Shown here piece after piece: positions 1 to 64,000 of a stretch of DNA of 64,000 nt (the stretch's first letter is position 1; the number at the start of each line of letters is the position of its first letter). Source of the stretch: an uncultured delta proteobacterium. GTDB lineage: Bacteria > Desulfobacterota > Binatia > UBA9968. The DNA is taken from assembly GCA_963745835.1 (NCBI GenBank), contig CAVUZH010000003.1, positions 448,001 through 512,000 on the forward strand, given 5' to 3'. Below the pieces are notes generated by a model. That model saw only the letters and a list, made by a program, of their open reading frames with translations. It was not told the origin of the DNA and did not search any database. A program made the position numbers and the translations under genes.

Positions 1-373
1 AGATGCCGCCCATGTTGGAGATTCCCGCCACGCCATCGATCACCACGACGTCGCCGGGTAAAGCGAGATTGTGCGCCTCGAACTCGGCCATCTTATTGAC
101 ATGCCGGCGCGCGGCTTCGTAGACATGCTCCCGTTGGATGATGTTGCGAACCGTTAGGGCCGGCCCAACAATCGACTGCCCCATCATGGTCGGTTTGAGC
201 ACTGATCCGCCGATGACGCCGGTAATGCCAAGCTCATCCATCACGTCGGAGACGATGCCGCTGGCATCGCCGAGCGCCCGGAAGCCTTCGATGATTTCAT
301 CCGGCGGTCGTGGCGTTTCCATCCTTCGGATGCGCTCACGCGCGATCTTACCGGTAAGTTTCCGCTCAGTCAT
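1..373 (-). CDS. RraA / HMG-aldolase family protein (5' part; runs off the window)
   Basis: Manual minus-strand translation from ATG 373: MTERKLTGK...VSDVMDELG...IVGPALTVR...PGDVVVIDG...SNMGGI, typical RraA-like motifs; GGAGG RBS upstream. Not in the ORF track because it is open-ended. Confidence 0.85.
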   Translation of the reverse strand, partial: MTERKLTGKIARERIRRMETPRPPDEIIEGFRALGDASGIVSDVMDELGITGVIGGSVLKPTMMGQSIVGPALTVRNIIQREHVYEAARRHVNKMAEFEAHNLALPGDVVVIDGVAGISNMGGI

Positions 374-402
374 CGTCACCTCCCGGAGCATGTATCGCGG
401 CC

Positions 403-431
403 AAAATAGGACGGGTGGAATTTACCGTCAA
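403..431 (-). promoter_or_regulatory. Putative sigma70 promoter for the RraA-like gene
   Basis: Minus strand TTGACG-17 nt-TATTTT about 30 nt upstream of the start codon. Confidence 0.45.
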
Positions 432-567
432 GCTGGACAGGAATTTTTTTTATCGTACGCATGTAGAAGCATGCTTGCGGCTGCGCGTCCACACCGAACG
501 AACGAGATCTCGGTGGGGTTCGGATTTCATGCCACCAAGTGGTCGCAGGGGCATAACACCCTGCGCG

Positions 568-597
568 TTGACAGCCGATAAATCCCCGGCCTATAAA
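568..597 (+). promoter_or_regulatory. Putative sigma70 promoter for the VOC gene
   Basis: TTGACA (568-573)-18 nt-TATAAA (592-597), followed by GGAGG RBS and ATG 623. Confidence 0.55.
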
Positions 598-622
598 CAA
601 GTGACCAATGCGGAGGTGAAAC

Positions 623-1393
623 ATGGGTAAGCTCAGACACATCGCGTTTATTTCCCAGGAGCCAAAGAAACTCAGCGATTTTTATCAGAAGCATTTCGGC
701 TTCGAGGAATGTAAAGTATTTCCCAGCGGCTCGCGCATGGTGATAGATCCGCTTTTTAATTTGGCATTTCTACAGAGCAGGGGTGATCAGGCGGGCCCGG
801 TCGCCGGCACGCATCGCGCCGACGGTGCGGAGTTGGAGCGGCAGCCCGGGATTCATCATTACGGTTTTCTTGTCGATGACTTGAACGAGGCCGTCGCCAA
901 GTTGCCGGCATCCTTGAATCGCGGCGCAAGCCCGCAAGTATCGGCCGGAGTCGGCGGTCTCGAGGGGGCACGGCCGGCGGAAATGCGATTTGTCGATCCG
1001 TGGGGAAACAATGTCGATCTTTCGGCGCGCGGCTTTCTCGGCAGGGAAGAGAAAAGGATCCCCGGCGTGCGACTGCTCGCGGTGCAAGTCCCCGATCTGG
1101 CCGCGGCGTGCGAGTTTTATCAACGGCAGTTCGATCTTAAAATCGTCGGTTGGACGGATGACGGGACGGTGCGCCTGAGTGATGGAACCGTGACCTTGCT
1201 CTTGACCAAAACACAGGTGCGTCCCAAGAGCGGCGTGCAATACTTCGGTATCCAGGTGAGCGACGTGGCGACACTCAAGAGGAGCCTGCAAGACAGCGGC
1301 GTCGCGATTTCCGAGGACGGACCCGGGCAGCTTCACTTCATCGATCCGGAAGGAAATCGGGTGGCCGTTTCGCAGACCGGCTGGACAAACTAG
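623..1393 (+). CDS. Tandem VOC (glyoxalase/bleomycin resistance/dioxygenase) family protein
   Basis: Two VOC modules: LRHIA...FY...FG, GIHHYGF.VDDL, F.DP.GN present twice. Confidence 0.85.
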   Translation: MGKLRHIAFISQEPKKLSDFYQKHFGFEECKVFPSGSRMVIDPLFNLAFLQSRGDQAGPVAGTHRADGAELERQPGIHHYGFLVDDLNEAVAKLPASLNRGASPQVSAGVGGLEGARPAEMRFVDPWGNNVDLSARGFLGREEKRIPGVRLLAVQVPDLAAACEFYQRQFDLKIVGWTDDGTVRLSDGTVTLLLTKTQVRPKSGVQYFGIQVSDVATLKRSLQDSGVAISEDGPGQLHFIDPEGNRVAVSQTGWTN

Positions 1394-1413
1394 CCAGGCG
1401 ATTCTCAAGACTG

Positions 1414-2370
1414 CTATCGCAGTCCGAGCTCCTTCTGAACGTCGCGTAAAATGGTGAAGTCGGCAACTTCGCCGAGCGGAATGTCGCGGCTGATTTTAAC
1501 GTCTCTCTTGGCCTGCTCGATCAGAAGCTTAAGTCCATCTTCAGGAATGCCGCCGTCGTGGCTGATGACTTTCACAGTGGAGTCGTAAGCGGCGTAGGCG
1601 TGTTCCGGTTTGGCTTTGCCCCACGCTATCAAAATTTTCACGGCTTCTTCCCGATTCTCTCGAATGAAACGGCTCGCTCTGATCAGGGCTTTGATCGCAC
1701 GTTTCACTTGATCGCGGTTTTGCTGAAGTGATTTGGCGTTCACGCCAAGCCCGGACAAAGGATAGTTCAGATAATCGTAAGCTCTTGCCAACACGTTATA
1801 ACCGGATTTTGCCCCCTCGAAATCCCACGGCGGCGAGGTCACCACGGCGTCGGCAAGCTTTTGCTGCAGGCCGGCGAAGCGGCCGGAGTCTGGGCCGAGC
1901 GGGACGAATTGAACTTCTTTATCGGGATCGACGCCGTTGCGGGCTAGAATTATTCTTGCCAGCACCTGCGTGGCATCACCGAACGCGGCGAGCCCAACCT
2001 TTTTGCCGCTGAGCTCTTTGACGGATTTGATCTCCTGGCGCGCCAGAAGCACGTGGGGCGAACTGGTCATCAGACCGGCGACCAAACGCACCGGCAATCC
2101 GCGGATCGCCGCGCGGATTACCGTGCCGGTCAACAAGGTGTAGTCGATGTCGCCGTTGGTCAGCGCCGCGATGGACGGCCCGGCGCCCATGACGATGATG
2201 TCGGCGTCGATTCCTTCGTCTCTAAAGAATCCGCGATGCTCGGCGACGCCGGATGATAGAAAAATCATGTTGTAGCCGCCGGAGACCGAGATGCGAATTT
2301 TCTCTGCGGCCCGTGATTCCACGGATCCGAGAAAAATCCCCATGAGGAGCACGAAAACCAATTTTGACAT
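1414..2370 (-). CDS. ABC transporter substrate-binding protein, SsuA/NMT1/THI5-like
   Basis: Signal peptide MSKLVFVLLMGIFLGSVESRAA; GFFRDEGID, IKSVKELSGKKVG, C-terminal EVADFTILR; start trimmed to ATG 2370. Confidence 0.85.
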   Translation of the reverse strand: MSKLVFVLLMGIFLGSVESRAAEKIRISVSGGYNMIFLSSGVAEHRGFFRDEGIDADIIVMGAGPSIAALTNGDIDYTLLTGTVIRAAIRGLPVRLVAGLMTSSPHVLLARQEIKSVKELSGKKVGLAAFGDATQVLARIILARNGVDPDKEVQFVPLGPDSGRFAGLQQKLADAVVTSPPWDFEGAKSGYNVLARAYDYLNYPLSGLGVNAKSLQQNRDQVKRAIKALIRASRFIRENREEAVKILIAWGKAKPEHAYAAYDSTVKVISHDGGIPEDGLKLLIEQAKRDVKISRDIPLGEVADFTILRDVQKELGLR

Positions 2371-2577
2371 GATCAGGCTCCGCAGGTTTAGTGGATCGTC
2401 GGACTCTGATAGCCCCGCCGGCTGGGCTGCCAATGGCTAACAACTAAAACGATATTGAGAGAGCGCGGCTGGCGGAAGTACCATTCGTCATACGGTAGGC
2501 GACAACTTCGATCTTACCGTGCCGTTTTCTCGCCCGAAAGATCGAGCGACAGTCCAGCGTGTTGTCAGTCCGACGGC

Positions 2578-3066
2578 TCATCTCTTTTGGACTCCAATCA
2601 ATCCAAAGAACTCACTCTCCATCTGACGAAGTGCTTCTGGATGCCCGTGCTTGAAATCTCTAAAGGGTTGCCAAAAGCGAAACGTTCGCGTGCGGCGGAA
2701 GGGACGAAAGACGACCGCGAGCGGATTGAACTGACGATAGCCTCCGAAGTGATGGAACGCCAGCCGAGCAACCGAAACACGCCAGCGGTTACGCTGTGAC
2801 CAATTGAGAACGATGGTCCGCTCACCAATGTGCGGAAGAATCTGTTTCTCGATGTAGTCTCGCCAAATGGGACTGTCGGAGTAGACGAAGAGGATGTCAC
2901 GCCCACGAAGACACCACCACACCCAGATGGTAATGTGCAGGCAAATCGTTGATACCAGGAAGAGAATAAATGCGGTGCCTGCGATAGCGACGATTACCGG
3001 AACGAACGGAACGATGAGCGCAATCTGCCACCATTTGAATTTTTGTTTTGGTTTCGCAGTGTTCAT
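2578..3066 (-). CDS. Hypothetical membrane-anchored protein
   Basis: ATG 3066; long N-terminal hydrophobic segment followed by a soluble domain; no recognisable family. Confidence 0.55.
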   Translation of the reverse strand: MNTAKPKQKFKWWQIALIVPFVPVIVAIAGTAFILFLVSTICLHITIWVWWCLRGRDILFVYSDSPIWRDYIEKQILPHIGERTIVLNWSQRNRWRVSVARLAFHHFGGYRQFNPLAVVFRPFRRTRTFRFWQPFRDFKHGHPEALRQMESEFFGLIGVQKR

Positions 3067-3384
3067 GAGCCGCTGATGACCTACGCCATCACGCGATCGT
3101 GAATGATCCGATGATGCCAAGGAGATGATTATCTTGTGCCATCGAGTGTCGTGAAAACATGCCGAACTCCGCTCGCTGCCAGAGAGATTTACCTTCGCGA
3201 TCCGGCGGTTGTCAATCATTGATCGGCGACGTCTACTCTAGCCCGTCGGTATTCTTTCGACCTAGCGCCGAGCGAGAGGCCTAAATGATCCGACTTGAAC
3301 GTGGAAGAAGGCTGGTAAGCTGATCTTATTGACCCTTTCCGCATGGGCGGTGTAGTTTGACAAAAACTATGGGGGTAAATCACG

Positions 3385-4077
3385 ATGATCGATCTCTACT
3401 ATTGGACGACGCCGAACGGACACAAAATCACAATCTTCCTGGAAGAAGCCGGGCTGCCGTACTCGATCAAGCCAGTTGATATTTCTAAAGGCGAGCAATT
3501 CACGCCGGAGTTTCTGAAGATCTCGCCGAACAATCGCATACCGGCGATGGTCGACAATGACGCGGTCGACGGCAAAGGCCCGATCAGCGTTTTTGAGTCC
3601 GGCGCGATCCTTCAATATCTGGCCGAGAAGATCGGTAAATTCTTGCCTGCCGACGTGCGCGGGCGGAGCGAGGTCATGCAGTGGCTGTTCTGGCAGATGG
3701 GTGGGCTCGGTCCGATGGCGGGACAAAACGGTCATTTCAACAACTACGCGCCGGAGAAAATACCTTACGCGATCGAACGCTACGTCAAGGAGACCGAACG
3801 CCTTTACGGCGTGCTCGACGAGCGGCTCGAGGGCCGCGACTTCATCGCCGGCGATTATTCGATCGCCGATATGGCGTGCTATCCCTGGATCGTGCCGCAT
3901 GAACGGCACAAGCAGAAGCTCGATGAGTTCGCCAACTTGAAGCGCTGGTTTTCAACCATTGGAAAGCGGCCCGCTGTGCAGCGAGCCTACGAACTGGCAA
4001 AAAAGATCAATACCCAACCGACGGTAAACCAGGATTCCAAGTCCATCCTATTTGGTCAGGGCCGGCGCAGAGCCTAG
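3385..4077 (+). CDS. Glutathione S-transferase, YfcG/Ure2-like (GSH-dependent disulfide oxidoreductase)
   Basis: MIDLYYWTTPNGHK, SPNNRIPA, FESGAIL, WQMGGLGPM, YSIADMA.YPW. Confidence 0.92.
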   Translation: MIDLYYWTTPNGHKITIFLEEAGLPYSIKPVDISKGEQFTPEFLKISPNNRIPAMVDNDAVDGKGPISVFESGAILQYLAEKIGKFLPADVRGRSEVMQWLFWQMGGLGPMAGQNGHFNNYAPEKIPYAIERYVKETERLYGVLDERLEGRDFIAGDYSIADMACYPWIVPHERHKQKLDEFANLKRWFSTIGKRPAVQRAYELAKKINTQPTVNQDSKSILFGQGRRRA

Positions 4078-4090
4078 TGTGAAATAACCG

Positions 4091-4552
4091 ATGAATTACA
4101 TCCATGCATTTCGAATCGGAAGCAACTGGTTATCAGAGGAGACCCGTTTGGCCTTGCGTGCACTGATTTTGGGTGGTCTGTTGTTATCGAGCCATGTTCC
4201 GCTGTGGGCTGATGACGCGGTGAAAACCGATCCTGACAAGTACAGAGTTGTGCTCGAGAATGAGCGGGTGCGGGTTCTTGAATATCGAGACAAGCCAGGC
4301 GAAAAAACCAAAATGCATACACATCCCGACTTCGTTCTGCAGGCTATGGCGCCGTTCAAGCGAAAATTAACCTTATCCAATGGAAAAACTATGACTCGCG
4401 AGTTCAAAGCCGGAGAAATCGTCTGGATGAATGCTCAGAGTCACATCGGTGAGAATATCGGCGAGACCGACACTCACGTACTGATTACCGAGTTAAAGGA
4501 AATTGCCGGCAAAAAAGCCGTCGAGACCGATGTGCCTAACCGGATTAAGTGA
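4091..4552 (+). CDS. Cupin-domain protein, probably exported
   Basis: Y.V.LENERVRVLE...PGEKT.MHTHP...H..ENIG...ELK; hydrophobic N-terminal segment. Confidence 0.75.
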   Translation: MNYIHAFRIGSNWLSEETRLALRALILGGLLLSSHVPLWADDAVKTDPDKYRVVLENERVRVLEYRDKPGEKTKMHTHPDFVLQAMAPFKRKLTLSNGKTMTREFKAGEIVWMNAQSHIGENIGETDTHVLITELKEIAGKKAVETDVPNRIK

Positions 4553-4620
4553 AATGTTTTACTACCTGCCGGCGATTTTTGGACTTGCAGCGCCGTCCCG
4601 GCCGGCTGTAGATTGCCGCC

Positions 4621-5458
4621 ATGGTAAACAAGACTGAATACGAAATAAAAGAGCGGGATATCGAATATCAGCGCCAGGCCGGCAGGCCGTGGCTGGCTCG
4701 GATCTACCAGCCTCAAGGCGCCGGACCATTTCCGACCCTTGTCGATGTCCATGGGGGCGCATGGCATAACGGCGATCGGATGAATAATGCCGGCATTGAC
4801 AGAGCGCTGGCGACCCACGGCATCTTGGTGGCTGCTGTCGATTTTCGCCAGCCGCCGGAGGCTGGCTATCCCGCTTCTATCTGCGACGTGAACTTAGCTG
4901 TTCGCTGGCTCAAGGCGCACGCGGCTGAGTTCAACGGAACGACTGGTATCGGAGCGTTCGGCAATTCCAGCGGCGGCCATCAAGTTGTGCTCAGCGCGCT
5001 GCGGCCGCGGCACCCGGCGTATTCGGCGCTGCCGCTACCCAAGCATCCCGAGCTTGATGCCAGGCTGGACTATGTGATCGCCGGCTGGCCCGTGATCGAT
5101 CCACTCTATCGCTTCCGCTTTGCCAAGCAGTTCAATCGCGAAGAACACATCAAGGCTCATATCGCAGTATTGGATCACAGAAGATGCGATGGCCGAAGGC
5201 AGTCCGCAAACGATTGTCGAGGACGACGAGCAGGTCGATCTTCCGCCGATACTCATGTTGCTGAAGAACAATGACCGCAATCATCCACTGCAAATGCAGG
5301 AGCGCTTCATCGCCTCCTATCGCAAACGCGGCGGAGAGATCGAGGTGCACACGTTCGATGGTCTGCCGGAGCACCGGGTCGTTCCGTCGCCGAACCAGCC
5401 GGACACGATGCGTCTGATCGATACCATCACGGAGTTTATCTCTCGCAAGGCGCGATGA
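4621..5458 (+). CDS. Alpha/beta hydrolase (HSL/Aes esterase-like), one frameshift near 5165
   Basis: HGGAW oxyanion motif and GNSSGG nucleophile elbow in 4621-5274; the C-terminus (QYW...PPIL...H) continues in the 5120-5458 frame. Confidence 0.8.
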
Positions 5459-5577
5459 TGCTGTTTGAGGTAGTGATCCGTCTGTTATTCAGCCGTTGCT
5501 GATGGCAGTAGAAGCTACGCATCAGCTAGCGGCAAAGCTTCGATGATACTTTGCGCCTTAAGCTCGAAGCTGTTTCT

Positions 5578-6729
5578 ATGACCGCGCCGACCGTTGACGA
5601 AATAGATCGAATCGCCCGGCTCGGCAATCCGATCCTGCGCAATCTACAGATTACCCAGTGCTACTACGAAATCTCTCAGTCTGTCGCCGGATTCTTCGGC
5701 GACTCCGCCAACTGGTGCACATTTGCCACATGGGCCTCCAAGCAAGCCGGCCAAACCATTCGCCAGGAAGATTTGATTCGAACCTTTGAGGAACGCTTTT
5801 ATCTCTCCGACGAAATTTCAGCCGCTCTGGAGGGGATTGCGAGCAATCTCAGGCGCATCGGTGCGAGCTTGCACACTGAAGTGCCGCGCAAGGCGATGCT
5901 TCGAGCGATCAATCCGGGCGCAGCATTCGCGCGCGCTGGCGATGCCGTAGCGCGCGGCAACAAGAAAGTGTTCGAGGAAATTGGCCGCGAGTTCGCTCGG
6001 TTTCTCGAAATCTTTGGCGAACAGACCCATCTTGAGCCGGAAAAGACGACGCGCTTCTGCGCCGGGTTGCGTGCCGGAGAGCCGCCGGAGGGACAGCGAC
6101 TCCTGAGTCAGGCGTTCGCGAGCTACTGCGAGGCGCGATTTCAAAATGGGCAAGAGAAAGCCGAATTGATGTTGCTGGCCAATCTCTCGGCCGGTTTTCA
6201 CGAGCAGATTCGGCTTCAACCCGAAATTGTCCAGGCACTCAATGCAGCAACCGATACTGCCGCCGAGTTGAAACGCAATCTTATGACCGCCCTGCTGCCC
6301 GATCTTTATGTTCGTGCCCGCGAAAAAGTTCTGCGGGGTCAGATGACCTATGTGAACGCCGCGTTTGCCCGGCTAATCGAAGAGGTAAACCGTCTGATTC
6401 GACAAGTCATCACCGATCATTTGATGACGCTTCATTTGGCCGGACCGGAGGTGCTTCGACTGGGACGAGATCTGCAAGGAACATTTCCTCAGGAGCTGGG
6501 GCAGATCCGCAATGCCAAGTTAAGAGAAATGCTCGAGCGGGTCGACATAACCCTGAATAGCCTGGCCGAAAGCGGCGCGAACGATTGGGCGGACTTCACC
6601 GATCGCATGCACTTCATCGCCGATTTCTTTCGCGTGTACCAGGAGCGGCAACAGCTGTTCGAAGCGCCATTCACGACCGAACAGGTAGCGCTGTTAAAGT
6701 TGGGCGCTAAACCCGGCGGACGGCTGTGA
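5578..6729 (+). CDS. Conserved hypothetical protein (possibly DUF2515-related)
   Basis: Long ORF with normal codon style; RNLQITQCY...[15 protein letters not shown]...[10 protein letters not shown]; family link is tentative. Confidence 0.65.
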
Positions 6730-6788
6730 CGAAATGTCTCGCGTATGGGCAGGTTAAAAAAAAATGCGGATTGCAGCCTGCTGGAAAT

Positions 6789-8543
6789 CTATCCCGCATA
6801 CTCGCGATACAAATTGTCGACTTCCTGCTTTATCTGGCTGATTTTTTTGGACAGGTGGTTCATCTGAGCGAGATTGTTGCGATTGGCTTCGATTACCAGT
6901 TGCTCGTGATACTCTTTTAATGCGTTTTCGCTTTTCATGATCTGGGCTTCGAGCCTGGCGATTCTCGCTTTTTCCCTGCGTTCGGCTTTTTCGCGTTCTT
7001 TTTTCTCGTTGTAATTGTTTCGCGTGGTTGGCTTCTTCTGTGCGCCTTTGCCATCGCTTTCGCCTTCCCAGCCGACCTTTTCGAGAAACTCGTCATAGCC
7101 CGCGTTGAAGACGTCAACCCTGCCGCGGTGAAAGACGACCAATCTCGTGGCCAAAGCGCGAAGGATCCGTTGGTTATGCGTGACGATCAATAATGCGCCG
7201 GAAAAGTTTTGTAAGCTCTCGATCAAGGCGTCAATGGATTCCATGTCGAGATGGTTGTTCGGTTCATCGAGCAAAAGCAGATTCGAAGGATGCGCCAGGA
7301 TCTTGCCCAGTAAGGTCCGGCTTTTTTCGCCGCCGGACAACACCGAGATCCTCTTCAATGCCAGATCGCCACCGAACATCATCGTGCCGCAAATGTTGCG
7401 GACCTGCGTGCGGGTCAGCTTTGGGTTGCTGTGCTCAATCTCCTGTTCGATGGTCAATTTGGGATTGAGCCGCAAAATATTGGTTTGGCCGAAGTACCCG
7501 AGTTTCATATCGGGATGGGCTTTGAGCTCGCCGGTCAGCGGCTGAAGGCCGCCTGACAAAACGTTTAACAAGGTCGACTTGCCTTTGCCGTTGTTGCCGA
7601 TGACGGCGATTCGGTCGCGCCGGTTGACGCTCAGATTGAGATTTTGAAACAGAAGATTGTCGGGCGTGTAACCAAAAGAAATGTCGCGCGCTTCGAGCAA
7701 GGTTTTGGCCGCAAACGGCGCGTGCCTAAATTCGAAATCCAAAGACTCGATTTCGGCTAGCTCGTCGAGCTTGGGCAGTTTCTCCAGCATCTTGAGACGC
7801 GACTGAACCATTTTGGCTTTGGAAGCTTGGGCGCGAAATCGATTGACAAAAGCCTCGGCATGAGCCCGCTTGCGATCTTCGTTGGCCCGGGTCTTTTCGT
7901 GGATTTCGTCCTCCAGGATGATTTGCGCGTAAGCCTTGGCGGTGCCGCCCTCGAACTTACGAATTTTCTGGCGATGGATCACCGCGGTGTGCGTCGTGAC
8001 GCTGTCCATGAAATCCCGATCGTGGGAAATCACAATTAGCTCGCCGTTGAAGCTGGCGAGGAATCTGGCGATCCACCGAACCGAGGTGATGTCGAGGTAA
8101 TTTGTCGGCTCGTCGAGCAATAGCAGGTTGGGCTCGGAAACCAGAAGCTTGGCCAAGTTGATACGGATTTGGAAACCGCCGGAAAAATCGCCAGGCGCTT
8201 TTTCAAGATCGGCAGCGGAGAATCCCAGTCCAAACAAGATGGCTTCCGCTTTATAGATCGAGTGAGATTCCTCTTCGGGCAGTCCTAAAGCCGCCTCCGA
8301 CAAGATCGTCGATTCGGTAAAATGCAGATGTTGCTCGAGATGGCCAATGCGATAATAACGCGGAATCGTGATCTCGCCCGAGTCCGGCTCTTCCTGGCCC
8401 AAGATTAATTTAAACAGCGTCGATTTCCCGTGACCGTTTCGCCCCACCAGACCCAGACGATCGCCGGCATTCATCTGCAAACTAACGTCGCTGAAGAGTT
8501 CCCGAGCGAAATACGATTTGGATAGTTGGTTGATCCTAATCAT
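6789..8543 (-). CDS. ABC-F family ribosome-associated ATPase
   Basis: Two ABC domains (GRNGHGKST, FSGGF, LLLLDEPTNYLD; GNNGKGKST, LSGGEK, DEPNNHLD), no TM segments, C-terminal coiled coil; start ATG 8543. Confidence 0.93.
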   Translation of the reverse strand: MIRINQLSKSYFARELFSDVSLQMNAGDRLGLVGRNGHGKSTLFKLILGQEEPDSGEITIPRYYRIGHLEQHLHFTESTILSEAALGLPEEESHSIYKAEAILFGLGFSAADLEKAPGDFSGGFQIRINLAKLLVSEPNLLLLDEPTNYLDITSVRWIARFLASFNGELIVISHDRDFMDSVTTHTAVIHRQKIRKFEGGTAKAYAQIILEDEIHEKTRANEDRKRAHAEAFVNRFRAQASKAKMVQSRLKMLEKLPKLDELAEIESLDFEFRHAPFAAKTLLEARDISFGYTPDNLLFQNLNLSVNRRDRIAVIGNNGKGKSTLLNVLSGGLQPLTGELKAHPDMKLGYFGQTNILRLNPKLTIEQEIEHSNPKLTRTQVRNICGTMMFGGDLALKRISVLSGGEKSRTLLGKILAHPSNLLLLDEPNNHLDMESIDALIESLQNFSGALLIVTHNQRILRALATRLVVFHRGRVDVFNAGYDEFLEKVGWEGESDGKGAQKKPTTRNNYNEKKEREKAERREKARIARLEAQIMKSENALKEYHEQLVIEANRNNLAQMNHLSKKISQIKQEVDNLYREYAG

Positions 8544-8737
8544 TATGAAAAACCCGAGTAGAGGAAACGTGCGCCTATCAAATATTAGAATCGCATAGTT
8601 TAACTGTGATCGCGCGCCTTTTCCAGCACGGGAACCGAATTCGCTGCTGCGGCTTCCAGCCTCTGCAAAATCAGCTTCCAATTAAGACGAAGTCGCAAGC
8701 CTTTATACCGCGCGCGAAAAACCTGTGCTGCCTTGTT

Positions 8738-8769
8738 CCTTGACCTTACGGATGGTCAAGGTATAGCGT
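8738..8769 (+). promoter_or_regulatory. Putative promoter with dyad operator CCTTGACC-N8-GGTCAAGG
   Basis: Perfect 8-bp inverted repeat at 8738-8761 overlaps the -35 TTGACC and abuts a TATAGC/TAGCGT -10, upstream of the SBP gene. Confidence 0.55.
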
Positions 8770-8831
8770 TCTTTCATGGCTTCCGGCGCAAGAACCTGCG
8801 GCGGACCGCAGCTCAACAGTAAGGAGCCCCT

Positions 8832-9830
8832 ATGATCAACATCACACGCTTTGCGCTCTCAATTCTCTCCTTGGCGTTAGCGGTTATCTGGAGCACTCCG
8901 GTTCGCGCCCAGCTGACCAAGATCAATGTCGGCTATAGCGCCATCAGCGGCGATGCGCTGCCGGCCTGGATCGCGAAAGATGCCGGCATATTTGAAAAGA
9001 ATGGGCTGGATGTTCAGCTGGTGTTTTTTTCCGGGGGCACGACCGCGGTCATGGCGTTGATTGCGGCTGACACGCCGATCGCCCAATTGGCAGGACCTGC
9101 CGTGGTCCATTCCGCGATGGCGGGGTCGGACGCTACTTTGATCGTCGGCGGCGTCACCTCGCTTAACTACTATCTGATGGGTCGACCTGAAATAAAAACA
9201 CCGGAGCAGCTCAAAGGCGGCTCCGTTGCGATCAGCCGCTTCGGCTCCTCTTCGGATTTCATCGCCCGCTACGCTCTGTCAAAAGTGGGCTTGACGCCGG
9301 GTAAAGACGTGACAATCGTCCAGATCGGTAGCACCACCGCGCGGGTCGACGCCGCCCTTTCAGGCAGAGTGCAAGCGACAGTGGTTCAGCCGCCTGCGAG
9401 CATCATTGCTCAGAAGAAGGGCATGACTATCTTAGCCGATCTGCCCAAGCTCGGTCTGGTTTACCAGCATACCAGCGCCGCAACCACCAAGAGATATATT
9501 CGCGAGCATTCAGACGTCGTCAGGCGCTATGTCAAATCTCAGGTGGATGCCGTCCATCGAATCTACACCGATAAAGAAGCTTCCATCAAAGCGCTGGCCA
9601 AGTATATCGGCCGCAACGTCGATCGTGATGTCCTCGAGAAAACCTGGGAAAATCTGCTCAGCGAACCGGTTCTGCCGAAGAAACAGTATCCTTCCCTCGA
9701 AGGCATCAAGACAATCTTGAATGCTGAGCTCAAAGGCAAGCCGGCTAATCCGCAGGACTTTGCCGATTTGAGCTTCATCAGGGAGCTGGATAAGAGCGGC
9801 TATATCGACGGCCTTTATAAGAAAAAGTAG
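8832..9830 (+). CDS. ABC transporter substrate-binding protein, SsuA/NMT1-like
   Basis: Signal peptide; WIAKDAGIFEKNGLDV, ISRFGSSSD, YPSLEGIKTIL, DFADLSFIRELDKSG. Confidence 0.9.
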   Translation: MINITRFALSILSLALAVIWSTPVRAQLTKINVGYSAISGDALPAWIAKDAGIFEKNGLDVQLVFFSGGTTAVMALIAADTPIAQLAGPAVVHSAMAGSDATLIVGGVTSLNYYLMGRPEIKTPEQLKGGSVAISRFGSSSDFIARYALSKVGLTPGKDVTIVQIGSTTARVDAALSGRVQATVVQPPASIIAQKKGMTILADLPKLGLVYQHTSAATTKRYIREHSDVVRRYVKSQVDAVHRIYTDKEASIKALAKYIGRNVDRDVLEKTWENLLSEPVLPKKQYPSLEGIKTILNAELKGKPANPQDFADLSFIRELDKSGYIDGLYKKK

Positions 9831-9931
9831 TGACGTCTTTCGCTGCTTAGCTTCTGACCACCGAGTCCGGATCGAAACCAGGCAGCATTATCGACATCTC
9901 TAAACCGGGCGAGCTCAGTCCTATCCCGACT

Positions 9932-10381
9932 CTACGCTCGCGGCTTGCCGGGAGGAATCCGCTTCGCGACCTGCGCATGAGCGAGCACCACTGCCGGATC
10001 GCGCTGCAAAGCCGCCAGATAACGCGCGCTGAAATCGCCTTCGCCTTTGGCCGGGACCAGCAGAAAGACCGATTCCATGATCACCGCGTCGATAGTATCG
10101 TTGGTCAACGGTTCCCGCGCGTCAAGAACTTCGTCGATGACAACGATCAGTTGCGATATTGGGCGCAACCAGGCGAACCACGGGTCGTTGGTTAGAAGCT
10201 GAAAGAAATGATGCGGCGATCGTACCGGTCCAACATCAACTTCGTAAACCGCGCGTTCGGAATCGATCAGTGTCTTGTGCAAATCGAGCAAGGCATGGCG
10301 GAACTCCAGCAGAGGTTGGCGAATCGCTGAATCTTGCGAGTTTTGTCGATCCCGTCTTACGCTTTTCATAATCTGAATCAT
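9932..10381 (-). CDS. Conserved hypothetical helical protein
   Basis: LLDLHKTLIDSER..YE...QLL.NDPWFAWLRP.SQLIV.IDE reads like a real conserved domain; start uncertain (10381 or 10369). Confidence 0.65.
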   Translation of the reverse strand: MIQIMKSVRRDRQNSQDSAIRQPLLEFRHALLDLHKTLIDSERAVYEVDVGPVRSPHHFFQLLTNDPWFAWLRPISQLIVVIDEVLDAREPLTNDTIDAVIMESVFLLVPAKGEGDFSARYLAALQRDPAVVLAHAQVAKRIPPGKPRA

Positions 10382-10665
10382 AACACGGCCGAGCCGACTT
10401 TGCGTGAGTCGATCTTGCTCGGCGCACCGGGTACTCGGAGCCAAAGTAGAGCACCTCTCCGGTTCTTTGCGTCCGGCGCTTCCCTGGAACAAATAGCAAT
10501 TGACAGTTTTCATCCGTTAGTTAACGATGGAAGCGGGTCCAATCATTGAACTGCTGCCTGCGGAATGTTACAGCGTGGAGCCAGTTATTTCTCACCCGGC
10601 TTGGCTCGGCACGATGTTTCGTCATCGGCGCTTGCAACTTGAAGGAGGACGATCGACTAAGCGCA

Positions 10666-12375
10666 ATGTCTACGGAACCGCAAGACTCCACTGATTTTTT
10701 CCGCCGCTTAGTAGAGAGTGTGTCCGATTACGCGATCTTCGCGCTGGATGCGAAAGGTTTTGTTTCAAGCTGGAATCCCGGCGCGCAGCGCATCAAGGGA
10801 TACACCGCAGATGAGATCATAGGCCGGCATTTTTCTTCCTTCTACCCACCGGAGGACGCTGCTTGGGGAAAACCGGCGTGGGAGCTGGAAGTCGCCGCTC
10901 GGGAAGGACGCATCGAAGACGAGGGGTGGCGGGTGCGCAAGGACGGATCACGTTTCTGGGCCAACGTCGTGATCAGCGCCGTGCGAAACGGTCAGGGAGA
11001 GGTAATCGGGTTTGCCAAAGTAACCCGAGATTTGACCGAGCGCCGCAACGCCGAGGAGGCCCTGCGGCGTAGCGAGGAACGCTTCCGGCTGTTGGTCCAG
11101 AACGTCAAGGATTACGCTATCCTGATGCTCGACGCCGAAGGCAATGTTGCAAGCTGGAACGTAGGCGCGCAGGACATCAAGGGATATAGCGCCGATGAGA
11201 TTCTCGGCCGTTCCTTTACCTTGTTCTACCCGCCTGAGGCCGTCGCGGAGGGTTTTCCGCAGCACGAATTGAACGTGGCCGCGCGCGAAGGGCGTTTCGA
11301 GGACGAAGGCTGGCGCGTGCGCAAAGACGGGTCGCGCTTCTGGGCCAATGTTGTGATTACCGCTTTGCGCAACAGCGATGGACGGCTCGTTGGATTTGCC
11401 AAAGTCACCCGTGATCTCACCACCCGTCGCGAAGCCGAGGCGCAGGCACGCCGGCTCGCTGCCGAACAGGCGGCCCATGCTGAAGCCGAGCGCCGCAGCG
11501 CTGAGCTCGCCCAACTCAATCAGCGGCTTCAGGAACAAGCGATCAAGCTCGAAACCCAGGCCGAGGAGTTGCGCAATTTCGCCGAGGCCCTCCATCACCG
11601 GAACGAGGAACTCCAGACGGCGCTTGCCGATACCAAGGCAGCGCGTGAGGCGGCGGAGCGCGCCGCCGCCGCGGCCGTGGATGCGTACCGAGAGCTCGAT
11701 CAGTTCGCGTACGCCGCATCCCACGATCTAAAAGCTCCGTTGCGCGGCATCGCCAACCTGGCGCAGTGGATTCAAGATGATACCGGCGAGCGGCTTGGCG
11801 CCGAGTCCACCGAGCACATCCGCTTGCTGCAAGGGCGGGTGCAGCGCATGGAGGCGCTGATCGATGGCATTCTTGCCTACTCGCGCGCGGGCCGCATGTT
11901 GAATTCGCCCGAACGGATTGACACCGGCGCGCTGGTGCGCGAAGTGATCGAGCTGCTGGCGCCGCCCGCTGACGTTGCTATCGAGGTGCCGTCGCAGATG
12001 CCGGCGGTGAACGCGGAACGCGTGCCGTTGCAGCAGGTGTTCTTGAACCTCATCGGCAACGCGGTGAAACACAGCAGGATCGAGCGCTCTGACGTAATTG
12101 TCCGCATCGATTGGCGGGATCTGGGGGATGCGTTCGAGTTCTCGGTGGGCGACAATGGCCCCGGAATCGATCCGGAGTATCACGAGCGGATCTGGGGCAT
12201 CTTCCAGACGCTGGCGCCACGCGACAAGGTTGAAGGCGCCGGCATCGGCCTTTCGGTGGTCCGAAAAATCGTCGAGACGCGCGGTGGCTCTACATCCGTG
12301 GAGTCCTCTCCGAATCAGGGCGCGACATTTCGCTTTATCTGGCCCAAGACTGTTCGACAAGAGGCGCTTGCATGA
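10666..12375 (+). CDS. Cytoplasmic PAS-PAS sensor histidine kinase
   Basis: Two near-identical PAS/PAC repeats (DYAI..LD..G.V.SWN.GA..IKGY; RKDGSRFWANVVI); H-box ASHDLKAPL; NLIGNAVK, DNGPGI, GIGL. Confidence 0.93.
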   Translation: MSTEPQDSTDFFRRLVESVSDYAIFALDAKGFVSSWNPGAQRIKGYTADEIIGRHFSSFYPPEDAAWGKPAWELEVAAREGRIEDEGWRVRKDGSRFWANVVISAVRNGQGEVIGFAKVTRDLTERRNAEEALRRSEERFRLLVQNVKDYAILMLDAEGNVASWNVGAQDIKGYSADEILGRSFTLFYPPEAVAEGFPQHELNVAAREGRFEDEGWRVRKDGSRFWANVVITALRNSDGRLVGFAKVTRDLTTRREAEAQARRLAAEQAAHAEAERRSAELAQLNQRLQEQAIKLETQAEELRNFAEALHHRNEELQTALADTKAAREAAERAAAAAVDAYRELDQFAYAASHDLKAPLRGIANLAQWIQDDTGERLGAESTEHIRLLQGRVQRMEALIDGILAYSRAGRMLNSPERIDTGALVREVIELLAPPADVAIEVPSQMPAVNAERVPLQQVFLNLIGNAVKHSRIERSDVIVRIDWRDLGDAFEFSVGDNGPGIDPEYHERIWGIFQTLAPRDKVEGAGIGLSVVRKIVETRGGSTSVESSPNQGATFRFIWPKTVRQEALA

Positions 12376-12788
12376 GCAATTCACCGCTCAACATCCTGCT
12401 GGTTGAGGACGACGAGGTCGATGTGATGAACGTGAAGCGCGCGTTCGACAAGAACCACATCACCAACCCGCTGTTCGTGGCCGGCAATGGTTTTGAAGCT
12501 CTGGAGAAGCTGCGCAGCGGCGAGGTCCCGCAAAGCCGGCGCATCGTTCTTCTCGATCTCAACATGCCGCGAATGAACGGCATCGAGTTTCTCCGGCACT
12601 TGCGAAACGATCCCGCGCTCGCCTCGACGCCTGTGGTCGTTCTCACGACATCTAATAATGATCGCGACAAGATCGACGCCTTCAATCTCAACGTGGCCGG
12701 TTATCTGGTGAAGCCGGTTACGTTCGCGGAATTCTCCGACCTGATGGTGACACTCAACAAATATTGGACGCTCGTTGAAATGCCGTGA
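12372..12788 (+). CDS. Single-domain response regulator (Rcp1-like)
   Basis: ILLVEDD, LLDLNMP, VVLTTS, YLVKP, C-terminal YW; ATGA overlap with the kinase. Confidence 0.92.
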   Translation: MSNSPLNILLVEDDEVDVMNVKRAFDKNHITNPLFVAGNGFEALEKLRSGEVPQSRRIVLLDLNMPRMNGIEFLRHLRNDPALASTPVVVLTTSNNDRDKIDAFNLNVAGYLVKPVTFAEFSDLMVTLNKYWTLVEMP

Positions 12789-14392
12789 GCGACGACACCT
12801 CCAGGAATTTGGGCGCACAGATCCCACCGATCGGCGCTCCCCTGCGCATTCTCCTAGTCGAGGATGACGAACTGGACCGCCGCGCCGTGCGGCGATGTTT
12901 GCAACAGTGCGGAATCCCCGTGACCGCCGAGGATGCGACTTCGGCGGAGGAGACGCTGCAGCGAATTGGTTCAGCGCCTTACGATTGCGTGCTGCTCGAT
13001 TATTACATTCCTGGCGTGTCGGGATTGGCGCTCTTCCAGAAAATCAGAGAAGTGGCGGCCGCTATGCCGGTGGTGATTTTCACCGGGCGTGGCGATGAAG
13101 ATATCGCCGTCGAATTGATGAAAGCAGGGGCTGCGGATTATCTCCCCAAGGCGTCGCTCACCGCCGAGCGGCTGGCATCGAGCCTGCGTCACATCATCGA
13201 ATTCTCAGCGGTCGCTGAGGCTCGCAGACGCGCCGAAGAGGAGCTGCGCGCGCAAGAGGCGCGCTTCCGCACGTTGGTTAACGCCATCCCGCAGCTCGCC
13301 TGGATGACTGACCGGACCGGCGCGCGTTATTGGTTCAACGATCGATGGTACGATTACACCGGCACCAGCTTCGAAGAGGTTCGGGGCTGGGGTTGGCAGA
13401 AGGCGCATCACCCGGACCACTTGCAACGGGTTCTCGAGAGCATGCGGCACAGCTTCGATGCCGGTGCGCCCTGGGAAGACACCTACCCGCTGCGCGGCAA
13501 GGATGGAACGTACCGTTGGTTCCTGACGCGGGCTCTGCCGATCCGCGGCGAAGATGGCAGCATCACCAACTGGCTCGGCACAAACACCGACATCACCGAG
13601 CAGAAAAACGCCGAGGCCGAGCGCGAGCGCGCGCTTGCTTTGGAGCAACAGGTGCGCAGCGAGGCAGAGCGCGCCACCCGAGCGCGAGATGAGGTTATGG
13701 CGATTGTGGCACACGATCTGCGCAATCCCATGAACACCATTCTCACCTCAGCAACAATCATCGGCGATTCGCTTGAACAAGGGGCGAAGAAAAGTGTCGA
13801 TATTTCCAATCCGGCGTTATTGGCGGATCTCAAGACCTGCGTTGAGGCGATCCAGAGTTCGGTGAAGACCATGGACCGGCTGATCTGTGATTTGCTGGAC
13901 GTCTCGCGTATGGAAGCCGGCAGTTTTTCGATACAGAGTTCGCACGTCGACATCGGTGCCTTGCTGGAGGAAAATCTCAAACTATGCGAATCGCAGGCCC
14001 GGGCAAAAAAAATCAAGGTGAGCAGCGAGATCCCCTCCGGCCTGCCGCCGGTCAGCGGAGATCGCAATCGCTTGGATCAGGTGCTCTCCAACCTGTTGGG
14101 CAATGCGTTTAAGTTCACTCCTGAAGGGGGCCGGGTTGTCGTGCGGGCGCGCAAGATCGATGCCTCAGTTGAGATCACGGTGGAAGACTCCGGCCCGGGA
14201 ATCCCGGCTGCTGACTTGCCGCGCATCTTCGATCGTTATTGGCGAGGTGACCGCGCCTCACGAAACGGCGCGGGGCTTGGACTGGCGATCTGCAAAGGGA
14301 TTGTCGATGCCCATGGCGGAAAGATCTGGGTCGAGAGCGCGCCGGGCCGTGGGACAACGTTCTGGTTTACGGTGCCTTGCGCTGCCGATTAG
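12785..14392 (+). CDS. Hybrid REC-PAS-histidine kinase
   Basis: N-terminal REC (LLVEDD, LLDY, DYLPK), PAS_3, H-box [31 protein letters not shown]. Confidence 0.92.
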
Positions 14393-14555
14393 TTCTCCAG
14401 AATTTGCTACCGGCGTACGGTAATTGAAATTCGCCCTGTGATCGTCTCCTCTGCGATCCTGATCGTCGACAGAACATGCCCGCCCTAGCGTGACGGAATC
14501 AAAATGGCGCCGCGCAACTATTTCTTTCGTCATCCGTTGGTCTATATTCAGTGAC

Positions 14556-16031
14556 ATGAAACACACAATTGATCCCGATGGCCTGCGGCTGCCGATTAAA
14601 CTCGATAGCACTTCCAACGGTGAGTTCACGCCGGTGCCCCTCTCGCCGGCAAATCGGGCCGCCAACCGGCTGGCGCACCAGGCGGCGAGCCAAAACGCCA
14701 AGCGCTTGGGTGTTAGTCGCCGCGACTTTTTGATTTCGGCCTGTGGCGCGGCGAGCACGTTGCTCGCCTTGAACGCCGCTAGCGCGGCTGTGGGAAAGCG
14801 CGGCGGCTTTTTCGAGCTCGAGGCAGAAGCCGCTCTCGAGCCGCAGCTGGCGCAGGCGCGAGTCGGCAGCAAGGGTGAGTTCATCTTCGATGTGCAGGGC
14901 CACTTCGTTGATCCGACCGGGGCGTGGGTGAAGACAGCGCCCGCCGACGCTTTCAAGTGGTCGCCAAAAGCGAGCTGCGGCCTGGCTGCCAAGCCTGGGG
15001 CGCGCAGTCATCTCAACTGCCTCGGTCCCGAGGAGTTCGTCAAAGATGTGTTTCTCGACAGCGATACCGACATGATGGTGCTCTCGTTCGTGCCGTCGCG
15101 CCGTGATTCGGAGCCGCTGACGATTCAGGCCGCCGATGCGGTGCGCCGCACGATTGACCGGATGGAAGGCTCGCACCGGCTGTTGCTCCATGGACGGGTC
15201 AATCCGAATCAACCCGGCGATCTTGAGGCGATGGATGAACTTAAAGAGCGCTGGAAAGTCAGCGCATGGAAGACCTACACCCAGTGGGGTGTGGACGGCA
15301 AAGGATTTTTCCTATCCGATGACATCGGCACCCGCTTCATCGAGAAGGCGCGCGCGCTCGGCGTGAAGGTGATCTGCGTGCACAAGGGTCTGCCGTTCGG
15401 CAAGCAATCCTACGAGCACAGCCAGTGCAGCGACATCGGCGTGGTCGCCAAGCGTTTTCCGGATGTAAGTTTTCTCATTTACCACTCGGGTTTTGTTACC
15501 GGAGTTCCCGAGCGCGCCTTCACCGGCCGCGGCGCCGGCGACGGTATCGACACCCTCATCCGCTCGCTGATCGAAAACGAGGTCAAACCCAACAGCAACG
15601 TTTACGCCGAGCTCGGCAGCACCTGGCGCTTTCTCATGCGCGACCGGGACGGCGCGGCGCATGCGTTGGGCAAGCTGGTCAAGTATTGCGGCGAGAACAA
15701 CGTCTTGTGGGGCACCGATTCGATTTGGTACGGCTCGCCCCAGGATCAGATCGAGGCGTTTCGCACTTTTCAGATTGCGCCGGAACTGCGCGACAAGCAC
15801 GGCTACGCCGAGATCACACCGGCGTTGCGCGCCAAGATTTTCGGGCTGAACGCGAGCCGGATCTATGCAATCAGTGCGGATGAAGTGAAGAAGCACACCC
15901 GCGCCGACACGATCGGCAAGCAACGCCTGGCGTACCGCGAGCATCCCGAGCCGCACTATCTCACCTACGGGCCCAAGACCCGGCGCGAGTTTCTAAACTT
16001 GCTCGGTTGGAACGGCGGCTCACGCGCTTAG
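14556..16031 (+). CDS. Amidohydrolase_2 family metallohydrolase with Tat-like motif
   Basis: FDVQGHF, CVHKG, IYHSG, LWGTDS; internal SRRDFL plus hydrophobic stretch; start ATG 14556. Confidence 0.85.
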   Translation: MKHTIDPDGLRLPIKLDSTSNGEFTPVPLSPANRAANRLAHQAASQNAKRLGVSRRDFLISACGAASTLLALNAASAAVGKRGGFFELEAEAALEPQLAQARVGSKGEFIFDVQGHFVDPTGAWVKTAPADAFKWSPKASCGLAAKPGARSHLNCLGPEEFVKDVFLDSDTDMMVLSFVPSRRDSEPLTIQAADAVRRTIDRMEGSHRLLLHGRVNPNQPGDLEAMDELKERWKVSAWKTYTQWGVDGKGFFLSDDIGTRFIEKARALGVKVICVHKGLPFGKQSYEHSQCSDIGVVAKRFPDVSFLIYHSGFVTGVPERAFTGRGAGDGIDTLIRSLIENEVKPNSNVYAELGSTWRFLMRDRDGAAHALGKLVKYCGENNVLWGTDSIWYGSPQDQIEAFRTFQIAPELRDKHGYAEITPALRAKIFGLNASRIYAISADEVKKHTRADTIGKQRLAYREHPEPHYLTYGPKTRREFLNLLGWNGGSRA

Positions 16032-16370
16032 CAGGCTGCTGAAAGAGACCATATACTTCGTTGCAACCCAAATTACGCAGTTCAAAGTGACACAACGATC
16101 AAGGGACGAACCCTCCGGAGCGAAGGCAATAGGTCTCTGGTTGATAGCGGCCTGCAAGCTCCAGTGTTTTAGCGGACGCTTGAAAATTTGTCGGCTCAGG
16201 GCCAAGCACCATAGACGGCATTGAAATTGTTCGCTTCTGTGCCTTCACTCCTCCAGGCTCGCCCCTCGATCACTAAACAATGATCTATCTCTACTGCGGA
16301 ATCTGGGCTCAATCGCCTCGTCTCTGGATCTTTTTGAACAGCCTGGAAGCGCCGTTTTCAGCAACCGCTC
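16028..16370. mobile_element. MITE family A, copy 1 (short variant, interrupted by MITE C)
   Basis: TAGCAGGCTGCTGAAA...CTTCGTTGCA | insert | CTCAATCG...TTTTTGAACAGCCTG...TTTTCAGCAACCGCT matches the copies at 18763, 21669, 42965 and 53644. Confidence 0.8.
16066..16307. mobile_element. MITE family C (about 240 bp) nested inside MITE A
   Basis: Terminal inverted repeats CCCAAATTACGCAG / CTGCGGAATCTGGG; removing 16066-16307 restores the TTGCA|CTCAATCG junction of the intact family A copy at 21669. Confidence 0.7.
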
Positions 16371-16423
16371 GGCGAAATAGGGCGAAATAGAAGGACACTC
16401 TGTATTTCTATTTTACCGATGCG

Positions 16424-17470
16424 TCAGTTACGGGTGATCTCCTGCAGCAGCTGGAGCCAAACGTCGGCGCGCTTTTCATATTCCTCGGTTGTCAAACCCT
16501 TTTCCGGGTACCAGCGCTCGAATCCCGAAACCTTTGCGGCGCTGCCGTAGAAAAGTTGCTCCGAGTACATCTTCTGTCCATCCGGTCCGAGCAAGAAATC
16601 AATAAATAACAAAGCCGCATGAGGATTGGGCGCATTGGCAATGACCGCGGCGCTGCCCGCGTTCACGGCCACCACTTCCATTGGCACCCAGACGACCGGC
16701 GCGCCTTTAGTGGCGGCGGGCTGCGTGAGATTGGTTTGCACCATCGTGAACGACAGCGGCGCTTCGCCGGAGATGATCAGGTCGGTTAGCCCCGCGGCAG
16801 TGGTTGTATGGGGCCGGATATCCTGTGATCTCAACTTTTTCACAAAGCCCTCGCCCTTGGCCTTGAGCATGGCGCCGATCGCCCGCGCGCCGGTTTCATT
16901 GTTTGCCGTTGACATCTTGCCTTTGAGCGACGGGTTGAGCAGGTCGTCGAATTTCTTCGGCACCAGAGCCGCTGGTATAACGTTGGTGTTGTAGCCGACG
17001 CCGATTAAAGATTCCCGGTCGGTTGCCCAGAAAACTAGATCACCCGACGCTGATTCCTTAGCGACGTCCGGATAGTTCGCCAGGTGTGGCGACAAGAACG
17101 GTTGAAGAGCCTGGGCATCTCGCAAGAGCATGAGCTGAGGCGGGGTCGATTCGATCGCATCCGCCAGGTAACGTTTGGCGCGGCGTTCTTCCAACAGTCG
17201 AGTAGCCAGCGTGTTGCCGGCGGCGCGGTAAACGTCGACGGCGATGCCGGGGTATTTAGCTTGAAATACCTTGGCGATGTGCTTGTTCGGCACCAACGAA
17301 GTATACCAAAGTAATTTGCCCTCTTTCTTGGCGCCTTCGTAAAGAATCCGCTCGCGGTCCGCGCCGTTGTATTTCGCCAATTCGGCGAGCGTGCTCGGTT
17401 TGCTGCCCTGCGCCCATGCGTTTGGCAACAGGGCTAAGACAAAAGCTACGACCATAATAGAAAATCTCAT
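16424..17470 (-). CDS. Extracellular solute-binding protein (Fe3+/thiamine/polyamine SBP clan)
   Basis: Signal peptide; GAKKEGKLLWYTS, YNTN.IP..PKKFDDLL.P.LKGK, APNPHAALLFIDFLL. Confidence 0.88.
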   Translation of the reverse strand: MRFSIMVVAFVLALLPNAWAQGSKPSTLAELAKYNGADRERILYEGAKKEGKLLWYTSLVPNKHIAKVFQAKYPGIAVDVYRAAGNTLATRLLEERRAKRYLADAIESTPPQLMLLRDAQALQPFLSPHLANYPDVAKESASGDLVFWATDRESLIGVGYNTNVIPAALVPKKFDDLLNPSLKGKMSTANNETGARAIGAMLKAKGEGFVKKLRSQDIRPHTTTAAGLTDLIISGEAPLSFTMVQTNLTQPAATKGAPVVWVPMEVVAVNAGSAAVIANAPNPHAALLFIDFLLGPDGQKMYSEQLFYGSAAKVSGFERWYPEKGLTTEEYEKRADVWLQLLQEITRN

Positions 17471-17534
17471 TGCTCTTTTGCTCCTTTATCCACTTTCGTA
17501 ACACGGCCAAGCGATGATCAATAGATCTAACTAA

Positions 17535-17747
17535 CCCTAATCCGACAATAGTTGAGCGCAGTCAGCAATGCAGCGAGGACGGCGAGACTGGAAGCCGTCG
17601 GCAGTCGAGCACTCAGTTGGCTCTAAGGCCCCGACGCACCAAACATCACCTTTAGGAGAATGCGGGGTGGCCTTTAAGGCACTGTCCCATTGCGCACGGC
17701 TGCAGGGCTCGCTGTCCTTGCGCGATTCGAATAATGTCGGATTAGGG
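17535..17747. mobile_element. MITE family B, copy 1 (213 bp)
   Basis: Perfect 13-bp TIR CCCTAATCCGACA / TGTCGGATTAGGG; a same-length diverged copy lies in opposite orientation at 50391-50603. Confidence 0.85.
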
Positions 17748-17768
17748 CCAACTACTAATAATGCCCGA

Positions 17769-18584
17769 TCACTTTTCGTTTAGTTGCATCACGCCCGATG
17801 TCGGTCTGAGTTTTTTCTGAACAAACTGCTCCAGCCCCGGCCGGCCGCCATGGTCGCGTATAGTTCGCTGCGAGATCAAGTTGGAAATTTCGTAGGCAAC
17901 TTCCGGAGCTGCATAGGAACTGTAGTACCACGCCTCTTTGACGGCTTTTAAACCCAGCGGGCTTTTTTCTCTGAGGGATAAAGCGAGCTCGGCAACCTCT
18001 CGGTCCAATTCCGACTTGGGAACGGCCTTCGAGATGAGGCCAATCCGTTCGGCCTCTTGGGCGGTCATCATCTTGCCCGTGAGCGCGTAGTAGAGCCCGT
18101 GCTTGGGCTGAAGATGCTCGGTCATCACCGAGGTCGTATCTCCGGCAGGGAAATGGCCGAAATTGACTTCGGGTAAACCGAACAGCGCGTCTTCGGCGGC
18201 CAGCGCGATATCGCAGCCGGCCACCACGGTGAGCGCTCCACCCAGGCACCAGCCGGTGATGCGCGCGATGACCGGCTGCGGTAGGGTGCGCAACATTTCG
18301 TTGCGCCAGCGGCGAACCTTTTCCCGGACTTGGTCGCGCACCTGCTCCGGTTGGCTCTCCATCTCCAGAGAATATTGCTTGAGGTCCTGCCCGGCGCAGA
18401 AGTTATCACCGGCCCCGGTGAGCACAACCACACGGGTCTCTTTGTCGTAGCGAATCTCCGTCAGCAGGTCGAACATTTCACGATGCAACTGAGGACTCAT
18501 CGCGTTGCGCTTCTCCGGGCGGTTAAACGTAATCGTCGTGATGCCGTTCTCCTTTGATACCAGCAGGGTTTCATATGTCGCCAT
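17769..18584 (-). CDS. Enoyl-CoA hydratase/crotonase family (hydroxycinnamoyl-CoA hydratase-lyase-like)
   Basis: NRPEKRNAMS, FCAGQDLK, GWCLGGA, FGLPEVNFG, YYALTG. Confidence 0.88.
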   Translation of the reverse strand: MATYETLLVSKENGITTITFNRPEKRNAMSPQLHREMFDLLTEIRYDKETRVVVLTGAGDNFCAGQDLKQYSLEMESQPEQVRDQVREKVRRWRNEMLRTLPQPVIARITGWCLGGALTVVAGCDIALAAEDALFGLPEVNFGHFPAGDTTSVMTEHLQPKHGLYYALTGKMMTAQEAERIGLISKAVPKSELDREVAELALSLREKSPLGLKAVKEAWYYSSYAAPEVAYEISNLISQRTIRDHGGRPGLEQFVQKKLRPTSGVMQLNEK

Positions 18585-18762
18585 TTTTTTTCTCCTTTTG
18601 GTCGTAAGTTCGATCGAGTGTATCGAGACGTGATTGCCAGCGCCACTCCTCCTACAGGTTGGCTCAATGATTACGGCGAGATACCAGTAGCTCAGGTTTT
18701 TGCTGCCGCGGTGGCCGAGATGATCGCTGGCAATCCAGCAGCCAGGTCGACGTCCAGGATTG

Positions 18763-18916
18763 CTAACAGCGTGCTGAAAAAAGCCTCTTGCAGGCGGCTC
18801 AAAAAAATCCAGAGGCGAGGCGCCGGAAAATCGACGAGCGCAGGCGTACTTACAGTACGTTTAGCGCGGCGATGAGCGGCAACGAAGCATATGGGTGTTT
18901 TTCAGCAGCCTGTTAG
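18763..18916. mobile_element. MITE family A, copy 2 (full length, about 150 bp)
   Basis: CTAACAGCGTGCTGAAAAA ... TTTTTCAGCAGCCTGTTAG; internal GCAGGCGGCTCAAAAA and GGCGTACTTACAGTACG shared with other copies. Confidence 0.85.
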
Positions 18917-20296
18917 GGATCGATGCGAAAGATCGCGACTTCCCCGGGTGTCAGGCGAATGTCAGATAGAGTATGGCCGTCGAATCCCGAATGCTTTGCA
19001 GAGCTCCCATCCAATTCATATCTCACCGCGGTTCTTCCCCGCGTTTTCAAGGTTGCGCTGACCGTTGGGCTTGCCGATTTGTCATAGATGAACAGGACCT
19101 GGCTGCCATCCGGCCTCTTGAAAAGATGCCGGTACAACTCTTTGGCTTCACCTGCCGACACCGCCACCGTCAACTCGCTTGGGGCGGTGGTAAGAGTGCC
19201 GACGTCTAAAAGATCGGTCAGCAGATCGACGGTGTAGAAGGCGAGCTTTTTGCCGCGGTCGGCTCGGGTGATTCCCAGATAATGATTTTTCTGGTCGCCG
19301 ATGGTCTCTTTGCCGAGCGGCAAATCTTTGATCTCATAGACGCCGATGTGTTCTACGTCAGGATCGGCAAGAAAGGTGCTGACTGCCCGCGCCCACCAGT
19401 TGGCTTGTTCCCGTTCGGTTTTATCCGGCGTAACGGAAAAACCCATCTCGTTTATCCAGATCGGTTCTGCCTCGCCTGAGAGTTTTATTGTCGATCACGA
19501 AAGACTCGCGGTAGTGGCGATCCAAGTAATTTTCGACATTGACGCCGCTCTCGGTCCAAGTTTCGGGATAGGCATGGAACGGAGTTATGTCGTAGTAACG
19601 AGCGTATCCGTCGCCGGCGATTGACTGAAGCCACTCGACATCAGGGAACACAAACCCGCCCAAAATGACTTGCGCTGCGGGGTTGGCGGCCCGGATCGCC
19701 AGCGCACCCTGGCGCAGCGTCTCTTTATATTCTTCGATGGAGCCATCCCACCACTGTGGCGAGTTTTGCTCGTTGTAGATTTCGTACGAAAGGACGTTGG
19801 GAAACTCACGCAATGCGGAGGCAAGATTGTAAACGAAATCGTGCCACGCTTGGTAATCGGCGGGAGGATTGTTCCAGTCGGCGCCATCGGCGCTGCCGGC
19901 GGTGCCCGCCCAACGCGGCGTGTAGCCGATGTAAGGCCGGAGCTTGATGCCATGCTGCGCCGCCAGCTTGACGAATTCTTTTAACCAGACGAAATCGTAC
20001 TGGCCGCGGACCGGCTCATAATCGTCCCAGCCGAAGCTGCATCGTAGCGTGTCGATTTCCAACTCGCGCATGAGTTGAAAATCCTTGGCGATCTCGTTGA
20101 GATCTTCGCCCTTGTCGTAATCTTCCAAAATAGCGAAAGAGACTTTCTTGCTGACGCTTTGCGCCGATCCCTGGTTGAGTTGAAGCGCGGGACTACAGGA
20201 CGAGATCCAGACGAGGAGTAGGAGCAGGGCAGAGTTGGCGAGCCTTCGATGCTTGCGGTCCGAGGTCTTGCGGATGGTGACCGAGCTAAATGTCAT
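18913..20296 (-). CDS. Clan GH-A glycoside hydrolase lipoprotein (GH5/GH39-like), one frameshift near 19470
   Basis: Lipobox-like WISSC; acid/base YEIYNEQN; HAYP; nucleophile IWINEMGF appears when the 19421-20296 and 18913-19446 frames are joined. Confidence 0.8.
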
Positions 20297-20462
20297 AGCT
20301 CCTGTTGGTTCGTCTCCCCTAGATGGCCTGAGCGCCGCAGGGTAGGCTCGACGACGACCGAGTGGCAGTTAGAAATTAGTCGAGATATTTCTCGGGCCGC
20401 GTTTGCAATCCGCACCGCTAAGTTTCCCCGGCCGACTGTTCTCAGCTCCAGGAAAACAAAAC

Positions 20463-21471
20463 TCAGGATGTCTTTAGATTGAACAAGCCCGCCGCGGTTT
20501 TGCCGAGAATCGCAGTCTTCTCCGTTGTCGAACAGGGAGCCTGGCGGATCATGTCCAGAGATTCGATGATATTTGCCGCGCTTTTGCACTCCAACGGGTA
20601 ATCGCTGCCGAACATGATGCGATCGGCGGTGGTGGTGTTGAGCGCGGCAGCCATCGCCGGCAGCCACGCGCCGGTGCCGGCGGTGTCGAAATAAAGCGAC
20701 TGGAAGAGTTTCTCAAAACGTTCGGTGATACCGAATTTTTTCTGCTCGTTTTGGGTTTTCAGATAGCCTCTCATATCGGCTGGAATATCGGCGTCGTCGG
20801 TTTCAAAGAAAGCCATCATGCGTCCTTTGAGCGAGGAGGTGGCGCCGCCCAGGTGAGGCATGATGAAACGCAGCTCAGGATAGCGCGGCAGCACGCTGCA
20901 CATGACCCGCACGATGGCTTGCGTAGTCTCCAGCGGGCGAAACACGCAGCGATCGAGATTGTAGGTCGTTTCCGAGCCGGTGGGCTTGGACTGCGGGTGA
21001 ATGATGATCGGCAGATTATTTTTCTGAATGATCTCGAAGAGCGGGTTCATGATCGGATTGTCGAGCTGAATTTCGAGATGGCAGGCGAGCAGCGCCACCG
21101 CGCGCAATCCCAACTCGTTGATGCCGCGCTCGAGCTCGCGCTTGGCCGCTTCGGGCTCATGAATCGGCAGGTGAATCGCGCCGCGAAAGCGAGCTCGGGT
21201 GTTTCGTCGCGACCTCGGCGATGCCGTCGTTCAGAGCCTTGGCCACATCCGCGCCCATGACTTGCACCTGATCGGTCAGGATGGACACGGTCACGCCGGA
21301 ATCGTCCATGGTTTTAAGATGGGCTTCGAGATCCTTGCGCGAAGGATTGAGGGTCAAACTAATCTCGTTAGTGACAATCCGTTTGCCGCCGGCTTGCGCC
21401 GCCAGGCGGTCAAAGAGCACAGCCGGCATAAAATGGTGGTGCACATCGACGATAAGGTCTGCTGCGGCCAT
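20463..21471 (-). CDS. Amidohydrolase_2 family (ACMSD/decarboxylase-like), frameshift near 21190
   Basis: DVHHHF, IIIHP, PHLGG, LYFDTA, IMFGSDYP; split between ORFs 21157-21471 and 20463-21113. Confidence 0.85.
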
Positions 21472-21668
21472 CTTGATTCACTCCTTTGCGGGTGTTGATT
21501 GAATGGCGCCAGCCTACGCCAGTCGAGATTCACGTTCAAGCGCGGCCTTCAGCATCGCGCAATATTTTGAGCTTCGCAGCATCGCCGAGTCGGTTCTTTC
21601 CCGCTGTCTAAACTCATCGCGACATTTGCGAAGCTCGATGGTCGAACAGCCGCGCAGGAATGAAACCA

Positions 21669-21825
21669 CTAGCAGGTTGCTGAAAAACTCTGGTTGCAGG
21701 CTGCTCAAAAAGATCCAGATGCGAGGCGCGCGATGAAATCGACGAGCTAAGGCGTACTTACAGTACGTTGCAGCGAGACGATTGAGTGCAACGAAGCATA
21801 TGGGTCTTTTTCAGGAGCCTGCTAG
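21669..21825. mobile_element. MITE family A, copy 3 (full length)
   Basis: CTAGCAGGTTGCTGAAAAA ... TTTTTCAGGAGCCTGCTAG with CTAG at both ends. Confidence 0.85.
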
Positions 21826-22051
21826 GCTGAAAACCCTTGGCATACGGACGTTCTTTGGATTAGAATCCCCTCGCCGATATTGTTTGCAGCCCGAGCCTGC
21901 CTTTCCGGATCTCCGAGCGCAAATTCCCGGCACATTAAATCCAATCACGTTTAAGAGAGCGACTCTGCATCGCCGAAAAGCTCAGAGGACGAACCCGCTA
22001 GCAGCGCTCGCGTGATCATAAGCGGTGGAGACCCAAGTAAGTTAAACAGAT

Positions 22052-23616
22052 ATGTCAAATAACGGTAATAACGATAAATCTCTCGAATCGTGGATCTGGG
22101 ATGCCGCGTGTTCGATCCGCGGCGCAAAGGATGCCCCGAAGTTCAAGGAATACATCCTGCCGCTGATCTTCGCCAAGCGGCTGTGCGATGTCTTCGACGA
22201 CGAGTTGAACCGCATCGCCAAAGAGGTCGGCTCGCGCGCCAAGGCGTTCAAGCTCGTCAAGCACGACAAGAAGCTCGTCCGCTTCTACCTGCCGCTCGAG
22301 CCGCAGAATCCCGACGATCCCGTCTGGTCAGTCATCCGCAAGCTCACCGACAAGATCGGCGAGCAGCTGACGACCTACCTGCGCGACATCGCCGATGCCA
22401 ACCCGCTGCTCAAGGGAATCATCGACCGAGTGGACTTCAACGCCACGACCCACGGCCAGCGCGATATCGACGACGACCGCTCTCAGCAATCTGATCGAGC
22501 GGATCAGCGAGAAGCGCCTGGGTCTCAAGGACGTCGAGGCCGACATCATCGGCCGCAGCTACGAGTACCTCATCCGCAAGTTCGCCGAGGGCAGCGTCTC
22601 CAGCGCCGGCGAATTCTACACGCCCACGGAAGTCGGCCTGGTCATGGCGCGCATCATGGACCCCGAGCCGGGCATGAGAGTCTACGATCCCTGCTGCGGC
22701 TCGGCGGGACTGCTCATCGAGTGCGAGTTGGTGCTGCGACGAAAAGATGAACTGCGCTCGCGCAAGAAGTACGCGCCGCTCCAGCTCCACGGCCAGGAGT
22801 ACATCGCCGGAAACCTGGGCGATGGCCAACATGAACATGATCATCCACGACATGGAGGGCCAGATCGAGATCGGCGACACGTTCAAGAACCCGAAGTTCC
22901 GCAAGGGCAACCGCCTCCAGACCTTCGACCGCGTCGTCGCCAATCCGATGTGGAACCAGGACTGGTGCAAGGAAGACGACTACGACGCCGACGAGCTGGA
23001 CCGCTTTCCGAAGGGCGCGGGCTTTCCCGGCCGCAAGGCCGACTGGGGCTGGGCGCAGCATCATCCTCGCCTCGCTGAACGACGCAGGCCGGGCCGCGAT
23101 CGTGCTCGACACCGGCGCCGCCTCGCGCGGCTCCGGCAACGCCAACAAGAACAAGGAAAAAGACGTGCGCCAATGGTTCGTCGAGCAGGACCTGATCGAA
23201 GGCGTGATCTACCTGCCCGAAAATCTGTTCTACAACACCACCGCGCCGGGCATCATGCTGTTCCTGAACAAGGCCAAGCCGAAGGACCGCAAGGGCAAGC
23301 TTTTCCTGCTCAACGCCAGCCAGCGAGTTCGACAAAGGCGACCCGAAGAACTATCATCTCCGACGACGCCATCGCAGCGAATCGCCGAGACGTTCAAAGC
23401 GTGGCAGGAAGAGGAGAAATTCGCCGCATCGTCACGCGCGAGGAGATCGCGAAGAAGGATTACAACATCTCGCCCAGCCGCTACATCCACACCGGCGAAG
23501 CGGACGAGTACCGGCCGATCGCGGAGATTGTGGAGGAGTTGGATGAGCTCGAAGAAGAGGCATCCGAGGTTAGCGCCGCACTTCGTCGTATCTTACATAG
23601 CCTACACGCGAGCTAA
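22052..23616 (+). CDS. hsdM: Type I restriction-modification methyltransferase subunit (several frameshifts)
   Basis: [46 protein letters not shown] (motif I), VVANPMW (motif IV), [18 protein letters not shown], spread over the 22052, 22395, 22747 and 23102 frames. Confidence 0.9.
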
Positions 23617-24898
23617 ATGGAAAACGGTTTGGATATTGCTGAAGGCTGGCAACGACGGCCACTCCGAGAGATTGGAGACGTTGTTACAGGTCGCACTCCC
23701 AGCACCAGCCGAACTGATATTTTATGGCGGGGACTACAACTTAGTCTCACCCGCGGATTTGAATGGTAACAAATACGTAGGCTCCGCCCATCGACGCCTA
23801 ACGAGAGCTGGCTTTGAGCAATGCCGCGCGTTGCCAAGGGACGCTGTCCTCGTAGGCTGCATCGGAAACGTGGGAAAGCTCGGGATGGTTGCTGACGAAT
23901 ATACCGCATCCAATCAGCAGATAAACGCGATTGTCTGTTCTTCCGAGTACGATCCGCATTTCATATACTATCGCCTTTACAAGGATCGAGATCGTTTGGA
24001 AAAGGCCGCCGTTAAGACCACTGTTCCAATCCTAAATAAGACTAACTTCGAGAGCTTTGAGGTAGACGTTCCATGTCTGGCGGACCAGCGAAAGATTGCG
24101 GCGGTGTTGGGGCTGGTGCAACGGGCGATCGAGCAGCAGGAGCGGCTGATCGCGCTGACCGCGGAACTGAAAAAGGCGCTTCTCCACAAACTCTTCACCG
24201 AAGGCCTCCGCGGCGAACCACAAAAACAAACCGAAATCGGCCCCGTGCCGGAGAGTTGGGAGGTGGCCGAGCTAGGAAAGCTTGTCAACCTCTTCGGCGG
24301 CTATGCGTTCAGGTCAGAAGATTCCGTACCGATCTCGAATACTCAGCTAGTGAGGATGGGCAACCTCTATCAGAATAAGCTCGATCTGACGCGAAGTCCT
24401 ATTTTTTACCCGGATGATTTTACCCAGCAGTACGCTCGTTTCGTCCTAAAGCAGGGAGATCTAATCATGTCGCTGACGGGGACGAGTGGGAAAGAAGACT
24501 ACGGTTTTACGGTTGAAATAAAACACGTTCCCAAAACTCTCTTGCTTAACCAGCGCGTTGCGAGGGTCGACATTACCTGCAGTAAACTGGTTAAAGATTT
24601 CCTTTTTTATTTTTTGTTGTCTCGAAAGTTTCTCAATCAGCTGTATCAAACTGCTAAGGGTATGAAACAAGCCAATCTCTCAACGTATGCTATGAAGGAA
24701 TTGAAAGTTCCTGTTCCCTCCGTACGTGAACAGAAAAACATCGCAGATTATTTCAGAGCGATTGATCAGAGGAATGACATTCATCAAAGACGAGTAGATA
24801 TGCTACAGGATCTCTTCCGTACCTTGTTGCACCAACTGATGATGGCGCAGATTCGGGTCCACGATCTAAACCTTTCAGAGTTGGAGTCAGACCTATGA
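23617..24898 (+). CDS. hsdS: Type I RM specificity subunit (frameshift near 23718)
   Basis: ATG 23617 gives [16 protein letters not shown]...GRTPS; TRD1; central conserved QRKIA.VL...[11 protein letters not shown]...EIGPVPESW; TRD2; EQKNIA...FRTLLHQLM. Confidence 0.9.
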
Positions 24899-26346
24899 GC
24901 AACGAGGCGATTTCCGCCGAAACCCTCATCCGCGAATACACTCGCGAGCTCCATAACAAGAACACAGCCGTGTTCGCAGGCGCCGGCCTATCGATGAGTT
25001 CAGGTTACGTTGATTGGAGAGGGCTGCTCCGCGAAATCATCCGAGATCTTGGTCTCGATCCGGAGAAGGAGCACGACCTGGTTACTCTGGCTCAATACCA
25101 TTGCAATCGAGCCGGAGGCAATAAAACGCAACTTACTCAAGCTATTTTCAACTATTTTGCTACAACCAAAACGCCAAACCAAAATCATAGTATTTTGGCA
25201 CGTCTTCCAATTCATACTTACTGGACGACTAACTATGACAAATTGATTGAGAAGGCGCTAGAAGAAGCTAAAAAGGTGCCGGATGTAAAGTATACGCTGA
25301 AACAACTATCCGTAACACGACCAGATCGCGACGTCGTTGTTTTCAAGATGCACGGCGACGTTGATAACCCAGCAGACGCTATTATCTCCAAAGACGACTA
25401 CGAAGCTTATCCGATTAAAATGAGCGCCTTCGCCTCAGCGTTACGCGGCGATCTTGTCGAAAAGACTTTCCTTTTCTTGGTTTCAGTTTCACGGATCCAA
25501 ACATCGATTATATTCTCAGCCGGGTGCGAGTTCAGTACGAGCAACACCAACGCCAGCACTATTGCGTCCAAAAACGAGTATCGAGGATTAGGATGAATCC
25601 GATGAGGACTTTAACTATAGAGGTCTAAAACAAGACTATTTCATCCGAGACCTGAAGCGCTTTGGCATCTGCACTGTCTCGTTGACGAGTATTCGGAAAT
25701 CACTGCGCTCCTTGAAAGGATCGCAGCAACCTATAGGCGTTCGTCCATTTTTCTTTCTGGCGCCGCTGAGGACTACGCAAGCTGGACTCGTGAAGACGCC
25801 GAGGCGTTTTTGCACAAGCTGAGCTATCAACTCGCCTCAAAGAAAAACCGGATCATTACGGGCTTTGGGCTTGGCGGTGGAGGGCCTGTCATCAACGGCG
25901 CTCTGGCTTATCTGAACGATGCAGGAAAAACAATCGCTGACGAAGACATTATGATGCGGCCGTTCCCACAAGTCGCTACCGGCGGTAAAAGCCTTACTGA
26001 AGAGTGGACGCAGTATCGCAAGAGAATGATCGACTATGCGGGTATTGCGATCTTTATTTTTGGAAACAACCGTGACGTCAACGGGGACATTGTTCCATCG
26101 AATGGAATGAGAGAGGAATTTGATCTTTGCCTCGCCGCGCGAGTTCGCCCACTGCCTATTGGCGCAACGGGTTTCATGGCGGAGACGTTGTTCAATGAAG
26201 TGCTTAGCAATTTTGCAAAGGTCTATCCGAATGCGGATGGCGAATTTCGTCGTGAATTTGAAAGCCTGGGAGATAACTCAAAACGACCCGACGAACTTAT
26301 TACTATCGTACAGAAGCTAAGTGAGCGCCTGCAGAAAGGCGGATAA
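24895..26346 (+). CDS. thsA: Thoeris type I effector ThsA: SIR2 NADase plus STALD/SLOG sensor (frameshifts about 25480-25700)
   Basis: SIR2: FAGAGLS, WTTNYD, KMHGD, (shifted) [15 protein letters not shown]: [51 protein letters not shown] overlap with hsdS. Confidence 0.88.
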
Positions 26347-26348
26347 CA

Positions 26349-26922
26349 ATGGCCAAGAGAGTATATTTTGCATTTGACTATGAAGACGTGAGTGACTTTC
26401 GCGCTAACGTTGTGCGGAAACACAACTTTACGGGAGGTGTGTTGAGAAGGCGGGTTATTTCGACGCCTCCATTTGGGAAGAGGCTAAAAGAAAGACGCGG
26501 TTGCCTTGAAACGTTTGATCAACGCGGAACTGGAAAACACGTCTGTAACGGCGGTGCTTATTGGCGCCGGGACTTATGCTCGCCGTTGGGTACGCTATGA
26601 GATCGTCAACAGTATTGAGCGTGGAAATAAAGTCATCGGCATTCACATCAACAACATCCTGGATAAAAACCGGCAAGCAAAACCTCTCGGGCCAAATCCG
26701 TTCGATTATCTTGGTATGGAGATCAGTCAAAACGGCACGCGAGGCACGCCAAGGGTTTGGGATGGGACGCAATGGGTTTATTACCAGGATCTGGATGCAT
26801 TTGCGATTGTTCAGCAGCCTTTAGATAAACGAGGAAAGCGCTTTCAGCTGTCGCATTGGCTGCCGGTTTACGACTGGGTTACTAATGACGGTTACAACAA
26901 TTTCAGTAGCTGGGTCCAATAA
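26349..26922 (+). CDS. thsB: Thoeris TIR-like sensor ThsB1 (MTH538/DUF1863 type), frameshifts about 26440-26500
   Basis: KRVYFAFDYED..FRANVVR, (shifted) DASIWEEAK, TSVTAVLIG..T..RRWVRYEI (catalytic Glu), IGIHIN. Confidence 0.85.
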
Positions 26923-27487
26923 TGTCTCTGTTTCGTGAATCAGTGCACGTGAGAGCAAGGTGGCTGCGCACGTATCGCACCGCACCGACCCTCTTGAACG
27001 AACCATAACAAAAAGGTCGTGTTTCTGGACATGATACTTTTCTATCTCATGCCTACGATGATCGGGACCTCGTTATCGCCTGGCATTATTGATCCAAGAC
27101 CTTGGTTATTCAGTTTACATTGATTGGCGGGATCATTCGTCGCTTGATCGTAACCGTGTTACCTCGGCGACAGCGGAAAGGCTCCGCCATCGGATGAAGA
27201 CAAGTAAAAGTTTGTTCTATTCAACTAGTGAAAGCGCTAGTCAATCAAAATGGATGCCTTGGGAGCTAGGCTACAAAGATGGTCAGAATGACCGAGCTGC
27301 AATTCTTCCCGATTTCTCGTCAGTTAACCGATGCCTATAATGGACAGGAGTTTTTGGGCGTTTATCCTTATGTCAATCAGGACGCGGACAGACAAGGTAA
27401 ACAGCGACTTTGGATTCATAGAAGTCCGACTGTTATGTGGTTTTCGACAATTGGCTCGCTGGAAAAGAACCTTGGGAAAGAGGTTAA
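26922..27487 (+). CDS. thsB: Second Thoeris TIR protein ThsB2, several frameshifts
   Basis: TAATG overlap with ThsB1; DTFLSHAYDD, LGYSVYIDW, TAE.LR.RM..SKSL, SKWMPWELGY.DG (catalytic Glu), GQEFLGVYPY; stop TAA 27485-27487. Confidence 0.8.
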
Positions 27488-27633
27488 AGAGCTGCTGTCC
27501 CATGGAAACTGTCCGTTGGAACAAACGGTGACCGTGAACGAGCAACAGCTTGGCAGCCTATTTGACGGCTATTCCAACATAATTGCTTGAATAGAGGCCT
27601 TGTCTTCATAGAAAAGCAATCCGAGACCTAATA

Positions 27634-28718
27634 ATGTCCTTCGACCCAGACAAGCCTTACAACGACCTCCCGCTGCTTCCTCCGAAGGCGGAGCTTGAAA
27701 CCAAAGCGGTGCTGAGAAAGGCGATCGCGGCGAACAAGGCGCTGGCGGAGCTGAAGGGTGCGGGGGAGTTGATTCCGAACCAGGGTGTTTTGATCAACGC
27801 GATCGTTTTGCAGGAGGCGAAGCTGTCGTCGGAGATCGAGAACGTCGTGACGACGAATGACGAATTGTACCGAGCGTTTGCCGACGCGGGACAGACTACC
27901 GACCTACAGACTAAAGAGGTTTTACACTATTCGGAAGCGCTCTGGCATGGCTACGAGCTGCTCAAGAATAAGAAACGACCGCTGACCACCAACTTGTTCA
28001 TCGAGTTGTTCCAGATCGTCAAGCAGACGAGCGAGGGTATTCGGAAAGGCGGCGGAACCAAGCTGGCGAATCCGGCGACGAAAAGAATCATTTACAGCAC
28101 CGCCCGAAGGGGGAAAATATCCTGCGCGATAAGCTGGCTAATCTGGAGAAGTTCATCTATTCGGAGGACGACTGGACCGCTGATTAAGCTTGCGGTGCTG
28201 CATTATCAGTTCGAAGCGATTCACCCGTTTAGCGACGGCAACGGACGGACAGGGCGAATCATCAATATTCTTACCTGCTCGACCGCGGCTTGCTCGATAC
28301 TCCGGTGTTGTATCTGAGCCGGTACATTATCGAGAACAAGGACGGCTACTACCGGGCGCTGAGAAAGGTCACGGAAACCGGTGCGTGGGAACCCTGGGTT
28401 CTTTACATGCTGGAAGGGGTGGAACAAACGGCACGATGGACCCGGGTCGAGTCCGTGGCGATCAAGGATCTGATGAACAAGACCGCCGAGATAGTCAGGA
28501 AGAGGGCGCCAAAGATCTATTCAAAAGATCTTGTCGAGGTCGTCTTTCACCAGCCCTACAGCAAGATCAAGTTCCTGGAGGAGATGGGGATCGGCAACCG
28601 GCAGACCGCTTCGGCTTATTTGAGGGAGTTAGAAAAAATCGGCGTGCTTCGGGGCGTGAAAAAGGGCCGGGAAATTTACTATCTGAACGGCAAGTTTTTG
28701 GATTTGCTAGCGAAGTAG
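27634..28718 (+). CDS. fic: SoFic-type (class II) Fic AMPylase with C-terminal wHTH, frameshifts about 28100-28280
   Basis: PYNDLPLLPP, ALAELKG, inhibitory SSEIEN helix, canonical HPFSDGNGRTGR, LYLSRYII, RQTASAYLREL..IGVL. Confidence 0.9.
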
Positions 28719-28736
28719 GACAAAGGGCCGGTAGGG

Positions 28737-29050
28737 CATATGTTCGCGAAACGAACATGTACCAGGGATATGTCGAAAAAAGCAGTTTTTTTCGACATAT
28801 CTCGAAAACATGTCGAAGGCGCGAACATGTGGGCGAGTGTGGCTGAACCTCATCTTCTTCACCGGATTTGCGCGCCACTTTATGTGGCGCGATTCCGGAA
28901 TCGCGCCATTATGACAAACCGGATGCGCGTGCCAGAAATTGACGTTGATATTGAGTTAGGTAACCGCACGGTCATAAACGGTAATCGGATATGTCCAAGA
29001 AAGCCGCTTTTTTGGACATATCCCGAGAACTTGTCCAAGCTTGGACATAT
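28737..29050. repeat. Stack of palindromic/inverted-repeat modules between fic and hsdR
   Basis: Two homologous units of about 65 bp (28766-28830, 28987-29050), each a long hairpin; perfect 24-bp palindrome at 28885-28908; perfect 16-bp palindrome at 29032-29047. Confidence 0.85.
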
Positions 29051-29066
29051 CGATATAGCTTGACTG

Positions 29067-32005
29067 ATGGCCAATCCCACCGAGTACAAGACCGTTCAGG
29101 CCCGCATCCTGGCCTACGCGCAGGAGATCGGCTGGACGTATGTGCCGCGCGAGAGGCGGAGCGGCGGCGCGGGTTTGATCCTGACGGCGCCACGCCGGAA
29201 GAGCGGGCCCGCACGGCGTCTCTCTATTCTTCGGCGACCTGCTCCACGCCCAGGTTCGCGCCTTCAATCCGAAATACAAAGAAGCCGAGGGCGCGCTGGT
29301 CGGCGAGTTGCAGCGGCTCCACGCGGACATCTCCGGCAACCGCGATTTCCTGACCGCTCTGCGCAACCAGGGCAAGTTTTTCTCTGCGGAGGAGAACCGC
29401 GAGCTGGACCTGACGCTGATCGACTACGGCGACCTGGCTCGACCCGCGAAACGATTGGCGCAACGTCTACGAGGTGACCGAGGAGTTCTACGTCCACAAC
29501 GGCCGCTACGGCACGCGCGAGGATGTGGTCTTTCTCATCAACGGCATCCCGGTGCTGGTGATCGAGTGCAAGAACGCGACCAAGGACGAGGCGATCGCGC
29601 TCGGCGTCGATCAGATCCGCCGCTACCACGCGAGACGCCGGAAGTGATGGTGCCGCAGATGCTCTTCACCGCCACCGAGGCGATCGGCTTCGCCTACGGC
29701 GTGACCTGGAACATGGTCCGCCGCAACATCTTCAACTGGAAGCACGAGGAGAACGGCAACCTCGAAGCAAGGTCAAGAGCTTCTGCGCCGTGCCGCATCT
29801 GCTGCGCTTGCTGAAGGACTTCATCCTCTTTGCCGAGAAGGACGAGGAGCTGCAGAAGTTCATCCTGCGCCAGCACCAGACGGCGGCCGTGGAGAGGGTG
29901 GTGGCGCGCGCGCTGGACCCGAAGCGCGCGCGCGGGCTGGTCTGGCACACGCAGGGCAGCGGCAAGACCTACACGATGATCAAGGCCGCCGAGCTGCTGT
30001 TCAAGGCGCCGCAGGCGGAGAAGCCGACCGTCCTGGTGATGATCGACCGCAACGAGCTGGAAGACCAGATGCTCAGGAACCTGGCGGCGGTCGGGCTGGG
30101 CAACGTGGCGCACGCCGACCGCATCGCGGAGCTGAACAAGCTGCTCAAGGAGGACTACCGCGGCATCATCGTCACGATGATCCACAAGTTCCGCGACATG
30201 CCGGCGGACCTCAACACGCGGACGAACATCTTCGTGCTGATCGACGAGGCCCACCGCACGACCGGCGGCGACCTCGGCAACTACCTGATGGCCGGCCTGC
30301 CGAACGCGACGTTCATCGGCTTCACCGGCACGCCGGTGGACAAGACCGCCTACGGCAAGGGGACGTTCAAGACCTTCGGCGGCGAGGACGACAAGGGCTA
30401 CCTCCACAAGTATTCGATCCGCGAGAGCATCGAGGACGGCACGACGCTGCCGCTCTACTACAACCTCGCGCCCAACGAGATGCTCGTGCCGCACGAAGTG
30501 ATGGAGAAGGAGTTCTGGCTCTCGCCGAGACCGAGGGCATCGCCGACATCGAGGAGCTGAACAAGATCCTCGACCGGGCGGTGAACCTGAAGAACTTCCT
30601 CAAGGGCGAGGAGCGGGTCGACAAGGTGGCGCGGTACGTGGCCGAGCACTACGTCGAGAACGTCGAGCCGCTGGGCTACAAGGCGTTTCTGGTGGCCGTG
30701 GACCGCGAGGCGTGCGCCCTCTACAAGGAGGCGCTCGACGAGTACCTGCCGCCGGAGTATCTCGGAGGTCGTCTACACCGGCAACAACAACGACCCGCCG
30801 CAGCTGAAGAAGTGGCACCTCGACGAGAAGAAGGAGAAGCAGATCCGCAAGGACTTCGCCAAGGTCGGCGAAGACCCGAAGATCCTGATCGTCACCGAGA
30901 AGCTGCTGACCGGCTTCGACGCGCCGATCCTCTACGCGATGTATCTCGACAAGCCGATGCGCGACCACACGCTGCTGCAGGCGATCGCGCGGGTGAACCG
31001 GCCCTACGAGAACGAGCGGGAGGAGATGGTCAAGCCGCACGGCTTCGTGCTCGACTTCGTCGGCATCTTCGACAAGCTGGAGAAGGCGCTGGCGTTCGAC
31101 AGCGACGAGATCAACGCGATCGTCAAGGACCTCGGGCTGCTCAAGCAGCTGTTCAAGGCCAAGATGGAGAGCAAGGCGCCGGAGTATCTGGCGCTCGTCA
31201 CGCAGGACTTCAACGACAAGGACGTGGACAACCTGATCGAGCACTTCCGCGACAAGGAGCGGCGCAAGGAGTTCTTCAAGGAGTACAAGGAAATCGAGAT
31301 GCTCTACGAGATCATCTCGCCGGACGCGTTCCTGCGGCCGTTCATCGACGACTACGCGACCCTGTCGTCGATCTACGCCGTGGTCCGAAAGGCCTACGCA
31401 AAGAAGGTGTACGTCGACAAGGCGTTCCAGCGGAAGACCAACGAGCTGGTGCAGAAGCACATCGGCACCACGGTCATCGAGCAGTGCGACAAATTCGTGA
31501 AGCTCGATCGCGCCGCCATCGAGACGATCAAAAAGAGCGAGGAAGGGGAGGCGGTCAAGGTCATCAATCTCATCAAGTCGATCGAGAGAACGGCGGAGGA
31601 GAACAGCGACGATCCCTTCCTCGTCGCCCTGGCGGAGCGGGCGAGGGCGGTGCAGGAGAGCTTCGAGGACCGGCAAAGCAGCACGGCAGAAGCGCTGGCC
31701 GAGCTGCTTAAGGAAATCGAGAGGAACGAGGAGCGCAAGAAAACAGACGGCGAAGGGCCTGGACGCCATGACCTACTTCGTCCTGTGCAAGCTCACCGAC
31801 GACGGCATCCCGAACCCTGAGATCGCCAGCAGGAAAGTGCGCGGGCGTTCGCCAAGTATACCAACTGGCGGTGCAGCGAGGCTGAGCTGCGCGAGGTGCG
31901 CAAGACAGGTGACTTTCGCGCATCATCGCCGAGGAGGAAGACCTCGAAAGGTGACAGCAGCGGTCGAAGCCTTGTTCACTCTTCTGCACAAGGCTCCGGC
32001 CATGA
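29067..32005 (+). CDS. hsdR: Type I RM restriction subunit (many frameshifts)
   Basis: Nuclease [16 protein letters not shown], Walker [41 protein letters not shown] across successive frames. Confidence 0.9.
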
Positions 32006-32280
32006 GCGCCTGGCGCGACAAGGAAGAGTTTAAGGCCCGCGTGCTCGAATGGGCCGACAAGCTGGAGGTCAAGGTGCGCGTGCTGACCGTCCGGCCGATG
32101 CGTAACAAATGGGCCTCTTGTTCGACCGCTGGGAACTTAAATTTCTCAACACGGAGCTTTTCCAGTTTTTGGATCCAGCTGTTGGTGATTATCGTGAACG
32201 GTAACCGCTGGCATTTGCCGGACGCATGATGGTAACTTTGGAGAGTTTTATGCAGCGCATTCTGGCGATTACTACGTAAA
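32002..32280 (+). pseudogene. M48/YgjP (DUF45) metallopeptidase usually found after hsdR; 3' half degraded
   Basis: ATG 32002 [14 protein letters not shown]...MRNKWASCSTAGNLNF; the expected HExxH motif cannot be read downstream. Confidence 0.7.
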
Positions 32281-33010
32281 AAAGTCAGATCAGAAGTTAA
32301 ACCAATTGCCACTCCGAGGCAGAAATAAAAAGGGATAGGGTTGTTTTACTGGTGTCAAAAGCCAGTACCGCACCAGGCCCTTATGAGAGCATCAGAATCT
32401 CAATGGGATGAGTTGGAAAGCGCGGCGACCAAGATGTTCCGAGTTGGGGTTGATGGTAGTGAATTGGAATGGGCTAGGGAAGCATGGAGCCATTTGACAG
32501 GGGGTGCTTAGCTGTCGCAATGACGATACTCGATCTTACCGCAGCTAAGCTTCGACTTATAACCCTTGCCCGTATCTATCAGGAGTTTGTAGCTTTGCAT
32601 GGACCAAAATCCGGAAGTGCCAGTGCATGGCACTGTGGACTATTAGATTAATTTAGTCCGGCTTCTGGGGTTGCTGCAAAGGCCGCAGGCGGTGAAACTG
32701 ATTAAGAAATGTATTAAAGAAAATACTAGCTTTGTCAGGGTGGCCTTGGTAAGCGGTGACAGATAGTCAGCGACAAGAGATTTTCGAGTGCCTCAGGGCT
32801 GGCTGCGGTGAGCAATCGACTTAGAGCCGTCTCGGCACACTCGTCGGCTGGCCGCTGAAGAAGATTCCATGCGTCTATAATTCGAAGCGACAGGCGCTAA
32901 ACAGCTCTCTGCGCTTAAGAGTATGTCAGGAGCGAGGTCTTTGACCACAACCTGAGCATCCGAAATTCTAGAACCGTTGCCCCCTCACACTCACTTAATA
33001 CTCGTTGTCC

Positions 33011-33484
33011 ATGGGAATAACTCACAGCAACTGAGAAGGCGAAACTAACCGCCAAATGGGCCACGACGATGACCAAGTGGCACATTGGTTTTGTGACCAA
33101 TGGAAAGCGCTTGGGATCGGCGAAGGTCAAGCCGACAAGGCGCTGGCAACTTGTTGGATTTCCCGGACCTGCAGGCCGGGAATCCGACAGGGATCGTCGA
33201 TCTTACTGGCAATCCGAAAGAACCATCAAAAACCAAAGGCACCGTTCAAGCGCGGCGACCTTTTCGAGATCATTTTGATTCAGATCAAAGGCGGCGGAGC
33301 GAAACGGCCGAATAAGAGCGAAATCAAACGGCTTAGAGACGTTGCAAAACATTACAACGCCAGGGATGTTGTGCTTGCTGAATGGGTCAAAGGGAATCAG
33401 CTCAAATTCAATTGGCTCGTAAACTATCGTGCTGATCCGAAGAAAGCCTGGGGAGAGGTCGATCCAGGAGTATTGTTTCGTTAA
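33011..33484 (+). pseudogene. PD-(D/E)xK-type nuclease-like gene, frameshifted
   Basis: Joining frames gives ...GRES.GIVDLLAIRK...FEIILIQIKGG, a D...QxK catalytic pattern; 5' end uncertain. Confidence 0.55.
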
Positions 33485-33558
33485 CCAGAACTAAGCCGGG
33501 GGTAATTCGTCACGGACATGATTGACGTTGGCTCTATTGGTTCAAACTCGGATAAGCC

Positions 33559-34239
33559 ATGGACTTAATGCAAAAAAGAGAAAACGGACTGGCGGGCCTC
33601 TTCCTGGTTTTTCTCTTGATCTCAGGATTCACTCAGGCTAGCGGGGCGGCGACATTGTTTCCGAACCGGGGACGTGGCTGGAACAAAATACCGACAATTG
33701 TCATCGCTGGAAAAGAGGGCGAGCCGCGAGCCCAGTTGGTCATTGAGGCGGTGGATTTCTGGAATAAGCAGCTGTCGGAAATCGGCAGCGGTTTTAGGCT
33801 CGGGCCGGTTAGTTTTACAACAGAGACCATACCAGCTGCGGAGCTGGAAGCACGGAGTAGAGCGGTTCTTGCCAAGGAAGGTGCGCTGCCGCCAACGCCA
33901 AGCTTGATAAACATGCAGGGAGATCTGATCGTCGTCCTATCAGATGGGGATTTTGTTTCGTTTGCGGGCCCTTTCCTCAGCGATGGAAGACGGCTCGTTG
34001 CGATCCGCGGAGATCAGCACTATCCGTTCACGCTGCCCAATGTGGCGCGCAATGTCATCGCCCATGAATTGGGCCATGCAATCGGACTCGGGCATAATGA
34101 CGACCCGAATAACCTCATGTGTGGCCGGCCCGCTTCCTGCCGTCCGGACGCATTTCGCTCCGACGTGGAGCGCTATTTTCCTCTGATGGAAGAAGAGAAG
34201 CAATTTCTCCTAAAACTTTATCCGCCGACGTGGAAATAA
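33559..34239 (+). CDS. Secreted matrixin/M10-like metzincin metallopeptidase
   Basis: Signal peptide; HELGHAIGLGH zinc motif and downstream Met-turn (NLM). Confidence 0.85.
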   Translation: MDLMQKRENGLAGLFLVFLLISGFTQASGAATLFPNRGRGWNKIPTIVIAGKEGEPRAQLVIEAVDFWNKQLSEIGSGFRLGPVSFTTETIPAAELEARSRAVLAKEGALPPTPSLINMQGDLIVVLSDGDFVSFAGPFLSDGRRLVAIRGDQHYPFTLPNVARNVIAHELGHAIGLGHNDDPNNLMCGRPASCRPDAFRSDVERYFPLMEEEKQFLLKLYPPTWK

Positions 34240-34312
34240 GTCGCCGTTTCAAACGAGACGGAAAGAAAAGAAAGCATCGGCGTTCGGCTTAATAAGTGAA
34301 TGAGCATTCAAC

Positions 34313-34445
34313 CACGACCAGGCGAGCCTCGACATGTTGTGGCTCAGGGACGAAAATCTCGAGTGGCTCCGACAACCTTCCCGATCCCGACGTGCTTGCT
34401 CGGGAATCTTCGAAGACCTCGAAGCCGCCGAGCTATGGTGAAATT
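34313..34445 (+). pseudogene. C-terminal remnant of a second, unrelated HsdM
   Basis: Across shifts reads DQASLDMLWLRDENLE / SDNLPDPDVLARE / IFEDLEAA, matching the SLDIFWL.DESL.D.DNLP.P..LA.EI.EDLEAA tail of type I M subunits. Confidence 0.7.
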
Positions 34446-34538
34446 GCGCTTTCTAAATCATTCGTTTGAATAATAAAGCGACCAGGAAAAGGCGGAGAGC
34501 CAGATCTCTGAGGTTTCAGAGGTGAAGGGAAGCTGCAA

Positions 34539-35531
34539 ATGATGCGTTGTCTTTTATCTCTGGTGTCTTTCGCGGTCGTGTTTAGCATTTTGGCGACCGC
34601 TGGTGCTCAAACGAGCACACCGCGGGTGACCTTAAGTTATACTTCCTTCAACATGCCCGCGGCTATGGTTTGGATTGCGAAAGAGGACCGTCTCTTTGCA
34701 AAGTACGGTTTGAATGAGGAACTTGTTTTCATCCCCGGCGGCACAACCGCAATGTCTGCCCTGGTTGCGGGAAACGTCAGGTTCGCCCAGCTCACTGGTA
34801 GTCCCGGGGCATTTGCTTTTCTGGGAGGGGCGGACGTGGTTTATCTGGCGGCCACTATGGATACGATGTCTTACCAGATTGTGGTTAGACCGGAGATTCG
34901 TACTGCGAGCGACTTGAAAGGAAAACGGGTTGGAATTAGCCGATTTGGCTCTTCACCGGATGTGGCTGTACGACTAGCCTTAAGAAAGCTAGGTTTGAAT
35001 CCGGAAAGCGACGTTTCCATTATTCAGACGGGAGGATCTCCGGAACGACTTGCGGCGCTACTCGGAAATAAAGTTGACGCAACCGTCCTAAATGCACCAT
35101 TCGATCGAATAGCGCAGAACCACAATCTGGCGATTCTAGCCGATACCAGCAAGATGGGAATCTCTTACTTTGACACCGGTATCGTATCGACGCGAAAATT
35201 TGCCCAAGCTAACGAAGAATTGGTACGGCGGTTCATGAGAGCGTACGTCGAAGCTATCAAGGTCTTCAAGACGAACAAAACTCGGACGATCGCCATTGCA
35301 AGCAAATACTCTCGGGTTTCGGATGCAGAGGCCTTGGAGGAAGCTTACAGCTACTTTGTAGGGAAGATTCCCCGATATCCATATCCGACACTTGACGGTA
35401 TGCAGACTGTACTCAACGAAGTTGCACGAGGGAACCCGAAAGCGGCAGCCATAAAGCCTGAAGAGCTAGTGGACGCGCGCTTTGTCAAAGAACTTCAGGC
35501 TACCGGATTTATCGACAATCTTTACAAGTAA
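34539..35531 (+). CDS. ABC transporter substrate-binding protein, SsuA/NMT1-like
   Basis: Signal peptide; WIAKED.LFAKYGL, LKGKRVGISRFGS, YPYPTLDGMQTVL, ELVDARFVKEL. Confidence 0.9.
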   Translation: MMRCLLSLVSFAVVFSILATAGAQTSTPRVTLSYTSFNMPAAMVWIAKEDRLFAKYGLNEELVFIPGGTTAMSALVAGNVRFAQLTGSPGAFAFLGGADVVYLAATMDTMSYQIVVRPEIRTASDLKGKRVGISRFGSSPDVAVRLALRKLGLNPESDVSIIQTGGSPERLAALLGNKVDATVLNAPFDRIAQNHNLAILADTSKMGISYFDTGIVSTRKFAQANEELVRRFMRAYVEAIKVFKTNKTRTIAIASKYSRVSDAEALEEAYSYFVGKIPRYPYPTLDGMQTVLNEVARGNPKAAAIKPEELVDARFVKELQATGFIDNLYK

Positions 35532-35544
35532 ATAAGGAGTGCAT

Positions 35545-36270
35545 ATGTACGGCTGGCGAGGACGCATTGGGCATGTCTATCCTGCGGTAGTGGCGGAAAC
35601 ATATTTTACCGATTTCTTTCGGGTCATTCCTGATGGTGTAACTCTGGCATTAACTAACCTGTCCATCGAAGCCATTCGAGACAAGGACCTCAAGAGATCT
35701 GAAGCGCAGCTCGATCAAGCAATCACTTATCTAGCTAAACGAAACGTCGATTGCATCATTGTCGGCGGCGGACCGATATTCCGGGAGCGGGGCGTAGAAG
35801 GGGAGCTTGAGTTTATAGAGAGGGTCACGCGAACGACCGGAATTCCGACAACGACAAGTCAGATGGCTACAGTTGATGCCGTTCGACATTTGGGAATTAA
35901 ACGGCTTGCGATTGCCACCCCCTATCCCGATGACCAAAACGAAAAAATTGCGCAGTACTGGCGCGCTTCCGGTTTTGAGGTCGGTCCCGTGCGAGGTATG
36001 AATTGCCAAATCGACGAGATCCACAACATACCGTTGGATGCGGTATATCGGCATGTCAAAAACACCTTTCTGCAATCTCCTGGAGCTGAAGGAGTCTTTG
36101 TTCCATGCGGTCACTTTACGGTTCCGCATATTTCGGAACTCGAGGGCGACATCAAAGTACCTGTTGTCGCGGCAACTTATGCTCAGGTTTGGGCCGGCTT
36201 GCGGATGATCAACATCAAGGCGGACATTCGTGGATATGGCAGACTTCTGGAGACTGTCGCTGACGATTAG
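35545..36270 (+). CDS. Asp/Glu racemase superfamily: maleate isomerase / arylmalonate decarboxylase-like
   Basis: YGWRGRIG, IATPY, EGVFVPC, PVV...WAGLR...GYGRLL; AAGGAG RBS before ATG 35545. Confidence 0.85.
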   Translation: MYGWRGRIGHVYPAVVAETYFTDFFRVIPDGVTLALTNLSIEAIRDKDLKRSEAQLDQAITYLAKRNVDCIIVGGGPIFRERGVEGELEFIERVTRTTGIPTTTSQMATVDAVRHLGIKRLAIATPYPDDQNEKIAQYWRASGFEVGPVRGMNCQIDEIHNIPLDAVYRHVKNTFLQSPGAEGVFVPCGHFTVPHISELEGDIKVPVVAATYAQVWAGLRMINIKADIRGYGRLLETVADD

Positions 36271-36332
36271 CTCTACAGTCATGGGCAGACAAAGTGAGCC
36301 TCGACATCTTTCGGCTTCGATGCAAGACATTT

Positions 36333-36449
36333 ACTGGAACGCGAAACCGCTTGACTCATGGCTACTTTGACATCGATCTCGATATCGCTTGGAGTACGTT
36401 CATCGAAGACCTGCCGTTTCTGAAAGCTGAACTCGAACAACTTCTCTGA
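36333..36449 (+). pseudogene. C-terminal remnant of a HepT/DUF86 HEPN ribonuclease
   Basis: GTRNRLTHGYFDIDLDIAW.T..EDLP.LK..LE.LL-stop; RX4H HEPN motif; no start codon and no MNT partner. Confidence 0.75.
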
Positions 36450-36796
36450 TCAACAGATTCAAACGATGCAGATATACCGCGGCCCTACAAAATTCCCGCG
36501 TATTGCCTGTGATCGAGAATCTTCGGTTCGCTGATCGGCCTTGCGGGAGGTCAGGATGCCTCTGTCAATTTTCGGTTCACAAGCCGAGTTTCAAATGGAA
36601 GCTCAACTGGGATATTATCCGATTAGCGCTTTTCTAAGGCGGATAAGTGTGAACCAAAAAATTTTGGCGGAAAGCCGATCATTCGCGGATGCTGTTTGGC
36701 CGTCGAGCATATCTTAGGGATGCTCGCCGGGGGGGATAACATTGAAAGAATCCTGCAAGCTTGCTTCGTCTACGCCGACATCAATCGGAGGGAACC

Positions 36797-37021
36797 ATGA
36801 GCATCGAAAAAGCAGTGTTGGAAAAGCTTCTGAAACTGCCCCCAGACAAGCAAAAGAAAGTTCTCGATTTTGTCGAGACTTTAGAAAAGAGCGCCGGCGC
36901 AACGCGTCAACGCCGAAGTTTGAAGGGATTGTGGTCGGATCTAGGGGTGGAAGTATCGTCGGAAGATATCGCCGAGGCTCGGCGTGAGATGTGGGGAGGA
37001 TTTCCCCGTGAGGATGTTTGA
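36797..37021 (+). CDS. DUF2281-like antitoxin
   Basis: LPPDKQKKVLDFVE...RRSLKGLW...EDIAEARREMW; GGAGG RBS; directly precedes the PIN toxin. Confidence 0.75.
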   Translation: MSIEKAVLEKLLKLPPDKQKKVLDFVETLEKSAGATRQRRSLKGLWSDLGVEVSSEDIAEARREMWGGFPREDV

Positions 37022-37423
37022 TTGGCGGCTTTAGTTGTCGATACCCATGCGGCTGTTTGGTATCTGCTGAATTCAACCCGCCTGTCGTCCGTCGCGCAGC
37101 GCGCGATGGATGATGCTGTGGACGCTGGAGACCCAGTGTATCTGTCCGCCATCTCGCTCGTGGAAATTGTATATCTCGTCGAAAAGGGGAGGCTCCCGAC
37201 CGAAGTCATCGAGCGATTGATCACTGCTCTCTCTGATCCAGACGCTGGATTTACCGTAGTTCCACTTGATGAACGAGCAGCGTGGGCCGTGCAGCGGATT
37301 TCTCGCGATACGGTTCCCGATATGCCTGATCGAATCATTGCAGCAACTGCCCTGAGTTTAGGACTCCCGCTAGCTACTCGTGACTCCGCAATTGCCACCG
37401 TCGGTATAACGACCATCTGGTAA
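37022..37423 (+). CDS. vapC: PIN-domain VapC toxin
   Basis: VVDTHA.VW, SAISLVEI, DMPDRIIAATA, LATRD. Confidence 0.9.
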   Translation: MAALVVDTHAAVWYLLNSTRLSSVAQRAMDDAVDAGDPVYLSAISLVEIVYLVEKGRLPTEVIERLITALSDPDAGFTVVPLDERAAWAVQRISRDTVPDMPDRIIAATALSLGLPLATRDSAIATVGITTIW

Positions 37424-37473
37424 CTAAACAATCTTTCAGCGCGTCGATTGGGAAGGCCGCAGGTTAACCGCCA

Positions 37474-37713
37474 ATGAGATTTAAAGAGTTCCAACGAGTA
37501 GCATTGGCTAAGGATATCCCGGAGGAGAAACTTCGTCGGGGTGATTTAGCGACAATTGTGGGTATACACCCAAGAAACGGTGGAGAGATAGGTTATTCTA
37601 TCGAAGTTTTCAACGCGATCGGCGAGACCATAGCCGTCACGACCGTTCCCGAGTCAGTTCTCGAGGAGCTCACCGCGAACGATGTTCTTCACAAGCGTTC
37701 TCTGGCTGGCTGA
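37474..37713 (+). CDS. DUF4926 family small protein
   Basis: VAL.KDIPE..L.RGD.ATIV...GYSIEVFNA.GET.AV. Confidence 0.75.
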   Translation: MRFKEFQRVALAKDIPEEKLRRGDLATIVGIHPRNGGEIGYSIEVFNAIGETIAVTTVPESVLEELTANDVLHKRSLAG

Positions 37714-37893
37714 GTACATTGAAGACATCAAGCCGTAAAGTCAGCTCGACATTTTCTGGTCTCAGACTAAACGTCGAAGATCGGATAATCTACCTGATCT
37801 CGATGTCCTCAATTTCTCGAAGACGTGCGGGCCATCGAACATTTACGCGAATCATTCAGGACACGCCGTGTGTATTAAGTGTCCGGAGGGCTT

Positions 37894-38904
37894 ATGCGAA
37901 ATGAGCGTGCGAAACTGCAGATCCTAATCGGCGTTTGCGTGTGTCTATTTCTGATCTGTACGAATGCGCTGATCTCGGAAGCCGCGGTCCCGCCCAATCA
38001 ACTGATGATCACGTTCGGCAGCCTCAGCGAAAGGGAAACCGCGCTTTTCGTTGCTCGAGATTATGGAATTTTTGCCAAGCATGGCCTGGACGTGAAACTG
38101 GTTCACGTGCGCAACGGCGCCGTCGCGCTTTCGGCCTTGGCTAGTGGAGATGCTCAATTTTATCTAGGCGCCGCCACCGGTTCTACTCTTGGTGCCATCG
38201 CCGGTGGTCTGGACGCGGTGTTCGTTACCAGTTTGATCCATAAACTGGAAGGCACGTTCGTCGTCAATCCGTCCATCAAATCCCCAGCCGAGTTGAGAGG
38301 CAAAACCGTCGGTGTCACGAGCATCGGCGGCGGCGTCTGGATGCGCTCGATGCTGACCTTCGAGCATTGGGGCTTGGAGCCGCAGAAGGACAAAATACAT
38401 TTGCGGGTGGTGGGGGACGAATCATTACTGGCTCAGGCGATGCCGAACGGCATCATCGACGGCTCTTATTTCAACTACACCTTTGCTTCCGTGCTAGAGC
38501 GTCAGGGCTTCCGTGTGCTCGCCGATCTCGCCAAGCTCAACATCCCTTATCAGAACACGGCGCTCTTGGCGCAGCGTCGATATCTCAACGCTGCTCCCGA
38601 GACGACCGAGAGATTATTGAGAGCTGTGTCCGATGCCCTGATCTTCGTCCTGGAGCCCAAAAACAAAGAGTTGGTGCTTAAGAGCCTATCCAAAGGACTG
38701 CGTTTGCCGCGCCCGGAGGACGCGCTCGGCGGTTACGACCGGCTTGCGAATCTGTACGAGCGGCGCATCTATCCCAACGTCGACGGAATTCGTTCGACGA
38801 TCCGGTTCCTCGGACCTGGCAATGAAAAGATCCGCGCTCTCAAGGCGGAGAACCTGGTGGACGATAGATTCGTAAAGAAGTTGGAACAGGAAGGCCGTTT
38901 TTGA
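37894..38904 (+). CDS. ABC transporter substrate-binding protein, SsuA/NMT1-like
   Basis: GGAGG RBS before ATG 37894; signal peptide; GIFAKHGLDV, LRGKTVGV, YPNVDGIR, LVDDRFVKKL. Confidence 0.9.
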   Translation: MRNERAKLQILIGVCVCLFLICTNALISEAAVPPNQLMITFGSLSERETALFVARDYGIFAKHGLDVKLVHVRNGAVALSALASGDAQFYLGAATGSTLGAIAGGLDAVFVTSLIHKLEGTFVVNPSIKSPAELRGKTVGVTSIGGGVWMRSMLTFEHWGLEPQKDKIHLRVVGDESLLAQAMPNGIIDGSYFNYTFASVLERQGFRVLADLAKLNIPYQNTALLAQRRYLNAAPETTERLLRAVSDALIFVLEPKNKELVLKSLSKGLRLPRPEDALGGYDRLANLYERRIYPNVDGIRSTIRFLGPGNEKIRALKAENLVDDRFVKKLEQEGRF

Positions 38905-38923
38905 CTCAGGTGCAACTAAAAAG

Positions 38924-39118
38924 TTGACACAACGTTACCTTATCGGATACGGTTTGCCCGACAGACGGGGGTATGGAGCGAGTCCGCTTCCTGAGTTAAT
39001 GCTTGAGACTCTGGAATGCGAGTCCCATCGGGATCTACAAGTAATATCGATTTCTCAGTGACCAACCCCCTGAAGCAAATTCCAATCATTTGCTCCGAGC
39101 AAGCTCGAGGAGACGCGC
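38924..39118 (+). promoter_or_regulatory. Putative promoter and structured 5' leader of the ATPase-cyclase gene
   Basis: TTGACA (38924-29)-18 nt-TACGGT; nested stems GGGGGT/ACCCCC, GGAGCG/CGCTTC, CTGAG/CTCAG, GACTC/GAGTC; hairpin next to the GAGGA RBS. Confidence 0.45.
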
Positions 39119-41167
39119 ATGCGATCGTGGACCGTGGATGCCGACGACATCCGGGTCGCCGAAGACTTCGACGAGGCTCTGCTGCACCGCACCCCCGAGA
39201 TCGACAACTTCCTGAGCCTAGACCGCGATGACAAGTTCATCGTCATAGGGACGAAGGGATTCGGCAAGACACTGCTGCTTAAGGCCAAGCGCATCCTGTA
39301 CCAGCGCCGGGGAGGGACGGCATGTCTTCCCACCGGCAATCTCCTCGACAAGCTGATCGGCGACAAGATTTTCGGCAAGGAGGCTCTCGCCTTCTTTTCG
39401 GCGTCGTCGCTTCCATGGGCCAAGGTGTGGCTCACTGCCATCGCGGTGACCGTTCTCAAACATCTCCGCCAGACCGAGGGACTCAAGGTCAACCCGAGGC
39501 TGACCCGCCTGATCACCGACGAACAGCTGCACGGCGTCATCGATCATTTCGTGCGGCTCCTGGATTTTCCACCGAGCGACCTTCAACGCAGCGCGAGTGA
39601 CACCGACGGTCACCTGGCTCCGCGCCTGCGAGCGGTTAACACGTCGGTGACGATCTTCCTCGACGGCGTCGACGAGTATTTCAACAAGCATATCGAAAGC
39701 GTCCGGAACCGCCCAAGCGTGGCGGGTGAGCTTTCGCCAGACGTGTGGCACTTCGCCCAGCTTGGGCTTGTCGAGGTGGCCTACCAGCTTCGGCGGATCA
39801 ACCATCGCCTCAAGGTCTTCGCGGCCGTAAGGAAGGAGGCGTATGCGCGCCTCCAGACAACCGTCATGGGCCAGCAGTATCGCGGCAGCGCCATCGACAT
39901 CGTCTATCCGATCGAGAGCCTGCGCGAGATCTTCATCAACAACGTTCGGCTTGAGAAGCCCGATCGGATGATTCGTCCCGAGCGGCTACGTACCAACCCC
40001 GTGGAGGCTTTTCTCGGCCGAACATCGATCACGGATCTCTACACCGGTCTTCAGGAAGATGCGTTCGAGTATCTGTGTCGGCACACATTACTCCGGCCGC
40101 GTGATTTGATGACCATCGGTGAGCGGCTGGCCACACTCCGGCCCGAGGAGCGGGGGAATGAATACCGACTGAAGGAGGCGGTGAACCAAGCCGCAACTGA
40201 AATTGCCCAGGAGTACCTGGTCGAGATTGCGCCGTATGTTGCGGGATTGGATCTCGAGCATGTCCTCCGCCGACTTCCCGGGCACGTGTTGACCCGCGAT
40301 GAGCTCGAGGAGCTTTTTCGAACGCACAATGCCTCGAGCGGCGCGCTCGAGGCGCAGGACGTCTTCTCTGCGCTTTATCAGGTGGGACTCCTGGGTCACG
40401 TACATCATGACTGGGTGCGTGGAGAGTGGGTTCAGCGCTTCCTTCGACCGGGCGAAGGCACGCTTCAACCAGACGGCGTACTCCCTGCGGCGGAACACTA
40501 TGTTGTCCACCCGGTTCTCTCCGAAGTGATCGGCCGATTCAATCCGTTATATCTCCAACGGATCGATCGAGTGAATATCGTCGGACACGGACTGCCGTGG
40601 CGCGCGACGCCGAGCGTCGATCGAACCGTCGCGAGCGGCATGCTCTTTGTTCTTGCCGGCGACGTTCACGGATTCGGCGGACTCATGCGCGCCGGCGTGG
40701 ACGCGCCTGTCCGTCAGGCGCTTGAGGAGGCGGTGAGAAAATGGGCTCAGGGCGCAGTGTGCGCTGAGACTAGCGCCGGTGACGCGGTGTTCATCGTCCA
40801 CGATGATCCGGTCGAGTTGGCCCGAGCCGGCCGTCACATCATCGACGAGGTGTATCGGGCTCCGGGCCAACCTCGCCTGCGGATCGCACTGCACTATGGC
40901 GAAGTGCTGACCCGTCGGCGCGAGGGTGACGGGGCCGTCATCGTTGTGGGCGGAGAGGCCGTGCTCTGCGCGGCGCGCGTCGAACCGCACGTGCAACCCG
41001 GACAGATCTGGATGACCGAGGAATTCCGCGAGCAACTTGCCCGGCAGCCCTCGTTGTGGCGGACCACCCCAGCGACCGGCCCGGGCGGAGACGAGCGCTT
41101 CAACGTGAAGAAGGAGGGGAACACAGAACCGGACCTCTGGCTCCGACTTTATCGGCTCGAGTTTTGA
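39119..41167 (+). CDS. P-loop ATPase (Sll1717-like) fused to a C-terminal class III nucleotidyl cyclase domain
   Basis: Walker A GTKGFGKT, Walker B IFLDGVDE, RPRD motif, LY.VGLLG wHTH-like segment; cyclase AGDVHGF, AGDAV, RIALHYGEV, GEAV..AARVE, PGQIW.TEEF. Confidence 0.85.
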   Translation: MRSWTVDADDIRVAEDFDEALLHRTPEIDNFLSLDRDDKFIVIGTKGFGKTLLLKAKRILYQRRGGTACLPTGNLLDKLIGDKIFGKEALAFFSASSLPWAKVWLTAIAVTVLKHLRQTEGLKVNPRLTRLITDEQLHGVIDHFVRLLDFPPSDLQRSASDTDGHLAPRLRAVNTSVTIFLDGVDEYFNKHIESVRNRPSVAGELSPDVWHFAQLGLVEVAYQLRRINHRLKVFAAVRKEAYARLQTTVMGQQYRGSAIDIVYPIESLREIFINNVRLEKPDRMIRPERLRTNPVEAFLGRTSITDLYTGLQEDAFEYLCRHTLLRPRDLMTIGERLATLRPEERGNEYRLKEAVNQAATEIAQEYLVEIAPYVAGLDLEHVLRRLPGHVLTRDELEELFRTHNASSGALEAQDVFSALYQVGLLGHVHHDWVRGEWVQRFLRPGEGTLQPDGVLPAAEHYVVHPVLSEVIGRFNPLYLQRIDRVNIVGHGLPWRATPSVDRTVASGMLFVLAGDVHGFGGLMRAGVDAPVRQALEEAVRKWAQGAVCAETSAGDAVFIVHDDPVELARAGRHIIDEVYRAPGQPRLRIALHYGEVLTRRREGDGAVIVVGGEAVLCAARVEPHVQPGQIWMTEEFREQLARQPSLWRTTPATGPGGDERFNVKKEGNTEPDLWLRLYRLEF

Positions 41168-41686
41168 CCGACCGCCGGACCAGACCGGAATCACGTGTGC
41201 TTGACTCGCAGAACCCGTTCGGTTCCACGCAACCTAGGAATCCAACCCGCAAGTATCCTCGAAGCTCGAAGGCAAACAGCGCTATCCGTTGGCAAGATAT
41301 TATTTAACGGCGTAGGACGTTTTTCTACCGTTATTCGGAGTCTGTAGTCTGATGCTTGGGTGCTCAAGGGGCTGGCACATGAACATCAGCGGCACAGCCA
41401 AGCGATTCGATTTTACCCGTGCCGTTACGTTGACAGAAAGACGATGTGGTGGCGGCAGCTTACCGAAACGCAGGCAGCGGATTTGGCTTCAAGGTGGTGA
41501 AGTTTTCTGAGCAGCAGGGAGGAAGAGATCTGTGTAGTTGGGCAGTGTGGTCTTGTAAATGCGAACGATGTCGATTCGTACCGCGCACTAAGCCCATCGT
41601 CGACGTTCCGTGCTGAGTGGTTTTTCAAGAGACAAAAATCTCGCTATAGTTTTCTAAGTCGCAAGACGATCGGATGGAGTAAATCT

Positions 41687-41914
41687 ATGGCTGACCGTAT
41701 TTCAAAGCTGCCCCGCGGTAAAAAAATCCCGCCCATCGATGTTGTCCGCGCCAGATTACGCAATCACGTCGAGGTTGTCCTAGCGTCCAATAACGAGCCA
41801 CTAATCCGGATGGTTGAGCGGTTTTTTACCGAAACGATCGACCGGCTAATCCAAAAGCGGCCCAAAGGCGAGGTCGTTCCGATAAAGCAAAAGACTCCGA
41901 AGACTGATAAGTAA
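41687..41914 (+). CDS. Small basic hypothetical protein (75 aa)
   Basis: GGAG RBS, ATG start, amphipathic helices; no family recognised. Confidence 0.5.
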   Translation: MADRISKLPRGKKIPPIDVVRARLRNHVEVVLASNNEPLIRMVERFFTETIDRLIQKRPKGEVVPIKQKTPKTDK

Positions 41915-42191
41915 GTACAACGCTTGTCAGGGCGCTGCACCCGCTCGCGCTGGATTACCCACTAAAATCGGGTTGTCGGCGGCGTAAGTTGGACAAGTTT
42001 GGATCACAAAACGGCCGACCAGCATGAAATAATCCTCAGGACTGCTCAGGTCTCGACTCACTTTTCCCACTGCAGTAAGCCGCTGTTTCCCACAATTCAT
42101 GCGATTCAAGATGACCATTGTGCTCGCCAATCTTGCCAGGTCGTCTCGTCCGTTGTTATATAGGATGACGCACTAAGAATAGGACTATTCA

Positions 42192-42968
42192 ATGAAAATG
42201 ATTTCACCTGTTAGCGAGTCGGCATACTCCAAAGCCGTAATCGCAGAGTACGGAACTCTCTTGTTTATCTCGGGACAGGAGTCGATCGATCAAGACGGAA
42301 GACTGATCGCGCCCGGGGATTTTAACGGACAGATTCAGCAGGTTTGGAACAACATGCGAGCCATCCTGGACAAGGCCGGCGGCACGCTCGACAAGATTGC
42401 CACGATGACGGTTTACACCACCGAACGCCGCTGGGGCCGGCAGTTTACCGGTGGTCGAAAAGAGATTTTCAAGCAAGGTTTTCCGGCCAGTGCATTTGTC
42501 GAAGCTAGAAAACTCCGGACTCCGGGAGCGCTGCTACAGATTCCGGCCATCGCCGTTTTGGATGAAAGGAAAAGAAATATGAGCGAGTCGCCTGAGAAAT
42601 TATTCATCGATCCGTTACCTCAACTTGGGCAGTCACGGGCCGTCAAGGTGCACGGAGGCAGTATGGTTTTTCTTGCCGGTCATACGGCTGGAGAAATGCC
42701 CAACGGCAGCGAAGCCTTCAATTTTACGCTCCAGGCAAAGCGTACGTTTGACAGGATAAAAACCTCCATAGAATCAGCCGGCGGCCGGCTATCCGATATC
42801 GTCAGCATGTCGGTGTTCATGACCGATATGCGGCACGTGTCCGAGTTTCAGAACGTGCTCAGAGATCTTTTCGGTGACAATTTGCCGGCGAGCTCCTACG
42901 TGGAGGTAACCCATTTGGCTCGACCGGAACTTCTGATAGAGATTCAACCCATCGCCATCGTGGCCTAA
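42192..42968 (+). CDS. Tandem RidA/YjgF/UK114-domain protein
   Basis: Two Rid repeats: YSKAV..LFISGQ...AGG.L..I...FPAS and SRAV..VFLAGH...AGG.LSDIV...LPAS...LIEI. Confidence 0.88.
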   Translation: MKMISPVSESAYSKAVIAEYGTLLFISGQESIDQDGRLIAPGDFNGQIQQVWNNMRAILDKAGGTLDKIATMTVYTTERRWGRQFTGGRKEIFKQGFPASAFVEARKLRTPGALLQIPAIAVLDERKRNMSESPEKLFIDPLPQLGQSRAVKVHGGSMVFLAGHTAGEMPNGSEAFNFTLQAKRTFDRIKTSIESAGGRLSDIVSMSVFMTDMRHVSEFQNVLRDLFGDNLPASSYVEVTHLARPELLIEIQPIAIVA

Positions 42969-43054
42969 CAGGCTGCTGAAAAAGACCCATATGCTTCGTT
43001 ACGCTCAAATCGCCTCTCGGGTCTTTTTGAACAGCCTGCAACCAAAGTTTTTCA
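42965..43054. mobile_element. MITE family A, copy 4 (short variant, right end truncated)
   Basis: CTAACAGGCTGCTGAAAAAGACCCATATGCTTCGTT...TTTTTGAACAGCCTGCAACCA.AGTTTTTCA. Confidence 0.8.
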
Positions 43055-43535
43055 CCAGAGAGCGCACCATGCGATTACCTTCTTTGGTGATATGCCCATG
43101 GCGTTCGGTCTCCGCGCTCTGACGCACCCGCGGCGCCAACCCAAAGTAGCTGGCCAACTTCTTAGCATTAGAAAATCGAGCAATCTCGCCAATCCAGCAG
43201 CTCATCGCCACCGCACTGACCGCTCCCACTCCCGGGATCGTCATCAGCCGCTTAGCCGAGCCATCTTCAAGAGCGATCTTCATCAACTCTTTGTCCAGTC
43301 CTCCATCTGCCGATTGACAAACCCCAAAAGCTCCACATCTTCTCCCACAATCCTCGGAGCATAGCCGCTGAGATCCTCGGCTCCCGAGACTTGGGGTTGG
43401 GCCCGCTGAAGCTTGGCTTGGGGATCGATGTTTCGCTTGGCGTAAACCGCACGCAGTTCGTTGATCACAGCGGTTCGTTGACGCACCAGGCGCGCCCGGT
43501 GGGTCAGAAGCTCGCGAATATGGCGTTGTTTTGAG
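43055..43535 (-). pseudogene. IS110 family transposase internal fragment
   Basis: RQRTAVINELRAV (one frame), then LMTIPGVG..SA...IGEIARF.NAKKLASYFGL.P..RQS...GHITKEGN; both ends missing. Confidence 0.85.
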
Positions 43536-43569
43536 GAGGGACAAGTTCAGCAACCTACTAGGAGAATGG

Positions 43570-44574
43570 ATGCAACTACTTTTCCTCGTGCTATTAACTT
43601 TCCTACTGGGATCTTCGTTCGATCTTGCTTATGCCCAATCCGAAGATGAGCTCATAGCCGGAGCCAAGAAGGAGGCAAAAGTCACCTTCTGGAGCGGCAT
43701 GGCGCTGGACGATTCGCGTCTGGTGGCCGCCGGGTTCGAGAAAAAATATCCCTTCATCAAGGTCGATATCTTCCGGGCGGGAGGCGAGCAGATCGTGAAC
43801 CGCGCCATCGCCGAGACAGGCGCCGGACAAAACACAGCCGACGTACTCAATGCATTCGCTTTGAAGGTGCTGCAAGAAAGAAATTTTCTGCAACCGTACG
43901 CCGCCCCTGAAGCGGCCGCTTATCCGGCCGCCTACAAGGATCCCAAAAATTTCTGGGTATCGTTGAAGAACAATTACAATGTCATCGGTTACAATTCGAG
44001 GCTGGTCAGTCCTCAGGAAGCTCCCAAGAACTGGGAAGATCTCCTGCATCCACGTTGGAAAGACAAGCTTGGCATGGACGACGAAGAGTACTTCTGGTAC
44101 GCCGGGATGCTCAAACACTGGGGCGAAGCGAAAGGCAAAAAATACATGGAAGCGCTGGCCAAGCAGGGCATTCAGTGGCGTAACGGCCACAATCTCCTGG
44201 TCGAACTGATGGGCGCCGGCGAGTACCCGGTGTCGGTCGTGATCTACCCTGAACGCGCCGAACAACTCAAAGCCAAAGGGCAAACCGTCGAGTGGGTGAA
44301 AACCACCGATCCGATTCTGGTCAATATGGACATCATGGGCATCGCCGCCAAAGCGCCGCACCCTAACGCGGCAAAACTGTTTTTTAACTATGTGCTTTCC
44401 AAGGAAGCGCAGATGATTCTTCACAGCCGCCATCGCATCTCGGCGCGCACGGATATCCCGCCGCTGGTAGCGAGCATGGAGCCCAAGAAACTTCCATTGG
44501 TGCCGCTCGATCCGGCGATTCCGACGAATGCGAGCATCGTTCGGGAGTTCCGATCTGTCTTCGGATTGAAGTAA
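43570..44574 (+). CDS. Extracellular solute-binding protein (Fe3+/thiamine SBP clan)
   Basis: Signal peptide from ATG 43570; GAKKEAKV, FEKKYPFIKV, PKNWEDLLHPRWK, APHPNAAKLF. Confidence 0.9.
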   Translation: MQLLFLVLLTFLLGSSFDLAYAQSEDELIAGAKKEAKVTFWSGMALDDSRLVAAGFEKKYPFIKVDIFRAGGEQIVNRAIAETGAGQNTADVLNAFALKVLQERNFLQPYAAPEAAAYPAAYKDPKNFWVSLKNNYNVIGYNSRLVSPQEAPKNWEDLLHPRWKDKLGMDDEEYFWYAGMLKHWGEAKGKKYMEALAKQGIQWRNGHNLLVELMGAGEYPVSVVIYPERAEQLKAKGQTVEWVKTTDPILVNMDIMGIAAKAPHPNAAKLFFNYVLSKEAQMILHSRHRISARTDIPPLVASMEPKKLPLVPLDPAIPTNASIVREFRSVFGLK

Positions 44575-44701
44575 TAGGTGATCTTACGCGCACAGCGCAA
44601 TTAGCCATTCAAGCATCCGCACGTGCCACGTTCACGGGCACGAAACCGCTTACGGTGATACGTTGCGCGCAGTTAGCCGGCCGAAAGGAGAGGACGTGAC
44701 G

Positions 44702-45475
44702 ATGGAAATGACAAGTGACAAGTTCGTCTTGTTCACCCAACCTGGTTGAAGCAGTTGCCTTAGAACGAAAGAGTTTCTTTCGAAAAAAGGCATCGATTTT
44801 TCAACTATCGACGTTCTGAACGATCCCGCGGGGCGAGAGCAGTTGCTCAGCCTGGGAGCGCAGAGTGTGCCGGTCCTGTCAAAGGATGGCCAGTTCATCT
44901 TCTGTCAGAATATGGAAGACGTCGCGGAATTCGTCGGCCTGCAAGGCAGCGGACACAGTCCTCTTCCTCCCGAAGCATTGGTCGAAAAGTGGATCACCGT
45001 GCTGCGCGCATCGCAACGCTACGTCCGCCAGATTCCCAACCCGCGACTCACGGAACGAGCTATCGAAAATCGCGACCGCTCGATCCGGCTCCTAAGCCAT
45101 CACATCTTTCGCATCGGCGAAGCTTTCCTCGAGACCGCGTTGGATGATGTGGAATACCGCACCAACAATGCCAACGTGCCGCCCGCCGATGGCAGCTGCC
45201 TGACCGGTGTAGCGATTGCGGCTTATGGCGACGGGATTATCGAACGGATTGAGAACTGGTGGACCCAGCTTGAAGACAAATCCTGCCGGCAAAAGGTCAG
45301 AACGTTTTATGGCACGCCGCCGATGCACCAACTGTTGGAGCGCTCAACCTGGCACTCGGCGCAGCATGCGCGCCAAATGATCGCCGTGCTCGAGCGCTTG
45401 CGCATTGAACCCGACAATCGGTTAACCGCTGAGGATCTTGCCGGACTACCTCTCCCGGAAGGGATTTGGGAGTAG
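44702..45475 (+). CDS. Probable selenoprotein: glutaredoxin/NrdH domain (UxxC) fused to a DinB-like thiol-transferase domain
   Basis: AGGAGAGG RBS, ATG 44702, FTQPG-TGA(44747-49)-SSC-LRTKEFL..KGIDF...SVP in frame with the 44843-45475 ORF; DinB SIRLLSHH and WHSAQH..Q. Confidence 0.85.
44756..44792 (+). promoter_or_regulatory. Bacterial SECIS-like hairpin
   Basis: Lower stem TGCCTT/AAGGCA, upper stem CGAAAGA/TCTTTCG, apical loop GTT starting at the 24th nt after the UGA. Confidence 0.7.
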
Positions 45476-45707
45476 TAGAGCATCAGCGATGTTTCACGAT
45501 GAGGCTTCAAAAATCTCACGTGGTCCTCGGGTGTAAGCGTAGTGCGTCGTTCCCGTCAACCGTAAGCAGGACCTCGCCGAAACGTTAGTTGTTAATCCAC
45601 AAGACTTTGCCAATCTCGCCTCCTGCTGATTTGCATAGGCTTGCGAGATTGGCTACTGTCGAAAGTTCTACAATCAGCTGCAAACCCACGTTCATTTCTG
45701 GAGGAAA

Positions 45708-46970
45708 ATGCCCAAGCACGCCGAAAGCGCGCAGAGTGGAGCCGCATCAGCTAAACCGGTGGCTTTCGCTGCGTTGCGCCACCGTGATTTTCGTGTTTTC
45801 TTTCCGGCCACCATGCTCGCCATGATGGCCGACAATATCGAGCACGTGATCAGTTACTGGTTGTTGTTCGAGAAGTTTCAGTCGCCTGTGCTGGCGGGCT
45901 TTGCCGTGATCAGTCATTGGACGCCGTTTCTCTTGCTCTCTGTTTACTTCGGCGGCCTGGCCGATCGCTACGATTGCCGCAAGCTGATTCAGATTGCCCA
46001 AGTGATGTATATGGCGGTTTCGGTCGCTTGGGCAATTCTCTTTTTCACGGATAGTCTCGAGGTTTGGCACGCCTGCGTGCTGCTCGTGATTCACGGCATC
46101 GCCGGCGTCTTCTGGACACCTGCCGAGCAACTGCTGATTCATGACATTGTCGGCCCCGAAGATCTGCCGAGCGCGGTGCGGCTAAACTCGACAAGCCGGC
46201 AGTTGGGGATTTTGCTCGGGCCGGCGGTGGGCGGCGCGATGATGCTGTGGCTCGGCGCGCCGGCCGGCTTGCTCATCAATGCGATCATTTATCTGCCGTT
46301 AACTGTCTGGCTGATGATCGTTCCTTATACCGGCCATATCCGCGACGATGCGCCGCCGCGGCGCGCAATGGCTTGGAAGGATGCCATCGGCACGGTGCGG
46401 CAGATAATGGAGCACCGGCCGATTGTGACCATGATCGCGTTGGGCGGCGCTGCCTCGCTATTTGTCGGCAATGCGTTTCACGCTCAGATGCCGGAGTTTG
46501 CCCATGACCTCGGCACGGAGAAAGCAGATCTGACGTACAGCGCTTTGCTTGCCGCCAATGCCGCGGGGGCGGTAGTGGGCGGGTTCGTGCTCGATGGCAA
46601 GGACTGGGTGCCACCGACGGTGAGGTCGGCTATTCTCTGCGCAATCTTGTGGTGCGTGGTGATGGCGGCTTTCGCTTTTTCCTACAGCTATCCGTTGTCA
46701 GTGGCGCTGTTGTTTTGCGCCGGAGCTCTGAATCTCGCCTTCTACTCCACGGCGCAGACTATCGTTCAGCTGCAGGCGCCGATTGATTTGCGCGGCCGGC
46801 TGATCGGTTTGTTTACCATGTCAGCCTATGGCCTGCGCGCCTTCAGCGGCGTTACCGTCGGCGTGGTCGGCGGCTTGATCGGTATCCACTGGTCTCTGGC
46901 GCTGAGCTCGATGATTCTTCTGGGCATTACTCTGGCATTATTCGCTTTTGCGCTGCCTGCGCAAGAATGA
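45708..46970 (+). CDS. MFS transporter (MFS_3/EntS-like)
   Basis: FAALRHRDFR, GGLADRYDCRKL, about 12 hydrophobic segments, LRGR..GLF. Confidence 0.9.
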   Translation: MPKHAESAQSGAASAKPVAFAALRHRDFRVFFPATMLAMMADNIEHVISYWLLFEKFQSPVLAGFAVISHWTPFLLLSVYFGGLADRYDCRKLIQIAQVMYMAVSVAWAILFFTDSLEVWHACVLLVIHGIAGVFWTPAEQLLIHDIVGPEDLPSAVRLNSTSRQLGILLGPAVGGAMMLWLGAPAGLLINAIIYLPLTVWLMIVPYTGHIRDDAPPRRAMAWKDAIGTVRQIMEHRPIVTMIALGGAASLFVGNAFHAQMPEFAHDLGTEKADLTYSALLAANAAGAVVGGFVLDGKDWVPPTVRSAILCAILWCVVMAAFAFSYSYPLSVALLFCAGALNLAFYSTAQTIVQLQAPIDLRGRLIGLFTMSAYGLRAFSGVTVGVVGGLIGIHWSLALSSMILLGITLALFAFALPAQE

Positions 46971-46984
46971 CTGGCGGTATGCCG

Positions 46985-48518
46985 TTAGGACGATTTCGCT
47001 TCAGCATTGTCGACTGAAGCGTTGTCTGGAGCAGCGACGGCCGATCGTTTCTCAAGCCGCACCGAGAAGTCCTTCCGCTGAATGAAGATTTGCCGGGTAT
47101 CTTTGCGTTGCGCCAAGGAGCTGATCAACGTTACCAGAGGCGTTGCCGTGCTCGTGTAATCCTTTGCCGGCGCCGCCGCCTTCATACTGGCAACATAATC
47201 TTCTCCGGCAAAATAACGGAGAATTTTCTCATCGTCCGAGACGCCGTCGCCGCCAAATTTCGCTCTAAACTCCTTGACTGAAATCTCCGGCAGCGTCCAT
47301 TTGGCCAGCTCCTTGGCGCGCGGCCGGCTGAGAATCTTATCTCTCACATTGGCATCGATGGAGCGCGCTTCCTCTTCGCCCCAGTGACCAAGCGCGTACT
47401 GGATCATTTCATCGGTGATCTCTCTGTAACGTTCTCCAACCATGACGTTGATCGCCGCTTGCACGCCGACAAATTGGGAATAGGGGGTCACCATGATCGG
47501 GTAGCCAAACTCCGCCCTGACCCGAACCACCTCCTCGAGCACCGCGTCCAGTTGATCGAGCTTGCCGAGGTTTGCCAGTTGGAAGCGGAAGTTTGAGATC
47601 ATTCCGCCGGGCACCTGATGAATCGGATGAAAGGCGTCATACTCGACCGGCCTGCCGATGGGAAGATTCTTTTGTCTCGCGACCGCGGTGAAATGCTCGG
47701 TCACCGGCTTGAGAGCCTCTTCGTCGATCGCGGTGGAGTAACCCAGCGCCCGGGCGTTCATCGCGACATTGAAGATCGACGGGTTAGAGGAAGCCTCCGC
47801 GAGAGGAGGGATCGCTGTGTTGATCGAGCGGATTCCCGCGCTTGATCGCCTCCAGGCAGGATGGCGCGCCCAGCCCGGTGGTGCAGTGGGTGTGAAACTC
47901 GACCGGTTTACCGTTGGCATTCTCGAGGATCAACGGAACCAGCGCGCGGGTTCGCTCCGGCGTGAGCAGTCCTCCCGGATCTTTGAAGCAGATGCGCGCC
48001 ACGTCGAGTTTGGCGGCTTCGCGAATTCTTTGGAGAAAATAGTCATCGGTGTGTTTCGGCGATATCGAATAAATAATGTTGAGAATCGTTTTGAGGCCGA
48101 GCCGATTGGCGCCGGCCACCGACTCTGCCCAGTACGATGGAGTATTGGAAGGATCCGAGGTGCGCAGCTCGGAGATCCCGTTAGCGGCTAATCGCTCGAG
48201 CCAGAGCTCGGCGATGGCGGTTGGGGTGATCTGAAACGCCAGCATGGAGCGGCTGCGGATCGCACGGAGCGGTGTTTTTTTAGCCCGTTGCGCCACCAAC
48301 CGCGTGCGTTCCCAAAGATCTTCTTTTAGATCGCGAACCGCCTTCTTAAAAAATGCCGAGGAGATCAGCTCGAATGCCTCAAAGCCGGCTGCGTCGATAG
48401 AATCGATAATCGGCAGCATCATGCGGGTGGTCATATTAGAGGCCCACAGACTCAACTGCCCATCGCGCAAGGTGGTGTCGACGAAACGAATTTCACCGGT
48501 TTGTTTCATGTCGTTCAT
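46985..48518 (-). CDS. Pyruvate carboxylase B / oxaloacetate decarboxylase alpha-like carboxyltransferase, frameshift near 47835
   Basis: DTTLRDGQ.SL, CFKDPGG, HTHCTTG, HQVPGGMISN, GYPIMVTPYSQ.VG.QA; no AMKM biotinyl domain. Confidence 0.85.
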
Positions 48519-48859
48519 AGTTCATTTATTGATAAGCATCCCCAGGTTCAAGCGATAATGCGATCAAGCGGCAAGCCTTCCGGAGCGAACAATAAGCTCT
48601 TTGTGCAGGCCCGGATCATTCATCCTTCGAGGAAAAACGATGACTCTGTGTTGCCCGAAGAGTGAGCCTCGAAGCGAGCGGGCACAGGAACGTAAAAGTG
48701 CGCGACTTTTATCGAGTTGGCAATAAGCTTCGTTTCTTCCTGCTGTACACTCTACCACTCAGGTTGCATGCCTCCTCAAGGACAGGCCCATTGCCCGCGA
48801 CCGGAGAGGCTCGCTCCTCGGGCATTCTTGAATTCGAAATGAACAAGAGCTGTCATAGG

Positions 48860-50359
48860 TCACAAAGCGGTGGTGCTGGCCGGCGGCCGGCGGTGGCGCG
48901 TTGCCTGCTCGTAGGCATAGGCCAGTTTGATCATCTTGCCCTCCTCGTACGGCCGGCCCAGGAAGGTGATTCCCGCGGGTAAATTGTCGCGCGTGTAGCC
49001 GGCGGGAACCACGATGGAAGGAACGAAGATCAGAAACGTATTGATGTGCGGCGCGCCTTTCTGATCGACGTAAGGTGGATTAATCCCGTCCTTGATCAAG
49101 GTCGGTTGGTGCTCCACCGCCTTGTGGACGATCGCGTCCAGACGGTTATCGGCCATCACCTTCAATACATTGGTCATCAGTTGCTCGCGCGCCTTGAGGT
49201 ATTCGTAATGCGCAGCCGGTTCGCCGGTCCTGCTCCATCTTTCGCGCGAGCCTTTGATGACTTTGGCGAAGTCCGGCGATTTCATGGCGTCTTCGCGGGT
49301 TTTATACGGCGCGCCGGAATTTCTGCCAAAGTAAGTTTTGAATGATTCCTGTTCGATGGCCAGGCTGCCGGAGCGCTTGGCGAGCAAGGCTTTTAAATTG
49401 GGAATGACGATCGGATCGACAATCTCCGCTCCCATGCTTTTCAACTCGTCAACGGCCTTGTCGAAAACTTCCTCGATCTTGTGGAAGTCTTCGGAGTTGG
49501 GTTCGGTCGCGTATCCCATGGCTTCGCGCAAAATCCCGATGCGCGCGCCTTTGAGGCCGTTCTTATCGAGAAAGCTTGTGTAGCTTTCCGGAATCTGTCC
49601 GACACCCCTGGCGGTGAGAGGATCTTCCGGGTCATAGCCGACCATGACATCGAGCAGCTTGGCGAGATCTTCCATCGAACGGGTCATCGGTCCGAGGGAT
49701 CCGACCGGCGATGGCCATCCGGCGTAGACTCCGCTGCGACTGACTAAGCCGGCGGTCGGGCGCATGCCGCACACCGAATTCCACGTCGATGGCCGCCGAA
49801 TCGATGCAAAGCCCTCCTGGCCGATGGCAACCGTGCAATAGTTGGCGGCAACACTCGCTGCCGAGCCTCCTGAAGATCCGCCCGCGGTGCGATCCAGGTC
49901 ATACGGATTGCGCGTCGAGCCGAAAAGAGAACCGTGGGTATCGCCGCCGCCTAACTCGCCGAGCGTGGCTTTCCCAAGAATCACGGCGCCCGCCCGTTTA
50001 AGCTTTTCTACCGCGAAGGCGTCGCGCTGCGGATAATAATCCTTGAACAACACGGAGCCCAGGGTGGTCGGCATTCCCTTGGCATCGCCTTGATCCTTCA
50101 TGATCACCGGGATCCCGTGTAGCGGACCGACAAAGCCGGACGTTTTGAAAGCGGCATCAAGGCGTTCAGCTTCGCCTAACGCCAGTGGGTTGATAGAGAT
50201 GATGGCATTGATCGCCGGGCCTTTTTTGTCGAAAGCCTCGATGCGATCCAAATACATCTGTACCAGCCGCTGTGCCGTAAGCTGGCCGGATCGGTAAGCG
50301 CTATGAACGCTCTCGATGGTGGCTTCGATGATGTTGAAGGGCTGGTTTGCTTCAGTCAT
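48860..50359 (-). CDS. Amidase signature family enzyme
   Basis: PLHGIPVIMKD, TRNPY, GGSSGGS, SIRRPS, YAYEQAT. Confidence 0.92.
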   Translation of the reverse strand: MTEANQPFNIIEATIESVHSAYRSGQLTAQRLVQMYLDRIEAFDKKGPAINAIISINPLALGEAERLDAAFKTSGFVGPLHGIPVIMKDQGDAKGMPTTLGSVLFKDYYPQRDAFAVEKLKRAGAVILGKATLGELGGGDTHGSLFGSTRNPYDLDRTAGGSSGGSAASVAANYCTVAIGQEGFASIRRPSTWNSVCGMRPTAGLVSRSGVYAGWPSPVGSLGPMTRSMEDLAKLLDVMVGYDPEDPLTARGVGQIPESYTSFLDKNGLKGARIGILREAMGYATEPNSEDFHKIEEVFDKAVDELKSMGAEIVDPIVIPNLKALLAKRSGSLAIEQESFKTYFGRNSGAPYKTREDAMKSPDFAKVIKGSRERWSRTGEPAAHYEYLKAREQLMTNVLKVMADNRLDAIVHKAVEHQPTLIKDGINPPYVDQKGAPHINTFLIFVPSIVVPAGYTRDNLPAGITFLGRPYEEGKMIKLAYAYEQATRHRRPPASTTAL

Positions 50360-50390
50360 ATATTTCTCCTTCACGTGTATCAGGATTTAA

Positions 50391-50603
50391 CCCTAATCCG
50401 ACATTATTTTGGAGCGGGCGAGGCCGGCGACCCCTACAGCCGTGGGCAATAGAGCAGTGCCTTGAAGGCCACCCCGCATTCCCCTCAGGGTGATGTTTTG
50501 TACGTCGGGACCTTAGTGTAAACTATGCGCTCGGATGCCCACGGCTTGCGGTCTCGCCCTCCTCGCTCACTGCTGAAGGTGCTCAACTTTTGTCGGATTA
50601 GGG
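50391..50603. mobile_element. MITE family B, copy 2 (213 bp, inverted relative to copy 1)
   Basis: TTAA-CCCTAATCCGACA ... TGTCGGATTAGGG-TTAA; internal AAGGCCACCCCGCATT is the reverse complement of AATGCGGGGTGGCCTT in copy 1. Confidence 0.85.
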
Positions 50604-50625
50604 TTAACATTTTCACGGCGCTCGC

Positions 50626-51231
50626 CTACAAAAGCGGTTTAACCGATGGGCGCTGCTTCATCTTCTGCAGCCAGCCATCGAGCCGCGGCAAGGAAGGATC
50701 CGGCAGGGCGCCATAGTCTTCGAATCGGAAAAAGCGCGCCAGCAGATCGATATCAGTCAGGCTCAGTTCGCCGAGAAAATACGGCTTGTCGCCCAGCGCG
50801 TCTTCGAGATAGCGCATGAGTTCTCTTAAATTCCGGCGCGTCTCGCCGATGATGGTCTGATCGCGCTCGGTGTCCTTCTTCAACATCTCGCCGCGCAATG
50901 CCCAGTAAGGCTCATGCATGTATCTCAAACCGTAGTCGACCAAAACGCGGCCGCGCGCGCGCAGATACGGATCTTTCGGCATCAGCGCAGGCTGCGGATA
51001 CTGCTCGTCCAAGTATTCATTGATGATGCAGGATTCAAAAAGCACTTTGCCGTTGTCATTGATCACCGGCACCTTGCCGTACGGATTGAGCTTTAAGAAT
51101 TCAGGTTGCTTCTGTTCTTTCTTCGCAAGGTCGAGGGTCACCCGTTGGTAGGCGAGTCCTTTCTCATGCAGAACGATTTTTACCCGATCGCTGTTAGCCG
51201 AGGGCGACGCATCGTACAACGTAATGGCCAT
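50626..51231 (-). CDS. Glutathione S-transferase family protein
   Basis: LNPYGKVPV, LFESCIINEYLDE, LSLTDI; start ATG 51231. Confidence 0.9.
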   Translation of the reverse strand: MAITLYDASPSANSDRVKIVLHEKGLAYQRVTLDLAKKEQKQPEFLKLNPYGKVPVINDNGKVLFESCIINEYLDEQYPQPALMPKDPYLRARGRVLVDYGLRYMHEPYWALRGEMLKKDTERDQTIIGETRRNLRELMRYLEDALGDKPYFLGELSLTDIDLLARFFRFEDYGALPDPSLPRLDGWLQKMKQRPSVKPLL

Positions 51232-51355
51232 AGGTTCCTCCCGCAAGGTAAAATCGCCGGAACGGCGCATTGCAGATCATAGGAATCTTATATTTAGAAG
51301 TCGCGGCGATTTGCAATCTGTTGCTGCATTTCTATTGGTTGGATTGACGAGACGG

Positions 51356-52270
51356 CTATCGTTTGGGCGCGCTGACCAGCACGACCGAGCCGATGATCAG
51401 ACTCGCGGCAAACAACGTGCGCCCGGTCATCGGCTCGTTCGCAAGAAAGTAACCGAGCAAAACTGCGACCAGCGGGTTGACGTAAGCGTAAGTCGATACC
51501 AGCGGTGTCGGCGCCACGCGCAGGAGCCAGACATAGGCAACAAAAGCCGCGGAACCCACCGCAGTCAGGTACGCCAGCGCGAGCGCCGAGCGTGATGAAA
51601 CCGCGCCGATATCCAGGTGGTTCCATTCGCCAGTAATGGTGGCGATCACCAGCAGTGCGACACCGCCGGCAAACATTTCCATGCCGGTTGCCAGTAGCGG
51701 TGACGCGGCAAGTCTTGCGGTCCTCGCATACAGAGAGCCGATCGCCCATGAGAGCGACGCAAACAGCACAGCCGTGGTGCCGAACAGATTGAAGACAAGG
51801 GCATCGCTGGCGGCGAACCGGATCAGCAGAACGACCCCGCCGAAGCCGATGAGAATGCCGATGATCGCAGCAACGCTCGGTCTTTGTTTGCCCCGCCGGG
51901 CCGAGTCGATGGCGACCATCCACAACGGTACCGTAGCGACCAGCAGCGCGGCGAGACTGGACGGAATGAACTGCGAAGCCCAGACCACGCCGCCGTTGCC
52001 GCCGAGTAAAAGAAAAATTCCGACGGTGGCGGCGCTGCGCCATTCCACTGCCGTGGGTTTGGCATCACCGGCGAAACGACGCCAGGTGTATAAACATGCT
52101 CCAGAGACGATGAAGCGAAAGGCCGCAGAGATAAACGGGGGAGTTGTTTCGACCGTGAAACGTATCGCCAGATAGGTAGATCCCCAGATGAGGTAAACCG
52201 CCAGCAAGGCCGACCAGATTGCCAGCGCAGAGGCTCGGTATTCCTGTGATGCCGGTGTTAACTGCCTCAC
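51356..52270 (-). CDS. EamA/DMT family transporter (YedA-like)
   Basis: VYLIWGSTYLAIR, RF..SG, GNGGV, STYAYVNP.VAV.LG; about 10 TM segments. Confidence 0.92.
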   Translation of the reverse strand: MRQLTPASQEYRASALAIWSALLAVYLIWGSTYLAIRFTVETTPPFISAAFRFIVSGACLYTWRRFAGDAKPTAVEWRSAATVGIFLLLGGNGGVVWASQFIPSSLAALLVATVPLWMVAIDSARRGKQRPSVAAIIGILIGFGGVVLLIRFAASDALVFNLFGTTAVLFASLSWAIGSLYARTARLAASPLLATGMEMFAGGVALLVIATITGEWNHLDIGAVSSRSALALAYLTAVGSAAFVAYVWLLRVAPTPLVSTYAYVNPLVAVLLGYFLANEPMTGRTLFAASLIIGSVVLVSAPKR

Positions 52271-52475
52271 CGACAGGCTCTTTCCAAGTGCACCTGCTCA
52301 TCGAGCGCATTTCCGAAGCCTCGCCGACAGTGATTGCGAAGCTGATAGACCGGCTGGAATAAACTCACGATTCGCCAAGCCGGCTCAAGACCGCTGAACC
52401 ACCAACTGTACCGTGATAATCGGGAGACTGCCGCCAGGTTGCCAAAAAACGTTTTCGCGATTGCGCGTTTGCCAC

Positions 52476-53627
52476 TCACGCCGGGACTAGCTCTGGATCT
52501 ACCGGATAGCGCGACAAAATTTCCGTTCCCGAATCGGTTACGCGCAGCAAGTGCTCGAGCTTGACCGGATAGTGATTAATCTCGAGAGCGACAATCATAT
52601 CCTCTTCCAAATTCACCACGTACTCCGGTGGATCGCCGCCGCGCAGCCAGGGCGATTCATAGATGCACAAACCGACGCCATGAAAACCGTCCAGTCCAGC
52701 CATTCTCGAGGAGCTATGTTTGCCGAAGCGGTTGAAAAGCTCGGTGCAAGGTCCGGGTTTAATCAGCGGCAATGCCTCCTGCAAACTCTCGTAAGCTTCC
52801 CGATAACGGTTCCGGCTCTGCGCCGTCGGCGTGCCGCGACTAAATGTACGGGCGAAGTCGCTGTAGTAACCTCCCGGTCCGGCGACGGTGGCATCGCAGA
52901 TCACCAGATCACCTTCCACCACCACCATATCCGTGCCCATGGGCTCGTTGTGAGCTCGCGCCTTGGACGATTCATAGATGGAAACGAATTCACTGCCCGC
53001 TTCGAATCCCTGATCCAGCAAAGAATCCAACATGATCCGGCTCAAGCGTTCTTCGGGCAGATCCGATTCATGCAGCGCCGCGCGAACCAGATCATAGCCT
53101 TTCTCTTTGGCCCGGGTCGTCCAGCGAATCAGTTGGAGCTCATCGGCGGTCTTTACCGCGCGCGCCTGACTGATTGCGCGAGAGCCGTCGACGAGTTTAA
53201 TGCCGGCGTCTCTCAATGCTTCGACTGCTTCAAGGTTCAGGCAATCGACGCCGACCCGCTCGGTGGTAATGCCCAATTCGCGAAGGTTCGCTACCGCTTG
53301 CGCGGCGAAGTCTCTGGTCGCAACCGGCGGCCGCATGCCGAACATAAATGCATCGAAGCGGCGAAACGGGCTCCGAGCCCTTGTTGATAGTTCGCGCTGG
53401 CAAATCAATGGAGCCCCGCTTTGAGGCACCAAGACAAAACGCTGAATCGCGGTGGCGCGCAGATTGATCATGAAAACCGAGTTGGTCGCATAACGAATGT
53501 TGAGCCAGTCGGTGAGCATGAGCGCCGCCAGATCGTGTTCTTTCATCGCTTGCTGCAGGCGCGACAAACGCTGCGATTTGAGCCGGTCATTATCGACGCC
53601 GAAAACACTCAGGTCCGGGTAATACAT
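52476..53627 (-). CDS. M24 (Xaa-Pro peptidase/creatinase) family protein
   Basis: N-terminal RL.RLQ..M, NIRY; ARAVKT..EL, D...GYYSDFART, HGVGL..YE.P; AGGAG RBS before ATG 53627. Confidence 0.85.
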   Translation of the reverse strand: MYYPDLSVFGVDNDRLKSQRLSRLQQAMKEHDLAALMLTDWLNIRYATNSVFMINLRATAIQRFVLVPQSGAPLICQRELSTRARSPFRRFDAFMFGMRPPVATRDFAAQAVANLRELGITTERVGVDCLNLEAVEALRDAGIKLVDGSRAISQARAVKTADELQLIRWTTRAKEKGYDLVRAALHESDLPEERLSRIMLDSLLDQGFEAGSEFVSIYESSKARAHNEPMGTDMVVVEGDLVICDATVAGPGGYYSDFARTFSRGTPTAQSRNRYREAYESLQEALPLIKPGPCTELFNRFGKHSSSRMAGLDGFHGVGLCIYESPWLRGGDPPEYVVNLEEDMIVALEINHYPVKLEHLLRVTDSGTEILSRYPVDPELVPA

Positions 53628-53643
53628 GAACTCTCCTAATTTT

Positions 53644-53796
53644 TGGCAGGCCGCTGAAAAAGACCCATATGCTTCGTTCCGCTCAATCGATTCGCTGCAA
53701 CGTACTGGGAGTACGCCTTCGCTCATCGACTTTTCGCGCGCCTCGCATCTGAATCTTTTTGAGCAGCCTGCAACCAGAGTTTTCAGCTCACTGCCA
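53644..53796. mobile_element. MITE family A, copy 5 (full length)
   Basis: TGGCAGGCCGCTGAAAAAGACCCATATGCTTCGTT...CGTACTGGGAGTACG...TTTTTGAGCAGCCTGCAACCAGAGTTTTCAGC..ACTGCCA. Confidence 0.85.
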
Positions 53797-53895
53797 TTTG
53801 ATATATCGCTTGCGCCGAATAGGCGTCAAGAATGAATCAGCATTCTTAGCGACCGGGAAGCTTGAGCTAGCGCGCCCATTCCGGATGCAAAACTG

Positions 53896-53924
53896 TTGAC
53901 TCTGAAAATCATTCAGAATAGCTC
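53896..53924 (+). promoter_or_regulatory. Putative promoter with spacer dyad TCTGAA-N5-TTCAGA
   Basis: TTGACT-17 nt-TAGCTC with an inverted repeat at 53901-53917; AAGGAG RBS before GTG 53958. Confidence 0.45.
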
Positions 53925-53957
53925 TGAAGTTTTCAACAAACTAAAGGAGAATACTTA

Positions 53958-54947
53958 GTGGCTTATGATGATCGCAGTGTAAAACCCATGAGCGCCAGCC
54001 TGATGCGCGCGCGGATTGCTACGAAAATTCTTTCCGGACTCTATGAGGATGCTCCGACGCTGTTGACCAGCGCCATTCGATTGATGGTCGAATTGCCCGG
54101 CGGTTCGGCGCATTCGGGCCCGCCCTATCCTTTTACCATCGGCGTAAGTCCCGCATGGTGCAGCGGGCTCAACGGCGCCAAACTCGTCGCCAGCGGCAAG
54201 CTCGATCTGGTCTGGCTCAATCCCTCGATCATTCCATCCATGGCGGTTCGAGGAGTGGGGCCGTTTCGGCGCAAGTATCCGCTGCGCGCTCTGGCGGTGT
54301 TTCCATCCTGGGATCGTTTAGTGATCGCGGTCTCGCCGCAGTTGGGCGTGCGCACGATGGAAGAGCTTATCGATAAAAAGCCCAAGATGAATGTGTCGAT
54401 AGCAGTCAACGATTGCGTCGATTTCGCGATCAAGACGCTGCTCAAGGCGCACGGCATTTCACAGCAGGATTTTATCGAGTGGGGCGGCACCGTGGATGAG
54501 GTGGTGCGCCCGAGCAATCCGCACCGCCGGGAAGGAATCGTCTCCGGCACGCTCGATATGGTTATCGACGAAGGTATGGACTCCTGGGGCGACGTTGCAG
54601 TGGAGCATGGAATGAGGTTTCTTTCCTTTTCCGAGCCTGTGCTGAAGAAGTTGGAAAAATATGGCTTTCAAAGGGCCAGGCTCGATCACGGTCGCATCGC
54701 CGGCATCAACGATCCCACTACGGTGGTCGACTTTAGCGGCTGGCCGATCGTCGTACATGAGAAATTTCCGGACGAACTGGCCTATCACATCGCGGGCGTG
54801 CTGGATAAGATCCGCGAGGACATTCCTTACGATGCAACCGAGACGCCATCAATGAAGCAGCTGTGCACCAACACGGAAGCGGGCCCGCTGGATTTTCCGC
54901 TGCATCCGGGAGCGGAGCGGTATTATCGAGAGAAGGGTTATCTGTAA
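53958..54947 (+). CDS. TAXI-family TRAP solute-binding protein
   Basis: PLRALAVF, V..DELAY.I, C-terminal PLHPGAERYYREKG. Confidence 0.8.
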   Translation: MAYDDRSVKPMSASLMRARIATKILSGLYEDAPTLLTSAIRLMVELPGGSAHSGPPYPFTIGVSPAWCSGLNGAKLVASGKLDLVWLNPSIIPSMAVRGVGPFRRKYPLRALAVFPSWDRLVIAVSPQLGVRTMEELIDKKPKMNVSIAVNDCVDFAIKTLLKAHGISQQDFIEWGGTVDEVVRPSNPHRREGIVSGTLDMVIDEGMDSWGDVAVEHGMRFLSFSEPVLKKLEKYGFQRARLDHGRIAGINDPTTVVDFSGWPIVVHEKFPDELAYHIAGVLDKIREDIPYDATETPSMKQLCTNTEAGPLDFPLHPGAERYYREKGYL

Positions 54948-55066
54948 GACGAACGTTCTGCTCGCGCTCGGCGTAGGTGCCAATGCCGGAGGTGGAACGT
55001 AGGGCGCGCCGGGCAAGAAACAAAAGGTGCCCAATACACAGCAGGTTAACTTGAAATGCCTCGCCG

Positions 55067-55474
55067 TTACGGCGCCATTCCCGGGGGCCATTCCTCATAC
55101 TGTGGCAATGCATCGACGATCTCGTGCCAGGGGGCTTTGGAACCGACGAAGATGTGTTCGCCGGGACGCACACCCGGATCACCATCGACAGTTCCCAACA
55201 CCACTTCGGTGATCTTTCCGGAATCACTAAGACCGAGCGGGGAGCCGCACTTTCTGCAAAAGCACCTCGCTTTTCCAGGTGAGGATTCGTAACGAGCGAT
55301 AAATTCTACGCCTCTAGTCCAGCGAAACTGATCCGGATCGACGTGCGCCCACGTCGCAAATGCCGCCCCATGAGACTTCCTGCACATTGAACAATGGCAA
55401 TGCCCGGCCGCTTTGAACGGGCCGGTAATCTCGTACCGCACAGCTCCACATAGACAGCTCCCCGTTATCGCCAT
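55067..55474 (-). CDS. GFA/CENP-V family zinc protein
   Basis: GSCLCGAVRY, CHCSMCRK, FCRKCGS, HIFVGSKAPW. Confidence 0.92.
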   Translation of the reverse strand: MAITGSCLCGAVRYEITGPFKAAGHCHCSMCRKSHGAAFATWAHVDPDQFRWTRGVEFIARYESSPGKARCFCRKCGSPLGLSDSGKITEVVLGTVDGDPGVRPGEHIFVGSKAPWHEIVDALPQYEEWPPGMAP

Positions 55475-55783
55475 TTTTGCCTCCTACGTAGATTGTTGTG
55501 TCCCGGATTATGGGACCGCCTCACATGCGCGTCTGTAGCGATCATTTCTTCATATCCTTATCAAGCGCCGAGAAGCCGCCGAAGGTGCGCCGGCCGATGC
55601 GACGGCCGTCAGAGACGAAATACGACCTGATATCCGATAATCCGATGCAAACTCCTTCAGGTATGTCCTTCGGTTTGGGTTGCACCATTGCTTTGCCAAA
55701 AGAAGTACATCGCTTTCTTACAACAAGATAGATAGATACTAGCGCTTGAGCGGTTTGATTTTGGTGTGATAGTTGACCCAATT

Positions 55784-56584
55784 ATGTTGAATATCGTACC
55801 AAAGGAACGCGCCGAACGGCACAGCGGATCTCAGACGGTCCTTTTTGCGCTAGACGTTTTAGAAATTCTTTCTTGGAAGGGCACGGTCGGCGTAACCGAA
55901 ATCGCTAAAGCTCTCCACTCTGACAAGAGCCGTGTGGTCAGGGTGATGAAGAGTCTTGCTCTGCGCGGCTATATCACACGTGATGAGTCACGAAAGTACA
56001 GGCTCGGACCTAGCGTCGCCAAACTCGGTGAGGGTTACCGGCAGCATAATTGTCTGATTACAGTGGCGCGATCTGCTCTGTGCCGCTTGCGTGAAACGTT
56101 CCAGGCAACGGCGATCCTCCGGGTGCTCGATGGTTATCACGTTGTAACGGTGGCAGTAGAGGAAAGTTCTTCGATCTTGAGAATCACCCATCAGATCGGA
56201 GCACGCTTTCCTCTCACCATAGGGGCGCACAGTAAGGTGTTCGCCGCTTTTATGTCTGAAGATTTGGTGCGGCATATTCTGAAGACTCAAAAGGAGAGTG
56301 TCTATACAAATAAGAAAGTGGTTAATATCGCAAAGTTTATCCAACATCTTCGACGAGTCCGAAAGTGCGGCTATGGCTTTAGTGACGAGGAAATTGCGAG
56401 GGGGGTGCGAGCGTTGGCGGCCCCGATACGAGATTCGACCGGCAATGTCGTCGCGACTATAGGTATAAGTTTACCGACGTTCGATTTGCCAAACTCTAGG
56501 ATTGAACGCACCGCGGAGCAGGTTAAAAAATCCGCGGACGATGTCTCCAGGCAATTGGGTTGGGAGTATACAAAAGAAAAATAG
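55784..56584 (+). CDS. IclR family transcriptional regulator
   Basis: N-terminal wHTH (GVTEIA...GYI..D..Y.LG), G.RFPL..GA.SK, GVRALAAPIRD..G.VVA.I; start uncertain. Confidence 0.9.
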   Translation: MLNIVPKERAERHSGSQTVLFALDVLEILSWKGTVGVTEIAKALHSDKSRVVRVMKSLALRGYITRDESRKYRLGPSVAKLGEGYRQHNCLITVARSALCRLRETFQATAILRVLDGYHVVTVAVEESSSILRITHQIGARFPLTIGAHSKVFAAFMSEDLVRHILKTQKESVYTNKKVVNIAKFIQHLRRVRKCGYGFSDEEIARGVRALAAPIRDSTGNVVATIGISLPTFDLPNSRIERTAEQVKKSADDVSRQLGWEYTKEK

Positions 56585-56642
56585 GTCTTTTGTAACCGTA
56601 CAGTACTGAGAGACTGCCTACGTGATCGGTTCGTGAAAGGAA

Positions 56643-56927
56643 TTGAAAACGTCAAGGTATGTCGATGCTGATGGCCATATTATGGAAAAGACGGCGGAGT
56701 TTATCGAGTATCTCGATGAACCTTGGAGGAGTGCCGACACAGCCACAGAGCGGCGATTATTACCTACGCTTGATAAACGAGAATTTCCTCTCGAAGAAAC
56801 AGTACCAAGTCTTGAAGGGTTTAAATTGATTTTATCCTCTTTGGCGGAAAAAACTCCCAAAGCAAGAACAGCCAAACCCGAGGACTTTGCCGATTTGCGA
56901 TTTATCTCAAACCGGGTATATCGATAA
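56643..56927 (+). pseudogene. Deletion chimera: amidohydrolase N-terminus fused to an SsuA-like SBP C-terminus
   Basis: VDADGHIME...YLDEPW followed in frame by PSLEGFKLIL..LAEK.PKA..AKPEDFADLRFI. Confidence 0.7.
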
Positions 56928-57057
56928 TCTCTACAAGAGGTGAGAAGCACCCCGATGTCTCACCCAAAGTAGGCAGAGGATCAGGAACTCGCCTTTGTTC
57001 AATAGTTTTGCCGATAGTGAAACATTCACAGATACGCCGAATGGTCATGAGGTGCTT

Positions 57058-58140
57058 ATGAGAGCGATTGTGCGATCCAGTGGAGTGTTACTTCTTTTCA
57101 CGGTGCTGTTTGGAGCTACGACAGTCCAAAGCTGGGGGGCGCCCGCCAAAGTCAGCTTTGACGAGAAAGCGGTCGCAGAGTTTTACAGGGGTAAGACCGT
57201 ACGCATCATTGTCGGGTTTTCCGCCGGGGGCGGTTACGATGCTTATTCGCGTGTGATCGGCCGTCACCTTCACAAGCATATTCCTGGCAACCCGACCGTT
57301 GTCGTCGACAATATGGCTGGAGCGGGGAGCATTCTGGCGGCGAACCACATCAACAACGTTGCTCCTAAAGACGGCACGATCATCGGCAATTTCAGCGGGC
57401 AGATTATTCTGGAACAGCTTTTTGCCAATCCGGCCGTCCAGTACGACATGGCGAAGTTTCCAATTCTCGGAGTTCCAATTGGAGAAACTTACTTGCTCGT
57501 GGTCACGCGCAAACCCGGCGTTACGAAGTACGAAGAGGTGCTCGGTCCTAAGAGCAAACAAATCGTCATGGGAGGAATTCCCGGATCTACCGTGGAGCAA
57601 GCGCCAATCATCATGCGCGACGCATTGGGCGTCAACATCAAAGTGGTAAGCGGCTATAAGGGCACTTCCGACATCCGGCTGGCAATCGATAGCGGGGAAG
57701 TGGATGGTCTCTTTAACAGCTGGACGTCGCTCAAGATTACCTCTCTCGACAAGATAAAAAGCGGCGAATGGCTCGTGCTCGCGCAAATCGGTGAAGAGCC
57801 AATCCGCGATCTGCCTAACAGCAGCAATATTCCGACAATACCGTTGCTAGCCAAGACTGCCGAGCAGCGGGAACTATTGCGCTTCGGCATAGCGGCACCC
57901 AATCAGTTTGGAAAGATCTATGTGCTGCCTCCCGGCGCGCCCCAAGATCGTACGTCGGCGCTGCAGGCGGCGTTCACGAAAATTTTCGAGGACAAAGAGT
58001 TTCTCGCCGAAGCCGATAAAGGCCGACTTGAGATCGATCCGGTGGGCGCGCAGCAGGCGCACGGACTCATCACTGATTTGATGGGAATGTCGCCGGCGGT
58101 GAAAGCGCAGCTGCAGAAGATGCTCAGGACGCCTAAATGA
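57058..58140 (+). CDS. TctC/Bug tripartite tricarboxylate transporter binding protein
   Basis: FYRGKTVRIIVGFSAGGGYD, NMAGAGS, PKDG, GYKGT, GEVDG, PPG.P. Confidence 0.9.
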   Translation: MRAIVRSSGVLLLFTVLFGATTVQSWGAPAKVSFDEKAVAEFYRGKTVRIIVGFSAGGGYDAYSRVIGRHLHKHIPGNPTVVVDNMAGAGSILAANHINNVAPKDGTIIGNFSGQIILEQLFANPAVQYDMAKFPILGVPIGETYLLVVTRKPGVTKYEEVLGPKSKQIVMGGIPGSTVEQAPIIMRDALGVNIKVVSGYKGTSDIRLAIDSGEVDGLFNSWTSLKITSLDKIKSGEWLVLAQIGEEPIRDLPNSSNIPTIPLLAKTAEQRELLRFGIAAPNQFGKIYVLPPGAPQDRTSALQAAFTKIFEDKEFLAEADKGRLEIDPVGAQQAHGLITDLMGMSPAVKAQLQKMLRTPK

Positions 58141-58484
58141 GGCGTAAGAATACGAACCGTTGGCAGATATCCAATGGGGGTCGGGGCGGTCGGAAAAGAA
58201 TTGCCGATTGACTTGACCTACTCTAAAGGGACGGACTCCGCACTGCTCGGTGAGCGAGAATTGCAATTGCGTTTGAACACTAAGTTGGGCTACGTGCGGA
58301 CGACTGCGTAATGAAATAGAAGCTCGCTTTACTAAGGGCCGGCTGTGGATGGTTATTGGGCCTGAAGCCATAAGGGAAGCGCCAAGGAAGGGTAGCCAAC
58401 CGTGCCTTAAACCGTAAAGGGATAAAGTATTTCATGGGAGATGTTCGGAAAGAGATAAGAAATCAATCAACTGAGGAGGGATAG

Positions 58485-58928
58485 ATGGCAACTACAAATT
58501 TTACGGTAGCCGGCAAATGTCGCTGTTCTAACAACCCGGTTCATTTTGAATACAGCAAGGAGCCCTACGAAGTTCACTACTGCCTCTGCACCGACTGCAC
58601 TGATACTTGCGGCGGAGCGATGGCTATCATTGCGGTCGTGGAGAAGAATGCCTTCAAAATTCTCCAGGGCGATGACAAGATTCAAAACTTCGATACAAAA
58701 CCGACCTGCCATCGTAAATTCTGCAAGGTGTGTGGATGTCATATGTTTCTATACGTCGATGGCTTTCCAGATTTCGTTCTGATCCATGTCCCGACCCTCG
58801 ATCGTGCGCAGGATGTCGGCAAGAGACCCGATCGATGGGTATTTGTAAACTCCAAACATCCGTTAATTGTTCTTCCTGAGGATGGACTCCCGCGCCATCC
58901 AGGTTGGGCGCCGACTGCGAGTGCTTAG
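58485..58928 (+). CDS. GFA/CENP-V family zinc protein
   Basis: GKCRC, CLCTDC, FCKVCG, FVNSK.P. Confidence 0.85.
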   Translation: MATTNFTVAGKCRCSNNPVHFEYSKEPYEVHYCLCTDCTDTCGGAMAIIAVVEKNAFKILQGDDKIQNFDTKPTCHRKFCKVCGCHMFLYVDGFPDFVLIHVPTLDRAQDVGKRPDRWVFVNSKHPLIVLPEDGLPRHPGWAPTASA

Positions 58929-59060
58929 CAGCCTAGATATTTTCTGATCTCAAGGAAGCCTTCGACCTGATGCACTCGAGTGAAACGGTCCGGAGCGTGG
59001 TCCTCTACTACTGATCAGGTGATCAGATTCAGTAAACCTTTGCTGCGGAAAGGAACCGTA

Positions 59061-60086
59061 ATGTTGAGGAAGCTGAGTTGGTTATTCGTGCTATTTGTGC
59101 TCGAACTAGCATCGCCGAACGGAGTCTTCGCGCAAGAACCGTTTTACAAAGGTAAAACTGTGCGCATCATCGTAGGTTTCTCAGCAGGCGGAGGATTCGA
59201 CACATATGCGCGAGTGATAGCGAGGCATATGGGAAGGCATATTCCGGGCGGGCCGGCAATCTTAGTTGAGAACATGCCGGGTGCGGGAAGTTTGATTGCG
59301 GCCAACCATGGTTACAACACTGCCAAGCCGGACGGACTGACGATTAACAACTGGATTGGCGGGTTGGTGCTCCAGGCAGTCTTGGGTGGCAAAGGTATCC
59401 AATTCCACGCGCCGAAATTCGAGTGGGTTGGAGCGCTTCAAGATAGTCAGAGCTGCGGCCTTACGAAAGCAAGCGGAGTTTCGAACGTCCAAGAATGGCT
59501 TGCGGCAAAAAATCCGATCAAGCTCGGCGGAACAGCATCCGGAAGCACGGATGTCGACATACCGAAGATCTTAAAAGCTACCCTGGGGCTTCCGATCCAA
59601 CTTGTCGAGGGATATAAAGGAACTGCTGACATCCGGATCGCAGCCGATTCCGGAGAGGTTTCCGGTTACTGCGGCACCTGGGCAGGCATGAAATCCACTT
59701 GGAGCCAAGCGTTAGAGGCAGGCAATGCTCACATCGTGGTCCAGATCAATTCAAAGAAACACCCTGACCTCATCAACGTGCCCAACGCTGTGGATTTGGC
59801 AAAGACCGATGAGACACGCGAGCTTATAAAAATGGGAATTCATTACCAAGCCGACATCTCTCGAAATTACTCCCTGCCGCCGGCCACTCCGAAAGAGCGG
59901 GTAGCGATTCTTCAAAGCGCTTTTTTGCAAACCATGAAGGACAAAGACTTTCTTGCAGATGCCCAAAAGGCGAAGCTTTCCGTGGAGAGCATATCGGGCG
60001 ACGATGTTTCCAGAATCGTGTCCGATTACTCCGCCATGAAGCCGGAACTAGTCAATCGATTGAAAGAAATCATGCTGCCAAACTAG
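59061..60086 (+). CDS. TctC/Bug binding protein
   Basis: FYKGKTVRIIVGFSAGGGFD, ENMPGAGS, KPDGLT, GYKGT. Confidence 0.9.
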   Translation: MLRKLSWLFVLFVLELASPNGVFAQEPFYKGKTVRIIVGFSAGGGFDTYARVIARHMGRHIPGGPAILVENMPGAGSLIAANHGYNTAKPDGLTINNWIGGLVLQAVLGGKGIQFHAPKFEWVGALQDSQSCGLTKASGVSNVQEWLAAKNPIKLGGTASGSTDVDIPKILKATLGLPIQLVEGYKGTADIRIAADSGEVSGYCGTWAGMKSTWSQALEAGNAHIVVQINSKKHPDLINVPNAVDLAKTDETRELIKMGIHYQADISRNYSLPPATPKERVAILQSAFLQTMKDKDFLADAQKAKLSVESISGDDVSRIVSDYSAMKPELVNRLKEIMLPN

Positions 60087-60134
60087 TTCATACAGACAGG
60101 AAACGGATTGCCCACATAAAAAGGGGGGAGCGAA

Positions 60135-60941
60135 ATGGATTTGTCCGAAGAAGTGAAAAAAACACTGACAGAAATTCTCGCCAAATATGCCGCGGGCAAT
60201 GCTGAAATCGTGCGAGCCTATTTCAGCCACCCAAGATCCAGAGAGCAAGATATCGCCTGGTTGAAGTGTCAGGCGGCGCGGGAGCTCACGACGGCTTGGA
60301 AGTTCCTGGATAACCTGAAAGATCTGCAGCCTAAGTTCGAAAAGGAACTCAAGCGCAAGGACTATGAGAACCTCGCGCGAGCATTTTCCGAAGAACTGGA
60401 ACACTATCGTCTGTTTGTGGCGATTCTCGAAGAACAGTTCGGAGAAAAGATCGATGTAGATGAGTTGCTGACACTCGGCGTATGGAGTGATAACGAGCGT
60501 TTCCCTGAAAATACAAAAAAAGCTCGCTATGAGAAGGAACTGCGCGCTTCAGGGGATGAGATGGCTAAGATCGCCCTTGGCATCGGCGAGGGTGGTGGTT
60601 CCGGTTGGCTTATCGGATTGAGCCGTATTACCGGAGGCGAGCTGGAACAACGGATGGCGCATGCCGCAAGAGAGATCTCCCATGATGAGATGTTTCACGG
60701 CCCGATTCACATCGCCGCTGCCGCCCGACGCATCAAAACGCCCGAGCAACTCGAAAGAGCGAAAACCGTCTTAGCGCGATACCTACAGCATCACTTGCGG
60801 ATGAAAAACGAACAGTTCGGAAATCCTCTTTCCAAGGAACGTCTCGAAGAAATCGATCAAGGCAAGGTCCAGCCTTTGGAGGGAGTTGATTTTTCGCCGA
60901 TTGGACGAGAGCGCGAAGATCTTGCCGCATACGCATTGTAA
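60135..60941 (+). CDS. Ferritin-like (diiron carboxylate) domain protein
   Basis: All-helical with an E...EExxH...E...DExxH pattern (ARE, SEELEHY, GEGG, HDEMFH). Confidence 0.7.
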   Translation: MDLSEEVKKTLTEILAKYAAGNAEIVRAYFSHPRSREQDIAWLKCQAARELTTAWKFLDNLKDLQPKFEKELKRKDYENLARAFSEELEHYRLFVAILEEQFGEKIDVDELLTLGVWSDNERFPENTKKARYEKELRASGDEMAKIALGIGEGGGSGWLIGLSRITGGELEQRMAHAAREISHDEMFHGPIHIAAAARRIKTPEQLERAKTVLARYLQHHLRMKNEQFGNPLSKERLEEIDQGKVQPLEGVDFSPIGREREDLAAYAL

Positions 60942-61202
60942 CTTCGCTCTCTATCGTATTGTAGACCCGAGAGGAAATTATCCGGAAGACCCGAGAGGAC
61001 TTGCTGCGAAACCTCTCAACGGCGACGACCGCAGCCGACCTTACAAAATCCTTTCACACGTCGGACATTACGATGTTGAACCTGCTCAGCTTGACTGCTG
61101 ATAGGGTGTTTACTGTCACTAATCTTGGCCAGCTCCTTATGACTGAGCGGCAATCATAAATAGCATCCAAACAATTCAAGGCAAATTGCGCTAGGAGGCA
61201 GT

Positions 61203-62228
61203 ATGGCTAAACACTTGGCGAGTGTCATAACACTGACTCTTGCTATAACTCTAAACTTTTCGACATCCGCGTTTTCACAAGAGTCGTTCTATAAAGACAA
61301 GGTCATCAGGATCGTTGTCGCCACTGCAGCGGGCGGCGGCTATGATCTCTACACCCGGACCATGGCCCGGCACTTGCGCAAATATATTCCGGGAGAGCCG
61401 ACGATTGTTGTTGAGAACATGCCTGGAGCAGGCCACCTGATCGGGGCAAACTATGTGTACAAGGTCGCTAAGCCCGACGGTCTGACGATCGGTCATTTCA
61501 TCGGTTCATTGTTTCTGCAGCAGCTTCTCGGTAAGCCAGGCGTCGAATTTGACGCCCTGAAGTTTAATTTCATCGGAGTTCCCGCTCAGGACAGCTACAT
61601 GATCGGTTTGTCAAAGACGACCGGCATTACCAGTATGGAACAGTGGCTGGCGTCAAAGAGAATTCTTAAAATCGGCGGCATAGGGGCCGGCTCTGCCACG
61701 GACGATATCCCGAAAGTGCTCGCGGCTACTATCGGTCTCCCTCTCCAAGTCGTGGCTGGTTACAAGGGTACGTCGGAAGTTCGACTGGCCTTCAATTCGG
61801 GAGAGATCGAGGGAATCTGCAACGCATGGGAATCCTTTAAATCGACATGGCGCAAGGAGATGGATGCAAACGAAGTGGCTCTGGTTCTTCAGGCTATTCC
61901 AACGCGTCATCCGGATGTTCCGAACGTGCCTTTGGCTATCGATTATGCCAAGACAGACGAAGCGAAAAGGATGATTCGATCGGTCATCCATACAATCGCC
62001 CCGACAGTACGGCCTTATGTCTTGCCTCCCGGTACACCAAAGGACCGCGTCGAAATGTTGCGTCGGGCTTTTATGAGCACGATGAAGGATCAGGAGTTCC
62101 TTGCCGAGGCGGCTAAAGCGAAGCTCGATATAAATCCACTAGATGGGGCAACACTGGAGGCGAATGTTAGAGAGGTCTTCAATCTCGATGCTGCACTGAT
62201 ACCTCGTTTGAAGGAAATTCTGAAATAA
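61203..62228 (+). CDS. TctC/Bug binding protein
   Basis: FYKDKVIRIVV..AGGGYD, ENMPGAG, KPDGLT, GYKGT, PPGTPKDRV. Confidence 0.9.
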   Translation: MAKHLASVITLTLAITLNFSTSAFSQESFYKDKVIRIVVATAAGGGYDLYTRTMARHLRKYIPGEPTIVVENMPGAGHLIGANYVYKVAKPDGLTIGHFIGSLFLQQLLGKPGVEFDALKFNFIGVPAQDSYMIGLSKTTGITSMEQWLASKRILKIGGIGAGSATDDIPKVLAATIGLPLQVVAGYKGTSEVRLAFNSGEIEGICNAWESFKSTWRKEMDANEVALVLQAIPTRHPDVPNVPLAIDYAKTDEAKRMIRSVIHTIAPTVRPYVLPPGTPKDRVEMLRRAFMSTMKDQEFLAEAAKAKLDINPLDGATLEANVREVFNLDAALIPRLKEILK

Positions 62229-62265
62229 CAGTCTTTCGCCGTTTGCTGAATGAACGAGGTCCAGC

Positions 62266-63285
62266 GTGACGGATTCTACAAGGGTTCCCGAGGGTCTAAG
62301 ATCGGTGAGTGAATTGATACTGCGCAGCTATTGGCATCCGGTGGCGACGAGCAGTGAACTTCGCAATGCTCCGCTTGCCGCATCTTTACTTGGTGAGCAA
62401 ATCGTCGTTTGGCGGACGAAAGATAAGGTAGCGGCATTTCGGGACTTATGCATTCACCGAGGAACTGCTCTATCGCTGGGCTGGATCCAAGACAATAATT
62501 TAGTTTGTCCTTATCATGGCTGGACCTACGCCCCCGATGGCAATTGCGTGCGGATTCCCTCTTTACCGGCGGGACACGCAATTCCTGCCAAGGCTCGCGC
62601 CACCGCGTATTTAAACGCGCGTGAACGTTACGGCTTAGTCTGGGTGTGTCTAGCAGAGCCGAAAGCACCTATTCCCGAGATTGCAGAACTCGAAGATCCG
62701 AATTATCACACGTTTTTTCATTCCACTGAAATGTGGGAAACCAGCGCGGCGCGTATGATCGAAAACTTTATTGACACTTCCCACTTTCCTTATGTTCATC
62801 CTGGTATCAATGCTACTCCTGATGATCCGGTGATCCCTGAGTTCGAAGTGAAGCAGAACGGTTTCGAGCTAAGTTTTGAGACCAAGTTTACTGCTCCTCC
62901 GAGCGGGGCATTCCGAGGGCCTTCCGCATTAGCGTCTTACAGTGCATTTACCGAGGGAAGGCGTCAGTACAGGGTTATCCTACCATTCACCGCCCAGGCT
63001 ATTCGTCCAATGGAGGGAGCCCGGCGTCAGCTGGTATCGATCATCGCCTCGCCTATTTCGGCAAAGCGCATGCGCTACTACACGTTCTCTTCCCGCAACT
63101 TTGCATTGGACCAACCGGATGATGCGTTTCGAGAACTCATACAAGTTATTTTTGCGCAGGACCGCAAAATCGTCGAAAGCCAGCGCCCTGAAGAGTTGCC
63201 TTTGGACTTAACCGAGGAACTACATCTCAAGGGACCGGATGCTGGAACTCTTAAGTACCGCCGGATGCTAAGGGACTTACTGTAG
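62266..63285 (+). CDS. Rieske non-heme iron oxygenase, VanA/demethylase-like alpha subunit
   Basis: CIHRG...CPYHGW Rieske site; ENFID.SH...VH and QD mononuclear iron ligands. Confidence 0.92.
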   Translation: MTDSTRVPEGLRSVSELILRSYWHPVATSSELRNAPLAASLLGEQIVVWRTKDKVAAFRDLCIHRGTALSLGWIQDNNLVCPYHGWTYAPDGNCVRIPSLPAGHAIPAKARATAYLNARERYGLVWVCLAEPKAPIPEIAELEDPNYHTFFHSTEMWETSAARMIENFIDTSHFPYVHPGINATPDDPVIPEFEVKQNGFELSFETKFTAPPSGAFRGPSALASYSAFTEGRRQYRVILPFTAQAIRPMEGARRQLVSIIASPISAKRMRYYTFSSRNFALDQPDDAFRELIQVIFAQDRKIVESQRPEELPLDLTEELHLKGPDAGTLKYRRMLRDLL

Positions 63286-63368
63286 AGAAGCGTTGTCACT
63301 TAGCGCTTTTTCGATCCTCATCGGACATTCAGCTTCAGGAAACCAAGTTGCCTCTCACTTCGGCACCA

Positions 63369-64000
63369 TCATGCTTTCTTCTGCATTGCCGCCAGCACGC
63401 GCTTAGGAGTGAACGGTCCTTCTCTTAAGCGCGCTCCTACGGCATCGAAGATCGCGTTGGCGATTGCGGCTGCCGGTGGAATCGTCGCTCCTTCGCCGGC
63501 GCCCAGAGGTTGCATCTCCGTTCGATTGATCAGAACGATTTCGAGCTCCGGCACATCGGGAAAGCGCAGGATCGGATATGACCCCCAATCGAGGCTGGTC
63601 ACGCCATTGGCGTCATAGGTGACCTCTTCATAGAGCGCGCGGCTGACTCCTTGAATTATGTTGCCTTCGACCTGGTTCTTGACCCCATCGGGGTTGATCA
63701 TCAGACCGCAGTCATGGGAGCAGACGATGCGCTTGACCGCCACTTCACCAGTGCTCTTGTTGACCTCCACCTCCGCGACTGCCGCGACGTACGTTGCGGC
63801 GCGCTGCGTCAGCGCAATACCGCGTCCCTTTGCGATGTTGCCGTTCGCCGCCGCCGGAGAGGGCCGCTTCTGCCAGTTCGCCTTATCGGCGGCGGCTTGG
63901 AGGCATTCGATGGCGCGCTTGTTACCGGATAAATTCTTGAGCCTGAATTCCACCGGGTCGAGTTTCAAATCGGCGGCGATTTCGTCGAGAAAACCTTCGC
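63369..64000 (-). CDS. Xanthine dehydrogenase family molybdopterin-binding subunit (3' part)
   Basis: DPVEFR, DCG..INP....QVEG...QG, GAGE, AAIANAIFDA.G.R; runs off the window. Confidence 0.9.
   Translation of the reverse strand, partial: EGFLDEIAADLKLDPVEFRLKNLSGNKRAIECLQAAADKANWQKRPSPAAANGNIAKGRGIALTQRAATYVAAVAEVEVNKSTGEVAVKRIVCSHDCGLMINPDGVKNQVEGNIIQGVSRALYEEVTYDANGVTSLDWGSYPILRFPDVPELEIVLINRTEMQPLGAGEGATIPPAAAIANAIFDAVGARLREGPFTPKRVLAAMQKKA

Follow-up and report, generated by a model that had tools for sequence, protein, structure and literature searches.

Related cyclases and switch ATPases

Both class III nucleotide cyclases and switch ATPases are familiar on their own, and fusions of a cyclase with a STAND ATPase are predicted to be immune proteins. 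Mycobacterial cyclases of the Rv0386 type start with the cyclase domain, which is followed by an ATPase and by a C-terminal HTH; in Rv1900c and Rv1264 the cyclase has an alpha/beta-hydrolase-like or a pH-sensing domain as its regulatory partner. Rv1900c is enzymatically active. It is deposited in the PDB as an adenylyl cyclase and is itself non-canonical, having in our alignment an Asn at the position of the canonical Lys and a His at that of the canonical Asn.

According to PMC11224242, the cyclases of Pycsar and Pucsar systems, PycC and PucC, have the class III fold, two catalytic Asp and non-canonical specificity residues, and the Pycsar cyclase genes adjoin a gene for a cNMP-binding TIR or TM effector. 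The preprint 10.64898/2026.08.12.744502 describes an 'immune clade 1' in which cNMP cyclases are joined to STAND NTPases (NACHT, AP-ATPase), with an immune role that is predicted there rather than tested, and states that the evolution of immune cyclases is more rapid than that of physiological cyclases. A literature search for the Sll1717 family of ATPases returned no paper on it, and no experimental or printed description was found of an Sll1717-type ATPase placed ahead of a cyclase and lacking a sensor or partner; the word 'cyclase' is absent from the main text of a 2026 survey of STAND proteins (PMC13581612), and the accessible part of PMC2447327 contains nothing on Rv0386.

The window considered here is the whole stretch of DNA that was analysed, 64,000 nucleotides in length, and in it an intact single gene encodes an ATP-driven switch module together with a divergent nucleotide cyclase. 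The order of the domains is ATPase then cyclase, with no C-terminal HTH, and it differs from that of the Rv0386-type proteins; in the common cyclase-STAND fusions, too, the cyclase is N-terminal, whereas here it is C-terminal and neither TPR nor HTH output follows it. The place of the regulatory partners of Rv1900c and Rv1264 is taken by an N-terminal P-loop ATPase. The fusions described in the preprint resemble the window protein in having a class III cyclase and a switch NTPase in one polypeptide; however, going by its description, that clade is set apart by its NACHT or AP-ATPase partners, the ATPase being of Sll1717 type here. With the Pycsar and Pucsar cyclases (7r65, 8jsz, 8jsf) the protein has in common the fold, the two Asp and the non-canonical specificity residues, but Pycsar cyclases occur without an ATPase fusion, and no cNMP-binding or TIR neighbour like theirs is present among the 148 neighbours surveyed around this gene and its relatives.

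Gene and domain organisation

The gene is single-copy in a genome of 7.28 Mb, and the 682 residues of its product are fully covered by the ATPase module, a linker of ~33 residues and the cyclase domain:

39119..41167 (stop codon included), + strand: whole gene of the ATPase-cyclase fusion, 682 aa, with an ATG start and no internal stop
39119..40528, + strand: Sll1717-family P-loop switch ATPase, residues 1-470, with a conserved segment at its N-terminus before the NTPase core, helical domain and winged helix (NCBIfam NF047389)
39248..39271, + strand: Walker A GTKGFGKT, residues 44-51 (conservation)
39653..39676, + strand: Walker B IFLDGVDE, residues 179-186 (conservation)
40094..40105, + strand: RPRD, residues 326-329, in the helical domain (conservation)
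40253..40528, + strand: winged-helix-like segment, residues ~379-470 (full-length model, structural alignments)
40628..41164, + strand: divergent class III cyclase homology domain, residues 504-682 (AF2 model, Foldseek, VIA, profile)
40661..40663, + strand: D515, first metal-binding Asp, in AGDVHGF (conservation, alignment to solved cyclases)
40781..40783, + strand: D555, second metal-binding Asp, in TSAGDAV, with T551 four residues before (conservation)
40964..40978, + strand: L616-C-A-A-R620, in VLCAAR (conservation, alignment)
41111..41113, + strand: K665, in the C-terminal hairpin (conservation)

The original prediction had described an intact open reading frame of 682 residues with these motifs, and translation bears out each of them. 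Its central proposal, a stand-alone P-loop ATPase fused to a C-terminal class III cyclase, agrees with the NF047389 match, the cyclase fold and the profile homology; the start of the cyclase, which had been placed at about 40640, is near residue 504 (nt 40628). Repeat-type sensor domains (TPR, WD40, LRR) gave no Pfam match in the 682-aa protein.

The ATPase module

The N-terminal part matches NCBIfam NF047389 over residues 7-468 (E 3e-24, 86 bits with a cut-off of 75, model positions 5-451 of 454) and has the Walker A, Walker B and RPRD-type motifs in common with this Sll1717 family. Conservation was evaluated in an alignment of 28 sequences with identity down to 26% (alignment A) and in a set of 79 close relatives (set B). 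K46, G47, G49, K50, T51, D182, D185, R326, P327, R328 and D329 are invariant among the 28 sequences, and E186 is nearly so; T51, D182, D185, E186, R326, R328 and D329 are kept in 79/79 close relatives and K50 in 78/79. Since the invariance holds in an alignment reaching 26% identity, the named motifs are beyond chance. The RPRD may act as a sensor-2-like arginine motif. The full-length model has a helix at 393-407, another at 415-421 and then a beta-hairpin (425-440), which supports the winged-helix-like segment noticed earlier in the sequence, and the structural alignments to Cdc6/Orc1 and SSO1545 extend through residue ~472-476.

Foldseek with the full-length model returned cyclase matches only, and the matches of the ATPase part came from VIA; they include SSO1545 (2fna, Z 11.5 with 321 residues aligned), Cdc6/Orc1 (2qby, Z 11.2), the plant NLRs 9qlv (11.3) and 9h2l (10.2) and Avs5 (9jap, 10.2). 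Over the whole set of ORC/Cdc6 and archaeal AAA+ proteins (2fna, PAB2304 2qen, 2qby) and STAND receptors, Z ranges from 10.1 to 11.5 over 235-334 aligned residues, values at which only the shared arrangement of NTPase core, helical domain and winged helix is certain. Being middling (10-11.5), with 10.6-11.5 to SSO1545, PAB2304 and Cdc6/Orc1 versus 10.2-11.3 to NLRs and Avs5, these scores do not separate an ORC/Cdc6-like from a STAND ancestry. STAND Pfam models give no match to the 682-aa protein, and the similarity to the Pfam ORC-CDC6-like model is negligible (E 0.26). Around the window gene the DNA-replication context of ORC/Cdc6 systems is absent, and the repeat sensor of STAND receptors is absent from its product.

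Most of the Sll1717-family ATPases sampled in the source phylum (n=13) are bare ATPases of 477-565 aa, with no additional Pfam domain, in contrast to the C-terminal cyclase fusion found here. An N-terminal TIR_2 fusion occurs in one of the 13, and a Butyrivibrio plasmid protein annotated as SEFIR matches residues 4-494 (E 6e-21); the view that Sll1717-like ATPases are often fused to conflict effectors is borne out by only one of the 13 sampled and by this plasmid protein. The C-terminal cyclase fusions form a separate, tight clade in the tree. A 701-aa Sll1717 protein (L099) was considered as a possible carrier of a hidden cyclase and was rejected, its ATPase part alone being aligned, over residues 163-430 including 'YTLYRPRDL'.

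The cyclase domain

The AF2 model of the cyclase domain has a pLDDT of 91.9. Foldseek returned 188 PDB matches at E<=0.001, and all those listed are class III cyclases, the best being the cyclase domain of Rv1900c (E 2.4e-11). By VIA, residues 504-682 superpose on Rv1264 with Z 20.7 and an rmsd of 2.2 Å over 157 residues, and on Rv1900c with Z 20.2 and 2.0 Å over 160 residues; the modelled C-terminal domain does adopt the class III fold that had been attributed to it. Rv1900c (1ybt/1ybu) and Rv1264 (1y10/1y11) are its best structural matches, and they have in common with the window protein the two metal Asp, the Arg of xxAxR and the RxGxxxG strand. Ordinary adenylyl and guanylyl cyclases are closer (Z 18-21) than the Pycsar pyrimidine cyclases (Z 14.5-15.3), which weakens the likeness to the latter that had been suggested from the altered specificity residues. 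A class III cyclase-like ATP-binding protein of P. aeruginosa (6yii) aligns to the domain with a VIA Z of 12.6.

At the sequence level, a phmmer search with the single C-terminal domain against PDB sequences gave Rv1264 alone, at E 0.21, and PF00211 gave no match on the 682-aa protein at E<=1, no Pfam cyclase threshold being reached. The family profile (alignment A1) matches solved cyclases with E-values from 5e-13 to 5e-07 (3mr7 5.1e-13, Rv1900c 8e-10, a guanylyl cyclase 4.9e-09, Rv1264 1.8e-08), and three distant matches of the C-terminal domain pass PF00211. The same cyclase subfamily is found C-terminal to REC, MCP-signal, TPR-S, pentapeptide and SMC-like modules, a variety of N-terminal partners that is expected for a signalling output domain.

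The residues D515, D555, R588, G594 and R620 are invariant among the 28 sequences and in 79/79 close relatives; G554 is invariant among the former, where K665 is nearly so, and K665 is kept in 78/79 of the latter. D515 aligns with the D of the FxDIxGF motif of solved cyclases, D555 with their canonical second metal Asp and R620 with the R of VNxAxR, the transition-state Arg, and the family consensus 'lRtaAR' aligns with VNVAAR, VNTASR and the VHIGAR of Rv1900c. K665 presumably corresponds to the Lys that binds phosphate in canonical cyclases.

As had been read from the sequence, the alignments and the 79 close relatives confirm that the two metal Asp are retained and that other residues stand in for the Lys/Glu of specificity and for the transition-state Asn. 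The Lys position was assigned from the profile alignment with solved cyclases; it is a K in Rv1264, an N in Rv1900c and T551 here, and the close relatives have T (51), V (11), I (8), A (4) or S (3). Position 609, which by its spacing to the Asn position we take to be the canonical Asp specificity site, is V609 here and I or V in close relatives. Neither form of the pair that specifies the base, Lys/Asp in the case of ATP and Glu/Cys or Ser in that of GTP, is present. In place of the transition-state Asn, L616 is found in 79/79 close relatives, and Arg or Leu in the wider family. Thus, compared with Rv1900c and Rv1264, the family is characterised by Leu at the Asn position and Thr, Val or Ile at the Lys position. 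With Leu for Asn, and with neither base-specifying residue canonical, catalysis could be weak, altered or absent; the divergent domain is probably active as an enzyme.

A proposed one-protein signalling device

We propose, with a probability of roughly 0.55, that the product is a one-protein signalling device, in which a nucleotide-switch ATPase gates a cyclase that acts in trans. The N-terminal 470 residues, an AAA+/STAND-like Sll1717 module, would bind and hydrolyse ATP. As ORC/Cdc6 and STAND proteins suggest, two C-terminal cyclase domains would be paired when the nucleotide drives assembly or when an autoinhibited state is released. The paired domains may then form a two-metal active site at their interface, where an NTP would be converted to a cyclic nucleotide and pyrophosphate. 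A complex prediction for two copies of the cyclase domain (alignment A1; score 0.00, mark 0.42) gave no pointer for or against dimerisation. Small or hydrophobic residues (T551, V609, L616) take the place of the base-recognising pair and of the ribose-orienting Asn, so that the substrate of the cyclase is unpredictable and its turnover may be low or tightly gated. The receptors of the cyclic nucleotide would be encoded elsewhere in the genome and be reached in trans, since no partner gene travels with the ATPase-cyclase gene; this is an argument from absence, no receptor or effector being linked to it in any of the 80 loci examined. The gene may serve stress signalling or conflict sensing. If active, the enzyme would add to the chemistry or the regulation known for cyclic-nucleotide signalling in bacteria and would offer a clean one-gene model of an ATP switch controlling a cyclase.

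Gene neighbourhood

Upstream of the gene, the window contains three small open reading frames:

36761-37021: DUF2281 antitoxin-like ORF, upstream of the ATPase-cyclase gene
37022-37423: PIN toxin ORF, paired with the DUF2281 antitoxin-like ORF, 1.7 kb upstream
37474-37713: DUF4926 ORF, 1.4 kb upstream

The pair and the DUF4926 ORF, 1.4-1.7 kb upstream, correspond to the toxin-antitoxin cluster from which the gene had been said to lie about 1.4 kb away. An IS110 fragment is found 1.8 kb downstream, and a decayed defence island, with type I R-M pieces, a split ThsA, a ThsB-like gene and a split SoFic, ends ~7.4 kb upstream.

No cNMP-binding or TIR effector is present around the gene in the 64-kb window. 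A survey of 148 immediate neighbours in 80 related loci (domains at E<=1e-5, gene span defined by tblastn) found none with a cNMP-binding, TIR or similar effector domain, save three syntenic Sir2 genes in Caldimonas; the absence of an adjacent effector gene, already remarked for this locus, thus extends to its relatives. The immediate neighbours are mostly metabolic, and none is conserved, the biggest shared neighbour cluster being found in just 7 of the 80 loci.

PADLOC models gave for the 682-aa protein a best E of 0.027, to an unrelated candidate model. Their application to the flanks covered the first 127 of the 316 flank ORFs of 26 fully flanked loci, that is 10 loci and part of L058; eight of the 127 match at E<=1e-10, and a convincing defence neighbour is found in one of the ten other loci (L015), the remaining matches being to generic domains. 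A distant homologue (32% identity) adjoins HigB/HigA on a mobile-element-like contig. On the whole, the link to defence is weak.

Insertion, spread and selection

The empty sites of related genomes delimit the inserted DNA:

38925..41630 (+/- 15 nt), no strand: indel of ~2.7 kb, with this gene alone between non-coding stretches of ~195 nt (upstream) and ~460 nt (downstream)

In two genomes of the same genus (G006 and G005) a homologue of the solute-binding-protein gene at 37885-38919 of the window, with 90% identity, ends 47-70 nt before the homologue of the window from 41668 onward; these empty sites indicate that the ~2.7 kb with only this gene are an indel. The G+C content is 0.60-0.63 within it versus 0.50-0.56 outside, with a step at the boundaries. 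No terminal (inverted) repeats and no target-site duplication were found at its ends, and its non-coding flanks have no similarity to the 80 related loci.

Searches found the gene in two of seven other genomes of the genus but not in the other five; they found it in none of 33 further relatives, apart from one weak match to the C-terminal domain, and nowhere in the family's other genera. Full-length homologues have 673-711 aa and 72-93% identity; soil metagenomes yielded more than 1000 homologues and species-representative genomes 282 relatives, and relatives with 64-79% identity are spread over several phyla. In the tree, the window protein is placed within a Rokubacteria/Methylomirabilota/Vicinamibacterales clade (SH-aLRT 97-99), in conflict with taxonomy. 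The gene is an accessory one that spreads between soil phyla; a donor of high G+C supplied it here, inserted as a single gene. Phage records (50,697) gave no match and plasmids (72,556) no full-length match, and IMG/VR contains one distant relative.

Both domains are under purifying selection (dN/dS 0.06-0.17); in 14 pairs the ATPase part has a dN/dS of 0.07-0.14 and the cyclase part one of 0.03-0.25, about 0.1 overall. Among soil bacteria the ATPase-cyclase architecture is widespread and its conservation strong, and its combination of single-gene movement between phyla, strong purifying selection and an invariant Leu for Asn is unusual for a housekeeping cyclase and for a typical fast-evolving defence gene alike.

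Alternative explanations

It is possible, if on balance unlikely, that the gene encodes a single-gene STAND-like sensor directed against phages or mobile elements, in which the ATPase would detect an invader cue and the cyclase would emit an alarm nucleotide for an unlinked effector, or drain the NTP pool until growth is arrested. Such a role would suit the Sll1717 ATPases joined to TIR_2 or SEFIR, two distant relatives of the cyclase domain that are fused to TPR-S, the patchy distribution with inter-phylum transfer and a single-gene indel, the variable stretch with its PIN toxin-antitoxin pair, IS110 fragment and decayed island, the homologue beside HigB/HigA, and the immune clade of cyclase-STAND fusions predicted in the preprint. 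However, no PADLOC model fits the protein, only L015 among the ten loci and part of L058 has a convincing defence gene, the neighbours are mainly metabolic, a repeat-type sensor is absent, and phage records yielded nothing, plasmids nothing full-length and IMG/VR a single distant relative. The slow evolution (dN/dS about 0.1, 64-79% identity across phyla) argues against it as well, the immune cyclases in the preprint being faster. A defence role is backed neither by context elsewhere nor by evolutionary rate.

More speculative, and rather unlikely, is a self-contained mobile sentinel of immunity or stress, whose sensor-less switch would detect a conserved intracellular cue and fire a non-canonical signal or burn the NTP pool; the hydrophobic, Asn-less cyclase pocket would be the source of the non-canonical nucleotide. 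A conserved cue would explain the unusual conservation of the sequence across phyla, and an output plugging into receptors that any recipient already has would explain the movement as a lone gene.

Quite improbable is a pseudo-cyclase, in which the fold would be kept to bind a nucleotide or to dimerise, with no cyclisation, and would, similarly to 6yii, serve to regulate or assemble the ATPase. The Leu fixed at the transition-state Asn in the close relatives, the loss of the base-specifying residues, the lack of a PF00211 match and the presence of 6yii among the structural matches are in line with this alternative, which the original prediction had also put forward. Both metal Asp, R588, R620 and K665 are, however, invariant or nearly so across deep divergence. 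Such constancy of the metal, phosphate and transition-state residues makes a pseudo-cyclase less likely, as a domain with a scaffolding role only could do without it; moreover, true cyclases are far closer in structure than 6yii (Z 18-21 vs 12.6), and Rv1900c likewise lacks the Asn and the Lys.

An ordinary housekeeping cAMP/cGMP cyclase of host core signalling, as implied by the JGI automatic name 'class 3 adenylate cyclase' on many homologues and in keeping with the closest structures (mycobacterial adenylyl cyclases), the purifying selection and the metabolic neighbours, is very hard to reconcile with a gene that was not found in 5/7 same-genus genomes searched or in the family's other genera, has an empty site in two congeners, a G+C foreign to the genome and a protein tree in conflict with taxonomy, and lacks the adenine-specifying Lys/Asp pair.

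Transcription and sequence around the gene

Contigs from RNA libraries, 93-100% identical, cover parts of the open reading frame in 4/4 soil or rhizosphere runs; they are a weak hint at expression, as DNA carry-over could account for them. Bins 41250-41531 have no RNA-contig cover in the same four runs, a gap that does not speak for a transcript end. A scan of 38800-41800 gave two promoter-like sites versus 1.0 expected, neither placed to serve the gene, and one terminator-like site, within the open reading frame, versus 2.6 expected. At the ends of the indel there are short scattered repeats, including partial host-intergenic copies at 41438-41452 and 41501-41516.

The fusion protein and its ATPase module

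The gene at 39119-41167 (+) is an intact ORF of 682 codons, in which an ATPase part precedes a cyclase part. The preferred reading, with a probability of about 0.55, is a class III cyclase gated by an ATP switch and signalling in trans, encoded by an accessory cassette of one gene that passes between soil phyla; the switch ATPase, driven by ATP, would gate the cyclase, whose product would then act in trans. The ORF and all the motifs named in the original prediction were recovered in the translation:

Motifs of the 682-aa protein
residues 44-51, ATPase part: Walker A, GTKGFGKT
residues 179-186, ATPase part: Walker B, IFLDGVDE
residues 326-329, ATPase part: RPRD
around D515, cyclase part: AGDVHGF
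around D555, cyclase part: TSAGDAV
around L616 and R620, cyclase part: VLCAAR

Alignment of 28 full-length relatives, with identity down to 26%, revealed that K46, G47, G49, K50, T51, D182, D185 and R326-D329 are invariant in the ATPase part, as are D515, G554, D555, R588, G594 and R620 in the cyclase part; therefore, the motifs are features under selection and chance strings are ruled out.

No significant Pfam family was found in the 682-aa protein (best DUF7159, E 0.046, and ORC-CDC6-like, E 0.26), while residues 7-468 match NF047389, the NCBIfam 'P-loop ATPase, Sll1717 family', with 86 bits (curated cut-off 75). An AlphaFold2 model of the full-length protein (pLDDT 87.4) was aligned to about 48,000 PDB representatives; residues 1 to about 475 matched the archaeal AAA+ ATPase SSO1545 (Z 11.5, 321 residues aligned), Cdc6/Orc1 (11.2), PAB2304 (10.6), plant NLR resistosomes (11.3 and 10.2) and the SIR2-STAND protein Avs5 (10.2). 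The modelled matches show a predicted layout, an NTPase core followed by a helical domain and a winged helix, common to ORC/Cdc6 and STAND switches, and these Z values do not decide between the two kinships. No repeat-type sensor is found in the protein, where the winged helix is followed by a linker of about 33 residues and then by the C-terminal domain.

The Sll1717 family is sporadic: among 301 sampled genomes of this phylum, 15 encode a protein scoring above the cut-off. Its ATPases had been described beforehand as often fused to conflict effectors; 'sometimes' fits better, because an N-terminal TIR_2 domain occurs in one of 13 scanned proteins, the other 12 having no extra Pfam domain, and one plasmid protein is annotated as SEFIR (E 6e-21, ATPase part only; the only other plasmid match is a hypothetical protein). 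The TIR_2 protein is encoded at L109, positions 701-3028, and at L103, another locus of the family in the phylum, the ATPase gene (3161-4432) adjoins one for a type I R-M specificity subunit. The term 'Sll1717' did not occur in the literature searched, where no description of a Sll1717-type ATPase-cyclase architecture was found either; the word 'cyclase' is absent from the main text of a 2026 STAND survey (PMC13581612).

Distribution and origin of the gene

At E<=0.001 a word-indexed search yielded 1018 homologues; the top 120 have 673-711 aa, are 72-93% identical and derive mainly from soil metagenomes. Species-representative genomes contain 282 confirmed relatives, of which the top 80 (64-79% identical) are found in Rokubacteria/Methylomirabilota, Vicinamibacterales, Casimicrobiaceae, Acetobacteraceae, many Burkholderiales (Rhizobacter, Caldimonas, Rubrivivax, Ideonella) and one bin each of Chloroflexia, Dormibacterota and Nitrosotalea, these last assignments being possibly due to MAG binning errors. 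In a quick maximum-likelihood tree a long branch (0.98) sets 79 closely grouped sequences, the core clade, apart from the rest of the family; the protein under study lies within a Rokubacteria/Methylomirabilota/Vicinamibacterales subclade (SH-aLRT 97-99), and Acetobacteraceae sequences are nested among those of Casimicrobiaceae. One Acetobacteraceae MAG (L084) carries, 2.4 kb upstream of its full-length gene, a fragment at 5348-5644 matching residues 1-99 with 73% identity, apparently left over from a second copy; at L019 residues 1-407 and 443-682 are encoded in different frames, owing perhaps to a frameshift or to faulty assembly.

The gene is single-copy in its own genome and present in two of seven other same-genus genomes (96-99% identity); the same query did not find it in the other 33 relatives, except for one weak match to the C-terminal domain. 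Neither the phage collection nor, at full protein length, the plasmids gave a match; in IMG/VR one 32%-identical relative lies beside HigB/HigA, a sub-threshold relaxase match and a phage lysozyme.

In the congeners G006 and G005 the upstream solute-binding-protein gene (90% identity) is followed by 47-70 nt and then by the homologue of window 41668 onward. Because the flanking homologues are joined in this way, about 2.7 kb (roughly 38925-41630), holding only this gene and non-coding flanks, is an indel. The gene has a G+C of 0.60-0.63, against 0.50-0.56 on either side; given this step and the tree position, insertion from a high-G+C donor is more probable than a deletion in the congeners. 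The indel ends showed neither terminal repeats nor a target duplication, and the non-coding flanks are unlike anything at the other loci. Some 460 nt of non-coding sequence (41168-41630) arrived along with the gene; this stretch holds partial copies of the host intergenic sequence preceding a 75-aa ORF at 41687, and about 228 nt of it (41320-41547) are missing in the same-genus genome G001.

Neighbourhood and defence context

Around the gene the window contains the following features:

Features near the gene
22052-30557: decayed defence island (PADLOC), comprising the next seven lines
22052-22747: type I R-M methylase fragment (PADLOC)
23102-24895: type I R-M specificity subunit (PADLOC)
24895-25593: Thoeris ThsA piece 1, model positions 5-192 of 478
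25810-26343: Thoeris ThsA piece 2, model positions 304-477 of 478
26506-26919 and 27279-27587: ThsB/TIR-like ORFs (PADLOC)
27634-28314 and 28290-28715: SoFic, split in two (PADLOC)
29790-30557: type I R-M REase fragment (PADLOC)
36761-37713: DUF2281 antitoxin-like ORF and PIN (VapC-like) toxin with a one-base overlap, then a DUF4926 ORF
43005-43553 (-): IS110-family transposase fragment, 182 aa, only Transposase_20 matched

The toxin-antitoxin pair and the DUF4926 ORF lie 1.4-1.7 kb upstream of the gene and the IS110 fragment 1.8 kb downstream, where the corresponding place in G006 holds a 155-nt repeat copy instead; synteny with G006 is lacking upstream of the binding-protein gene, nothing like the whole stretch before 37885 being present next to the orthologue there. 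The defence picture is thus more suggestive in the window, where the gene sits in a variable zone, but this is a single locus with no support from the others. A repeat of about 155 nt, which looks like a MITE- or REP-like element, occurs at 18772-18917, 21663-21827 and 53646-53794; at least 40 copies (83-93% identity) are spread across the contigs of the genome, and copies also flank rearrangement points relative to G006.

A dedicated immune sensor is an unlikely alternative reading of the protein, on whose side stands the decayed island. Among the other loci scanned, only L015 has a seemingly real defence gene (PDC-S01 at 199 bits and a type I REase tail). This locus emerged from a PADLOC scan of 127 of the 316 flank ORFs of 26 fully flanked loci, covering ten loci and part of an eleventh; eight of the 127 ORFs matched at E<=1e-10, the remaining matches being generic domains, and the 682-aa protein itself reached only E 0.027 with PADLOC. 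On the other side, the 148 immediate neighbours at 80 loci are, by Pfam, chiefly metabolic and transport proteins, and none has a cNMP-binding or TIR domain, which bears out the earlier remark that no effector gene is adjacent. The largest cluster of related flanking proteins covers 7 of 80 loci, the upstream neighbour is co-oriented with the gene in 38/76 cases and the downstream one in 24/72, and recurrent neighbours track host taxonomy. Luciferase-like monooxygenases stand directly beside the gene at seven Rokubacteria/Methylomirabilota loci in two distinct arrangements (upstream at L010-L014, downstream at L019 and L031), possibly by shared ancestry or chance; a 2026 preprint (10.64898/2026.08.12.744502), which predicts an immune clade among cNMP cyclases fused to STAND NTPases (NACHT, AP-ATPase), names enzymes of this kind as candidate effectors that occur rarely at Pucsar loci. 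Thioesterases recur in four loci, cupins in five and Sir2 in three Caldimonas loci. The structural part of the original prediction, an ATPase fused to a divergent class III cyclase, holds; the defence framing is unproven and on balance weakened.

The cyclase domain and its active site

A search with residues 470-682 alone against 1.84 billion cluster representatives yields no more than 231 proteins at E<=0.001; the domain forms a small, divergent subfamily. Of 42 representatives scanned with Pfam, three hit Guanylate_cyc above and two below threshold, and 27 have no Pfam match; N-terminal partners are pentapeptide repeats (4), TPR-S (2), REC (1), an MCP signalling domain (1) and an SMC-like AAA domain (1). 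The expected class III cyclase fold is indeed adopted by the domain model (58-row alignment, pLDDT 91.9), with Foldseek, VIA and profile comparison in agreement. Foldseek gave E 2.4e-11 to the cyclase domain of the mycobacterial Rv1900c and 188 PDB matches at E<=0.001; VIA superposed 157-160 residues with an rmsd of 2.0-2.2 A on Rv1264 (Z 20.7) and Rv1900c (Z 20.2), and gave Z 14.5-15.3 to Pycsar pyrimidine cyclases and near 10.8 to GGDEF domains; the subfamily profile matched the solved cyclases 3mr7 (E 5.1e-13), Rv1900c (8e-10), a guanylyl cyclase (4.9e-09) and Rv1264 (1.8e-08).

In profile alignments D515 and D555 fall on the two metal-binding Asp of solved cyclases; R588 and G594 align with the conserved RxGxxxG strand, and R620 matches the VNxAxR Arg. 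Among the 79 close relatives D515, D555, R588, G594, G612, L616, R620 and E622 are kept in all and K665 in 78; thus, metal, phosphate and transition-state Arg functions are predicted to be strictly kept, and the two metal Asp are retained as anticipated. In place of the VNxAxR Asn this protein has Leu, and the subfamily at large Arg or Leu; four residues before D555 stands Thr, where Rv1264 has Lys; both substitutions, for the transition-state Asn and the Lys/Glu specificity residue, had been proposed from the start. Position 551 is T51/V11/I8/A4/S3 in the 79 relatives and position 609 is I49/V30, so that the ribose-orienting Asn and both base-reading residues appear swapped for small or hydrophobic side chains.

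These swaps, and a VIA Z of 12.6 to the cyclase-like ATP-binding pseudo-enzyme 6yii, could be read as a pseudo-cyclase, which is quite improbable beside the kept catalytic residues: a non-canonical pocket alone does not imply inactivity, and in the same alignment the Asn position of Rv1900c, an active though slow adenylyl cyclase, is occupied by His and its Lys position by Asn. Such a pocket would make the substrate of the cyclase unpredictable. Specificity residues differ markedly from clade to clade in Pycsar enzymes, according to PMC11224242. A housekeeping cAMP cyclase, in line with the JGI label 'class 3 adenylate cyclase' on many of the best 120 homologues, is very improbable for a gene of such patchy presence and altered pocket.

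Expression and selection

Short contigs of 78-473 nt, which match portions of the ORF and of its 5' flank with 93-100% identity and in some cases span the start and stop codons, were found in four metatranscriptome libraries from four studies; they point to transcription of the gene, as a hint only, because DNA can occur in such libraries. Nei-Gojobori dN/dS over 14 pairs is 0.059-0.168 for the whole gene, 0.068-0.136 for the ATPase and 0.027-0.246 for the cyclase. Conservation in the core clade is lowest in the linker and the winged helix and highest in the first 40 residues, which have a mean column identity of 0.92 and 19 of 40 positions invariant.

Follow-up and report, generated by a model that had tools for sequence, protein, structure and literature searches.

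A probable selenocysteine glutaredoxin fused to a DinB-type domain, concealed by an in-frame UGA in an uncultured delta proteobacterium

A single in-frame TGA interrupts a 257-residue reading frame

The 64,000-nt stretch of DNA analysed here (the window) carries on its forward strand a gene that is, with high probability, a genuine but mis-annotated selenoprotein in which a selenocysteine (Sec) glutaredoxin (Grx) domain is fused to a DinB domain. A program-made list of open reading frames places the start of this gene at TTG 44843 and gives it 210 aa. One frame nevertheless runs from ATG 44702 to the stop TAG at 45473–75, and its sole break is the TGA at 44747–49, at the position of residue 16. 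When this TGA is read as Sec (U), the translation is 257 aa long and contains the motifs F-T-Q-P-G-U-S-S-C (residues 11–19), S-V-P (55–57), S-H-H (132–134) and H-S-A-Q-H (218–222). An earlier sequence-only reading had proposed this gene model, with its ribosome-binding site, upstream ATG, lone TGA and 257 residues in place of the TTG start, and every coordinate proved exact. Its placement of the TGA at the first Cys of a glutaredoxin CxxC motif, with the S-V-P motif intact, was likewise seen in the read-through translation. The features of the gene model are as follows.

44687..44693, + strand: Shine-Dalgarno-like GGAGAGG, 8 nt 5' of the ATG, read from the sequence and also present in the three closest relatives
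44702..45475, + strand: full coding sequence, 257 residues plus the stop TAG, from the translation with TGA as U
44747..44749, + strand: UGA as probable Sec codon (U16), first position of a UxxC redox motif, from TGA conservation, Cys homologues and alignment with PDB entry 7c10
44843..44845, + strand: TTG taken as the start by mechanical ORF calling (residue 48), cutting the Grx domain short

An ATG or GTG lies in frame 9–21 codons 5' of the TGA in 19 of 21 loci from related genomes. A scan of the locus for promoters and terminators returned nothing exceeding chance. TGA is not reassigned in this genome, because 14 of the 32 long frames in the window terminate at TGA.

Position 16 is TGA or cysteine in homologues

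The sequence-only reading had called for a tally of TGA against Cys at residue 16, and homologues show one or the other. Of the 41 genomes compared from the window's order, 21 had a long match, 19 of them with TGA at the position; of the other two, one contig begins after the site and one copy is frameshifted. The relatives in this order form two subfamilies, 65–95% and 26–30% identical to the window protein, and both carry G-U-x-x-C. Across 131 related loci the aligned position is TGA in 117 and Cys in eight, the remaining six not being recovered by the filter used, which retrieved the region from 125 of the 131; the 117 Sec-form loci comprise 102 distinct sequences. Three of the counted loci, L027 (G018), L038 (G012) and L155 (G247), come from genomes marked as unpublished, and no claim made here rests solely on them. 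Scanning a single genome from each species confirmed 221 loci. Of these, 80 were kept: TGA is present in 78, one is cut off where its contig ends and one carries a frameshift. The search pattern was the peptide just past the site, which biases the scan towards the motif though not towards any choice of codons. An even sample of 301 Burkholderiales genomes gave 50 matches in 35 genomes, 39 with an in-frame TGA and 11 without, one of the latter being a C-terminal fragment.

Forms with Cys in place of Sec were recovered when residues 1–70 were used as the query. This returned 41 proteins, and all 15 of those fetched are full length (254–273 aa) with Cys at residue 16 in C-S-S-C or a close variant; some come from Burkholderia or Paraburkholderia under the title NrdH-redoxin or glutaredoxin domain-containing protein. 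In the best 150 of 7541 cluster representatives, a regular expression identified at least 46 full-length CxxC forms, about 17 more were recognised by eye and one has SxxS. The remainder of these 150 start downstream of the site, many of them exactly at M-(T)-K-E-F-L-S, and look as truncated Sec forms would. In Clostridium oremlandii Grx1 (PDB 7c10), the residue aligned with U16 is the first Cys of the active site.

Were the TGA an ordinary stop, the real gene would begin at TTG 44843 (210 aa) or at another downstream start, and the first 15 codons would be untranslated or encode a tiny leader peptide. Such a gene agrees with the mechanical ORF calling and with the records of the best 120 database homologues, all of which are similarly truncated at the N-terminus, at 200–238 aa, and are named as 'hypothetical' proteins. 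A start at residue 48, however, halves the glutaredoxin fold, protein conservation crosses the TGA in relatives down to 26–30% identity and the Cys forms are continuous through the site, so that an ordinary stop is extremely unlikely.

The TGA recurs in independent assemblies

The stretch is present wholly or partly in 20 public sequencing runs from 10 studies. Contigs of three DNA runs, each from a different study, show no difference at 44747–49; two that span the site (X1, record 1; X7, record 25) differ from the window at two positions each, both elsewhere. The sequence-only reading had sought confirmation of the TGA in raw reads; at the level of assembled contigs, it is kept in three independent DNA studies. 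A metatranscriptome contig of about 92% identity also spans the TGA, although the library may contain DNA, and the contig indicates presence and is not proof of transcription. The RNA runs contain only a small share of the words of the stretch (0.10–0.17). In X15 the RNA-contig cover is missing over parts of the gene, an observation that carries no evidential weight. In all four runs, depth rises several-fold exactly across 44755–44785, which fits a hairpin sequence common to many organisms.

These contigs bear on a further explanation, in which a Cys codon mutated to TGA within this lineage and left a pseudogene, or the assembly is wrong at the TGA. Only a single base change separates TGC or TGT from TGA, and broken copies of the gene do occur, those at L033 and L098 being frameshifted. 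Nevertheless, the TGA is found in 117 of 131 loci, in at least two bacterial orders and in contigs of three separate studies, the remaining frame is intact, and the specialised hairpin described below co-occurs solely with TGA. A pseudogene or assembly error is scarcely credible against these findings.

A hairpin following the TGA has the properties of a bacterial SECIS element

Two nested stems are predicted directly 3' of the TGA.

44766..44782, + strand: core of the putative SECIS element, a 7-bp stem (44766–72/44776–82) with a GUU loop (44773–75), from fit to the published model and frozen codons
44756..44792, + strand: lower stem of 6 bp (44756–61/44787–92) that encloses the core, predicted in the window

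The upper stem begins 17 nt past the TGA and the G of the loop lies 24 nt past it. Folding of a 71-nt stretch gave −22.8 kcal/mol (z −3.74), with none of 200 shuffled sequences as good, and folding of the 49 nt from the TGA gave −14.6 kcal/mol (z −2.62), with one of 200 as good. The published model of bacterial SECIS elements has a loop of 3–9 nt with G in one of its first two positions, an upper stem of 4–16 bp, a distance of 16–37 nt from the UGA and a minimum free energy (MFE) of −7.5 kcal/mol or lower (PMC13188914). With its 3-nt GUU loop, 7-bp stem, 23-nt spacing and MFE of −14.6 kcal/mol, the hairpin falls within all four of these ranges. A search of 44500–45600 against the 4227 families of Rfam (E up to 10) returned no match, which is uninformative either way because Rfam is without a model for such bacterial SECIS elements.

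Codon usage across the hairpin separates the Sec forms from the Cys forms. In the 102 distinct Sec forms, codons +6 to +11 are ACG in 93 (GCG in eight), AAA in 101, GAG in 102, TTT in 100, CTT in 101 and TCG in 102, whereas in these 102 sequences all four codons are used for each of the invariant Pro and Gly that immediately precede the TGA. The eight Cys-form loci encode the same K-E-F-L with AAG in seven and AAA in one, GAG in five and GAA in three, TTC in four and TTT in three, and four different Leu codons. The hairpin codons are frozen at synonymous sites in the Sec forms only, and this is the strongest argument that the hairpin is a SECIS element. Within the Burkholderiales sample the hairpin core is present at 21 of 22 Sec loci and at none of the eight Cys loci; the lone Sec-locus exception (L138) has another hairpin. 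Conservation of the hairpin, on which the sequence-only reading had made its proposal depend, is accordingly seen for the core and in TGA forms only.

The two stems differ in how well they are kept. The pairs of the upper stem are identical in 94–96 of 96 distinct sequences, and covariation is silent here because the pairs never vary. Across the same 96 sequences, 70.5% of the lower-stem cells are paired, and the covariation of this stem is not above that of shuffled alignments (the score was reached by 140 of 500); given these values the lower stem is probably inessential. Of the two-tier hairpin originally described, both stems and the G-first loop at +24 are present in the window, but only the upper tier is conserved family-wide. 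Elsewhere in the genome, a stand-alone Sec-glutaredoxin of 82 residues has a hairpin two mismatches away from this one, in the same place after its UGA.

The genome encodes a complete selenocysteine pathway

The genes for Sec synthesis and insertion, selA, selB, selC and selD, were named in the sequence-only reading as the ones to look for, and all four are in the assembly with scores over curated cut-offs. The selA (608 bits), selB (394 bits) and selD (383 bits) genes lie side by side on contig C22, and the selD of this assembly itself has an in-frame TGA. The tRNA-Sec scores 74 bits and is called by ARAGORN as tRNA-SeC with anticodon tca. The sel genes are on contigs other than that of the Grx-DinB gene, in a bin with an estimated contamination of 9.33%.

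It is very unlikely that the UGA is read through mainly as something other than Sec, either by near-cognate insertion of Cys or Trp or by Cys carried on tRNA-Sec when selenium is scarce. The variable selenium supply in soil would favour such decoding, but the Sec pathway is complete, the hairpin fits the model of a SelB-dependent SECIS element and plain read-through would need no frozen SECIS. Taken with the conservation of the TGA, the UGA at 44747–49 is very probably decoded as Sec.

The N-terminal domain has a glutaredoxin fold

44723..44932, + strand: glutaredoxin-fold domain, residues 8–77, with the cis-Pro motif V56-P57, from Pfam, the structural model and fold matches

Both domains named in the sequence-only reading, glutaredoxin and DinB, are backed by Pfam (for DinB at the level of the family), by a confident AlphaFold model and by fold searches. 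The Pfam glutaredoxin family PF00462 matches residues 9–66 with 52.1 bits (cut-off 22.9) and matches 19 of 19 family members. The AlphaFold model, built on 19 relatives, has a pLDDT of 93.6 and a pTM of 0.90, and the secondary structure of its Grx domain extends from E8 to H77. Residues 5–80 match glutaredoxin and thioredoxin-like folds, including 3zij (Z 13.2, rmsd 1.4 Å) and 7c10 (Z 12.2, rmsd 1.9 Å). P57 is kept in 150 of the 151 rows of a family alignment for which U/C16, C19 and K-E-F-L were part of the inclusion filter, their invariance therefore being by construction.

NrdH-type and thioredoxin-like proteins match the Grx domain about equally well. The NrdH-redoxin model TIGR02194 scored 40.6 bits, below its cut-off of 85.75. 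In NCBIfam release 20, only partial matches of glutaredoxin type were found, all under their cut-offs, and there was no full-length model. These include the UXX-star and HUGP/GUXX-star families (NF041212, NF041211, NF041114 and NF045501), which share a Grx-like fold and a G-U motif and match residues 4–64; by their name the chain ends right after Uxx, whereas here the motif is UxxC and about 240 residues follow. Membership of UXX-star (NF041212) was rejected at 38.3 bits against a cut-off of 66.

The closest solved structure by sequence is C. oremlandii Grx1 (7c10/7c12), the best match among solved structures with an E-value of 2.9e-9 for the protein and 5.5e-21 for the family profile. It likewise has a Grx fold, Sec at the first position of its U/CxxC motif and K-E-F-L-S after the active site; it differs in being a stand-alone protein of 84 residues with a CPHC-type motif and without a DinB domain. 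C. oremlandii Grx1 is natively a selenoprotein whose structure was solved as a Cys variant, and it is proposed to be a reductant of MsrA (PMC7642778).

The C-terminal domain is a DinB-type bundle with a conserved histidine triad

44969..45397, + strand: DinB/YfiT-type four-helix bundle, residues 90–232, from fold matches and DinB_2 matches of the family
45101..45103, + strand: His134 codon, first residue of a putative metal-binding triad, His in 151 of 151 rows
45353..45367, + strand: H218-x-x-x-H222, second and third residues of the putative triad, kept in 149 (H218) and 150 (H222) of 151 rows

The Pfam family DinB_2 (PF12867) matches residues 104–226 of the window protein weakly (16.1 bits, below the cut-off of 24.8; E 0.016). 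At family level, DinB_2 is found in 15 of 19 members at E ≤ 0.01 (best 1.6e-8), and PF05163 (DinB) matches seven of 19 (best 2.7e-9). The best fold match of residues 86–245 is 6iz2 (Z 15.7, rmsd 2.5 Å, 144 of 144 residues), followed by others that include YfiT (1rxq, Z 13.6), a maleylpyruvate isomerase (Z 13.4) and the mycothiol S-transferase of Mycobacterium tuberculosis (8f5v, Z 12.4). Eight further entries of DinB type were matched at Z ≥ 13, and the Foldseek TM-score, normalised to the target, was 0.84. Across the DinB/YfiT proteins compared (DR0053 6iz2, YfiT 1rxq, the mycothiol S-transferase 8f5v, BstA 5wk0 and the mycothiol-dependent maleylpyruvate isomerase 2nsg) the bundle is the same (Z 9.8–15.7) and a His...HxxxH triad can be likened to that of the window protein. 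The matched chains differ in having no fused glutaredoxin and entry titles that name no Sec, and their identity to the window protein is 6–18%.

The DinB superfamily includes bacillithiol, mycothiol and glutathione S-transferases that bind a divalent metal through a triad of this kind. By analogy with these enzymes and with the ligand residues of YfiT, His134, His218 and His222 should do the same. Other residues conserved across the 151 rows are R124 (145), R126 (144), R224 (150) and Q225 (150).

Proposed function

From conservation, we infer that the ribosome would start at ATG 44702 and that at UGA 44747–49 the mRNA hairpin, 17 nt past the UGA, would recruit SelB with Sec-tRNA(Sec) for insertion of Sec as residue 16. 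The U16-x-x-C19 centre of the Grx domain should then cycle between a selenol/thiol and a selenenylsulfide. The most likely function, proposed with low confidence from the fold and the conserved residues, would be redox or transferase catalysis that depends on a metal and a thiol and in which Sec attacks as the nucleophile; the enzyme might, for example, make or resolve a mixed disulfide or a conjugate of a low-molecular-weight thiol. A role in thiol conjugation or deconjugation is suggested by the DinB fold and the His triad.

The protein may instead be a selenoprotein whose DinB domain is not a thiol S-transferase; the domain could act as a metal-dependent hydrolase, could sense metals or redox state, or could be an Fe-dependent module that forms C–S or C–Se bonds, with the Sec-glutaredoxin as its built-in reductant or selenium handler. 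The DinB fold spans varied chemistry, the matches at Z 10–13.6 including YfiT (a 'probable hydrolase'), maleylpyruvate isomerase and the N-terminal domains of EgtB, OvsA and SenA, and DSBA-like, old-yellow-enzyme and SDR genes are among those that lie near Cys forms. The window protein, however, ends at residue 257 with no C-terminal sulfoxide-synthase domain, and its closest whole-domain matches are stand-alone DinB/YfiT proteins. We regard such an alternative role as unlikely, although it has to be taken seriously.

Canonical glutathione S-transferases (GSTs) and Escherichia coli Grx2 (GrxB) likewise place a thioredoxin fold ahead of an all-helical domain, and the window protein is analogous to them in layout. 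The GrxB model matches residues 14–121 weakly (E 7.9e-5). Here a DinB bundle takes the place of the GST C-terminal helical domain. The GST families of Pfam do not match the window protein, and GST_N_3 matched one of 19 relatives (E 0.0043). GST-like whole-chain matches were set aside as analogy only, with rmsd values of 10–15 Å in Foldseek and, in VIA, Z-scores of 8.5–9.4 with an rmsd of 4.8–6 Å.

Relatives, phylogeny and gene neighbourhood

Cys forms of the same two-domain protein exist in public databases, such as P0133 ('NrdH-redoxin [Burkholderia sp. SRS-W-2-2016]') and P0134 ('glutaredoxin domain-containing protein [Paraburkholderia sp.]'), both of the 254–273 aa Grx-DinB type. These Cys forms are 61% identical to the window protein over the matched part of residues 1–70 and share the CxxC..K-E-F-L and His-triad motifs. 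They differ in having Cys for Sec, and eight of eight Cys loci lack the hairpin and vary freely in the codons concerned.

A FastTree phylogeny was built from 151 rows (81 Sec, 70 Cys), in which 86 of the 131 loci that passed a length and single-U filter (45 were dropped) were joined by 65 Cys forms from the database. At least three changes between Sec and Cys are needed on this tree, against a mean of about 50 when the states are shuffled. The named records in the window protein's clade are metagenome-assembled genomes of Candidatus Binatia or 'Deltaproteobacteria', and in this unrooted tree of the quick kind the clade falls within the Burkholderiales-type Sec forms (local support 99%).

The gene lies between an SBP_bac_6 gene (43531–44574) and an MFS_3/MFS_1 gene (45708–46970). 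This substrate-binding protein and exporter setting, to which the sequence-only reading had drawn attention, is present at the locus but is not conserved across the family; the MFS gene is common to a few close relatives only. The setting says little on function because it is kept only in close relatives. The commonest neighbours in 81 loci (TctC, Amidohydro_2, NMT1-like and SBP_bac_6 binding proteins, PrpD and an AMP-binding enzyme) differ by lineage, and those of the eight Cys-form loci are unrelated to one another. A selA or selB gene is found within the fetched flanks of 12 of 131 loci, all of Burkholderiales type (among L082–L160), and at none in the window's lineage.

These observations can be drawn together, although tentatively, in a wider reading in which Grx-DinB proteins would be an old and uncatalogued class of metal- and selenium-dependent thiol transferases or reductases, GST-like in layout and assembled from other parts, with Sec as the ancestral state. 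Sec would be ancestral because a frozen SECIS element of 17–18 nt is common to two Sec subfamilies that are 26–30% identical, and because a near-identical hairpin occurs in the stand-alone Sec-glutaredoxin of the same genome. The Cys forms would on this view have arisen by repeated secondary loss of Sec. Many uncultured Burkholderiales of soil and freshwater would have the gene beside selA or selB, and it may be what keeps the Sec machinery there. The lineage of the window would have obtained the gene from this group by transfer, or have it in common with the group.

Significance

Generic 'Grx' or 'Grx-like' selenoproteins with a UxxC motif are already catalogued (PMC13188914, PMC13326102, PMC12013277 and PMC2398784). 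The word DinB is absent from the main texts of the same four sources, which are a 2026 review with a family table, BSepDB, deep-Sep and the GOS selenoproteome respectively, and literature searches that combined selenoproteins or Sec with DinB, also together with glutaredoxin, yielded nothing on a Grx-DinB family. Fragments of Grx-DinB proteins could have been counted under the generic Grx headings or in supplementary tables.

Selenoproteins are systematically missed by annotation, and the Grx-DinB family, with a copy in at least 221 species-level genomes, is a widespread case in which gene callers truncate the protein. At this locus the gene model is corrected to 44702..45475. Recognition of the family would extend the prokaryotic selenoproteome by an architecture of two fused domains. 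The exceptionally uniform natural SECIS would offer both a search pattern and a test case for recognition by SelB, and the enzymology of the DinB superfamily would gain a member that carries its own selenol redox centre.

Genes neighbouring the selenoprotein gene

The following ORFs with recognisable domains lie near the gene for the Grx-DinB selenoprotein in the window:

42192-42968: 258-aa ORF with two RidA/L-PSP domains
43005-43553, - strand: 182-aa ORF with a partial IS110/IS116/IS902-type transposase domain (Transposase_20)
50626-51270, - strand: GST_N-containing ORF

Shortly upstream of the selenoprotein gene, the partial-transposase ORF shares its coordinates in part with the beginning of the SBP ORF. 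Pfam searches of a 682-aa ORF (39119-41167) and a 249-aa ORF (51294-52043, - strand) returned no matches at E ≤ 1e-5.

Selenocysteine machinery

In the window's own genome (G000), three genes for selenocysteine synthesis and insertion are clustered head-to-tail:

G000:C22:65479-70161: selA, selB and selD (L001/L004/L012)

The selD gene carries an in-frame TGA at the G-x-A-A-K stretch of the active site and is therefore itself a selenoprotein gene. Proximity of selA or selB to a Grx-DinB gene (within 1.5-4 kb) was observed in 12 loci, every one Burkholderiales-type (L082, L096, L140-L143, L145-L147, L153, L154 and L158); no locus from the lineage to which the window belongs has this arrangement.

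Variant copies and a second subfamily

Among the best 150 of 7541 cluster representatives, the Grx-DinB module is C-terminal (residues 471-716) in the 721-aa protein P0215, and the 261-aa protein P0304 reads S-T-S-S, with Ser occupying both redox positions. The gene copies at L033 (G006:C7) and L098 are frameshifted between the Grx and DinB portions; the genes may be decaying, or the frameshifts may be errors of assembly.

A second Sec-containing Grx-DinB subfamily, with the motif Y-Y-R-P-G-U-F-T-C, is represented by L034-L041, drawn from genomes G009, G011, G012, G013, G015, G017, G022 and G033 of other genera within the window's family and order. Its members share only 26-30% identity with the window protein, and their 18-nt hairpin core is identical to that of the window gene.

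A stand-alone Sec-glutaredoxin

The window's genome also encodes a glutaredoxin-like selenoprotein, a stand-alone protein of 82 residues with the motif Q-P-G-U-L-F-C and a later A-K-E-F-L-S:

L164:1378-1563, - strand (G000:C16:526722-526907): stand-alone Sec-glutaredoxin gene

A second TGA ends its reading frame. The hairpin differs from the window core by two bases, with equal UGA-to-hairpin spacing in the two genes.

The hairpin across genomes and metagenomes

Among 96 distinct sequences, the sole Sec-form locus with a substantially different hairpin core is L138 (G332:C140), in which an alternative stem, GGACC/GGUCC, surrounds a shorter inner helix and the first base of the loop is not G. 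When contigs of four public sequencing runs were aligned to the window, summed contig depth was several-fold higher exactly across the hairpin (44755-44785) in all four, rising for example from 17.5 to 88.3 in DNA run X1. Because the depth jumps over this segment in every run, the data suggest that the exact hairpin sequence is common to many different soil-metagenome organisms.
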